Source: Candidatus Aldehydirespiratoraceae bacterium (GTDB lineage Bacteria; Actinomycetota; Acidimicrobiia; Acidimicrobiales; Aldehydirespiratoraceae). From it: a stretch of 32,000 bases of DNA. This document shows positions 1 through 32,000 of this stretch, in pieces. The stretch is from NCBI GenBank assembly GCA_965208435.1, contig OZ242337.1:1422100-1454099 (forward strand), given 5' to 3'. Within the stretch, counting starts at the first letter, position 1. Each line of letters begins with the position of its first letter. The position numbers and the translations under genes were made by a program. The notes below the pieces were generated by a model, which made no database searches, had not been told where the DNA came from, and saw only the letters and a list, made by a program, of their open reading frames with translations.

Positions 1-62
1 CACCATCGTCGAAGCCCGCCCCGACCACGCCGAAAACTGATTGTGCTTCGAGTTGAGCGACC

Positions 63-476
63 CTAGACGTATCCGATGGCGTGGGCAGGCGTGAAGCGGG
101 CAATGAGGCGCCGTTCCTCAATCATGGCTCGGCGGTATTCGTCCCAGTCGGAGTGCGTTCCCGCCACCCGTTCGAAATAGGTGACCAGAGCGTCGCTGGT
201 TGCGTCGTCGACGCTGGTGGTGGGCGGCGACAACTCAACCGTGCCGTCGAGGGACACATACGACCATGCCTGCTCGTCGGACACATGCAGCACGGCCCTG
301 GGGTCGCGCCGCAGGTTGGCGGTCTTGGCCCGGCCGTCGGTCACCGAGATGCAGAACACGCCGTCGTCAACGTAATAGACGATGTCAGACGACTGCGGCC
401 GGCCGTCTGAGCGGATGGTGATGAGGACTCCGAGCCTGCGCTCCGAAGCCCAATCGACTGCCTCTGCAAGTTCCAT
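63..476 (-). CDS. PPOX/pyridoxamine 5'-phosphate oxidase-like (F420-dependent-type) oxidoreductase
   Basis: 137 aa ORF; split beta-barrel-like sequence 'RLGVLITIRSDGRPQSSDIVYYVDDGVFCISVTDGRAKTANLRRDPRAVLHV'. Confidence 0.8.
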   Translation of the reverse strand: MELAEAVDWASERRLGVLITIRSDGRPQSSDIVYYVDDGVFCISVTDGRAKTANLRRDPRAVLHVSDEQAWSYVSLDGTVELSPPTTSVDDATSDALVTYFERVAGTHSDWDEYRRAMIEERRLIARFTPAHAIGYV

Positions 477-513
477 GCTGTCGTTTTAGCCCACCAGCAA
501 TCGCACCGCTCAG

Positions 514-1803
514 TCAGGACGGCTTCACGCGCAGTTCAACACGGCGTTCGCGGAGATCGAAGGTGCGCAGCCCGCCGCCACCGATGCCCTCCGCGAGCCA
601 GTGCGGTGATACAGCCTCGGCAGCGGGATCGATGTGCAGATCCCATGAGAGTTCACCGGCCTGAGATGCCCTGCAGCGGGGGTTCACGGCCTGGGCCATG
701 TGCAGGAACCCGTCGAGCCAGTCCAGGGGGCTGCGGCAGACGTCGTCGCTGATGCCCGCGCAGTCGCCGAACTCGATCGAGCCGTGTGAGTCGTCGTGGA
801 TCTGCACGGTGTAGCGCACGTAGTCGTCAACGAGGATCGGGTCCAGTTGCAGCACCTTGCCGATCGTGTCCATGCCGTCACCGGTGATCGCCATCGCCTC
901 ACAGAGGCGTTCGACCATCACCGGAGCCATCGCTGCGCGGTGCTGGGGCGCGGCGTCGTCGAGCAGTTCGGGGCTGAAGTTCTCATCGATCGAGAAGTAG
1001 GCCGCCCGCATCAGCAGGTGAACGTCGAGAGCGAACTCCTTGGCCTGGCGCACCAGCACAGCGTGAGACAGGTCTTCGAGGCGGAAGTCGGGGCGGAACG
1101 GACCCGAGTAGTCGTCCATGCCGCCAGCCTCGAGCGACTCACCGAGCTCGAACTCGAAATCGGCTGCGGCCGACTGCCGAACCACTGCCAGCGACGACTC
1201 GCGCGCGCGCGGCCCGGCCTCCTCGTCGACGATCCGGACCTCCCAGCGGCAGTGGTCACCGGTGAACTCGTCGGGTTTCGGCGGCCGATGCACCGGGATC
1301 GCCCGCAATCTCGGGTTGGTCGCTCCCAGGGTCGCGTCGAAGGTCCGGTCCTCCATGTGGTGGCACATGTTGGTGACGAGCTGCTCGTCGTTGGCTGTCA
1401 GCTCACGCAGATAGTGGTGTGCGCCGCAGAAGGGCAGCCAGAAGTAGCCGAGGTCGTGGTCGACCTCCTCGAAGTGGAAGTCCAGAAAGTGATGCGGGGC
1501 ACCGACATCGAACTGGAAGCCCTTGAACGCCTCCCCCACACCGTCGCCGTCAACGTTCAAGTTCTTCTTGTTGCGCTCGGTGTAGACCGGGCTCGACCCC
1601 ATCCATTCGCTGTCGGCCTGCTTGATCGTGGCGTCCTGTCCGACCGCGAGCGCGACATGGGGCATGAGCGCCCGATCGTGGTACATGGAGACGACCATGT
1701 ACTCCCTGCAGAGCCGCGCGAGGGCCCTGCGGGTCAGCCGTTCGAGCGACCAGTCCGGGTCGAAGGGGCCCGCGTAGTCTTCGGTGAGTGCGCCGTCAGT
1801 CAT
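514..1803 (-). CDS. hypothetical protein with internal duplication (two 'DY[AS]GPFxPDxxLExL' modules)
   Basis: 429 aa ORF with high-GC coding character; motifs DYAGPFDPDWSLERLTRRAL and DYSGPFRPDFRLEDLSHAVL in the two halves. Confidence 0.75.
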   Translation of the reverse strand: MTDGALTEDYAGPFDPDWSLERLTRRALARLCREYMVVSMYHDRALMPHVALAVGQDATIKQADSEWMGSSPVYTERNKKNLNVDGDGVGEAFKGFQFDVGAPHHFLDFHFEEVDHDLGYFWLPFCGAHHYLRELTANDEQLVTNMCHHMEDRTFDATLGATNPRLRAIPVHRPPKPDEFTGDHCRWEVRIVDEEAGPRARESSLAVVRQSAAADFEFELGESLEAGGMDDYSGPFRPDFRLEDLSHAVLVRQAKEFALDVHLLMRAAYFSIDENFSPELLDDAAPQHRAAMAPVMVERLCEAMAITGDGMDTIGKVLQLDPILVDDYVRYTVQIHDDSHGSIEFGDCAGISDDVCRSPLDWLDGFLHMAQAVNPRCRASQAGELSWDLHIDPAAEAVSPHWLAEGIGGGGLRTFDLRERRVELRVKPS

Positions 1804-1922
1804 CGTTGCTGCTTCTTCCGGTGCCGCATCGCATCAACACTGATTATCACGATCAACAGATCAAAACACCACTTCAACCGGTGTGCTCCGAAGGGCGTAT
1901 ATAAGATCAGCAACGGGGAACG

Positions 1923-2816
1923 ATGGAAGACCAACCATTCGCCGGCACGGCCGAACAGGCGATCCTCGTTCAGGCCGCAGGCTCGGCCGCCGGTCTGGGC
2001 GAAGGGCCGTTCGATTTGCTGCGGGTCGGTACGAACAACGTGTACACCAACCACGAAGACCTCGTTGTGGCCCGGGTTGCGCCGATGCACGAGACCGTTG
2101 ACTCCGGCAACGACCGACTGCGGAACATCGAATCGCTGATCGCCACCGGCGCGCCGTTGTTGAGTCCACTCAGCCCCGTCGTTGAACTGGCAGACGGACG
2201 GGTCGTGACTTTCTGGCCGATGGCAGAAACCGGGGAGGGGATATCGCTTCACGACATGGCCGCGCTTGTGGCCGAGTGGCACGGTGTGACTCCCCCGCTG
2301 TCACTGGAGATGTGGACTCCGGGCCATCAGGACGGACGCCGCCAGCGGATGATCGCTGCCGGGATGGAGGCTGATGTCCCTGCGGTGGCCCTCGACTTTC
2401 TGCTCACTGAGATGCACGAATCCCGTGCCGCCCTTGTCGAGCTCTGGGACGAGCTGCCCCACACGCATCCAGTCGTGCCCGTCCACGGAGACCTGTACCC
2501 GGGCAACGTCGTGTTCCGCAACGGTAGACACCTGCTGATCGACTGCGACTTCATGTGCTGCGGTCCGCCCGAGGCCGATCTGGCGCAGATGATCTCGCAC
2601 TACCAGCGCACCACCGACGACGATCCCGAGGACTTCATCGCGGCGTACGGGCTGCCCGTCGACGCCGAGTTCCTGAGGCGTGCCACCCGACTCCGAGAGC
2701 TCGACCACGGCCTCTGGCTGGCCTCGATGTGGAACGTCAGGCTGGAGTCGCAAGAGGAGTTGATGCTGCGAATCGGGCGCTGGGACGACCTCTCGACCCG
2801 CTGGACGACCCTTTGA
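1923..2816 (+). CDS. APH-family phosphotransferase (aminoglycoside/choline kinase-like)
   Basis: 297 aa; catalytic loop 'VPVHGDLYPGNVVF' and 'LLIDCDF'. Confidence 0.8.
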   Translation: MEDQPFAGTAEQAILVQAAGSAAGLGEGPFDLLRVGTNNVYTNHEDLVVARVAPMHETVDSGNDRLRNIESLIATGAPLLSPLSPVVELADGRVVTFWPMAETGEGISLHDMAALVAEWHGVTPPLSLEMWTPGHQDGRRQRMIAAGMEADVPAVALDFLLTEMHESRAALVELWDELPHTHPVVPVHGDLYPGNVVFRNGRHLLIDCDFMCCGPPEADLAQMISHYQRTTDDDPEDFIAAYGLPVDAEFLRRATRLRELDHGLWLASMWNVRLESQEELMLRIGRWDDLSTRWTTL

Positions 2817-2889
2817 TTCAATCTCCTGATTCGACCCGTTCTCGGCACTGGCGTTGGCTAGGTGACCTGGTTGCTGCAAGAGTCCTCAT

Positions 2890-3897
2890 ATGAAATATCG
2901 ACTTATGGGTTCGAGCGGCCTCTGGGTTTCTGAGGTCGCGCTCGGTGCGATGACTTTCGGCAACACCGAGTGGGGTGTTGAAATAGACGAGAGCCGTTCG
3001 GTTTATGAGGGTTTCCGGGAGGCGGGCGGCAATTTCGTCGACACCGCCAACATCTACAGCAGGGGACGCAGCGAGCAGTTCGTCGGAGAGTTCATAGCGG
3101 ACCATCGGGACGAGGTCGTGCTGGCGACCAAATACTCAGCGCCGATGCGTCCCGACGACCTCAACGCCCTGGGGAACAGCCGAAAACACATGATGGAGTC
3201 GGTCCACGCAAGCCTCGAGCGTCTCGGCACCGACTACATCGACCTCTATTGGGTCCACGCCCGCGACCACACGACCATGGCGGAGGAGATCATGCGCGGC
3301 CTCGATGATCTCGTCACCTCGGGGAAGGTCCTCTACGTCGGGATCTCCGATGCGCCGGCCTGGCAGGTGGCCCGCTGCAACACAATCGCCGAGCTGCGCG
3401 GTTGGAGCCGCTTCGTTGGACTGCAGATCAGGTACAGCTTGATCGACCGCGAGGTCGAGCATGAACTGTTGCCCATGGCCGAGGCGCTCGACCTCACGGT
3501 CACGCCGTGGGACACGCTGGGCTCAGGTGTGCTGACCGGAAAATACAACCGTGATGCCGACACCGCGGGCCGGGCGACGCTGCGCGGGCGAATCTCGGAG
3601 CGCGGTCTCAAGATCGCTGCTGAAGTTGTGGCCGTCGCCGACGAACTGGGCTGCTCACCGGCACAGGTCGCGCTCAGCTGGGTTCGTTCTCGCAAGGGCG
3701 TGATCGTTCCGCTGATGGGGGCCAGAACACGGGATCAACTCGACGACAATCTGGGCTGTCTCGACCTCGAGCTGCCCGATGAGGCCTTGACACGGCTGAA
3801 CGAGGTCAGTTCGATTCGCACGCCGTTCCCGCACAACATGTTGGCGCCGTTCCGCAGCATCGGCTCCGGCGAGAGCCACCGGCCGGACCAGCACTGA
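2890..3897 (+). CDS. aldo/keto reductase
   Basis: 335 aa; 'MKYRLMGSSGLWVSEVALGAMTFG', 'DTANIYSRGRSEQFVG', 'YIDLYWVH'. Confidence 0.93.
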   Translation: MKYRLMGSSGLWVSEVALGAMTFGNTEWGVEIDESRSVYEGFREAGGNFVDTANIYSRGRSEQFVGEFIADHRDEVVLATKYSAPMRPDDLNALGNSRKHMMESVHASLERLGTDYIDLYWVHARDHTTMAEEIMRGLDDLVTSGKVLYVGISDAPAWQVARCNTIAELRGWSRFVGLQIRYSLIDREVEHELLPMAEALDLTVTPWDTLGSGVLTGKYNRDADTAGRATLRGRISERGLKIAAEVVAVADELGCSPAQVALSWVRSRKGVIVPLMGARTRDQLDDNLGCLDLELPDEALTRLNEVSSIRTPFPHNMLAPFRSIGSGESHRPDQH

Positions 3898-3918
3898 GGA
3901 TTCTTCAGGTTCGGGGTT

Positions 3919-4296
3919 TCATGAGCGCTTCTTGTAGATCGTGAAGCTCTCCTTGAACGGCACCAGATCGCGGCGGTACTGGCGGTGCACCTCGTCCACG
4001 GTAGCCGATGCGTCGGTCTGCACCTGTTGCAAAGCGGCTTCCAACTGAGCGATCCGTGCTTCGAGTTGGAGGACGCGTTTCACACCCGCGAGGTTCAAGC
4101 CTTCGTCGGTCAGATCGGATATTCGCTGCAGCAGGGCGATGTCGGCGTCGCTGTAACGGCGGCTGCCTCCTCCGGTGCGCGCCGGATCGACGAGCCCCTT
4201 GCGCTCATAGATCCGCAGGGTCTGTGGGTGCACTCCGGCAAGCTCCGCAGCAACAGAGATCACATACACCGCTCGATGGAATCGTTCCTGGTCCAT
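3919..4296 (-). CDS. hspR: HspR-type MerR-family heat shock repressor
   Basis: 125 aa; 'YVISVAAELAGVHPQTLRIYERKGLVDPARTGGGSRRYSDADIALLQRI', directly downstream of dnaJ. Confidence 0.9.
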   Translation of the reverse strand: MDQERFHRAVYVISVAAELAGVHPQTLRIYERKGLVDPARTGGGSRRYSDADIALLQRISDLTDEGLNLAGVKRVLQLEARIAQLEAALQQVQTDASATVDEVHRQYRRDLVPFKESFTIYKKRS

Positions 4297-4317
4297 GGTT
4301 GTGTCTCCTCTCGTTTC

Positions 4318-5430
4318 TCACAGGCCCAGATGGGCCCGCGGTGATTCGGTCGTGGCCTTTGCGAACGCCTCCACTGCCCGGCGTTGCTCCCTGCTTAGTT
4401 CTTGGGGCACGGCGACGGCGACAGTGACAAGCAGATCGCCCGCTCCGCCCCTGCCCTTGAGCCGAAACGTCTTGCCGGACACGGTGCCCGGGGGAATCCG
4501 TATCTTCACGGCCTCGCCGTTGAGTGTGGGTACCTTCACTTTCGCACCGAGGGTCGCCTCGGCAAAGGTGATCGGCACCTCGAGGGTGAGGTCCCTGCCG
4601 GACCTGCCGAACATCTCGTGGGGCTCGACCGTGACATGCACGAACAGGTCACCGGGGGGACCGCCTCCGTGTCCGGGGCCTCCGCGTTGTTTGAGCCGAA
4701 TCTTCTGGCCGGTCTTGACCCCCGCCGGAATTCGTACCTTGACCTCCCGGGGACGTACCTCCACACCTGACCCGCGACAGTTCGTGCACGGCGAGGTGAT
4801 CACCGATCCCCGACCACCGCAGCTCTGGCAGGGCCGACTGAACGAGAACAGTCCCTGGTTCTCGTCGTGCACGCCCCTTCCGTCGCACGACTCGCATTTG
4901 CTCGGCGCCGTCCCGGGCGCTGAGCCCCTGCCGTCGCAACCCGAGCATGCCGCCTCGCTGGTCAGGGTGATGGTGGTCTCGAGTCCGTTGACCGCATCGT
5001 CGAATTCCAGCGTCAAGTCCACTTCTATATCGTTGCCCCGCTGCCCGCGGGCCGGCCCCGGTTGGCCGCGCCCGCGGCCGCCCCGGTTGAACAGGCCTCC
5101 GAGCAGGTCGCCGATGTCGTCCATCCCGACGTTGAAGTGGCCCGTGCCGGGACCCGGGCCACCAGCGCCTCCGAACATCGGGCCGATCGGGCCCATCTTG
5201 CGGACTTCGTCGTATTTGGCGCGCTTGTCGTCGTCGCCGATCACGTCGTAGGCGGCCGAGACCTCCTTGAACCGTTCCTCGGCGCGTGCGTCACCAGGGT
5301 TGGAGTCCGGGTGAAGCTCGCGGGCGAGCTTGCGGTACCTGCTCTTGACGTCCTTGGAGGATGCGCTTTCGGTGACGCCGAGGATCGCGTAGTAGTCCTT
5401 CTCGAACCACTCCTTTTCGTATTCAGTCAC
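4318..5430 (-). CDS. dnaJ: chaperone DnaJ
   Basis: 370 aa; J domain 'DYYAILGVTESASSKDVKSRYRKLARELHPD', four CxxCxGxG zinc motifs. Confidence 0.96.
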   Translation of the reverse strand: MTEYEKEWFEKDYYAILGVTESASSKDVKSRYRKLARELHPDSNPGDARAEERFKEVSAAYDVIGDDDKRAKYDEVRKMGPIGPMFGGAGGPGPGTGHFNVGMDDIGDLLGGLFNRGGRGRGQPGPARGQRGNDIEVDLTLEFDDAVNGLETTITLTSEAACSGCDGRGSAPGTAPSKCESCDGRGVHDENQGLFSFSRPCQSCGGRGSVITSPCTNCRGSGVEVRPREVKVRIPAGVKTGQKIRLKQRGGPGHGGGPPGDLFVHVTVEPHEMFGRSGRDLTLEVPITFAEATLGAKVKVPTLNGEAVKIRIPPGTVSGKTFRLKGRGGAGDLLVTVAVAVPQELSREQRRAVEAFAKATTESPRAHLGL

Positions 5431-5451
5431 CAGATCACCTCCTCAATTCAC

Positions 5452-6090
5452 CTATCCCTTCACCCTGACCATGGCGGCACGCAACACCCTGCCATTGAAG
5501 GCGTAGCCGGTGCGCAGCACTTCGGAGACCATGGGCTCGGTCTGGTCTTCGTCGCCTGGTTCGCTCATGGCGGCCTCGTGCCGGTTGGGGTCGAACGGTT
5601 CGGTCTGGTCGATGATCTCCAGCCCCTGGGCCTCGAGCACGCTGCGGAGTTGGGCCGTTATCGGTTCAACACCTTCAACTTGCTGCACGGCCGCGGCGTC
5701 ACAGGCATCGAGTACCGGCAGGATCGCCTGCATCACCCGGGCAGCGGCCTGTCGAAGGGTCTGCGCGTTGCGCTTCTCCGTCTGCTTGCGGAAATTGGCG
5801 AATTCAGCGGTGACTCTCTGCAGGTCGTTGAGATGCTGGTCGCGTTCTGCGGTGAGCAGTTCCAGCGCGGTCGGTTCCCTCGGTGCCGGTTCCGTCTCGG
5901 ACCCAGCCTCAGCGGACCGGGCTTCGGGTTCACCTACCGATCCTCTGTCGGGCTCAGCGTCGGGCTCAGCGCCGCCCGGTCCGTCGAGCGCGGCGCCAAC
6001 CGCGGCGTCAACCGAGGGGGCTTCATCGGTCACCGGTTGTTCCCCGCTGGAGTCCTCGGCAGAGGAGTCGGGCTTGTCGATACCGCTCAC
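5452..6090 (-). CDS. grpE: nucleotide exchange factor GrpE
   Basis: 212 aa; '[21 protein letters not shown]', '[28 protein letters not shown]'; overlaps the dnaK stop by 4 bp. Confidence 0.93.
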
Positions 6091-7928
6091 GATGCCTGGC
6101 TGTCGGAGTCGTCCTCGTCGATGATCTCGGCGTCGACAACCTCGTCGTCGTCGGGGGTCGACGCGGCCGCCGCAGACTCGCGTTCCGCCTGCGCGGCTGC
6201 CTCGTAGAGGCGCTGGCCGAACTCCTGGCTCGCGGTCATCAATGCCTCGGTAGCGGTCTTGATGGCCTCGACGTCGCTGCCTTCCAACGCTGTGCGCACC
6301 TCGGCCAGTTTCTCCTCGATGGTCGCCTTCTCGTCGTCGCTGACCGCGTCGGCCTGGTCGGAGAGCAGCTTCTCAGTCTGGTAGACGAGGGTGTCGGCGG
6401 TATTGCGGACCTCGGCTTCCTCCTTGCGCTTGCGGTCCTCCTCGGCATGCAGCTCAGCGTCCTTGACCATCTGGTCGATGGAGTCCTTGTCGAGCGAGCT
6501 CTGTCCGGTGATGGTCATCGACTGCTCTTTGTTGGTGGCCTTGTCCTTGGCGCTCACATGCACGATGCCGTTGGCGTCGATGTCGAACACGACCTCGATC
6601 TGGGGAAGGCCGCGCGGGGCGGGCGGGAGGTCGACGAGTTGGAACTTGCCGAGCGTCTTGTTGTAGGCGGCCATTTCCCGCTCGCCCTGCAACACGTGGA
6701 TCTCGACCGACGGCTGGTTGTCGTCGGCGGTCGTGAAGATCTCGCTCTTGCGGGTCGGGATGGTGGTGTTGCGCTCGATCAGGGTGGTCATCACCCCGCC
6801 CTTGGTCTCGATGCCGAGCGACAGCGGCGTCACATCGAGCAGCAGCACGTCCTTGACCTCGCCTTTCAGCACGCCTGCCTGGACGGCCGCGCCGATCGCC
6901 ACGACTTCGTCGGGGTTCACGGTCTTGTTCGGTTCTTTGCCGGTCATCTCCATGACCAGTTCGGCCACCGCTGGCATCCGAGTCGATCCACCGACGAGCA
7001 CGACATGGTCGATTGCCCCCTTGGTGAGTCCGGCGTCCTTGATGGCGGCTTCGAACGGGCCGCGGCAGCGGTCGAGCAGGTCGGAGGTGAGGTCGCGGAA
7101 CTTGGCCCGGGTCAGCTCGTAGTCGAGATGCAGCGGACCTGCGTCGGTTGCGGTGATGAAGGGAAGGTTGATCTGCGTCGACTGGGTCTGCGACAGTTCG
7201 ATCTTGGCCTTCTCGGCAGCTTCCTTGAGTCGCTGAGCGGCCATCGGGTCCTTGGTCAGATCGACGCCATGGTCGCCCTTGAACGACTTGGCGAGCCATT
7301 CGATCACAGCATCGTCCCAGTCGTCGCCGCCGAGCTGGGTGTCGCCGGAGGTGGACTTGACTTCGAATACTCCGTCGCCGAGTTCGAGCACCGACACGTC
7401 GAAGGTGCCGCCGCCGAGGTCGAACACGAGGATGGTCTGGTCCGACTCCTCCTTGTCGAGACCGTACGCCAACGCAGCAGCGGTCGGTTCGTTGATGATC
7501 CGCAGGACTTCGAGCCCGGCGATCCGGCCGGCTTCGGTGGTGGCCGTTCGTTGTGCGTCGTCGAAGTAGGCGGGAACCGTGACCACGGCCTGGGTGACGG
7601 TGTCGCCGAGGTACTCCTCAGCGTCACGCTTGAGTTTCATCAGGACACGGGCCGAGATCTCCTGGGACGTGTACGCCTTGGAGTCGATGTCGACCTTCCA
7701 GTCGGTGCCGACATGGCGCTTGACTGAGCGGATGGTGCGCTCGGGGTTCGTGATCGCCTGACGCTTGGCCACTTCGCCGACGAGAACCTCGCCGTCCTTG
7801 GCGAAGGCGACGACGGAGGGGGTGGTGCGTGAGCCTTCCGCGTTGGGGACGACGACGGGGTCGCCGCCCTCCAGCACGGAGACGACGGAGTTGGTGGTGC
7901 CGAGATCGATACCTACGGCCTTGGGCAT
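6087..7928 (-). CDS. dnaK: molecular chaperone DnaK
   Basis: 613 aa; '[30 protein letters not shown]', '[22 protein letters not shown]'. Confidence 0.97.
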
Positions 7929-7950
7929 GCTCTGCTCTCTACTTTCGCTG

Positions 7951-8030
7951 CGGACGGTGCCGCAGATCCGCGGACACCGTCAGGGTGGGTTTCGGGTCGG
8001 ACGGCGCCGCAGATCCGCGGACACCGTCAG
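7951..8030. repeat. two direct copies of a 33-nt hairpin-forming unit upstream of dnaK
   Basis: cggacgg[t/c]gccgcagatccgcggacaccgtcag at 7951-7983 and 7998-8030 (one mismatch, 47-nt period); first copy contains GACGGTG-CCGC...GCGG-a-CACCGTC. Confidence 0.85.
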
Positions 8031-8051
8031 AGTGTGAATCTTGCTAGAATG

Positions 8052-8068
8052 CAAGTGTACAGTACTTG
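8052..8068. promoter_or_regulatory. inverted repeat CAAGT-N7-ACTTG upstream of dnaK (possible operator)
   Basis: CAAGTGTACAGTACTTG; perfect 5-bp arms with 7-nt spacer, about 125 nt upstream of the dnaK start. Confidence 0.35.
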
Positions 8069-8231
8069 AATCTGTTTACACCCAAAAAGTTGAGTCTAAT
8101 ATTGTCAACTATGGTGGTGATCTGACGACAGAGGTCCCGACGACGGCCACCACCGTCAACGGGGCACGCAGCCGGACTCTCCGTCCGCCGCGGGAGGAGT
8201 CGTGGAACAGGCGTCGGGCGGCGCTGCTCGA

Positions 8232-9347
8232 TCACCGGTCGATGGTGTTGGTCCCACTTGGAGTGCGACCCGCCGAACAACCCTCAAGTTCAACATCGGT
8301 TGGTGCCGGGAATGGCCCGTCGACCAGGTCACCGCACAATTCGGTCACAACCCCGGCCGCATACGCAGACCCATCGAAAGGCGTGTCGTAGCCGGCATAG
8401 TCTTGCACGTACTGCAGGATGTACGTTCCGTTCTCGTCAGATGGATTCTTGTGATCCACCAGAAGTTCCACAACACCGGCCGCGCCACGCAAGTGAGCCC
8501 CTGCCAACAAGCCTGAGAGCGTGACCTCAACCTTGTTCGAACGACCTCCCGGCGGAGGACTGACAGACGGATCCAACTGATCCCACGACACATACATACC
8601 CAGATAGTCTTTGAGCGTTTTTCCCTTAGCTTTCAACCCCGCCACAATACCATTGTATTTATTTGTGAAGTGATCCTTGATTACAAGAATGTGCTTGTCA
8701 GGATTCGTGAAATCAACATAACCATTTATCCCATTCTTGCCAGTAAAATTTGAATCATAAAAGGCGACCGTATCGGTAGCTAAAGTCGGCACCTCGACAA
8801 CAGGCGGATACACCAATGTGGAACGTACACCATTGGCCCAGGTATTGTTAGGAAGGTCGACGTAGTGTGACGGGTAGAATTTGTCTCCAACCTCAAACTC
8901 AGGAAACTTGTAATAACCTGTATCTACGAGGTCTGACTCTTGAAACTGGAATCCAACAAATCCCAGATAGTTAATAACATTTGATTGAATCAACTTCCAG
9001 TCTGGGTTCGTATCATTCGGATCATAGAGTTTACTGATACCAATTGTTTCAAACAATTCTTTGATTGTAACCGAACTACGTTGTACTGGATTGCCGTCAA
9101 GATCACGTACAACGCGCCCGGGATAGTTGACTTCTGGGTATGATTCAACCGGGTTGTTCCAGTTCTTATTATAGTAGCCCTGCTGAGAAGGATCGATATC
9201 AGATTCATATGCCCAAAGTACATCAATAAAGTCATCGTACGACTTTGTTTGTACATCACCTACAGTTGATTCAGCTCCGACTGCAGGAATCGAGCTTCCT
9301 ATCAAGCTTAGAATCAGCGCAACAATGCTGAACGAATAAATCTTCAT
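8232..9347 (-). CDS. secreted hypothetical protein with anomalously low-GC 5' part
   Basis: 371 aa; N-terminal signal peptide 'MKIYSFSIVALILSLIGSSIPAVGAES'; region ~8590-9347 is much more AT-rich than all neighbours. Confidence 0.75.
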   Translation of the reverse strand: MKIYSFSIVALILSLIGSSIPAVGAESTVGDVQTKSYDDFIDVLWAYESDIDPSQQGYYNKNWNNPVESYPEVNYPGRVVRDLDGNPVQRSSVTIKELFETIGISKLYDPNDTNPDWKLIQSNVINYLGFVGFQFQESDLVDTGYYKFPEFEVGDKFYPSHYVDLPNNTWANGVRSTLVYPPVVEVPTLATDTVAFYDSNFTGKNGINGYVDFTNPDKHILVIKDHFTNKYNGIVAGLKAKGKTLKDYLGMYVSWDQLDPSVSPPPGGRSNKVEVTLSGLLAGAHLRGAAGVVELLVDHKNPSDENGTYILQYVQDYAGYDTPFDGSAYAAGVVTELCGDLVDGPFPAPTDVELEGCSAGRTPSGTNTIDR

Positions 9348-9353
9348 GGGTCT

Positions 9354-10091
9354 TCATTCTCCTCTATTTGTTAATTGTTGAGACGCTAATGGGTCCAACA
9401 CGACCGTGACATTGGTGTGGAGTTGAATGGCTGAAGCAGGTACGGCATCGGAGATCGGACCCTCGACAGTTCGTGCTACGGCACTGGCCTTGCCCGCTCC
9501 GCAGGCCACAAGCAGCAGTTCGGACGCGGCAAGGATCGTGGCGATGCCCTGAGTCATTGCTCGGGTCGGGACAGAGTGCCCGGCCACAAAGAAGCGGGCG
9601 TTGTCCTCCCGGGTCTGCTCGCTCAGTTCAATGACTCGTGTGATGCTGTCGAACGGTGTGCCCGGCTCGTTGAAGGCGATATGGCCATTCGTTCCGATCC
9701 CGAGGATCTGCAGACCGATCGAAGCAGCCCGCACCTCCTGTTCGTAGCGTACGCACTCCGCTGTCAGATCCTGGGCCTGGGTGTTCGGACCATGCAGAGA
9801 GCCACTGCGCAGATCAACGTGTTGCGCGAACAGGCGGTGGACGACAGACCAGTAAGCATTGGGGTCGTACCGTTCCAATCCGACGTATTCGTCGAGCAGG
9901 TAGGCGTCAACGGGACGAAAGCTCAAACCCTGCCGTCGGTGACGACTCACGAGTTCGGCAAAAAGACCTTCCATCGTTTCACCGGTGGCGAGCCCCAATG
10001 CCGGCGACTCTGAGGTGGAGACGAATCGTTCGACGACACCCGCTGCTTCTCGTCCGACGCTGTCGGGGTCGTTGCAGACGATGATCCTCAT
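9354..10091 (-). CDS. nagB: glucosamine-6-phosphate deaminase
   Basis: 245 aa; 'ALGLATGETMEGLFAELV', 'LDEYVGL', 'LGIGTNGHIAFNEPGTPFDS'. Confidence 0.9.
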   Translation of the reverse strand: MRIIVCNDPDSVGREAAGVVERFVSTSESPALGLATGETMEGLFAELVSRHRRQGLSFRPVDAYLLDEYVGLERYDPNAYWSVVHRLFAQHVDLRSGSLHGPNTQAQDLTAECVRYEQEVRAASIGLQILGIGTNGHIAFNEPGTPFDSITRVIELSEQTREDNARFFVAGHSVPTRAMTQGIATILAASELLLVACGAGKASAVARTVEGPISDAVPASAIQLHTNVTVVLDPLASQQLTNRGE

Positions 10092-10951
10092 GGCGTCGCA
10101 GGGTCCCCAGTGCCTTGGCTGGTGCCCCTGGCTGCGACTGCGGCACCGACGATCCCGGCGTGCATACCGTTGCGAGCCACCGAGATCGGCTTGGAGAGCT
10201 CGAGCTTCGATGAGAACTGCTCAAAGTCGTCGCTGAGCCCACCACCGACGACCCACCGCGAAGGGTTGAGGATTGCCTGAAGTTCGTCGAAGAACGGTTG
10301 TGCACGCCTGGCCCACTCAACAGGGGTGAGCGCCTCAGTTGAGATGGCACGTCCCGATGCGACTTCCTCGAAACAGCCGTCCACGCCACTGAGACTGCCC
10401 AACTCGGAATCGGCTATGAGGTTGCCGTTGTGCAGCAGTGCACTGCCGATGCCGGTGCCGAACGTCAAGACGATCGTGAGGCCGGACTCGTCGAGACTGG
10501 CCTCGCCGTAGACCAGTTCGGCCAGTCCGACCGCGTCGGCGTCGTTGATCAGCACCGCATTGCCTCCGTTGGGGGCGCGCAGCCATGTCAACGCTTCTGT
10601 CTTCTCCCAGGAAGCGCAGAGATTCGGGGCGTGCCTCAAGCTCGATCCGCTGATCATGCCCGGCAGGGCGATGCCTACCGGACCGGTCCACTGCATCGCC
10701 GCAGCGATGCGCCGCGTCGCTGCGGCGACATCATCCGGGTTGGCTGTCGGCGGGGTCGGTTCGACAAGGGCTCGCCTCGTCAGTCTGCCCACTTCGAGAT
10801 CGACGATAGCCCCCTTGATGCTGGTACCTCCAACGTCGATGCCGAGCCACATTGTGGAGCCGTAATCCAGCGGGTGGGGCTGCTGGTCGTGCCCGTCCCC
10901 GTCACGGCTGCGAACAACCTCAGAACACCCCATCTCAATGTCGCGGCTCAT
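10088..10951 (-). CDS. ROK-family / polyphosphate glucokinase-like sugar kinase
   Basis: 'MWLGIDVGGTSIKGAIVDLEVG', 'LTIVLTFGTGIGSALLHNG'; homology-consistent start is MWLGID at 10852, while the ORF extends to 10951 giving an ATGA overlap with the ABC gene. Confidence 0.85.
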   Translation of the reverse strand: MSRDIEMGCSEVVRSRDGDGHDQQPHPLDYGSTMWLGIDVGGTSIKGAIVDLEVGRLTRRALVEPTPPTANPDDVAAATRRIAAAMQWTGPVGIALPGMISGSSLRHAPNLCASWEKTEALTWLRAPNGGNAVLINDADAVGLAELVYGEASLDESGLTIVLTFGTGIGSALLHNGNLIADSELGSLSGVDGCFEEVASGRAISTEALTPVEWARRAQPFFDELQAILNPSRWVVGGGLSDDFEQFSSKLELSKPISVARNGMHAGIVGAAVAARGTSQGTGDPATP

Positions 10952-11751
10952 TCGTCGAGACCGGCGGTTCGAGCGCCCGTGATATAGGCGACAAGGTCGT
11001 CCTTGGTCACCTCACCGACATCGACATCTGCGATTTTCTGACCCTGACGCAACACGATGGCCCGGTCGCACACTGCCGTCACGCGTTCCATGTTGTGAGT
11101 GATCAACAACACGGCGACGCCCGAGTCCCGCAGGCTGCGGATCAACTCGAGCACACGGGCCGCCTGTTCGACGCCCAGCGCCGCCGCGGGTTCGTCGAGC
11201 AGCACGATCTGCTGTCCCCAAGCCACCGCCCGCCCTATCGCCACCGCCTGGCGCTGACCGCCCGACAGAGCATCCAAAGGCCTGCGCAGAGACGGGATGC
11301 GGATGTCGAGACGGCTCAGAATCTCATCGGACTCGCGCCGCATGCGCTTCTTGTCGAGCACGCCGACCAGCGCCCCGAGCCTGCCGCCGCGGGTGTGCTC
11401 ACGGTTGAGGAACAAGTTCTCCACCACATCGAGAGGATCGATCACCGCAAGCGTCTGATGGACCGTCTCAATCCCCAGCGTCCGCGCCGCCTCCGGCGAG
11501 GACACAGCACGCTCAACACCGTTGACACGCACCGTCCCGGCATCGGGCACATACACGCCGGAGATGCACTTGACCAAAGTCGACTTGCCCGCTCCGTTGT
11601 CGCCGAGCAGCGCCGTGACCCGCCCGTAGCGCAGGTCCATCGTCACACCATCGAGCGCCCGCACGGCGCGGAACGACTTGCGCAAGCCAGTGATCTCAAG
11701 CGCAACGGAACCCGGCTGTGCAGAACCCGGATCGGCAGGCACCGCGATCAC
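10948..11751 (-). CDS. sugar ABC transporter ATP-binding protein
   Basis: 267 aa; Walker A 'GDNGAGKSTLVK', signature 'LSGGQRQAVAIGRAV', Walker B 'IVLLDEPAAAL'. Confidence 0.93.
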   Translation of the reverse strand: MIAVPADPGSAQPGSVALEITGLRKSFRAVRALDGVTMDLRYGRVTALLGDNGAGKSTLVKCISGVYVPDAGTVRVNGVERAVSSPEAARTLGIETVHQTLAVIDPLDVVENLFLNREHTRGGRLGALVGVLDKKRMRRESDEILSRLDIRIPSLRRPLDALSGGQRQAVAIGRAVAWGQQIVLLDEPAAALGVEQAARVLELIRSLRDSGVAVLLITHNMERVTAVCDRAIVLRQGQKIADVDVGEVTKDDLVAYITGARTAGLDE

Positions 11752-12959
11752 CGCTGCCCACCGCCGAGCACGACAGGATCACCGAAACAGTTCCACACAC
11801 CCGCCACCCGAGGCTCGCCCCTCGACACGCCCTCAATCCCGACAACGAACGCCCTCGTCACAAAGGCCTGCACACGGAAGCCGAAGACCACCGTCGCACC
11901 CTCAGCCACGGTCCGCCCGCCCTCGGGGTGAAGCTTGGCGTAGTAGTCGATCGCGGCCGGATCGGGCATGTCCGCACGCACCGGGTCAGTCGAGGCCTCA
12001 GACGGGTCGTGCGCCACAACAGCCCGAACCTCGTAGTCGGCGAAGACCGGGTCGATGTAGAGCCCGCCGCCGAAACAGAACGGCACTCCCTGATGGACAT
12101 GGGCCACCTCGCTCAAGTACAGCACCGCCGGCTGCTCAGGCAGATCACCCACCGCATGCAACGGGGTCGTGCCGGTCAGACCATGTCCCGGTTCCACCTG
12201 GGTGCCGCCCGAGTCCGCCAACAGCCCCAGAACCTCAGTCGAGGTCGTCCCGGGCAGATTGAGCTCCAGACGCTCAGGGCTCGCAGGATGCCGACTGGCG
12301 ATCTCCGCAGCCCGGGCCAGGGTCTCAACGTTGCGGGTGGAGCGCACCGCCCCAGTCTCAGAAGAGAACAGCAGCGCCGGAAACGTCGTGAGTCCGGCGA
12401 ACTCCACACCCTGAAGCGAGGCGATGCGGTCGATCATGGCGGGCAGATCGTCCAACAGGACACCACCCTCATGGCCGCTGTAGAACTCGTCGCCCGGATC
12501 GAAGACCCGCACCAACAGCCGCTGCGAACGCCCGCTGGCACGAGCCGCAAAAGCAGATTCAACAGCTTTGTTCGCCGAGAAGACCGTCCAATAATCGGGC
12601 TCAAGGCCGGCGGCCTCAGCAGCCTCGGCTCTCGGAACCTGGACCAGATGGCCCAGATGGCCGAGCCGGTGACCGTTGCGGGCGATGGGCCGGGCACACG
12701 CCATGTCGACCGCGACGAACCCGTCGGCGCCGCCGCGCGCCATGGCAGCGAGCGCGCCCGGCGCCCGGCCGATCTGCTTGGTCATGGCGTAGACGGTCAG
12801 GCCCAGGTCGTGCGCCCGTCCACACAACAGGGCAGTGTTGGCCTCAATGGTGTCGAGGTCGAGCACACAACTGTTGGCTGGAATCCGCCCGGCCTGGTGG
12901 AGCCCGACCGCCGCCTCGACGAAACGCGGATTGTGCTCGAGAAGGGACCGAAGGAACAC
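11748..12959 (-). CDS. YhfX-like alanine racemase-fold PLP-dependent protein
   Basis: 403 aa; 'NSCVLDLDTIEANTALLCGRAHDLGLTVYAMTKQIGRAPGALAAM' (PLP-Lys region), 'VEPGHGLTGTTPLH'. Confidence 0.75.
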   Translation of the reverse strand: MFLRSLLEHNPRFVEAAVGLHQAGRIPANSCVLDLDTIEANTALLCGRAHDLGLTVYAMTKQIGRAPGALAAMARGGADGFVAVDMACARPIARNGHRLGHLGHLVQVPRAEAAEAAGLEPDYWTVFSANKAVESAFAARASGRSQRLLVRVFDPGDEFYSGHEGGVLLDDLPAMIDRIASLQGVEFAGLTTFPALLFSSETGAVRSTRNVETLARAAEIASRHPASPERLELNLPGTTSTEVLGLLADSGGTQVEPGHGLTGTTPLHAVGDLPEQPAVLYLSEVAHVHQGVPFCFGGGLYIDPVFADYEVRAVVAHDPSEASTDPVRADMPDPAAIDYYAKLHPEGGRTVAEGATVVFGFRVQAFVTRAFVVGIEGVSRGEPRVAGVWNCFGDPVVLGGGQR

Positions 12960-12960
12960 C

Positions 12961-13962
12961 TCAACTCTCTTTCTGTTCTCGCATACTCAACGACACGGCC
13001 AGGATGATTATCACTCCCCGGGCGATCTGTTGGTCCGAAACCCGCAGGCCCCAGAGGATCAAGCCGTTGTTCAGCATCGCCATGACAACCGACCCAGCGA
13101 CAGCGCCCGCCACTGAGGCCCGCCCGCCGAAAAGGTTGGTCCCCCCGATCACGACGGCCGCGATCACCGTGAGCAACAGGTTCTCACCGAGGTCATGGCG
13201 ACCGATGGCAAGCCTGCTGGCGAGTAGCACACCGGCGAACGAAGCCGCCGCCGCGCTCACAACCAGGGCCGAAATACGGACCCGGTCGGTATTGATGCCC
13301 AGCGCCTTGGCCGCCGAGCGATCAGAACCCACCGACAGCACATGGCGACCCCAGCGCAGCTGATGCAGAGCGAAATGACCCAGAAGCCCGACCACCGCAG
13401 TCCAGATGAGCAGCGACGAGACCGGGCCGACAGAGCCCGATCCGAAGATCTCCCGGAAGGCGTCGTTGCGAATCGGCAACGACTGAAGGTTGTTCATGTT
13501 GCGGGCGACTCCGCTGACGATCCCGAGCATCCCCAACGTCACAAGGAATGAAGGGATGCGCACCTTGACGGTGATGAACCCGTTGATGAGCCCGATGCCG
13601 GCACCGACGGCCACTGCTGCCAGAGTGCCCGCAACGAAACCGTGGCTGCCCACGACCTCCGCGGCGACCAACGACGACAGAGCAGCAACCGAACCGACCG
13701 ACAGGTCGATCTCCGAGGACGCCAAGGCGAAGGACATGCCCACCGCCATGACCGCGATCGGCGCCGACTGGCGTCCGATGTTTATGAGATTGGAGGAAGT
13801 GAGGAACCCATCGTCGTGCAGAAACACGGCAAACAGCAGGAACACCAGTACCGCAGCCGCGTACACAACGTAGTGACGCAGCTCTGCGTGCTGTCTCCAA
13901 CCGTCGATCCGCGCACGCGCCCCTGAAGGGAGAAGAATGGCGGCGCGCAAATCCCGGTTCAC
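12961..13962 (-). CDS. ribose/xylose-type ABC transporter permease
   Basis: 333 aa; multiple TM segments, 'GHDLGENLLLTVIAAVVIGGTNLFGGRASVAGAVAGSVVMAMLNNGLIL'. Confidence 0.92.
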   Translation of the reverse strand: MNRDLRAAILLPSGARARIDGWRQHAELRHYVVYAAAVLVFLLFAVFLHDDGFLTSSNLINIGRQSAPIAVMAVGMSFALASSEIDLSVGSVAALSSLVAAEVVGSHGFVAGTLAAVAVGAGIGLINGFITVKVRIPSFLVTLGMLGIVSGVARNMNNLQSLPIRNDAFREIFGSGSVGPVSSLLIWTAVVGLLGHFALHQLRWGRHVLSVGSDRSAAKALGINTDRVRISALVVSAAAASFAGVLLASRLAIGRHDLGENLLLTVIAAVVIGGTNLFGGRASVAGAVAGSVVMAMLNNGLILWGLRVSDQQIARGVIIILAVSLSMREQKES

Positions 13963-13987
13963 GATGGGTTCCTCAGATCAAGCCGAC

Positions 13988-15196
13988 TCAGCCGAGGGCA
14001 TCCAGAACCTCTTGGGGAGGATCGTCGGCCAGCGACTGGCGATACCCCTCCTCGATGTTGTCGGCCGTGACCCCGATGGCCGGAACCACCACGAAGGCAG
14101 GCGCCGACTTGCCGAGCACCCCGTAGGCGCCCTCGAGGGCCATGGTGCGTCCGAGGTTGTACGCCTCATCGGCGGCGATGCCGACGACATTGCCCCCCTC
14201 GACCATGTCGAGCGACACGTTGGTATCGAGGTCCATGGTCACGACCGCCACATCGGAGGCGCCCGCGGCACGCAGCGCAGCGATGACGCCATCGGCCGGA
14301 CCCGCCGACCACGGTGCATAGATGCCGTCGAGGTCAGGGTTGCGGGTGAGCAGCGCGGAGGCGATCTCCTCAGCTGCGGCCGGGTCCGCCAACCCCTGCT
14401 CGGCGACAATCTCCATGTCCGGGTAGTTGGCCTCGATCCAGGACTTGAAAGCCTGGTCCCGCTGGTTGGTCACGTAGTAGGCCGCGTCGTGGAAGATGAA
14501 GCCCACTTCGCCCTGCCCGCCGAGCGCGTCAGCGAGCAGATCAGCCGCAGTGATGCCCATCGCCGCAAGGTCGTCGGTCACGATGCCGACATAGTCCTCG
14601 CCGTGAACGTAACCCTGGGGAACGTTGGACAGGAACACCAGCGACACTCCGGCGTCCACAGCCGGGCGGAACGCCTCGGCGCCCGCATCGGGGCCGATCG
14701 CCAGGCTGATAATGATGTCGGGGTCCTGGGCCATGACGGTCTCAACGTCATTGGCCTGCTGAGCTGCGTCGAAACCGGCGTCGGTCTCCGCAATCACGTT
14801 GATCCCGAGTTCCGCGAACGCGTCGCGGGCCCCCTGGCTCACCGCATCCGTGAAAGCACCGGAGGTGTGCCACAGCAGCGCTGCTGTGTATTCGCCCGCC
14901 TGAACTTCGGCGATCTCGGCGTCGTCGAGGCTTATCTCGCTCGCCGCTACGGCCTGCTCGCCGCCGGGCCCCTGGGTAACGGGCCGCTCGGGCTCGGGCT
15001 CGGGCTCAGGTTCCGGCTCGGGCTCAGGTTCCGGCTCGGGCTCGGGATCAGGCGCGGCGGTGGTGGTAGTGGCAGCGTCTGATGAAGTATCATCGTCATC
15101 GCTGTCATCGCCGCATGAGGCGGCGAAGACTGCGAACACGGCGATCAGCGACACGAGTAGCAGCCACTTGGGTATCTTGTTTCTTGGTTGTTTCAT
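13988..15196 (-). CDS. sugar ABC transporter substrate-binding lipoprotein
   Basis: 402 aa; lipobox 'AVFAASC', (EP)n linker, RbsB-like PBP fold 'AVVTMDLDTNVSLDMVEGGNVVGIAADEAYNLGRTM'. Confidence 0.9.
   Translation of the reverse strand: MKQPRNKIPKWLLLVSLIAVFAVFAASCGDDSDDDDTSSDAATTTTAAPDPEPEPEPEPEPEPEPEPEPERPVTQGPGGEQAVAASEISLDDAEIAEVQAGEYTAALLWHTSGAFTDAVSQGARDAFAELGINVIAETDAGFDAAQQANDVETVMAQDPDIIISLAIGPDAGAEAFRPAVDAGVSLVFLSNVPQGYVHGEDYVGIVTDDLAAMGITAADLLADALGGQGEVGFIFHDAAYYVTNQRDQAFKSWIEANYPDMEIVAEQGLADPAAAEEIASALLTRNPDLDGIYAPWSAGPADGVIAALRAAGASDVAVVTMDLDTNVSLDMVEGGNVVGIAADEAYNLGRTMALEGAYGVLGKSAPAFVVVPAIGVTADNIEEGYRQSLADDPPQEVLDALG
14990..15055. repeat. low-complexity Pro-Glu (EP)n coding repeat in the lipoprotein linker
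   Basis: repeated ggctcgggctc / aggttccggctcgggctc units encoding PEPEPEPEPEPE. Confidence 0.85.
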
Positions 15197-15217
15197 GGTC
15201 CCCTCCTTTGGGTCCAG

Positions 15218-16465
15218 TTATGGATCAGCAACCCCGCACCACTGCGCGATGAAGTGGGCGAGCGTACGCGTGGCAGTGACCAGTTCGTCTACGGCCAGCC
15301 GCTCGAACGGCGTGTGACAGTGGGAAATGTCTCCCGGAGCGAAGTAGACGCCGGGAATCCCCAGCTCCCGCAGAAACGGCTTCTCCGACCAGTAGGGGGC
15401 ACCCTCGATCCGAGCGCCCTCTCCGGTCACCTGTTCAATCGACCGGGCCAACACCGCAACCCCCGGATGGTCGACGTCCAGTTCGTCGGGCGTCCCTCCG
15501 AAACGGTGGTCCCGCGGCGCGCTGAACTCCACTGTGCAGTCCACTGAGTGCTCGTCGGCGATCTGTTGGGCGATGGTTCCGATCCGCCCGGCGGCGGTGT
15601 CGAGGCTCTCACCGGGAAGCACCTTGCGGATCAGTGACAGCTCGAAGCGTCCCGGCACCGCGATGTTGCCTCCCGAGGTCACCGAAGTGACCAGCAGGAA
15701 CGCCTCCCCGAGCAGATCATGTGCAGCGACGCCTGAGCGCAGTTCCTCGGAATGGCTCCAAAGCCCCTCCAGCAGGCTGTGGCCGGCCTTGAGAGCGTCC
15801 ACACCGAGCTCCGGGCGCCCGAAGTACGCGGACACCCCGGTATAGCCGATATCGGCTATCAGGAATCCCATCTGCGCCGTGTAGATCGCCGATGTCGTCG
15901 GCTCCGTGTAGATCGCGAAGTCCGCTTCGGGCCATTTCCCGTCGCGGTCCTTCACCGCGGCGCGCATCCCCGCGGACACGCCGCTGCCGGGCTGTCCCGA
16001 CTCCTCGTCGCACACGAACAGCGTCGAGACTCTGCCAGCGGGCCGCAGGCCGACCCTCTCGAATGCGCGGACCGCCTCGATGATCGCGCAGATCCCCGCC
16101 TTCTGGTCCGCGACCCCGCGTCCCCAGATGGCGCCGTCGATGATCGGCGAGGCGAACGGGTCCTCACGGTCGGTTCCCTGCCAGTGCTCCGTCCAGTCGT
16201 CGGTCGCCACCGTGTCGAGATGCCCGGCCAGCAGCAGCGACCGCCCCGAGCCGCCCCCGGCCGAGCCGTGCACATTGGGTCGTTTCGGGGCGCATTCCAC
16301 CAGTTCGGACTCACCGAACACCTCGGACTCGTTGATTCGACCGAAGACCCAGTTGGCGAAGGCCTCCTCGTTGGGAGTCACACTGGGGATCCGAACTGCT
16401 TCGCGCACGAGTTCTACGAGCGCATCGCTGTCGACGGCGCCTGCGACCTCTAAAGCAGCGCTCAT
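15218..16465 (-). CDS. M20-family metallopeptidase (ArgE/DapE-like deacylase/peptidase)
   Basis: 415 aa; 'LLLAGHLDTVATDDW', 'IWGRGVADQKAGICAI', 'FVCDEESGQPGSG'. Confidence 0.88.
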   Translation of the reverse strand: MSAALEVAGAVDSDALVELVREAVRIPSVTPNEEAFANWVFGRINESEVFGESELVECAPKRPNVHGSAGGGSGRSLLLAGHLDTVATDDWTEHWQGTDREDPFASPIIDGAIWGRGVADQKAGICAIIEAVRAFERVGLRPAGRVSTLFVCDEESGQPGSGVSAGMRAAVKDRDGKWPEADFAIYTEPTTSAIYTAQMGFLIADIGYTGVSAYFGRPELGVDALKAGHSLLEGLWSHSEELRSGVAAHDLLGEAFLLVTSVTSGGNIAVPGRFELSLIRKVLPGESLDTAAGRIGTIAQQIADEHSVDCTVEFSAPRDHRFGGTPDELDVDHPGVAVLARSIEQVTGEGARIEGAPYWSEKPFLRELGIPGVYFAPGDISHCHTPFERLAVDELVTATRTLAHFIAQWCGVADP

Positions 16466-17655
16466 CTCTGCTGGTCTCCCAAGATCTCTGTGACCAGGGA
16501 CTCATGCACGGAACGCAGAGACATCGACACCGCTCCTACCAGAGCTGCCCGGCGGCCCAGAGTCGATGCCGAAAGCTCGGGAGGCGGGTCGACCAACCGG
16601 GAGAGGTGCAACCGGACTGCGTCCACGAACACCGGGTTGCTGCCCACACCTCCGCCGAAAACGACATGCCCGGGGTCTGCGATCAGACACAGGTGCGATA
16701 CCGCCAGCGCCATGGCCCCTGCCACCTCGTCGAGCACGGACCGCGCCGCATCGTCGCCCGCTTCAACGGCTTCGAATATTTCCGGCACATCCGCGCTGGG
16801 GTCGAGCGCGGAGCGGAGCCCGTCCTCGATCGCGCGTCCGAACAGCTTGCGGATCGAGGGCGCGGAGGCCACATCCTCGAGGGTGACCGGCACCGCGCCG
16901 GGGGCGGGCAGCGACAACAGCAGGGAGCCGACCTCGCCCGCAGATCCGGTGCCGCCCCGGTATAGGTCTCCGCCGACCACCATTCCCAGACCGATACCCG
17001 TGCCGACGGAGATTGCCGCGAAGTCCCTGTCGGGCTGTCCGGCCCCCATCTGAGTCAATTCGCCCAGCGCAGCCAGGTTGACGTCGTTCTCTATGTGGAC
17101 ACGACCGTCCATGCGCTCTGAGAGGAACTCGTGCACCGCCAGACCGTCGAACCCGGGCAGGTTGAGGGCCTGTTCCACGCGGTCGCGGTCACGCCGGTAT
17201 ATTCCGGGCACTCCGATGCACACGCCGCTGCAGGGTCCGTCAATGCTCCGAAGCATCTCAGTGGACGTGCCGACGAGACCATCCAGCGCCGTCCGGGCAT
17301 CGGGACCCGTCTCCACCTCGCACTCGACGACCAGATTGCCCAACAAGTCGCAGACACCGACCAGCATCTTCGTGGCGCCGATGTCGGCGACCACTGAGTG
17401 CCGGGCCGTCGGAACCAGTTCGTAGAGGGCGGCAGGGCGGCCGATCGAACCAGACTTGGGGCTGTCGTTGGCGACTCGGACCAACCCTGCGGACTCCATG
17501 TCAGCGACCAGCGCCGACACAGTCGGTTTGGAGAGGCCGGTGGATCGGGCGATCTCGGCCCTCGACATCCTTCGGGGGTGTGACGCGAACAGTGCGTCAA
17601 CAATCCGTTGGCCACTGATCAGCCTCAGTACAGCGCTTCCAGACCCTTCGCTCAT
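16462..17655 (-). CDS. ROK-family transcriptional repressor
   Basis: 397 aa; N-terminal wHTH 'MSRAEIARSTGLSKPTVSALVADMESAGLV' plus ROK sugar-kinase-like domain. Confidence 0.9.
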   Translation of the reverse strand: MSEGSGSAVLRLISGQRIVDALFASHPRRMSRAEIARSTGLSKPTVSALVADMESAGLVRVANDSPKSGSIGRPAALYELVPTARHSVVADIGATKMLVGVCDLLGNLVVECEVETGPDARTALDGLVGTSTEMLRSIDGPCSGVCIGVPGIYRRDRDRVEQALNLPGFDGLAVHEFLSERMDGRVHIENDVNLAALGELTQMGAGQPDRDFAAISVGTGIGLGMVVGGDLYRGGTGSAGEVGSLLLSLPAPGAVPVTLEDVASAPSIRKLFGRAIEDGLRSALDPSADVPEIFEAVEAGDDAARSVLDEVAGAMALAVSHLCLIADPGHVVFGGGVGSNPVFVDAVRLHLSRLVDPPPELSASTLGRRAALVGAVSMSLRSVHESLVTEILGDQQR

Positions 17656-17656
17656 A

Positions 17657-17679
17657 TTGTTAGTAATCTTACCTTACAA
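17657..17679. promoter_or_regulatory. imperfect palindrome abutting the ROK repressor start codon (candidate autoregulatory operator)
   Basis: TTGTTAGTAATCTTACCTTACAA; arms TTGTtAG / CTtACAA, at -2 to -24 from the ATG. Confidence 0.4.
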
Positions 17680-17829
17680 ATCAGGAATGTCAAGAAAGAT
17701 TCGACTGAGCCAAAACGGCTGGCCGCCCGGCGAAAAACACAGCGCAGCTCCGACTACACCCGCCAATAACACAGCACAGTTCCTGCTACGCTCGGCAACA
17801 ACAAGGCAAAGCACAGTAGCGTCAACGGG

Positions 17830-18540
17830 ATGTACAACCTGATCCTGGTGCGCCACGGGCGTTCGGAGTGGAACGACCTCAACCTCTTCACCGGCTGGTA
17901 CGACTGCCCGTTGATGGAGACCGGTCGACAGGAGGCCCGCGACGCCGTGCCGCTGCTGGCCGAGGCAGGCCTGCTGCCGGACATACTCCACACCTCGCTG
18001 CTGCAACGGGCCATCGAGACCGCCGAGATCATCCTCGCCGGACTCGACCGCCGGTGGATTCCCGTGCGAAGGCACTGGCGGCTCAACGAACGCCACTACG
18101 GCAACCTCACCGGCCTCGACAAGGCCCAGGTCGGCGAGATCCACGGTGCCGAACAACTCCGGCAGTGGCGACGCAGCTACAGCACCCCGCCACCGCCGAT
18201 CAGCGAAGACAACGAGTTCAACCCGGCGAAGTCCGCCGCCTACGCCGACCTCGCACCGGAACTGATGCCCGACACCGAGTGCCTCGCAGACGTGGTGGAC
18301 CGGCTCTTGCCCTACTGGTACGACTCGCTGGTCCCCGACCTGCGCACCGGCCGCAACGTCATGGTCGCCGCCCACGGCAACTCACTGCGGGCCCTCGTCA
18401 AACACCTCGACAACATAAGCGACGACGAGATAATCGAACTCAACATCCCCACCGGCGTCCCCCTGCACTACACCATCGGCCCCGACATGCGCCCCACCGA
18501 CCAGGCCCACCCCCTCGACCGGGCCCTGACCGCCGACTGA
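17830..18540 (+). CDS. gpmA: 2,3-bisphosphoglycerate-dependent phosphoglycerate mutase
   Basis: 236 aa; '[22 protein letters not shown]', '[15 protein letters not shown]', '[16 protein letters not shown]'. Confidence 0.96.
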
Positions 18541-18587
18541 ACGACCTGGAGGAGGCGGGTTCGCTTGGTCGCGCGGATGTCGTACCA

Positions 18588-19739
18588 CTAGATCAAGGGC
18601 TGAGGTACCATCCATAGATTTTCGGCGGACCGCCGAAAGAAACCCGCGGGATGCTGTTCTTGCGCCGCCTTCATACGTTCGGCATTCAAGTTCTTTGGGT
18701 TTGCTTCGGTCATTCGAAGCGCTTGAAGACCACCGCAGACTACTTTCGCCGAATACCAACCGAGCCTTTGCGCTCCAATAGGCAACCGGGGTGTTAGATC
18801 CACTGCAAAGGCTGGTCCAGCGGTGCGTTCCATCTCGTTCGCAAGTTCAGCGAGAGTCAGTGGTCGTCCATCTGTGTGATTCGACGCGGGCGGCACGAAC
18901 GCGTCAACCCACTCCCGGAGCGACTGATTCGCTTCCTCAGAAGTCCAGTACTTCGCGCGAGTGAGGTCATCGACAACGTGCCGTGGCGGCACCTGGCCAT
19001 GGGCCGTGAAAACACCGCGGAGCACGCAAAGGACCTGGAGGGCCTCACGAAGCGCTCGGCAACTACCCTCGAGACTTGAGTATGAGATCGCGGCACCTAC
19101 CGCACTGGCCGGCGCCGGACCAATGACACAACCCACGAAAGCGCTGTACCCCGGGATTGGGGTCGCCATACGAGCGATCACAACGTCGGTATCTTGTTCT
19201 TCAGCGCTCGTCAAAAGGCGGTCCATGCTGCTTGATCCTCGGTGTTCAGCGAGATCGACTCGTTCGAGTCTGGCTTGAAGATTCCACGCGACCATCACCG
19301 CATCCCGTTCAACGAGTTCGAGCAGGCCCGACCGTATGGCGGCTTCAAGACTTGGACCGGATGCCGCGCCAGACGGCGACGGGTCAACCGTCGCATTGGT
19401 GTTGATGTCAAGTGGATAGTCCACCTCGACCTCGGGGACATCGACGGTCTGTTCCCAGTCCGAAAGCCTGAAGCCAGAATATGACGTTTCGCGGAGCGCG
19501 CTCGGAAAGAGCGAGCGGCGCTCAACCGCCTCCCCAACGCCACGCAGAATCGTGTCGTGCCGGGTCAGACCCGCCGCACCAACCAGCGCTAGGGAGTGTG
19601 CCTCGCTATCAGTTGCCCCGTTTCGGCCGATATTAATAGCAAGAGTCCACAGCCTACAGTTCTCAACGCACGGCGGGTAGAGCGTGGCGCTGCTGGCCAC
19701 ACCTACCGACGGCTCCAGGGTTTCGAGGTATTTTATCAC
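18588..19739 (-). CDS. YcaO-domain protein (RiPP tailoring candidate), last gene of the operon
   Basis: 383 aa; YcaO motifs 'RGVGEAVERRSLF', 'IRSGLLELVERDAVMVAW', 'SSLEGSCRALREALQ'; 4-bp start/stop overlap with the upstream dehydrogenase gene. Confidence 0.82.
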   Translation of the reverse strand: MIKYLETLEPSVGVASSATLYPPCVENCRLWTLAINIGRNGATDSEAHSLALVGAAGLTRHDTILRGVGEAVERRSLFPSALRETSYSGFRLSDWEQTVDVPEVEVDYPLDINTNATVDPSPSGAASGPSLEAAIRSGLLELVERDAVMVAWNLQARLERVDLAEHRGSSSMDRLLTSAEEQDTDVVIARMATPIPGYSAFVGCVIGPAPASAVGAAISYSSLEGSCRALREALQVLCVLRGVFTAHGQVPPRHVVDDLTRAKYWTSEEANQSLREWVDAFVPPASNHTDGRPLTLAELANEMERTAGPAFAVDLTPRLPIGAQRLGWYSAKVVCGGLQALRMTEANPKNLNAERMKAAQEQHPAGFFRRSAENLWMVPQPLI

Positions 19740-20995
19740 GTCGCCCCGTTCTCGGAAGCTCTCGGCACTCCAACGGATGCTTCATGCAGAATGGCTTCGA
19801 CATCCTCAACCGTGAATCGGCTCAGCACAGGGCGCGGGGCACCCCAGCGATCAATGATCGTTTCCGCCAGCGTGTGGATTTCGGCTTCAGAGAAATCTAG
19901 GTCGGTGCCTGATGGGTGACGTAGCAATTGCTCAAGCTCCTCAGCACCCGAAAGACCGAGTGCTTGAGTCACCTCACAGACCCTACCTGGAAAGCCCCAC
20001 CGGTCGTCGCCGGTCACAACGCGCCGCAGCCAAGGGCCGACTAGCGCGCTGGTCGCCTTGACCTTCCTGATTCCGGCGATCGTCGCCATTTCGTTGGCGA
20101 CGAACCACAGGGGCGATCCGATCGGAGGTCGCCCCTTCAGGGCAGCAGAGGTGTGCGTCGATGCGCTCAGCCAACCAGATGTAAGACGAGCATCGGTATC
20201 ACACAGTCCGGTTTCGGGGAGGCGCAGCATCAGCGCCAGCGATCTGAGGAGACTCTCTGCGACGATGTCTGGGATCGTCAGCTTGTACGGCGTGTTAACC
20301 ACCGGGCCGAGGATCCGCACGAATGCCTCGAACAGCCCCTCCCAAACGGATGTCGCGCTGAGCGTTGATGTTGCAACGCTGTCCAGAATCGCCTCATCAA
20401 AGTGTAGAGATCGTCCCCGGAGCAACAGTCTCTGATCCTGGATCCTCAAACAGGCAACAGAACTCACCTCACTCCCGGTGCCCACCGTTGTCGGAATCGC
20501 TACGAACCAGCGATCATCTCGGTGAGTCCGTTCGACGGTCAACAGGCTGCTTCGCTGTGCTTGCTTTCTCCATCGCCCGATCTGGCTCGGACTCGTGCTC
20601 GCGATGCGCGCGAGTTTTGCTACATCAAGGGTGTTTCCACCGCCGATCGCCAGCACCGTGGTTGGCTTGAGATCAGCCAACCAACGGGCAACCCTTTCGA
20701 TTTCGGACAGATCGGCATCCGGCGCGACTTCAATAACCGGACCCCGGTAACTATCGCTGAGCCACGGGCCGAGCAATGGCATGCGGCTGACCACCTTATC
20801 AACCGCGACCGCGTCAAGGTTCACCGTTGCGAGTGCTCGAAGAATCGAGTTGTCGCCGACCGTGAGCTTTTGACTGATCTGTTGCCAAGGTTCGCCCGGT
20901 TGGCGTCGAGCGACATCAAGTTTACGTCGCAAGTACGTACTCCACCGCTTCGAACGCAAGATCCAGCATTTCATCAAGTTCCTCCGAGGACGCAA
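19736..20995 (-). CDS. Fe-ADH-type dehydrogenase, candidate daptide-type oxidative decarboxylase (MpaB-like)
   Basis: 419 aa; 'TTVLAIGGGNTLDVAKLARI', 'FVAIPTTVGTGSEVSSVAC'. True start probably downstream of 20995, since the ORF overlaps the aminotransferase by 74 nt. Confidence 0.8.
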   Translation of the reverse strand: MRPRRNLMKCWILRSKRWSTYLRRKLDVARRQPGEPWQQISQKLTVGDNSILRALATVNLDAVAVDKVVSRMPLLGPWLSDSYRGPVIEVAPDADLSEIERVARWLADLKPTTVLAIGGGNTLDVAKLARIASTSPSQIGRWRKQAQRSSLLTVERTHRDDRWFVAIPTTVGTGSEVSSVACLRIQDQRLLLRGRSLHFDEAILDSVATSTLSATSVWEGLFEAFVRILGPVVNTPYKLTIPDIVAESLLRSLALMLRLPETGLCDTDARLTSGWLSASTHTSAALKGRPPIGSPLWFVANEMATIAGIRKVKATSALVGPWLRRVVTGDDRWGFPGRVCEVTQALGLSGAEELEQLLRHPSGTDLDFSEAEIHTLAETIIDRWGAPRPVLSRFTVEDVEAILHEASVGVPRASENGAT

Positions 20996-22178
20996 CGAAT
21001 GCGGGAACCAATTGAATGCAGGACGGTCCGGGCTGAACGATTACCCCGCGGCGTAACGCCTCAGTGACGATCTCGCCTACTCGTTGTGGCTCAACGATCG
21101 TCCCTTTCTCATCATGGAGCACAACCGCACGGAATAGCCCGGTGCCGCGCGTGCCTGCAACAAACCGGTTTGAAGCAGAACGCTCAGCGAGCCCGTTGCA
21201 GAGCTGCTCGGCTAACGCCTGGCGTCGCGCTTCAGCGCCGTATTCGATGTGCTGTTGGATTGAGGCGATCATTGCAGCACAAGACGGGGGGGTTCCAGCC
21301 TGCGTCTCGCCATGCACGAATGCGGCGTCGGCGGCGGAGAAGCGCTCACTGACGCGTTCCGACCAAAGAACGGCTGAGGCAGCAGCGGCGCCATTGGTCA
21401 GAGCTTTGCTGAGAACCAACACGTCGGGAGTCACTGGCCAAGTTGAATGCGCGAATAGAGGACCGGTGCGGCCAAACCCTGTGGCGACCTCGTCGGCGAC
21501 AACCAGGACTCCGTACTGTCGCTTCGCTTCAAGGATTTCAAGCAACAACTCCATCGGAGGTTCAATCGCCCCCGAGCCAAGCAACGGCTCTAGCACGACG
21601 GCGGCTACCGAGTCGCCTGAATGGGCAATGAGTCGTCGAAACTCGTCGGCAGATCCCACAGCAACGTGGCGCACATGTCGCTGGTCAGCCCCGTACAAGA
21701 GCTGACCGAGATTTTCTCCTGAAAGCGCCACAGCTCCGAGCGTCGTACCGTGGTAGCTGCCCTTCATGCTGACTACCAACCGGCGTTGGTGCGCCTGCTC
21801 TAGGTTCCAGAACTGCCGCGCAACCTTGATCGTCGCATCAATAGCGGCCCCACCAGATGTCGCAAAGAGGACACGTTGGAAATTGGGCCCGGCTAGCGTC
21901 AGCAAGAGATGGGCCGCCTCCTCGGCAAATCTATGGTTGTAGCGAAAGAGTGTCAGGTATGAAGCTTCGATGAGGGAGGAGTGCACCGCGTCCGCGACCT
22001 GGCGGTTCCCATAGCCAAGGCTGACGTTCCAGAGACCGCTCGTCGCACATAGGCGTCTTTGGCCGTCCAGAAAATCAACGCGGACGCCATGTGCACTGAC
22101 GGCCATTCGCAGAGGGGGCGAAGAAACACTCGGCGGCGTGAAGAACTGAACCACCGAGCTCTCGGTATGCTCACTCAT
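20922..22178 (-). CDS. class III PLP aminotransferase, candidate daptide-type (MpaD-like)
   Basis: 418 aa; 'SMKGSYHGTTLGAVALSG', 'VVADEVATGFGRTG', 'LSKALTNGAAAASAVL'. Confidence 0.85.
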   Translation of the reverse strand: MSEHTESSVVQFFTPPSVSSPPLRMAVSAHGVRVDFLDGQRRLCATSGLWNVSLGYGNRQVADAVHSSLIEASYLTLFRYNHRFAEEAAHLLLTLAGPNFQRVLFATSGGAAIDATIKVARQFWNLEQAHQRRLVVSMKGSYHGTTLGAVALSGENLGQLLYGADQRHVRHVAVGSADEFRRLIAHSGDSVAAVVLEPLLGSGAIEPPMELLLEILEAKRQYGVLVVADEVATGFGRTGPLFAHSTWPVTPDVLVLSKALTNGAAAASAVLWSERVSERFSAADAAFVHGETQAGTPPSCAAMIASIQQHIEYGAEARRQALAEQLCNGLAERSASNRFVAGTRGTGLFRAVVLHDEKGTIVEPQRVGEIVTEALRRGVIVQPGPSCIQLVPAFVASSEELDEMLDLAFEAVEYVLAT

Positions 22179-22632
22179 CGTGTTCCTTTAGGTAAGTGGT
22201 CACATACAGCCGTCGATCCTCGATGTGGTGCTGAGCAGCGGCTATGCACGTTCGTGACGCGATTAATAGGCCTCTCAGCTCCGCTTCCCGGTCAACGGTG
22301 TCCTGAGTAAGAATTCTTGTCGATGTCGTCCAAACGCGAATCGGTCGTGCGTTTGAAGCGACCGTCACATGACGACGAAGGGCCTCCGTGTCGACATACT
22401 CGAAGAGGGTGAACTCCTCGTCGCCGAGATCGATCACGGTGGTCGACTCCTGAGACAAGGACTTGGGTAGATCGACTTCGAGCAAAGAAAGAACGAAGCG
22501 GCCTCCGGGCCGTAGCATCTTCCACACTCGGTCGAAACAGTCACTGCGGTCCTCAGCAGACAGGAGGCTGATCGAGCTCGTACCGACAACTACGACATCA
22601 GCCCCTGAGTCCAGGCAGAACTCCTGCATTAG
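22171..22632 (-). pseudogene. C-terminal part of the IS-disrupted class I SAM methyltransferase (includes one TSD copy)
   Basis: 152 aa in frame 'MQEFCLDSGADVVVVGTSSISLLS...VWKMLRPGGRFVLSLLEVDLPK...' continuing the N-terminal fragment when the IS is removed. Confidence 0.88.
22628..22632. repeat. left target site duplication ATTAG
   Basis: ATTAG immediately before the IS terminal CCTGG; matches the copy at 24246-24250. Confidence 0.93.
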
Positions 22633-24245
22633 CCTGGATCCACCGGTGGGGTTGGGTTGTTGGTGTGTTCGCGTCCGCGGAAAAGGCCTCCTGGTCTGCG
22701 ATGATTGTGATGACTAAAAGTCACTTTCGTCACAAAAACAGGAGGCACTTTTCGTGTCTGTATCATCGCGCAGGTTGGACCGGTTGGCAACAACGTTTGA
22801 TCATGAGGGCCTGGTAGCGAACGCGGGCCTGGTTCTGGCTGCGACGTTGTTCGCTCGTTTGGGTCTGTCGGGGTTGATCAAACGGTGGGTGGACACTGGT
22901 TCGCCGAACCCGGACCGCAAGGTTTTGACGGTGGTCGCAGCGATGCTGGCGGGTGGCACCCATATTGATCATGTCGACATGCTGCGCGCCGGGCGCACTG
23001 GCAGCGTGTTGGGGTTTGCCCCCGCGGCGCCGTCGACGGTGGGAACGTTTCTGCGGACCTTCACGTTCGGTCACGTCCGCCAGCTCGAAGCGGTGGCCTC
23101 GCGGGTTTTGGCGCGGGCCTGGCAACTCGGCGCAGGCCCGGGCTCTTCGCCGTTGGTGGTGGATCTGGACTCCACGGTCTGTGAGGTGCACGGCAAACTC
23201 AAGCACGGCGCCTCCTACGCCTACACCAAAGTGTTGGGCTATCACCCGCTGCTGGCTGTGCGTGCGGGCACCTCTGAGGTGCTCGGAGCGCGGATGCGCA
23301 AAGGCTCCGCTCACTCATCGCGTGGTGTGCTGCGCTTCGTCGATGAGCTCATAGCCAACCTCAAACGCGCGGGTGCTGCCGGGCCGGTCACGATACGCGC
23401 CGATTCGGGGTTCTGGTCCTGGGGGCTGATCGACCGTCTCAACACTGTTGACGTGAAATGGTCGATCACCGTGTCGCTGAACTCTGCTGTCCGCGCCGCT
23501 ATCGAGACGATCGGCGACAAAGCCTGGGTTGACATCGACTACCCCAAAGGGGGCCACGCCCAAGTCGCCGAAACCCTCTATACCACCGGCCGCGGCAAAC
23601 AACGCCGCACCGTGCGCCTCGTGGTGCGCCGCACCCGCCTCACCGACCGCGCCCAGCAACGGCTCTGGCCCAACTGGCGCTACCACGCCTTCATCACCAA
23701 CAGAAACGACCTCAGCACCGTCACAGCAGACCAATTCCACCGCAACCACGCAGTCGTCGAGCTCGCCATCCGCGACCTCAAAGAAGGCTCCGGACTCAAC
23801 CACATCCCCTCCGGGCACTACCCAGCCAACTGTGCATGGCTCGCCTGCGCCGTGCTCGCCCACAACATCGGCCACTGGACCGCCATCCTCACCAACACCA
23901 CACCAGCCACCAACCAAACCCGCCGCACCCGCCTCACCGCGCTGCCCGCCGTGCTCGTCAACCGATCCGGCACACACACCCTGCGATACCCCACCCGCTG
24001 GCGATGGCAAACCCAATTCACCAACACACTCACCAAACTACGAAACCTGCCCGGACCCTCCGGCTAACCCCCACCACCCAAAGGAACCCGGCACCCTCCA
24101 GCACACACCCAGCGCCACCAACCCAACCCAACCCCTGAACCCTGAACCCAACACGCCCCAACACACCAAACCCAGTCCCAAACACCCAACCCGACACCCG
24201 CCCACCAACCACCCCACCCACCAACACCGAATCGGTGGATTCAGG
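22633..24245 (+). mobile_element. complete IS1380-type insertion sequence, 1613 bp
   Basis: imperfect terminal IRs CCTGGATCCACCGGT / CCTGAATCCACCGAT (13/15), flanking 5-bp ATTAG duplication, full transposase inside. Confidence 0.92.
22754..24067 (+). CDS. IS1380-family DDE transposase
   Basis: 437 aa; 'SSPLVVDLDSTVCEVHGKLKHGASYAYTKVLGYHPLLAVRAGTSEVLGARMRKGSAHSSRG', 'HNIGHW'. Confidence 0.92.
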   Translation: MSVSSRRLDRLATTFDHEGLVANAGLVLAATLFARLGLSGLIKRWVDTGSPNPDRKVLTVVAAMLAGGTHIDHVDMLRAGRTGSVLGFAPAAPSTVGTFLRTFTFGHVRQLEAVASRVLARAWQLGAGPGSSPLVVDLDSTVCEVHGKLKHGASYAYTKVLGYHPLLAVRAGTSEVLGARMRKGSAHSSRGVLRFVDELIANLKRAGAAGPVTIRADSGFWSWGLIDRLNTVDVKWSITVSLNSAVRAAIETIGDKAWVDIDYPKGGHAQVAETLYTTGRGKQRRTVRLVVRRTRLTDRAQQRLWPNWRYHAFITNRNDLSTVTADQFHRNHAVVELAIRDLKEGSGLNHIPSGHYPANCAWLACAVLAHNIGHWTAILTNTTPATNQTRRTRLTALPAVLVNRSGTHTLRYPTRWRWQTQFTNTLTKLRNLPGPSG

Positions 24246-24250
24246 ATTAG
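24246..24250. repeat. right target site duplication ATTAG
   Basis: ATTAG immediately after the IS terminal ...TCAGG. Confidence 0.93.
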
Positions 24251-24595
24251 GCCCGTTTCAACGCTGAGGTTACTCCGTCGCCGAGAGAGGCGCGGATCCG
24301 CGTCAATTGTCTCTTCTAAGAAGCGGAGCATCTCTGGCGAGTTATCGACAGCGATCACTTCGGCACCTATTGCGAGAAGTGCCTTCGTGATCCTCCCCGA
24401 ACCGGCTGCAAGCTCCACGACGCGGGTCCCGCGGCCCCCGCATGCCCGGATGATCTCTGGAAGCTCGGAACGATCGTTCTCAGTCAGGTGGTGGTAGAAC
24501 GAGGCACCAGCAACGTACATATCGCCTCGTCGCTCAGCCGAGCAGCGGGCCCACGCGATGCCGCCTCGACCCGGCGGATCGGCTACGGGGGTCAT
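24246..24595 (-). pseudogene. N-terminal part of the IS-disrupted SAM methyltransferase, candidate daptide-type (MpaM-like)
   Basis: SAM motif I 'TRVVELAAGSGRITKALLAIGAEVIAVDNSPEML'; ORF runs into the IS at 24245; ATGA overlap with the upstream gene. Confidence 0.88.
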
Positions 24596-25599
24596 CTCGT
24601 TTCGTCGCAGGATAGCCGGTCTCCAAGTATCTGGGCCTGGACCATCTCACAGCTTTGGACAGCTTGAAGTGATGGGATGCCGAACACACTTGAGATCGCT
24701 TCGATCGCTTCAGTTCGGCTCGCTGTTCCGAACATGATTTCTACGATCGTGGCTGCATCTGGGGGTGCTTTGAGGACCTGGCCAGTCACCGGGTTTGCGA
24801 CCAGATGATCACTCCCATCGAAGAGCACGATCGGAGAGTCGGGACGCTCGGTTGGCAGCTTCGGCAGTACTCCTTGGGTCGTTCTGTAACCGAAGCCACT
24901 GACGAGGGGCATCTCCTTGACGTGTCTCGTCGACACCCGGCGCATGACACCTAGGACGGCTAGGTAACGGCCGAGCCATGGTCGCTCGCTGGTTCCTCGC
25001 TGCAGCTCAGTCCGCGTAGCGGCCTCTGAGACACACCGCTCGGCGGTTCCACCAAAGTAGCTCGGCTGCGTCGACCCATCTTTCCCAACAAATCGACGGG
25101 CACCTGAGGCACTGGCACAGGTGCGCGAGGAACTCAGCGCGCATTCGTCAGCAAACGCAACATAGGGGTGAAGTAGGTGCGGTCGAAAGACGCCTTCGTC
25201 GACGGCATCGTCAGCATCGGCGAGGAAATCCGCGACATCCTCAGTCGAGTGGACCGTGAAAAGGGTTGGGCCGGTGGTCGGAATGTAGGCCCCTGTCGCG
25301 TACGCAAACGAGGTCACCGAGAGGCCGCTGGAGAGCGCAAGTTCGTCGCCGTCGAAGTTGAGCGACCCCGTGTATGTGGCGATGTCGCCTCGAGAATTGA
25401 CGCGGCCCACTAGCTCTTCGGGGACAAATATCAGGCTGGTGGCCGGCAGATCCAGCGATTCAAGTACCGCAGCCGGTGCTCCCGGAAGTATGAGTACCTC
25501 CTTGGGGAACGTGGACACCGAACCCGGTCCATTGTCATACGTGCCGGTCAGCACTCGCTGAAGCCGCATCGCAGCATCTTCTCTACCACTACCCAGCAT
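24592..25599 (-). CDS. putative RiPP recognition/accessory protein (daptide MpaC-like position and size)
   Basis: 335 aa without catalytic motifs; C-terminal 'HLVANPVTGQVLKAPPDAATIVEIMFGTASRTEAIEAISSVFG' resembles a winged-helix/RRE-like segment; located between M50 protease and methyltransferase. Confidence 0.55.
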   Translation of the reverse strand: MLGSGREDAAMRLQRVLTGTYDNGPGSVSTFPKEVLILPGAPAAVLESLDLPATSLIFVPEELVGRVNSRGDIATYTGSLNFDGDELALSSGLSVTSFAYATGAYIPTTGPTLFTVHSTEDVADFLADADDAVDEGVFRPHLLHPYVAFADECALSSSRTCASASGARRFVGKDGSTQPSYFGGTAERCVSEAATRTELQRGTSERPWLGRYLAVLGVMRRVSTRHVKEMPLVSGFGYRTTQGVLPKLPTERPDSPIVLFDGSDHLVANPVTGQVLKAPPDAATIVEIMFGTASRTEAIEAISSVFGIPSLQAVQSCEMVQAQILGDRLSCDETR

Positions 25600-25611
25600 G
25601 TCTGTTGCTCC

Positions 25612-27180
25612 TTAACTTGTTAGAGATTCGATTGCCGGCTGAACCACACGTTGCCTTGCCCAGCTGCTTGGTGACAGGCCAGGCTGATGCGCGACTGAGC
25701 GGAGCGCCGCCTCTCGTGGTGCCAGCTCCGATATGAGCTCGATCGGAACACACTGTGCCTTAGAGGTCAGCGCCAACCCGGTTATCGGGACGATGGCCTC
25801 GAGTGGGGTTTCGCAGGACACGGCCGGACCAGTGACGCGCGCTCGGCCTAGTTCAGCTCCAAGCACCAGCCCGCCGCTGTGGATGACAATTTCCATCCCG
25901 ACGTCGATCCCGTCCTTGCTCACTGTTCCCGTCGGGAAGACGACAAACCAATTTCCATCGGTTTGCGTGACGCCACCGACGTAGCGGTTGTCTATCGTGG
26001 TAAACGACAGCGCGGCCGACACGCCCAGCACAGCCACGAGCAACCAGCAGGCCGCTCGGAGCGGTCTTGCTCCTTCTCGCAACACTCTGACGGTCCGGCG
26101 GACCGCGATCCGAAGTGCATAGAAAGAGAGACCAGCGATTAGCGCGAATAGCGCCGCCGCGCCAGGCTTTTCCAGTGCCATCAGCAGGGATCGAATGGCA
26201 ATGATCGCATACATGATGAGCACGATGGGTACAACGAGAGACACGAATCCAAACATGGGTGTCCAGCTGCGGGTCGGCTCCCTGCGGGGACCGCCCAGCA
26301 GTCGAAACGACACCCAGGCCCAGAAGTCGTCAATTGATTTCCTGCGGAGATGTGAGATATCAAGCCATGTGGCGAGAGCCAAATATCCATCCAGCTTGAC
26401 GAAAGGTACAAGGTTGAATAGTGCGAACGCGTAGCATGCGAGACCAAATACCACGAGACCTGTCACGAGTTCGCCGCTGACCGCGTAAGCCAACAAGACG
26501 GCAACGCCTCCCATGGCAGCATGGGCACCAACTCCTGCGAGAGCCACCGCGACTCGTTGGCGCGGCTCAAGCCGCCATGCGCCGGTCACATCACAGAAGA
26601 ACGCGGGCGAGAGGTAGAAGAGCATCACGCCCATCCGCCGAGGTGACTCGCCATAGGCCATCAGGGCGCCGGCATGTGCCATTTCGTGAACGAACGTCGA
26701 AAAAAGGAGCGATATCAATATCGCGGCATACACCTCGATCGAAATGGACGACCCCAGGGAATCGTCAACCAGCTGTCGATTCGTACCGAGGAGAATCAGT
26801 CCCGCGCCGGCAATCGAAAGAAAGAGAAGCCTGATTCTGGGCCTGAGAACGGCGCGAGCGACGCTAGCTAACCAACGCAGCCGAACGGATGGATCAAGGA
26901 GACTGATCTGCAGCGAGAACGGTGGCCGGAACTGAACGCGCTTTGGGCGGATCTCAGCGCATTCGGACAAGAGTTCAAGCCTCTCGAGTTGCCCTCTAGT
27001 CGCCCCCACGAGGGCTGGAAACCATGGCGGCCCGAGGAGTTGCGACACCTCGCTATCTGATATCGTTGGAGCTTGGATCAAGATGTCACGCACCCGTGAA
27101 GCGTCATGCCCGATCCGAACAAACTGGCCGTTGGCTGTCTCGACCAACACGGCTGGGGTTGCCTGATCAGGAGCGGTCAT
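25612..27180 (-). CDS. M50-family intramembrane metalloprotease, candidate leader peptidase (MpaP-like)
   Basis: 522 aa from MTAPDQ...; zinc motif 'FVHEMAHAG', second motif 'NLVPFVKLDGY', many TM segments; ATGA overlap with the permease stop (27177-27180). Confidence 0.85.
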   Translation of the reverse strand: MTAPDQATPAVLVETANGQFVRIGHDASRVRDILIQAPTISDSEVSQLLGPPWFPALVGATRGQLERLELLSECAEIRPKRVQFRPPFSLQISLLDPSVRLRWLASVARAVLRPRIRLLFLSIAGAGLILLGTNRQLVDDSLGSSISIEVYAAILISLLFSTFVHEMAHAGALMAYGESPRRMGVMLFYLSPAFFCDVTGAWRLEPRQRVAVALAGVGAHAAMGGVAVLLAYAVSGELVTGLVVFGLACYAFALFNLVPFVKLDGYLALATWLDISHLRRKSIDDFWAWVSFRLLGGPRREPTRSWTPMFGFVSLVVPIVLIMYAIIAIRSLLMALEKPGAAALFALIAGLSFYALRIAVRRTVRVLREGARPLRAACWLLVAVLGVSAALSFTTIDNRYVGGVTQTDGNWFVVFPTGTVSKDGIDVGMEIVIHSGGLVLGAELGRARVTGPAVSCETPLEAIVPITGLALTSKAQCVPIELISELAPREAALRSVAHQPGLSPSSWARQRVVQPAIESLTS

Positions 27181-27923
27181 CCCAGGCCCTTTTTGTCGAT
27201 CACAAACCACGCGACCGTGGTCACAACGGCGACCCAACCACAGAAGACAACGATGCCAACCGCCCAGCCCACCGTCTCGAAGCTCTGATCCCGATAAATG
27301 GCTAGCTGTGCACCCCCCGGGAGCCATCGGCCGATACTCGGGGACAGCGCCAGCAAAGCCGACTCGGCCGCAAGGGTCCAGACAATCGCGCCGATGATTG
27401 TCGGGACCTGACGCCTTCCGAGCCAGCCAAGCGCCGCACCCCATAGTCCAGCCAGGCCAGAAACCAAGAAGACCCCGATCGCGGTCTTGACCATCTCACT
27501 GTTCCACTCAAGTCGGACGTCCTGTTGCGCCGCCCAGAGTGTCGCAGCAGCTATCCCGGTCCCTGCCCCCACCAGGCCAAAAACGACGCCGGAGCCAATT
27601 CCTGCGACTGCCTTGCCCAAGAAGAGATTTCGTACACGGCCAGCGCTGATGAGAGACCTGATGATGGATTCATTTTGGAACTCCCGGGTCACAATGAGAA
27701 TGCCGACGATCATCGCGAACAGCGAACTTGCAAACCCCAGCGAGAGTATCTGTTGTGTCGCGTCATCGGCTCCCACGGCGCCGATGACGTGCTCGTCGGC
27801 GAGAGTTCTACCAGTCCCAAACATGGCAGTGGCATTTAGAACACCGGAGAAGAGCGAAAGAACCAAAAGCGTACGTCCGGCGCAGAGCTTGATGAACTCC
27901 GCGCGAAGTGTTCGACGCAGCAC
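27177..27923 (-). CDS. ABC-2 type transporter permease
   Basis: 248 aa; multiple TM segments, 'ILIVTREFQNESIIRSLISAGRVRNLFLGK'. Confidence 0.85.
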   Translation of the reverse strand: MLRRTLRAEFIKLCAGRTLLVLSLFSGVLNATAMFGTGRTLADEHVIGAVGADDATQQILSLGFASSLFAMIVGILIVTREFQNESIIRSLISAGRVRNLFLGKAVAGIGSGVVFGLVGAGTGIAAATLWAAQQDVRLEWNSEMVKTAIGVFLVSGLAGLWGAALGWLGRRQVPTIIGAIVWTLAAESALLALSPSIGRWLPGGAQLAIYRDQSFETVGWAVGIVVFCGWVAVVTTVAWFVIDKKGLG

Positions 27924-27925
27924 GG

Positions 27926-28657
27926 TCAGGTTTTCTCGTCAGGTTGTGCGGTCCCGACGGTTACTTCGAGGTACCGATCCTCGAGCGTGCTTGCCCCAGA
28001 AGCCGTGAAGTCGTTCCTGCTGCCCTGGTACCTCACTTGGGTATTCAGTATCGTGACTTGGTCAACGATCTGTTCGATCTCAGTCAAGACATGACTGCAA
28101 AGGATTACGGCCCCGCCACCGTCTGCATGTGCCCGTAGCAAGCGTCGCAACCAATGGATCCCCTGTGCGTCGAGTCCGTTGTGGGGTTCATCGGCTATCA
28201 ATAGACTCGGATCGCCGATCAAGGCAGTTGCGAGCGAGAGACGGCGGCGCTGCCCCGTGGACAACTTCCCCACTCGCCGCTTTGTCAGGCCACTCAATCC
28301 GCACTCCTCGACTAGGTCGTCGACCCGTCGCATCCCCGTGCCAGAGCCAACCGCGGCGGCACGCAGATGACGGCCGACGGTCATGTGGTTGTCAAGCCCA
28401 TTTTCCATCAGCACCCCCACCACCAAGGCGGGGTCAGGCAGATCTAGCAGTCTGGAACCGTAGATCAGGACACTGCCCGATGATGGAGGCGTGATGCCTA
28501 GAAGGCACTTCAGTACGGTCGTCTTCCCCGAGCCATTCGGACCGAGCAGTCCGTGGATCTCGCCCGTCTTGACAACAAGACTCAAATCGTCCACAGCGTT
28601 CACATCCCTGTAGGACTTCGTCAGGCCAGATATCTCGACAGGATGATTGTCACGCAT
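27926..28657 (-). CDS. ABC transporter ATP-binding protein
   Basis: 243 aa; 'GLLGPNGSGKTTVLKCLLGI', 'LSTGQRRRLSLATALIGDPSLLIADEP'. Confidence 0.93.
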   Translation of the reverse strand: MRDNHPVEISGLTKSYRDVNAVDDLSLVVKTGEIHGLLGPNGSGKTTVLKCLLGITPPSSGSVLIYGSRLLDLPDPALVVGVLMENGLDNHMTVGRHLRAAAVGSGTGMRRVDDLVEECGLSGLTKRRVGKLSTGQRRRLSLATALIGDPSLLIADEPHNGLDAQGIHWLRRLLRAHADGGGAVILCSHVLTEIEQIVDQVTILNTQVRYQGSRNDFTASGASTLEDRYLEVTVGTAQPDEKT

Positions 28658-28666
28658 GACTTGGCC

Positions 28667-28873
28667 CTACTTTGGCTGCTGTTTCGAGCGAAACACGCCA
28701 ACTGACGCCAACAGCGACAGGGAAGCCAACATCAGGAGGAACGCCAAGCCGATCGTCGTACCATCAGCGAGGCCAGCGTTGATCACCCAGACTGATAGGC
28801 CAGCGAGACACGCTGCAACCCCTGCGAGCCCCGCTGCAAACTGAGGTGAGGCGGCAAATCTCGGAGACTTCAT
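28667..28873 (-). CDS. small two-TM membrane protein of the RiPP operon
   Basis: 68 aa from MKSPRFAASPQF...; two hydrophobic segments; purine-rich GAGAGAGAG upstream; lies between precursors and ABC ATPase. Confidence 0.6.
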   Translation of the reverse strand: MKSPRFAASPQFAAGLAGVAACLAGLSVWVINAGLADGTTIGLAFLLMLASLSLLASVGVFRSKQQPK

Positions 28874-28922
28874 AGTTTCTATCTCTCTCTCGTGTGTCTC
28901 GAAAGTACTACCGAAGAAGCGC

Positions 28923-28955
28923 GGAGCCCCCGGTGGCATAGCCACAAGGGACTCC
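28923..28955 (-). promoter_or_regulatory. intergenic hairpin between precursor genes and maturation genes (attenuator/processing candidate)
   Basis: GGAG-c-CCC-cg-GTGGC-ata-GCCAC-aa-GGG-a-CTCC, 12 pairs with internal mismatches; no T-tract. Confidence 0.45.
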
Positions 28956-28964
28956 ACGCTTGGC

Positions 28965-29141
28965 TCAGGTGATGGCTACTCCGACGTAGAATAGGGCGAC
29001 CAAACCGAGGCCAATTCCAACGCCCGTAAAGAACGAACCCCAGCCCCAAGGGGCCTCAAGGCTCTCCATTGGTTCCATCTGTAGCGACAACAAAGCAAAC
29101 TCCGCGTCGACAACATCCTGCGTCAATTCCATGGTGTTCAT
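28965..29141 (-). CDS. RiPP precursor peptide 1 (daptide-like, C-terminal Thr)
   Basis: 58 aa MNTMELTQDVVDAEFALLSLQMEPMESLEAPWGWGSFFTGVGIGLGLVALFYVGVAIT; strong SD GGGAGGTGA; absent from the supplied ORF track. Confidence 0.85.
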   Translation of the reverse strand: MNTMELTQDVVDAEFALLSLQMEPMESLEAPWGWGSFFTGVGIGLGLVALFYVGVAIT

Positions 29142-29187
29142 CGATTCACCTCCCTTCGAGGTTAGACGGCGATGGGATGGCTCAGGG

Positions 29188-29367
29188 TCAGGTGACCGCT
29201 ACGCCCAACGCAACGACAGCAAAGCCGATTACAATGCCGGTGGCCAGGCCCGCAAAGAACGAACCCCAGCCCCAAGGGGCCTCAAGGCTCTCCATTGGTT
29301 CCATCTGTAGCGATAGCGATGCGGTTTCAACATCGACGCTAGCGGGGGCCAAGTCAACGATAGTCAT
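29188..29367 (-). CDS. RiPP precursor peptide 2 (daptide-like, C-terminal Thr)
   Basis: 59 aa MTIVDLAPASVDVETASLSLQMEPMESLEAPWGWGSFFAGLATGIVIGFAVVALGVAVT; strong SD GGGGAGGTGA before the internal ATG; ORF track over-extends it to 29448. Confidence 0.85.
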   Translation of the reverse strand: MTIVDLAPASVDVETASLSLQMEPMESLEAPWGWGSFFAGLATGIVIGFAVVALGVAVT

Positions 29368-29814
29368 TTTCACCTCCCCTCTAGTGGTAGGAAGTGCGGA
29401 ATTCGGGCAACAGCAACGGAGGCAAGACGCTGGAAAATAGCGGGGCATCTCTTTCGGAAATGTCAGGAATACCTACGACTATATGACTTCTCTGTGTGTC
29501 GCGCAAGCCGGGGCCAAGTTCTTGGACCATGCCGATTCGACGCCAGCACCAAAAGCTGAGGCACGGAGAAACCGCCTATCGAATTTCGAGGGGAGGGGGG
29601 AGTGACACTAAGGTGGCTCTAGGGGCTCGCCTTCTCTTGGGATTTGTCAGGAAACACTTCTTTTTGCGGGGGCGAGCCTCTCGTATCCCAGTTCCCACCC
29701 AACGAGACACGCAAGCCCAGGGTCTTCTTCACGGGCTCTCACCGCCGACTGATTCCCCGCAACGGAGACACCCGCAGGACAGCGACAGAGAATGCTGGTT
29801 CTGGCGGCGCCCCC

Positions 29815-30480
29815 TAACCCGGATTTTTCAGTAGGGGGTCTGTGTGGGGGTGGTTGCTTTCACGAGATGCCCTCCTGGTGTGGGAGAATCAGGTTTGCAA
29901 GGAGATTCTGGGGCCACATCAGGGGGGCACTCGTATGGTGAATGAGCTTACTGGCAGTCGGCCGCGGTTGAGGTTCACTGGCGGGGGGCGGGGTCTGGCT
30001 GTTCATGCCGGGACGCGGCTGCTGGCTGATCTGGCCGACAACACGGGGTTGACGGCGGCGTTGTCTGAGGTGATGGCGTCGACCAAGGTGCGGGACCGGG
30101 GCCATGACCGGGGCCGGGTGCTTGCTGACGCGGCGGTGATGATCGCCGATGGTGGCGAGGCGATCAGCGATATCGCCGCGCTGGGTTGTCAGCGGGGGCT
30201 GTTCGGGGAGGTCGCGTCGCTGTCGACGCTGTGGCGGACCCTTGATGCTGCAGGGGGCCGTGTCGAACAGATCAAAGCGGCGCGGGCCACAGCGCGCCGC
30301 GCGGTGTGGGCCGCGGGCGCGGACCCGGGGTTCTATGTGATCGACATCGACGCCACGCTGGTGGACTCGCACTCAAACAAGCAGGGCGCCGCGGGGACCT
30401 ACAAGGGCGGCTTCGGGTTCCATCCGCTGATGGCGTACCTCGACGCGACCGGCGAGGCGCTGGCCGGTCTTTTGGGAGGT
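29815..30480 (+). mobile_element. 5' fragment of a second, different IS1380-type element
   Basis: IRL-like 'taacccggatttttcagtaggg', transposase from 29935 'MVNELTGSRPRLRF...FYVIDIDATLVDSHSNKQGAAGTYKGGFGFHPLMAYLDATGEALAGLL' cut at ~30480. Confidence 0.75.
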
Positions 30481-31311
30481 GTCAGATGCTCTGTGTTTGG
30501 CGGGTTTACATGCCCCGAACACGGTGCCGTGGAAGCACCACAGTTGGTTGGGCCGCCACTCACACCAGTTTGGCCACGGCGTCTTGATTTTCTTGGCGGG
30601 GCGTGGCGTGCCGGCCAGCGCAAGGCCGTGACCTGCAAGAACGCGGTCCACCGTTGAGGGCGACACCCACACACGGCCCAGATACGAACCGCGGTGCGCG
30701 AGTTTGCGATGCGACCGGTCGATGTCACCCCACTCGTTGAACAGCGCCACGATCTCGTCGCGTTCAGAACCGAGCAGACTGTGGATCGCCCAGCCGCCCG
30801 CTCGGGCATCATCAAGAGTCCCCCCGGCGCGGCGCAGGCTCCAGCGCCACACCCGGCGGCGGTCCACACCCAGCACCGCACAAACCCGGTCCAGTGTCCA
30901 GCCAGCGTCGACGGCATCGTCGATCAACCCCAACAGCACAGACTTGGCGGTCCCATCAATACGGGCGGGGACACCACCGCTCACACCTCAACCCGATATT
31001 CGGTGCAGCACCGCCAGCTCCACAGCCTGTTCGACCACAGTACGCCCCAGCCGTTCCACCTCCGAGCGCAACGCTGCGGCCTCGGTCGTCTCGGCTTGGG
31101 ACTGACGCCGCCGCCCGGGCTTCGACGTACCCAAAGCCGCGACCGCCCCGTCCCGGGCCACCGCACGCAGCCGAGCGATCACCGACCGGTCCACACCAGC
31201 CTCCGCGGCCGCTTGGGCCTGAGTGACCTGACCGGTGAGCATCCGCACCCACAGGTCGTACTTCTGCTCTGCTGTCAACAGCTTCTTCGGTTTTCTCTGC
31301 TCGGAACTCAT
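30481..31311 (-). mobile_element. IS3/IS481-like element remnant (two-ORF transposase, truncated integrase domain)
   Basis: 30988-31311 orfA-like HTH 'LLTAEQKYDLWVRMLTGQVTQAQAAAEAGVDRSVIARLRAVA'; orfB-like (ORF 30373-30984) '...IKTPWPNWCEWRPNQLWCF' loses homology to rve after WCF. Confidence 0.65.
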
Positions 31312-31395
31312 AGGCTGCAGCCTCCTGTCCTAAGACCGCCAACCCTGCCCGATGCGACTTGAAAAAACTCAGAATCTGTCGCGCGAAGTCAGATG

Positions 31396-31721
31396 CAACA
31401 CACAACCTCTCAGCTCACAAGCACAAGACCATCCACAACTGGGCCTCTAACAACAACGTCGAGCTGTGCTACACACCGACCTACAGCTCCTGGGCCAACC
31501 CCATCGAGGCGCACTTCGGGCCGCTGCGAGAGTTCGTGCTCAACAACTCCGACCACCCCAACCACACCGTGCTCACCCGCCGGCTGCACGCCTACCTGCG
31601 CTGGCGCAACGCCAACGCCCGCGACCCCGACCTGCTCGCCGCGCAACGCCGCGAACGCGCACGAACCCGAGCCGAGAAAGGCCACCGCTGGGGCCGACCA
31701 CACCCACAAGCAGCATGAAAC
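31396..31721 (+). pseudogene. C-terminal fragment of an IS630-like transposase
   Basis: 'NNNVELCYTPTYSSWANPIEAHFGPLREFVLNNSDHPNHTVLTRRLHAYLRWRNANARDPDLLAAQRRERARTRAEKGHRWGRP' without the N-terminal two thirds. Confidence 0.65.
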
Positions 31722-32000
31722 ACCACGCGCGCAAACGTTTGTGGACACCGCACTAGCCCTGATCGTTCACGAGTATTTGTGATCGGGTTGGGTGTGCGTG
31801 TTTTGGTGGGGTTTCGGGGTTGGGGTTTCGGGGTTGGGGGGCGTGGGGTTCGCGGGCGGGTGTTTTGGGGTCTGGTCAGGCGTGTTGGGGTGTGTTGGGG
31901 CGTGTCGGGTCGGGGTGAATCAGGCCGTGTCGGGTCGGGGTGGGGGGTGTGTTTATGGGGCGCCGGGGCGGCAGGCGTGGAGGAGTTGTGGTGTTGTTGG

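Follow-up and report, generated by a model that had tools for sequence, protein, structure and literature searches.

A probable YcaO-type daptide gene cluster of class Acidimicrobiia with dapM split by an IS1380-family element

Introduction

Daptides are ribosomal peptides in which the C-terminus is turned into an amine. When the founding cluster was described, YcaO was already named among the secondary genes that often accompany daptide clusters (Ren et al. 2023, Nat Commun 14:1624). The reaction of this enzyme, DapY, has since been reconstituted (Dommaraju et al. 2025, ACS Cent Sci 11:2143; PMC12670281 / PMC12338566): DapY cyclises a C-terminal diamine bearing one methyl group onto the last amide to give a 3,4-dimethylimidazoline, the nucleophile being the amine installed by DapB, DapC, DapD and DapM. 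When DapM was omitted in vitro, TfDapY and SaDapY turned the unmethylated diamine into 4-methylimidazoline, a product that was never seen for saDap in vivo. Thiopeptide-daptide hybrids with azoline-type YcaOs are also on record.

Here we analyse a locus within a stretch of 32,000 nucleotides (the window). We propose, with a probability of roughly 0.8, that it is a biosynthetic gene cluster for daptides of the YcaO type with the gene order of Streptomyces azureus saDap, in which dapM is split and which is most likely crippled. An earlier note on this DNA knew of no characterised daptide/YcaO hybrid, but the co-occurrence and the DapY reaction were both on record in the two studies above, and the hybrid as such is not new. 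The locus adds modestly to this: a host of class Acidimicrobiia, which is missing from the published daptide survey, a shorter DapY, and related strains in which the cluster has decayed to varying degrees.

Results

Gene order and precursor peptides

The cluster occupies window positions 18588-29367 on the minus strand in the order dapA1, dapA2, a small membrane gene, dapT1, T2, P, B, M, D, C, Y (Table 1), and the ORF and profile analysis bore out the earlier note as to which genes are present, their order and strand, and the outer limits. Its single minus-strand operon stood with regard to the junctions, which are short or overlapping (4 bp at T2/P, B/M and C/Y, 8 bp at M/D), but not as an unbroken operon, since 1.6 kb of foreign DNA transcribed in the opposite direction lies inside it. 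All genes except dapM are intact. The 68-aa ORF, for which the profile search gave no family match, is kept as a 68-aa gene in the related loci L001-L005, L060 and L061, and the Pfam family matched by DapT2 is also the one assigned to TfDapT2 and SaDapT2. In its host, an uncultured Acidimicrobiaceae bacterium whose DnaK is 95-98% identical to proteins of Acidimicrobiaceae MAGs, the cluster has the character of an accessory island of lower GC content.

Table 1. Features of the cluster, in operon order, with window coordinates
Feature	Position	Strand	Evidence
dapA1, 59-aa precursor, MTIVDLAPASVDVETASLSLQMEPMESLEAP / WGWGSFFAGLATGIVIGFAVVALGVAVT	29188-29367	-	read from sequence; GGAGG RBS 7 nt upstream
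dapA2, 58-aa precursor, MNTMELTQDVVDAEFALLSLQMEPMESLEAP / WGWGSFFTGVGIGLGLVALFYVGVAIT	28965-29141	-	NF041808 daptide-type RiPP, 26.7 bits (cutoff 25)
68-aa hydrophobic/membrane ORF, possibly immunity or accessory	28667-28873	-	
dapT1, ABC ATPase	27926-28657	-	PF00005, 102 bits; top NCBIfam match a lantibiotic-protection ABC ATPase
dapT2, ABC-2 type permease	27177-27923	-	PF12730, 19.8 bits (weak)
dapP, RRE-fused intramembrane HExxH (site-2/M50-type) leader peptidase, 522 aa	25612-27180	-	NF041824 daptide_HExxH
dapB, DUF-RRE decarboxylase partner, 335 aa	24592-25599	-	NF041823 daptide_RRE, 161.8 bits (cutoff 150)
dapM 5' fragment (SAM-binding half)	24246-24595	-	NF041820 profile positions 4-89, 84 bits
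IS1380-family element, 1613 bp	22633-24245	+	splits dapM; transposase 22754-24067
dapM 3' fragment	22171-22632	-	NF041820 profile positions 96-236, 84 bits
dapD, PLP aminotransferase (class III)	20922-22178	-	NF041821, 493.9 bits (cutoff 450)
dapC, Fe-ADH-type Thr oxidative decarboxylase	19736-20974	-	NF041822, 225 bits (cutoff 300)
dapY, stand-alone YcaO, daptide-associated clade, 383 aa	18588-19739	-	PF02624, 74.9 bits (cutoff 25.7)

Both precursors end in Thr, as had been claimed, and this C-terminal Thr is the only invariant residue among the orthologous precursor cores. The A1 leader, PMESLEAP, is similar to the ELExMEAP motif known from the literature. A1 is 88% identical to its orthologues in L002 and L003, and it matches two daptide precursor models with scores under their cutoffs (NF041805, 20.8 bits; NF041808, 19.5 bits). 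The A2 region repeats A1 directly over 120 nt at 78% identity, with A2 orthologues present in L001-L005.

Core enzymes

An NCBIfam daptide equivalog model was the best match for every core enzyme in profile searches; together with the A2 precursor match, this bears out the earlier assignment to the daptide type. At the level of the model cutoffs the assignment held for DapD, DapB, DapP, A2 and DapM with the inserted element removed, and did not hold for DapC and A1. DapP, which carries a HEMAH motif and has orthologues likewise called at 522 aa, scored about 315-316 bits against a cutoff of 300. For DapC, with a start set by analogy with 412-aa orthologues, NF041822 was the best match by about 180 bits (PF00465, 60.6 bits, cutoff 31.3), and the experimentally validated SaDapC itself reaches only 252 against the NF041822 cutoff of 300. 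Furthermore, in pairwise comparison the window proteins are clearly homologous to the Tf and Sa versions of DapB, C, D, M and Y that have been reconstituted (reference sequences from Table S4 of PMC12338566), DapD being 51% identical to SaDapD and 46% to TfDapD, DapC 34% to SaDapC, and DapB 26-31% to TfDapB and SaDapB (31% for SaDapB). The earlier note had swapped the roles of two of these enzymes: Ren et al. 2023 gave the name MpaB to the DUF-RRE partner and MpaC to the Fe-ADH.

The YcaO

The YcaO ORF gave the PF02624 match expected of it (Table 1), and aligned end to end with TfDapY (E 2e-36) and SaDapY (E 8e-35) at 32% identity. TfDapY and SaDapY also matched all 49 fetched loci at or beside the gene related to the window YcaO, and among the 48 reference-genome loci with such a relative, dapD and dapC lay within 10 kb on the same strand in 46 and dapP in 47. 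By sequence, then, the window YcaO is a member of the DapY family, and its DapY activity is predicted from homology at only 32% identity. The earlier proposal that it adds a second, backbone-level modification is not supported, given this membership and the use by DapY of the amine installed by DapB, C, D and M as its nucleophile.

Interruption of dapM

What had been read as one SAM methyltransferase gene is split by an IS1380-family element that the earlier note missed. The element has terminal inverted repeats CCTGGATCCACCG / CCTGAATCCACCG and is flanked by a perfect 5-bp target duplication, ATTAG, at one copy of which the 5' fragment stops (breakpoint mapped against L001); its transposase matches NF033539 (280 bits, cutoff 180) and PF13701. 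Deleting 22633-24250 in silico restores an ORF of 268 aa, with 95.5% identity to L001 DapM and a score of 179.3 against the NF041820 cutoff of 175. The element is missing at the orthologous site of L001, L002, L003 and L058. The insertion is recent and abolishes the methyltransferase, and transcription of the downstream dapD, dapC and dapY is probably reduced or blocked, a polar effect that we infer. Since dapM is broken and the element lies upstream of dapD, dapC and dapY, the pathway is probably crippled. At best, peptides with unmethylated termini, either diamine or 4-methylimidazoline, would be made. The contig comes from a metagenome-type assembly, and therefore the insertion may be carried by only some members of the population.

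Discussion

Homology to the reconstituted enzymes suggests the following route for the intact pathway. The leader PMESLEAP would be bound by DapB, presenting the C-terminal Thr to the Fe-ADH DapC, which would convert it by oxidative decarboxylation to an aminoacetone terminus; transamination by DapD would then give 1,2-diaminopropane, to be methylated once by DapM. DapY and ATP would activate the last backbone amide for attack by the secondary amine, forming the C-terminal 3,4-dimethylimidazoline (M-49) in competition with a further methylation that would produce the tertiary amine (M-17). DapP is expected to remove the leader after EAP, and DapT1T2 to export the two very hydrophobic peptides of 27-28 residues.

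The role of the YcaO could be read differently. As the earlier note had it, the enzyme might modify the core elsewhere, forming a Ser/Thr azoline, a thioamide or an amidine, which would make the locus a new daptide/TOMM-type hybrid. The cores do contain Ser and Thr, hybrids of thiopeptides and daptides with azoline-type YcaOs exist, and the best general-model match is the azoline-forming SagD family (TIGR03604); however, its 81 bits are far under the cutoff of 219, and TfDapY gives an equally weak match (74 bits). Profile searches found no E1/ThiF-like partner, azoline dehydrogenase or TfuA in the cluster, the cores have no Cys, and their internal Ser/Thr are not conserved among orthologous precursors (e.g. 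WGWGSFF to WGWTEFF). Considering also the end-to-end alignment with both characterised DapYs and the relatives that almost always adjoin dapC and dapD, we regard this reading as very improbable. It also seems improbable, if a little less so, that the YcaO is an inactive passenger in a lineage making ordinary dimethylamine-terminated daptides. About 40 residues that every other family member has are missing from the window DapY, a deletion that could have ended its function, and the protein ends in PQPLI and not in the canonical PxPxP. Yet the validated SaDapY ends in PHPLI, 383 aa is the size of minimal archaeal YcaOs, to which the protein is matched at TM 0.6-0.7, and the AlphaFold2 model is confident (pLDDT 89) and shows a complete, well-folded domain, with YcaO structures as the best fold matches (Foldseek E 1e-13 to 1e-10, TM 0.6-0.7). 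The ATP/Mg-type acidic motifs GEAVER and ELVERDA are invariant across the DapY family, and the dapY dN/dS of 0.18-0.27 indicates purifying selection similar to that on the other pathway genes. The dapY start codon overlaps the dapC stop, so that dapC and dapY are translationally coupled, as they are in all relatives.

The cluster might on the other hand still be productive, dapD, dapC and dapY being expressed by read-through or from a promoter in the element, so that a natural end-group switch leads to the M-63 4-methylimidazoline or the M-45 diamine. This would fit the intact state of the remaining genes and the in vitro conversion of the unmethylated diamine by TfDapY and SaDapY, and a sigma-70-like candidate -35/-10 site at 22790-22762 (minus) in the left end of the element points outward toward dapD. 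That site matches at only 9 of 12 positions, though, and the promoter scan did no better than shuffled sequence (4 sites against 2.3 expected by chance). A related strain, L056, carries an independent IS1380-family insertion at a different site in dapM, which could be taken as a sign of retuning, but two insertions in one 807-bp gene are not statistically unusual when the whole cluster measures about 9 kb, the second having a chance of about 0.09 of landing in the gene already hit. Moreover, the transposase runs against the operon in both strains, and L056 has lost its precursor genes as well, pointing to decay. Since 4-methylimidazoline was also never seen in vivo for saDap, we consider continued production unlikely and favour a YcaO-type daptide cluster crippled by the insertion.

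Compared with known systems, the window YcaO shares its fold and ATP-dependent amide-activation chemistry with LynD/TruD, McbD and the archaeal McrA thioamidation YcaO, but it is only 14-19% identical to azoline-forming and other stand-alone YcaOs (for LynD, phmmer E 3e-4 over 80 residues only). The window encodes no partner protein for it, and the nucleophile would differ, being an enzymatically installed C-terminal amine. The founding daptide cluster, mpa of Microbacterium paraoxydans (Ren et al. 2023), follows the same core scheme of DapA, B, C, D, M, P and T as the locus and agrees with it in the leader motif and in an invariant Thr at the C-terminus; mpa, however, has no YcaO and ends at the N,N-dimethyl diamine instead of an imidazoline. 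The tfDap cluster of Thermobifida fusca, with DapB, C, D, M and Y reconstituted in vitro, leads to a C-terminal dimethylimidazoline through the same five enzymes, with a similar leader (ELEAMEAP) and a TfDapY that is 32% identical over its full length. It differs in gene order, in the PHPLP end of TfDapY, and in encoding a LanKC-type dehydratase and a luciferase-like reductase for D-Ala formation, both absent from the window. A further close system is saDap of S. azureus ATCC 14921 (azuritides 1-4; Dommaraju et al. 2025). Whereas saDap has a Streptomyces host and four precursors, the window has an Acidimicrobiia host, two precursors, an additional 68-aa membrane gene, a DapY about 40 residues shorter and an interrupted dapM. 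Both loci nevertheless have the order A, T1, T2, P, B, M, D, C, Y, with identities of 51% for DapD, 34% for DapC, 32% for DapY and 31% for DapB, and both combine multiple Thr-ended precursors with a stand-alone DapY ending in PLI.

Gene content and daptide family membership

Judged by the protein families of its genes, the locus is a daptide biosynthetic cluster that includes a YcaO. The array, read from a six-frame ORF listing and directly from the window, agreed with the earlier note in gene content, order and minus-strand orientation, but the methyltransferase described there as one gene was found in two pieces (Table). The gene junctions mostly overlap, by 4-8 nt.

Table. Features of the window (positions and strands relative to the window)
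Feature	Position	Strand	Remarks
dapA1, precursor	29188-29367	-	59 aa
dapA2, precursor	28965-29141	-	58 aa
Hydrophobic membrane ORF	28667-28873	-	68 aa
dapT1, ABC ATPase	27926-28657	-	PF00005, 102 bits
dapT2, permease	27177-27923	-	weak PF12730 match
dapP, HExxH membrane protease	25612-27180	-	522 aa
dapB, accessory protein	24592-25599	-	335 aa
dapM, methyltransferase		-	two pieces, split by insertion element
Insertion element in dapM	22633-24245	+ (transposase)	IS1380 family
dapD, class III aminotransferase	20922-22178	-
dapC, Fe-ADH	19736-20974	-
dapY, YcaO	18588-19739	-	383 aa
Truncated IS1380-family transposase	29842-30657	+	profile positions 6-178 only; directly upstream of the cluster
IS481-like fragment	30373-30984	-	overlaps the IS1380-family fragment
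dnaK	6087-7928
Low-GC block	8232-10951		371-aa protein without Pfam match; glucosamine-6-phosphate isomerase/6-phosphogluconolactonase-like protein; ROK-family protein

Reading of the sequence confirmed that both precursor peptides end in Thr. They share the leader ...LSLQMEPMESLEAP and the motif PMESLEAP, and are 61% identical to each other, their coding regions forming a 120-nt direct repeat of 78% identity. A2 passed the daptide precursor model NF041808 (26.7, cutoff 25) and A1 fell just under it (19.5). In the cores of the orthologous precursors the C-terminal Thr is the only invariant residue; internal Ser is not conserved, and the cores contain neither Cys nor a conserved internal Ser or Thr. 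Between the precursor and ABC transporter genes lies the gene for the 68-aa protein, which has two helices, is kept in all close relatives and gave no family match. We consider it a candidate immunity or accessory protein.

The proposal that the locus is of the daptide type was borne out, since a daptide equivalog model of NCBIfam was the best match for every core enzyme and A2 passed the precursor model. The aminotransferase DapD scored 493.9 bits on NF041821 (cutoff 450), the 335-aa protein DapB, with its RRE, 161.8 bits on NF041823 (cutoff 150) and DapP, the RRE-fused intramembrane metalloprotease, 315.7 bits on NF041824 (cutoff 300). The Fe-ADH, DapC, likewise had its daptide model as best match, at 225 bits on NF041822, under the cutoff of 300. 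This shortfall is not alarming, because the experimentally validated SaDapC of Streptomyces azureus ATCC 14921 is also under the cutoff (252 bits) and because window DapC passed PF00465 (60.6 bits, cutoff 31.3). A PF00465 Fe-ADH adjoining DapB was the inclusion rule used by the discoverers of the daptides (Ren et al. 2023, Nat Commun 14:1624). The low score had also raised the reading of DapC as a pseudogene, which was rejected given the score of SaDapC, the intact ORF and a dN/dS of 0.24-0.26. The names MpaB and MpaC had been swapped in the earlier note, where MpaB was taken to be the Fe-ADH-type enzyme; in the founding mpa cluster of Microbacterium paraoxydans, the name MpaC belongs to the Fe-ADH and MpaB to its DUF-RRE partner (Ren et al. 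2023). The two halves of DapM scored about 84 bits each on NF041820 (cutoff 175). The gene is thus of the family, but an intact DapM is lacking in the window, and because dapM is split by an insertion element we file the cluster as a damaged member of the daptides.

The YcaO and the imidazoline branch

The earlier note had regarded a daptide/YcaO hybrid as uncharacterised. However, a YcaO gene was already named in 2023 as one of the secondary genes that recur in daptide clusters (Ren et al. 2023), and the biochemistry was solved in 2025, when the daptide-associated YcaOs were found to form their own group in a YcaO similarity network and both SaDapY and TfDapY, the latter from Thermobifida fusca, were reconstituted (Dommaraju et al. 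2025, bioRxiv PMC12338566; ACS Cent Sci 11:2143, PMC12670281). Oxidative decarboxylation by DapB and DapC is followed by transamination by DapD and a single methylation by DapM, after which the secondary amine is joined to the preceding amide in a cyclodehydration catalysed by the YcaO, giving a C-terminal 3,4-dimethylimidazoline (M-49). When DapM was omitted in vitro, the product was a 4-methylimidazoline (M-63), which DapM could not methylate afterwards (PMC12338566/PMC12670281). The mechanism at issue is this known DapY imidazoline branch. The suggestion of a separate, second backbone modification was not upheld: DapY acts on the amine made by the daptide enzymes, so that it adds no unrelated modification and instead diverts the daptide pathway at its C-terminus.

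Since NCBIfam, Pfam and the PDB hold no DapY-specific family model or solved structure, membership of the window YcaO was tested against the TfDap and SaDap proteins of the published supplement (Table S4 of PMC12338566, machine-read from the PDF, with a few errors possible). It aligned with TfDapY and SaDapY from residue 1 to the C-terminus at 32% identity (E 2e-36 and 8e-35, respectively), and was closer to them than to other characterised YcaOs; its best PDB match was LynD, with E 3e-4 over 80 residues, and it scored 74.9 bits on PF02624 (cutoff 25.7). Its C-terminus, VPQPLI, has the form of SaDapY (PHPLI) and not the strict published motif PxPxP; TfDapY ends in PHPLP. The acidic motifs GEAVER (69-74) and ELVERDA (141-147), which we take to be the Mg/ATP-binding ExxER motifs of YcaO structures, are invariant in the family alignment. 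The AlphaFold2 model (pLDDT 89, pTM 0.90) had only YcaO structures among its fold matches with E of 0.001 or less (TM scores 0.6-0.7), and these included minimal YcaOs from archaea that match it in size. The dN/dS of dapY against its orthologues was 0.18-0.27, other pathway genes having values of 0.13-0.36.

A database search with the window YcaO returned four close relatives (78-93% identity) and further ones at 29-33% identity from Streptomyces, Paenarthrobacter and Cellulomonas. The YcaO alignment was also used as the query for a scan of GTDB, one genome per species, which gave at least 49 loci, all distant (29-36% identity); the relatives of 78-93% identity were absent from the matches listed there and were found by a separate search for the contigs encoding them. 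Among the GTDB matches listed, dapD and dapC occurred on the same strand at most 10 kb away in 46 of the 48 loci with a tblastn match, and dapP did so in 47 of these 48, while TfDapY and SaDapY matched all 49 listed loci at or beside the YcaO gene (28-81% identity).

An azoline- or thioamide-forming YcaO was considered and rejected. The azoline-forming SagD model TIGR03604 does match the window YcaO, at 81 bits, far under its cutoff of 219. With NCBIfam and Pfam profiles, the window cluster yielded no cyclodehydratase partner (SagC/E1-like), azoline dehydrogenase or TfuA gene, and the cores speak against azolines: only the C-terminal Thr is invariant, and internal Ser is not, as would suit a C-terminal substrate. 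By homology to the reconstituted enzymes, we infer that window DapY would catalyse the ATP-dependent cyclodehydration of the monomethyl-diamine to the 3,4-dimethylimidazoline. For cores cut after EAP, the calculated [M+H]+ values for A1 are 2766.50 (unmodified), 2717.53 (dimethylimidazoline), 2749.56 (dimethylamine), 2703.52 (4-methylimidazoline) and 2721.53 (diamine), and those for A2, in the same sequence of forms, are 2787.49, 2738.52, 2770.55, 2724.51 and 2742.52.

The Acidimicrobiaceae DapYs have a gap at about residues 80-95: between ...ERRSLFPS and YSGF..., the window protein is missing a segment of some 40 residues found in every other family member, including all DapYs of Streptomyces, Thermobifida and Micrococcales. 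The structure predicted for the window protein is nevertheless that of a whole YcaO domain.

An insertion element in dapM

The earlier note had described a single operon with short junctions and had missed that dapM is interrupted by an IS1380-family element; the window copy of the cluster is therefore damaged. Against the related loci L001-L003 and L058, collinearity of the window breaks at 22632/24246, and a 1613-bp element fills the break. The element encodes a 437-aa IS1380-family transposase (NF033539, 280 bits, cutoff 180), 12 of the first 13 bases of its inverted repeats match and it is bounded by a perfect ATTAG target duplication, so that the DDE transposase, terminal inverted repeats and short target duplication of the family are all present. 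Removal of 22633-24250 in silico restored a DapM of 268 aa, which shares 95.5% identity with its L001 counterpart and, at 179.3 bits, exceeds the NF041820 cutoff; from this it follows that the insertion is recent and dapM otherwise undamaged.

The element points against the direction of the operon and has dapD, dapC and dapY downstream of it, from which we infer that C-terminal processing is probably abolished or much reduced in the window cluster. A promoter-like site at 22790-22762 reads outward from the element; however, promoter and terminator matches across 18000-30000 were no commoner than in shuffled sequence, and the scan is therefore not informative on operon boundaries or on an element-borne promoter.

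In L056 a second, different IS1380-family element lies in dapM at another site (about 4830-7560; compare about 7398-7404 in L058), also against the operon, and represents an independent insertion. Two insertions in one 807-bp gene could be due to chance (about 0.09) or to selection against methylation. One could go further and read the loss of dapM with retention of dapY not as mere decay but as a natural end-group switch, from dimethylimidazoline or dimethylamine (M-17) to 4-methylimidazoline, with the short Acidimicrobiaceae DapY adapted to the unmethylated substrate. The independent disruption of dapM in two strains fits such a switch, and the 4-methylimidazoline terminus is so far known in vitro only; we hold this reading to be very improbable.

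Host, island and related loci

The DnaK encoded in the window is 95-98% identical to proteins annotated 'MAG: Acidimicrobiaceae bacterium', and the host thus appears to be an uncultured member of this family of the class Acidimicrobiia. The GC content is 0.58-0.60 in the cluster (18000-29400) and higher, 0.63-0.68, in the flanks. The cluster adjoins gpmA in most relatives, and in L003 it is found in another neighbourhood, flanked there by a DNA methylase gene on one side and prs/rplY on the other. The low GC content and this different setting would both suit an island that moves horizontally. The edge of the island just upstream of the cluster is a graveyard of insertion elements. A composite transposon formed by two IS1380-family sequences around the cluster was rejected, as the upstream fragment shares no repeat with the dapM element. 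Elsewhere in the window, the block of low GC content (0.52) has no counterpart at the syntenic position in L001 and probably represents an insertion acquired separately.

The related loci are in every state of preservation. Only L002, L060 and L061, each with two precursors, look complete. L001 has one precursor, L003 and L004 have a dapT1 ATPase truncated to 162 aa, L055-L058 lack the precursor genes upstream of dapT1 (L056 being the locus with its own insertion in dapM), and L059 has many split genes, in part perhaps through errors of long-read assembly.

Comparison with known daptide clusters

The novelty claimed for the daptide/YcaO combination is not borne out, and what remains is useful but incremental. 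The relatives provide a population snapshot of decay, with the same island intact, struck by insertions, without precursor genes or frameshifted. For genome mining, the window cluster would need repair before expression, either by excision of 22633-24250 or by use of the intact alleles of the three complete loci. Its DapY is minimal, with about 40 residues fewer than the characterised enzymes have, and could help to define what the enzyme needs. All 840 actinomycetotal daptide clusters of the published survey were in the class Actinomycetia and Acidimicrobiia is absent from its taxonomic table (Dommaraju et al. 2025), and the window cluster is therefore a taxonomic extension, to a new host class represented by an uncultured lineage. 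The gene order of the window is that of saDap. The gene lists of saDap and tfDap do not include the 68-aa membrane gene.

Follow-up and report, generated by a model that had tools for sequence, protein, structure and literature searches.

An operon on the minus strand of the 32,000-nucleotide stretch analyzed here (the window) ends in a gene for a YcaO protein and begins with two genes for precursor peptides that contain no Cys, and no gene for a customary YcaO partner protein accompanies it. This locus raises the question of which residue such an enzyme would modify, and by which reaction.

The YcaO gene and its product

Positions 18588-19739 of the minus strand hold an intact ORF of 383 aa with a GTG start, which matched Pfam YcaO (PF02624) at E 9.4e-21 and 74.9 bits (cutoff 25.7). 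The GTG start is supported by the overlap of the start codon with the stop codon of dapC as GTGA and by the N-terminus, MIKYLETL, which resembles the MIDVxxTL of the DapY enzymes of Thermobifida fusca (TfDapY) and Streptomyces azureus (SaDapY), the common pattern being MI(K/D)xLxTL. In a family alignment the motifs GEAVER (residues 69-74) and ELVERD (residues 141-146) were invariant across 19 family members. The invariant residues include E70, E73, E141 and E144, which we take to be the ATP/Mg binders, following the assignment in the published YcaO literature. A profile search aligned both motifs with their equivalents in LynD, TruD, Mj-YcaO (M. jannaschii) and Mk-YcaO (M. kandleri). The C-terminus reads VPQPLI, the family consensus being PHPL(P/I).

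The AF2 model of the protein had a pLDDT of 89 and a pTM of 0.90, and a Foldseek comparison of this model with solved YcaOs matched Mk-YcaO, LynD, Mj-YcaO, McbD and Ec-YcaO (E ~1e-13, TM 0.6-0.72). The dN/dS of dapY, determined for the window and two orthologous loci (L001 and L002, described below), was 0.18-0.24 and resembled that of dapD and dapB; dapY is under purifying selection. The intact frame, the Pfam match and the confidently predicted fold bear out the YcaO identity given in the initial annotation, which had named degenerate ATP/Mg residues as the finding that would speak against its reading; both acidic motifs are kept.

Organization of the daptide cluster

The genes around the YcaO gene were assigned one by one, using dedicated NCBIfam daptide models together with Pfam. 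The minus-strand operon runs from the two precursors through an ABC exporter, DapP, DapB, DapM, DapD and DapC to the YcaO, with dapM present but split. A phosphoglycerate-mutase-like gene lies in convergent orientation downstream, so the YcaO gene is the last one of the cluster. The features are as follows, in the order of their coordinates.

18588-19739, minus strand: dapY, short-form YcaO, predicted C-terminal imidazoline synthetase (Pfam, BLASTP, AF2, Foldseek, dN/dS)
19736-20995, minus strand: dapC, Fe-ADH-like oxidative decarboxylase (NCBIfam daptide_DH, E 1.1e-66, 225 bits, short of the 300-bit cutoff; Pfam Fe-ADH)
20922-22178, minus strand: dapD, class-III aminotransferase, predicted to form 1,2-diaminopropane from the aminoacetone terminus (NCBIfam daptide_amino, E 2.7e-148, 494 bits, above the 450-bit cutoff)
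22171-22629, minus strand: C-terminal fragment of dapM, methyltransferase profile positions 96-236 (NCBIfam daptide_MTase, E 1.3e-23)
22633-24245, plus strand: IS1380-family element with its transposase at 22754-24067 (BLASTN breakpoint against L001/L002; NCBIfam transpos_IS1380, E 2e-83)
24246-24595, minus strand: N-terminal fragment of dapM, methyltransferase profile positions 4-89 (NCBIfam daptide_MTase, E 8e-24)
24592-25599, minus strand: dapB, 335-aa accessory protein with a C-terminal RRE, DapC partner (NCBIfam daptide_RRE, E 2.1e-47, 162 bits, above the 150-bit cutoff)
25612-27180, minus strand: dapP, intramembrane HExxH/M50 leader peptidase (NCBIfam daptide_HExxH, E 4.5e-94, match from residue 94)
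27177-28657, minus strand: ABC exporter, permease 27177-27923 and ATPase 27926-28657 (Pfam ABC_tran, E 3.6e-29; weak ABC2_membrane_4)
28667-28957, minus strand: strongly hydrophobic 96-aa ORF between the precursors and the ABC transporter (position only)
28965-29141, minus strand: dapA2, precursor of 58 aa, predicted core WGWGSFFTGVGIGLGLVALFYVGVAIT (NCBIfam daptide_123, E 3.5e-06, above cutoff)
29188-29373 (or 29367), minus strand: dapA1, precursor of 59-61 aa, predicted core WGWGSFFAGLATGIVIGFAVVALGVAVT (NCBIfam daptide_Mpa1, E 2e-04, and daptide_123, E 6e-04, neither reaching its cutoff)

The boundaries of three of these genes differ from those of the mechanically called ORFs. The true start of dapC is likely the ATG at 20974, which follows GGAGGA. 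DapP has 522 aa when read from the ATG at 27180; the mechanical ORF reaches 27444, and the L002 orthologue starts MTVADQ. The mechanical ORF that holds the N-terminal fragment of dapM (24038-24595) continues into the insertion element. The Pfam scan gave no match for DapB. The ABC exporter is located between the precursors and dapP, and the 96-aa ORF beside it, which had no match in Pfam or NCBIfam, may encode a protein that serves the cluster in immunity or as a membrane accessory; its position would assign it to the cluster.

Pfam and NCBIfam searches of 28 ORFs (the cluster genes and the large window ORFs, the smaller overlapping ones being left out) found no ThiF/E1-like protein, TfuA or nitroreductase/flavin dehydrogenase, in agreement with the initial annotation, which had seen no such gene in the operon.

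Precursor peptides

Both dapA1 and dapA2 end in Thr. When translated from their likely starts, both precursors are Cys-free, as had been noted before; an upstream extension with Cys appears solely in the longest mechanical reading (86 aa) of the second precursor ORF. The dapA1 orthologue in L002 starts MKMTIVDL. The published daptide leader motif is ELExMEAP, with cleavage after the motif, and a cut after SLEAP is predicted to release the two cores listed above.

The GWGSFF stretch that had drawn attention as a possible site of YcaO action forms the N-terminus of the predicted core. Both precursors and the L002 copies retain its Ser5; Thr8 of one precursor is Ala in the other. The sole conserved core residue in daptides is the C-terminal Thr, and Trp3 of the daptide core has been linked to DapB engagement and recognition (PMC12670281). 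Since Trp3 of the cores in the window matches that residue, the GWGSFF stretch is probably not the target of the YcaO.

Relation to characterized DapY enzymes

Daptides are RiPPs whose C-terminal Thr becomes an amine, and YcaOs were already listed among the frequent accessory genes of their clusters (Ren et al. 2023). Dommaraju et al. (2025, ACS Cent Sci 11:2143, PMC12670281) described NAD+-dependent oxidative decarboxylation of the C-terminus to aminoacetone by DapBC, conversion of aminoacetone to 1,2-diaminopropane (Dap) by DapD with Lys as the amino donor, and methylation of the Dap amine by DapM. In the presence of ATP and MgCl2, DapY cyclodehydrates the C-terminus to an imidazoline (PMC12670281, PMC12338566), the product being 4-methylimidazoline (Miz, M-63) without DapM and 3,4-dimethyl-imidazoline (Diz, M-49) with DapM (PMC12670281). 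The reaction requires prior Dap installation, the mass change was localized to the peptide C-terminus, and purified Dap-terminated substrates were cyclized with SaDapY or TfDapY as the sole addition and with no partner protein (PMC12670281). In the same work the daptide YcaOs make up a distinct group when YcaOs are arranged in a sequence similarity network, and its discussion refers to standalone, partner-less YcaOs known for amidine formation.

BLASTP of the window YcaO against TfDapY and SaDapY, whose sequences were machine-read from the PDF of Table S4 of PMC12670281 and may be wrong at a few residues, gave E 2e-37 and E 1e-34, respectively, with ~32% identity in both cases, and the SaDapY alignment was colinear from residue 1 to PxPLI. 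The best solved YcaO in a single-sequence search was LynD (E 3e-4). All NCBIfam YcaO equivalog models fell far under their cutoffs; the best match was the SagD/TOMM model TIGR03604 (E 7.3e-23, 81 bits, cutoff 219), and the McrA-thioamidation model TIGR03266 gave E 2.3e-07 and 30 bits (cutoff 365). Judged by sequence against the solved structures and the NCBIfam models, the window YcaO is nearer to TfDapY and SaDapY than to the other YcaOs compared.

Four close relatives, all of 383 aa and with 78-93% identity, came out of a search that covered 5.8 billion proteins. The remaining relatives, at ~30-35% identity, were mostly "YcaO-like family proteins" of Streptomyces, Paenarthrobacter and Cellulomonas. 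All three non-Acidimicrobiales relatives that were looked up (P0008, P0011 and P0020; Paenarthrobacter, Cellulomonas, Streptomyces) sit in daptide clusters, each with an aminotransferase, an Fe-ADH and short precursor ORFs; M50 protease and methyltransferase matches were each present in two of the three.

The window YcaO shares with TfDapY and SaDapY the MIxxxxTL N-terminus, the motifs GEAVER, E(L/V)(V/I)ERD and DLTPRLP, and a PxPL(I/P) C-terminus. It also shares their setting, a daptide cluster with DapA ending in Thr, DapB, DapC, DapD, DapM and DapP, together with Cys-free substrates and the lack of a partner protein. On the other hand, it is ~40 residues shorter, with a deletion of ~36 residues after the first motif, and it ends in PQPLI rather than in PHPLP or PHPLI. 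Its host is Acidimicrobiales-like, not a Streptomyces or Thermobifida, an IS disrupts dapM, and the penultimate precursor residue is Ile or Val instead of Leu. The missing segment, the departure of PQPLI from PHPL(P/I) and the identity of only ~32% to the characterized enzymes count against a DapY assignment. Nevertheless, the sequence relationships and the gene neighborhood make it very probable that gene 18588-19739 encodes a DapY-type YcaO, a tailoring enzyme of a daptide RiPP pathway.

Proposed pathway and alternative reactions

From homology to the T. fusca and S. azureus systems, which have been reconstituted, we infer the catalytic activity, product, leader cleavage site and expression of the window pathway. 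DapB and DapC would oxidatively decarboxylate the invariant C-terminal Thr of both precursors to aminoacetone, which DapD would transaminate to Dap, and a single methyl group would come from DapM (Mmp). In the last step DapY would draw on ATP/Mg, with no partner, to activate the carbonyl of the amide at the penultimate residue, which is Ile or Val in these precursors. The amine put in place by the preceding steps would attack the activated carbonyl, and with the departure of the activated oxygen a C-terminal imidazoline, a cyclic amidine, would remain. Given the imidazoline chemistry of DapY, the missing Cys and the missing E1/ThiF, TfuA or dehydrogenase partner are expected rather than anomalous, and the published C-terminal imidazoline formation in daptides thus resolves the apparent paradox of a YcaO that has neither Cys substrates nor a partner.

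The suggestion in the initial annotation that the new C-terminal amine might close an amidine agrees in essence with the reaction demonstrated for this family (PMC12670281), although the ring is a five-membered imidazoline formed onto the penultimate carbonyl and not a macroamidine. The novelty implied for this chemistry is not supported, since the DapY reaction was already published in 2025. The 335-aa protein, which had been proposed to serve the YcaO in substrate recognition, is DapB, the RRE partner of DapC, and such a role is not required, as the characterized DapY enzymes act alone on purified Dap substrates.

A different outcome, azoline formation on the Ser or Thr of the GWGSFF[T/A]G stretch, had also been considered, and in its canonical form the YcaO would cyclodehydrate Ser5 (or Thr8) of WGWGSFF[T/A]G to an oxazoline or methyloxazoline. 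The window YcaO does resemble azoline cyclodehydratases (LynD/TruD, McbD and the SagD family) in its fold (Foldseek TM up to 0.72), in the aligned acidic ATP/Mg motifs and presumed ATP-dependent amide activation, and in a proline-containing C-terminus typical of azoline-forming YcaOs; moreover, its best NCBIfam match is the SagD/TOMM cyclodehydratase model, and Ser5 is kept in both precursors and in the L002 copies. However, its score lies far under the cutoff of that model, and the window ORFs scanned contain no E1/ocin-ThiF or E1/RRE partner, fused or separate, and no azoline dehydrogenase. The cores offer no Cys and one conserved Ser, Thr8 being replaced by Ala in the other precursor, and the conserved Trp3 region is tied to DapB recognition (PMC12670281). 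Whereas azoline cyclodehydratases use a Cys, Ser or Thr side chain, the nucleophile here would be a post-translationally installed amine and the site the C-terminus, where the change made by the characterized DapY enzymes lies and where it depends on prior Dap installation (PMC12670281). We consider azoline formation at this stretch very unlikely.

Less likely still is TfuA-independent thioamidation, or a bottromycin-like macrolactamidine formed with the N-terminal amine. Thioamidation would fit the weak match to the McrA-thioamidation model, but the score of 30 bits falls far short of the 365-bit cutoff, neither TfuA nor a gene for sulfur delivery was found among the window ORFs scanned, and the window YcaO clusters with DapY enzymes and not with the solved thioamide YcaOs. 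For the macrolactamidine, partner-less YcaOs are indeed known for amidine formation (PMC12670281), and in terms of chemistry a DapY reaction is like that of the amidine-forming YcaOs (the bottromycin macrolactamidine enzyme and those making ammonia-dependent backbone amidines): in each case the amidine arises when nitrogen, as the nucleophile, attacks a backbone amide that has been activated with ATP, and action without an E1 partner is possible (PMC12670281). A macrolactamidine of this type, however, needs a free N-terminus, which is present only after DapP cleavage, and the daptide-cluster context speaks against a bottromycin-type enzyme. Unlike the bottromycin type, the predicted product is a five-membered imidazoline at the C-terminus, and its amine would come from three earlier modifications.

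A short form of DapY

The family alignment showed that the window YcaO and its four close relatives are without ~36 residues directly after the first motif. In P0008, a relative of full length, a high-confidence prediction shows the corresponding segment (residues ~79-115) as ordered, with three short helices and one short strand. In the AF2 model of the window protein, helix 60-77 leads straight into strand 86-91, with the gap falling at residues ~78-85. The same region is also short in the alignment of the M. kandleri YcaO and is thus a variable element of the fold. The deletion was also considered as the mark of a pseudogene, and this was rejected: the four orthologues have it as well, dN/dS is ~0.2, neither motif is damaged and the AF2 model has high confidence.

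The Acidimicrobiales short form of DapY is a new feature, and DapY-containing daptide clusters extend into Acidimicrobiales MAGs. The supplements of PMC12670281, with Dataset S1 covered in part, make no mention of Acidimicrobiia, which does not establish their absence. DapY is already in use for the engineering of peptide C-termini, and the short form, as a naturally minimized DapY, could help to define the minimal catalytic core.

Disruption of dapM and state of the pathway

The IS1380 element that splits dapM is 1613 bp long and is missing from L001 and L002, two orthologous Acidimicrobiales MAG loci that are syntenic with the window cluster and in which dapM is intact (268 aa). These were the only two loci found by a genome-collection scan with close-relative patterns, so their number is not a measure of family size. 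The element has terminal inverted repeats CCTG(G/A)ATCCACCG and is bordered by a perfect 5-bp target duplication, ATTAG, at 22628-22632 and 24246-24250 (BLASTN breakpoint overlap 5 bp); its transposase lies on the strand opposite to the dap genes.

The disrupted dapM, the second new feature of the locus, represents a natural delta-dapM genotype. Because the IS1380 element splits this gene, any product would be Miz rather than Diz if dapD-dapC-dapY are still expressed. The expected end group in the window, provided that these genes are transcribed, is thus unmethylated Miz (M-63), with predicted [M+H]+ values of 2724.51 and 2703.52 for the cores cut after EAP, and the intact L002 cluster would be expected to yield Diz (M-49). 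For the same window cores the values calculated for the other end groups are 2738.52 and 2717.53 (Diz) and 2770.55 and 2749.56 (Dmp); the cores of L002 deviate at a few residues. In L002 the ABC ATPase (2682-3432) is split into two overlapping ORFs of 162 and 147 aa, by a frameshift or a MAG assembly error.

In L001, the closest of the orthologous MAG loci, a related IS1380-type transposase stands in place of the precursor genes (741-2320; compare 28995-29450 of the window). Roughly the final 10 codons of dapA2 are all that is left, and this cluster therefore appears to have lost its substrates. Since dapD, dapC and dapY lie downstream of the IS in the window, polar loss of expression is possible, and the insertion may silence the three genes. 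The IS in dapM, the loss of precursors in L001 and the bordering IS fragments together suggest that the daptide pathway may be decaying in this lineage. Among these fragments, just upstream of the precursors at 29842-31400, are an IS1380 transposase ORF of 271 aa that is truncated, covering only profile positions 6-178, and HTH_23/HTH_32 transposase-like ORFs; the daptide cluster adjoins IS debris.

The locus could even be a dead remnant, in which the YcaO is intact but the IS in dapM blocks transcription of dapD-dapC-dapY and neither substrate nor product is made. The insertion with its perfect duplication and opposite-strand transposase upstream of dapD, dapC and dapY, the precursors lost to a related IS in the sister genome L001, and the IS debris flanking the cluster all point that way. 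Across the three genomes, however, dapY, dapD and dapB have dN/dS values of ~0.12-0.28 with no frameshifts seen in them, and a simple scan, itself weak evidence, counted 3 terminator-like sites across the IS against 2.2 expected, which is no excess. We regard a dead remnant as possible but doubtful, and it would concern expression in one strain and not the identity of the enzyme.

If the short DapY works in this dapM-inactivated genome, its product would be a naturally occurring daptide with Miz, which has to date been observed as an end group in vitro alone. Another possibility is that losing the ~36-residue element has altered substrate gating relative to the characterized DapY enzymes, for example toward a preference for primary-amine Dap. 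Either outcome seems to us unlikely.

A DapY daptide cluster was also present in Cellulomonas chengniuliangii (CP101988.1, 1-11281; locus L004), where it is accompanied by a class-III lanthipeptide-synthetase-like gene and a glycosyltransferase. No methyltransferase was visible in the 10 kb of sequence covered; if L004 is truly without one, Miz could be a natural end group there. Elsewhere in the window, positions 8001-10000 have a GC content of 0.52-0.53, compared with ~0.64 in the remainder, and this low-GC patch holds a 371-aa ORF (8232-9347, minus strand) that had no Pfam match and adjoins a glucosamine-6-phosphate isomerase-like gene.

Follow-up and report, generated by a model that had tools for sequence, protein, structure and literature searches.

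The gene cluster on this contig for daptides, a type of ribosomal peptide (RiPP), carries a methyltransferase gene, dapM, that is interrupted by an insertion sequence (IS), and the explanation that we consider very probable as a whole is a recent transposition of an IS1380-family element into dapM of a daptide cluster in an Acidimicrobiales genome. An apparently active, multi-copy IS of this family would have transposed into an ATTAG site within dapM and duplicated the 5 bp of its target. The interruption of the gene is genuine and clear from the sequence, yet events of this kind are ordinary, and it leaves the current understanding of IS elements and daptides unchanged. The features on which this reading is built are listed in Table 1, with positions counted along the window, as we call the whole 32,000-nt stretch of DNA analysed.

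Table 1. Features of the interrupted daptide cluster and of the inserted element, in window coordinates.
Feature	Coordinates	Strand	Evidence and remarks
YcaO, DapY-like by genomic context	18588..19739	-	PF02624; 4-nt overlap with dehydrogenase gene
Fe-ADH-type daptide dehydrogenase, DapC-like	19736..20995	-	NF041822 225.2 bits (cutoff 300, not reached); above cutoff for PF00465
Daptide aminotransferase, DapD-like	20922..22178	-	NF041821 493.9 bits (cutoff 450); first gene downstream of IS; own AAGGA Shine-Dalgarno
dapM 3' part, residues 117-268 and stop	22171..22627	-	NF041820 positions 96-236, about 84 bits
Target-site duplication ATTAG, left	22628..22632	.	Single copy at the L002 empty site
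IS, IS1380 family, new unnamed member	22633..24245	+	1613 bp; independent 99.6%-identical copy in L011, same ends
Left terminal inverted repeat CCTGGATCCACCG	22633..22645	+	Terminus common to L011, L012 and both L002 IS copies
Transposase gene, 437 aa	22754..24067	+	GTG start, AGGAGG Shine-Dalgarno upstream; sole ORF of IS
Truncated fusion ORF, 185 aa	24038..24595	-	116 methyltransferase residues followed by 69 from IS antisense strand; identical to database protein P0004
C/A-rich non-coding IS tail	24068..24232	+	Motifs of CCCAACCC type, with complement GGGTTGGGTTG close to left end (inverted-repeat search)
Right terminal inverted repeat	24233..24245	+	Reverse complement is CCTGAATCCACCG; 12/13 identical to left repeat
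Target-site duplication ATTAG, right	24246..24250	.	Perfect match to left copy
dapM 5' part, residues 1-116, SAM motif I ELAAGSG	24246..24595	-	NF041820 positions 4-89, about 84 bits
Daptide RRE protein, DapB/MpaB-like	24592..25599	-	NF041823 161.8 bits (cutoff 150); operon-upstream of IS
Daptide intramembrane HExxH metalloprotease, DapP-like	25612..27444	-	NF041824 315.7 bits (cutoff 300)
ABC transporter (permease 27177-27923, ATPase 27926-28657)	27177..28657	-	Profile matches
Precursor peptide A1, 58 aa, ends ...VGVAIT	28965..29141	-	NF041808 daptide_123 26.7 bits (cutoff 25); conserved in L003
Precursor peptide A2, 59 aa, ends ...LGVAVT	29188..29367	-	Weak daptide-model matches, below cutoff; conserved in L003

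The inserted element and the gene that it splits

The transposase matches the NCBIfam profile NF033539 (IS1380 family transposase) at 280.3 bits over profile positions 3-419 of 419 and Pfam PF13701 (DDE_Tnp_1_4) at 132 bits, both above the respective cutoffs of 180 and 34.7 bits. The transposase, the size, the terminal repeats and the target duplication all place the element in the IS1380 family. With the IS ends fixed independently from the second copy (L011), the chance of a 5/5 match between the flanks is about 0.0013. The complementary motifs shared by the tail and the left end have a putative role in transposase binding. No second copy of the same IS was found within the window; an IS1380-like ORF at 29842-30657 was considered as one and rejected, being part of a different, truncated element with 32% identity.

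The target lies in codons 116-117 of dapM. In silico deletion of 22633-24250 joined 350 and 457 nt into an 807-nt ORF of 268 codons plus a stop, with the junction reading ...SVETGL-MQEFCLDSG..., and this outcome depended on the exact boundaries: excisions displaced by 1 or 2 bases either way broke the frame and introduced 5-9 stops, the open frame being kept only by exact excision or, trivially, by a 3-base shift. The restored 268-aa protein scored 179.3 bits against the daptide_MTase profile NF041820, marginally above its cutoff of 175, and the intact orthologues P0237 and P0243 scored 181.9 and 192.6 bits. The split halves reached 84.4 and 83.7 bits on complementary parts of the profile, which leaves the present gene below the cutoff. 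The restored gene would therefore encode a daptide-type methyltransferase (DapM/MpaM), whose predicted reaction, from its family and from published work (PMC10036551), is N,N-dimethylation of the C-terminal 1,2-diaminopropane. As it stands, the gene is divided in the middle of the Rossmann domain, and neither fragment, one of 116 aa with a 69-aa nonsense tail and the other of 152 aa, can work as an enzyme.

The first-pass annotation had proposed an IS1380-type element with these boundaries and flanking ATTAG copies, an exact excision that restores a 268-aa enzyme, and a separation of SAM motif I from the remainder of the fold. All of this was borne out, by the two profile matches above cutoff, by the sequence at both junctions and the repetition of the same ends in L011, by an 807-nt ORF that passes NF041820 and has 268-aa orthologues, and by the separate regions of the profile matched by the two halves. 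For annotation, this means that the 185-aa and 152-aa fragments belong together as one pseudogene; natural-product studies can take the repaired gene directly from the sequence left by exact excision.

The daptide cluster and the likely consequences of the insertion

The genes are arranged in the order of 2 Thr-terminated precursors, ABC exporter, HExxH protease, DapB, DapM, DapD, DapC and DapY, an order found also at 3 related loci (L001-L003). Both precursors end in Thr and have in common the leader LSLQMEPMESLEAPWGWG, with a conserved leader motif ...LQMEPMESLEAP.... Despite its score below the cutoff, the dehydrogenase has NF041822 as its best match by about 180 bits, and we read it as a probable divergent DapC-type member and not as an absence of this function. 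The nearest named homologues of the YcaO protein (30-33% identity) are themselves encoded in daptide clusters (L013 and L014), and its C-terminus reads ...VPQPLI, not the full PxPxP. By gene content, the cluster is of a known type, daptide genes with a daptide-associated YcaO, and it should be labelled as daptide/DapY with a disrupted dapM, since otherwise genome mining mispredicts the product.

With dapM split, the N-methylation of the daptide C-terminal amine has almost certainly been lost. The consequences of such a loss can be anticipated from the literature: omission of mpaM yields a primary amine (PMC10036551), and DapY acting in vitro without DapM cyclised the unmethylated amine to 4-methylimidazoline (Miz), in contrast to the Diz obtained with DapM (bioRxiv 10.1101/2025.07.11.664356). 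The expectation of the first-pass annotation, a primary amine variant or nothing, is a reasonable hedge but an incomplete one, as it was formed without recognising a daptide cluster with a DapY-type YcaO. The first step of the pathway requires DapB and DapC (PMC10036551).

The orientation of the element, claimed earlier to be antisense to the operon, is indeed so, with the transposase gene on the plus strand and the cluster genes on the minus strand. In this tightly coupled operon the IS would interpose about 1.4 kb of untranslated RNA (1408 nt) and a convergent transposase gene before dapD, dapC and dapY, and the polar effect on these genes that the first-pass annotation considered is plausible. 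IS insertions within operons are commonly polar, and stretches with C in excess of G occur at 23200-22700, near the exit from the IS. We lean, if only slightly, towards a strong reduction of dapD, dapC and dapY expression, and because DapC performs the first step, a strain with reduced expression of these 3 genes would yield little or no mature daptide.

The rival that survives best, although we rate it somewhat under even, holds that the insertion is non-polar and that dapM is knocked out naturally in a strain which still matures its peptides, now Dap- or Miz-terminated. This would be in keeping with a scan that predicted no intrinsic terminator within the IS on the strand of the operon, with the presence of a Shine-Dalgarno sequence belonging to dapD itself, and with a weak promoter-like site at 22790-22762, in the left end of the IS, that faces outward to dapD and was recognised by a sigma-70 consensus uncalibrated for Acidimicrobiia. 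Rho loading would also be disfavoured by the overall richness in G of the antisense transcript of the IS (G 0.37, C 0.27), and the conversion of unmethylated Dap into Miz by DapY in vitro provides a route for the peptide; the long untranslated and convergently transcribed segment, the stretches of C excess over G near the IS exit and the usual polarity of such insertions weigh in the other direction. That read-through transcription suffices is a nearly balanced proposition, inclining a little to the negative. Were it to suffice, the peptides would carry 1,2-diaminopropane (primary amine, M-45) and/or Miz (M-63) ends, and neither of the methylated termini, Dmp (M-17) or Diz (M-49), would be made, all shifts being relative to the unmodified core.

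Related loci, copies of the element and the age of the insertion

An uninterrupted 268-aa gene is present in the 3 related Acidimicrobiales loci, L001-L003. Intact orthologues of 268 aa are 97, 86 and 78% identical to the restored protein. The 90% protein cluster contains 5 full-length members; the source contig alone supplies the fragments of 152 aa and 185 aa. Once the IS was excised in silico, the window was collinear with a relative at 96.2% identity over 7.6 kb. At the empty site of L002 the two window flanks align with an overlap of exactly 5 bp, and L002 reads GGGCCTAATGCAG, the same as the restored window. The comparison of the junction with related genomes that the first-pass annotation had called for thus returned the predicted empty site.

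Elsewhere, the source chromosome holds 4 transposase variants at least 99% identical. The independent copy in L011 (1613 bp, 99.6% identical, identical ends) is flanked by a CTAAA 5-bp duplication, a 90% relative, L012, by ATTAG, and IS copy B of L002 by CTTAG; taken over 4 other insertion sites of the IS, a 5-bp duplication was found at each and was perfect at 3. The target sites ATTAG, ATTAG, CTTAG, CTTAG/CTAAG and TTTAG (the last in reverse complement) point to a probable NTTAG preference. With 4 or more near-identical copies in a single genome and an empty site in siblings, the element looks multi-copy and active. For mobile-element biology, this records an apparently active IS1380-family element with defined ends in Acidimicrobiales.

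L002, a sibling 96% identical to the window, has lost both precursor genes by deletion about 110 bp from 2 copies of a related IS, with all its enzyme genes intact. One could see in this a wider pattern, in which the hit in dapM is one case of recurrent independent inactivation of the daptide cluster within one Acidimicrobiales clade, or else suppose that the IS yields a natural unmethylated, Miz-terminated chemotype, and we regard this pair of proposals as unlikely. Recurrent inactivation, if true, would point to selection for giving up the peptide and retaining export or immunity, as in cheater genotypes.

The insertion itself is evolutionarily recent, as the first-pass annotation had held, because the changes specific to the window lineage in dapM are 9 synonymous against 2 non-synonymous and because the IS copies are 99.6% identical. 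The substitutions were counted from blastn alignments that included an 85% relative; they are comparable to those of the neighbouring genes, and the intact L001 allele of dapM shows 7 synonymous and 2 non-synonymous lineage changes. Relaxed selection on dapM was considered and rejected, these lineage-specific counts showing no relaxation. An old insertion, with dapM long a pseudogene and the whole cluster a decaying relic, is accordingly very improbable: IS debris does lie beside the cluster (29842-30984), and the missing precursor genes of L002 suggest that the cluster is dispensable in the clade, but the dapM halves contain no frameshift and no stop, the target duplication is perfect, the remaining cluster genes are all intact ORFs, and both the substitution counts and the identity of the IS copies speak against long decay. 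Most improbable of all is an assembly artefact in which a repeated IS was wrongly threaded into an intact gene or strains were joined chimerically, for although the source genome has at least 4 near-identical IS copies and, like its relatives, is probably metagenome-assembled (a single contig), a misjoin at a repeat would connect a gene half to another locus, whereas here the two halves enclose a single IS, and the 5 bp duplicated perfectly around it, a duplication typical of this IS at its other sites, are a sequence that is single-copy in L002.

Comparison with known systems

IS1380-family elements are typically about 1.6-1.7 kb long, with a single ORF, short terminal repeats and a 4-5 bp duplication. 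The window element resembles members such as IS1380 and ISEcp1 in its length of about 1.6 kb, its one DDE transposase, about 440 aa in size and aligned with NF033539 and PF13701 over their full length, its short terminal inverted repeats starting with CC and its 5-bp target duplication. It differs in a transposase whose identity to annotated IS1380-family transposases on PLSDB plasmids does not exceed 44%, the closest relatives (70-88%) being proteins from metagenome assemblies of Acidimicrobiales and other Actinomycetota, as well as in its 178-bp C/A-rich non-coding tail and its apparent NTTAG preference.

For the interrupted enzyme, the nearest solved structure is that of MtfA (PDB 3g2m), a glycopeptide N-methyltransferase and, like DapM, a class I SAM methyltransferase, to which residues 25-247 of restored DapM align with an E value of 7e-14. 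The named daptide methyltransferases of Arthrobacter and Paenarthrobacter are only 34-43% identical to restored DapM, and the window gene, moreover, is split.

The cluster shares with the mpa cluster of Microbacterium paraoxydans and with the DapY-containing tfDap and saDap clusters the precursors with an invariant C-terminal Thr, the RRE protein, the Fe-ADH dehydrogenase, the class-III aminotransferase, the SAM methyltransferase, the HExxH membrane protease, the ABC exporter and the YcaO. It differs from these clusters in its host, an uncultured Acidimicrobiales lineage, in its interrupted methyltransferase, in a YcaO only about 30% identical to those of daptide clusters in Streptomyces and Paenarthrobacter, and in a dehydrogenase and a second precursor that fall under the NCBIfam cutoffs. 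The published dapM-omission experiments have a natural parallel in the disrupted allele. As in the omission of mpaM or DapM, the IS genetically takes only the methyltransferase out of the pathway; in the published constructs, however, the other genes were placed on engineered promoters, whereas expression of the genes downstream of the IS requires that transcription pass through it.

The insertion sequence and the gene it splits

The minus-strand daptide methyltransferase gene (dapM) is interrupted by an insertion sequence (IS) lying between two copies of ATTAG, and the position of the IS and its duplications agrees with the first-pass annotation. The ends of the IS can be defined without its flanks because a second copy (L011) starts and stops at exactly the same bases. 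With the ends fixed, the chance of a 5/5 flank match in the window is about 0.0013. The termini, CCTGGATCCACCG on the left and CCTGAATCCACCG as the reverse complement of the right end, are identical at 12/13 positions. Its transposase gene starts with GTG, with AGGAGG 8 nt before it, and the product covers the whole profile of NCBIfam NF033539 'IS1380 family transposase' (280 bits, cutoff 180) and also matches Pfam DDE_Tnp_1_4. The right tail of the IS (24068-24245; 178 bp) is non-coding and C/A-rich. Several CCCAACCC-type motifs in it are complementary to GGGTTGGGTTGTTGG, which lies immediately inside the left end (22646-22668); they may be subterminal transposase-binding repeats.

Coordinates and profile scores of the features (window positions unless a locus is named)
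Feature	Position	Strand	Remarks
Methyltransferase/IS fusion ORF	24595-24038	-	185 aa; residues 1-116 methyltransferase, remainder IS antisense
C-terminal methyltransferase fragment ORF	22629-22171	-	152 aa
Target-site duplication ATTAG	22628-22632 and 24246-24250		two copies, read from sequence
Duplication of L011	1091-1095, 2709-2713		
Duplication of L002	3849-3853, 5490-5494		
IS	between ATTAG copies		1613 bp
Transposase gene	22754-24067	+	437 aa; sole long ORF of IS
Daptide aminotransferase		-	493.9 bits (cutoff 450)
Daptide RRE protein		-	161.8 bits (cutoff 150)
Daptide HExxH intramembrane protease		-	315.7 bits (cutoff 300)
Fe-ADH	19736-20995	-	top match daptide dehydrogenase, 225 bits, under equivalog cutoff 300
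ABC exporter		-	cluster gene
YcaO		-	cluster gene
Precursor genes A1 and A2	28965-29141 and 29188-29367	-	operon head

As had been predicted, excising 22633-24250 restores an 807-nt ORF of 268 codons with the in-frame junction SVETGL-MQEFCLDSG. Excisions shifted by 1 or 2 bases destroyed the methyltransferase frame. The restored protein scores 179.3 on the NCBIfam equivalog 'daptide-type RiPP biosynthesis methyltransferase', above the cutoff of 175 (intact orthologues, 182-193), and the fragments reach 84.4 and 83.7 on complementary profile positions (4-89 and 96-236). Since the Pfam methyltransferase domain corresponds to residues 59-159 of the restored protein, the break at 116/117 cuts the Rossmann fold midway; the N-terminal fragment holds motif I (ELAAGSG) and the C-terminal one the DVVVVG and LRPGGRF strands. 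DapM activity is almost certainly lost.

The empty site in relatives and the age of the insertion

A protein search returned full-length 268-aa homologues of the restored protein at 97, 86 and 78% identity, and we compared three loci: L001 (a Logan contig), L002 (CBDHCN010000002.1, a 'Candidatus Aldehydirespiratoraceae' MAG, Acidimicrobiales) and L003 (OZ220692.1, an Acidimicrobiales MAG chromosome). The order protease, RRE, methyltransferase, aminotransferase, dehydrogenase, YcaO is found in 3/3, with the methyltransferase uninterrupted. The window with the IS removed in silico is collinear with L001 (96.2% over 7641 bp), and the window flanks match L002 positions 5606-10350 and 10346-14395, overlapping by exactly the 5 duplicated bases, so that the predicted empty junction exists in a related genome, where the site, GGGCCTAATGCAG, equals the restored window. 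The 90% protein cluster has five full-length 268-aa members, and its 152-aa and 185-aa fragments occur only on one 3,812,498-bp NCBI/ENA contig, which evidently represents the source genome.

With L003 as outgroup, 9 synonymous and 2 non-synonymous methyltransferase changes are specific to the window lineage, compared with 7 and 2 for the intact L001 allele; the window methyltransferase fares no worse than that allele or the neighbouring genes, and neither of its halves contains a frameshift or stop. The source contig carries four distinct transposase variants at least 99% identical, and the L011 copy, found on an unrelated metagenome contig from ENA, is 99.6% identical with its own duplication, CTAAA; L012, a 90% relative, is flanked by ATTAG. 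Annotated plasmid transposases reach at most 44% identity to that of the IS, which is therefore an unnamed IS1380-family member. Duplications at five sites of the IS group (ATTAG, ATTAG, CTTAG, CTTAG/CTAAG and CTAAA, reverse complement TTTAG) suggest NTTAG as its target sequence. The methyltransferase site reads ATCAG in L001 and ATACG in L003 (reverse complements of CTGAT and CGTAT), and thus the target is missing in both.

An ancient pseudogene, in which the insertion is old and the methyltransferase long inactive, is very improbable, being contradicted by the substitution pattern and by the near-identity among IS copies; these and the undamaged halves agree with the recent insertion first proposed, and the event fits a recent hop of an active element. 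An assembly misjoin at a repeat is still harder to credit, as it would neither put both methyltransferase halves around one IS nor yield a perfect duplication of a site that is single-copy in the sibling. The insertion finding is correct and now well documented.

The daptide cluster and the consequences for its pathway

All cluster genes around dapM lie on the minus strand. The precursors A1 and A2, both kept in L003, have a common leader (...LSLQMEPMESLEAPWGWG) and a C-terminal Thr, and A1 is above the daptide_123 cutoff; the enzyme set and the Thr-terminated precursors place the cluster in the daptide class (Ren et al., PMC10036551). The dehydrogenase is, by its top profile match, a divergent DapC; the longest ORF is matched only from its residue 87 onward, and the annotated start probably lies too far upstream. 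A candidate immunity protein is the 96-aa hydrophobic product of an ORF between A1 and the ABC ATPase (28667-28957, minus strand), which weakly matches the 'immunity/bacteriocin fusion' model TIGR04450 (E 0.002).

[quoted passage not shown] Daptide clusters often contain YcaO genes (DapY), whose products convert the monomethyl amine by cyclisation into 3,4-dimethylimidazoline (Diz) or, without DapM, the primary amine into 4-methylimidazoline (Miz) (2025 preprint, 10.1101/2025.07.11.664356). The window YcaO is DapY-like by context, because its closest named homologues (30-33% identical) sit inside daptide clusters of Streptomyces sp. MN13 and a Paenarthrobacter.

We lean slightly towards the IS being strongly polar on the downstream genes, which would mean no daptide at all because the first enzyme, DapC, is encoded downstream. 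Counted for polarity were the tight coupling of the operon, seen in its gene overlaps (RRE/MT ATGA, MT/AT 8 nt, DH/YcaO 4 nt), 1408 nt of untranslated IS RNA past the premature stop at 24038, the transposase gene convergent with the operon, and C>G stretches in the operon-sense transcript at 23200-22700. Counted against it were the lack of any predicted intrinsic terminator on the operon strand within the IS, a weak outward-facing promoter-like site at 22790-22762 (by a sigma-70 consensus not calibrated for Acidimicrobiia), the overall G-rich operon-sense transcript, and an AAGGA Shine-Dalgarno sequence belonging to dapD itself. If the IS is not strongly polar, products would end in the primary amine (Dap) or Miz, and the earlier expectation, a primary amine or nothing, is reasonable but leaves out the YcaO step.

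Other lesions, neighbouring DNA and known systems

Both precursor genes are gone from L002, the 96%-identical sibling whose methyltransferase is intact. Comparison of L002 1-5700 with window 28995-29695 places a deletion of ~655 bp (window 29650 to 28996) that leaves only the last 10 codons of A1 (SLFYIGVAIT), so that this cluster carries a lesion distinct from the one in the window. Just upstream, a related IS1380-family element (67% nucleotide identity to the window IS) occurs in two copies that are 99.9% identical to each other; they share the CCTGGATCCACCG termini and have CTTAG duplications (one CTTAG/CTAAG), and one of them is broken by an rve-type IS. In another sibling, a 24,436-bp ENA contig, the aminotransferase orthologue is called in two pieces (P0080 and P0081; 170 and 244 aa), either a further cluster lesion or a long-read frameshift error.

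IS debris occupies 29842-30984, directly upstream of the precursor genes: a plus-strand ORF (29842-30657) corresponds to the N-terminal 40% of another IS1380-family transposase (95 bits; 32% identity to the active one), and a minus-strand ORF (30373-30984) contains HTH_23/HTH_32 domains, as transposase N-termini typically do. Window 30523-31404 is common to L002 at 86%. A ~9.8-kb block (~8028-17805), flanked by DnaK (6087-7928), has no L002 counterpart, ~3.1 kb standing in its place; it encodes a glucosamine-6-P isomerase-like protein, two ROK proteins, sugar ABC transporter components, a YhfX-like racemase-fold protein and an M20 peptidase, and GC content falls to 0.52 at 8-10 kb. Just downstream of YcaO, window 17805-18534, which overlaps an unannotated 233-aa ORF (17674-18375), is present twice in L002 (1-389 and 15504-16234), on both sides of the cluster, with ~1.1 kb of additional DNA there separating YcaO from the matching segment.

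The loss of both precursor genes in L002, beside two copies of a related IS, hints at repeated inactivation of the daptide cluster in the clade, a more interesting lead than the dapM knockout itself. The latter is a single-gene IS knockout in which the RiPP class and the IS family are known and the IS member is new, and the closest solved structure to the restored protein is the glycopeptide N-methyltransferase MtfA (3g2m; E 7e-14).
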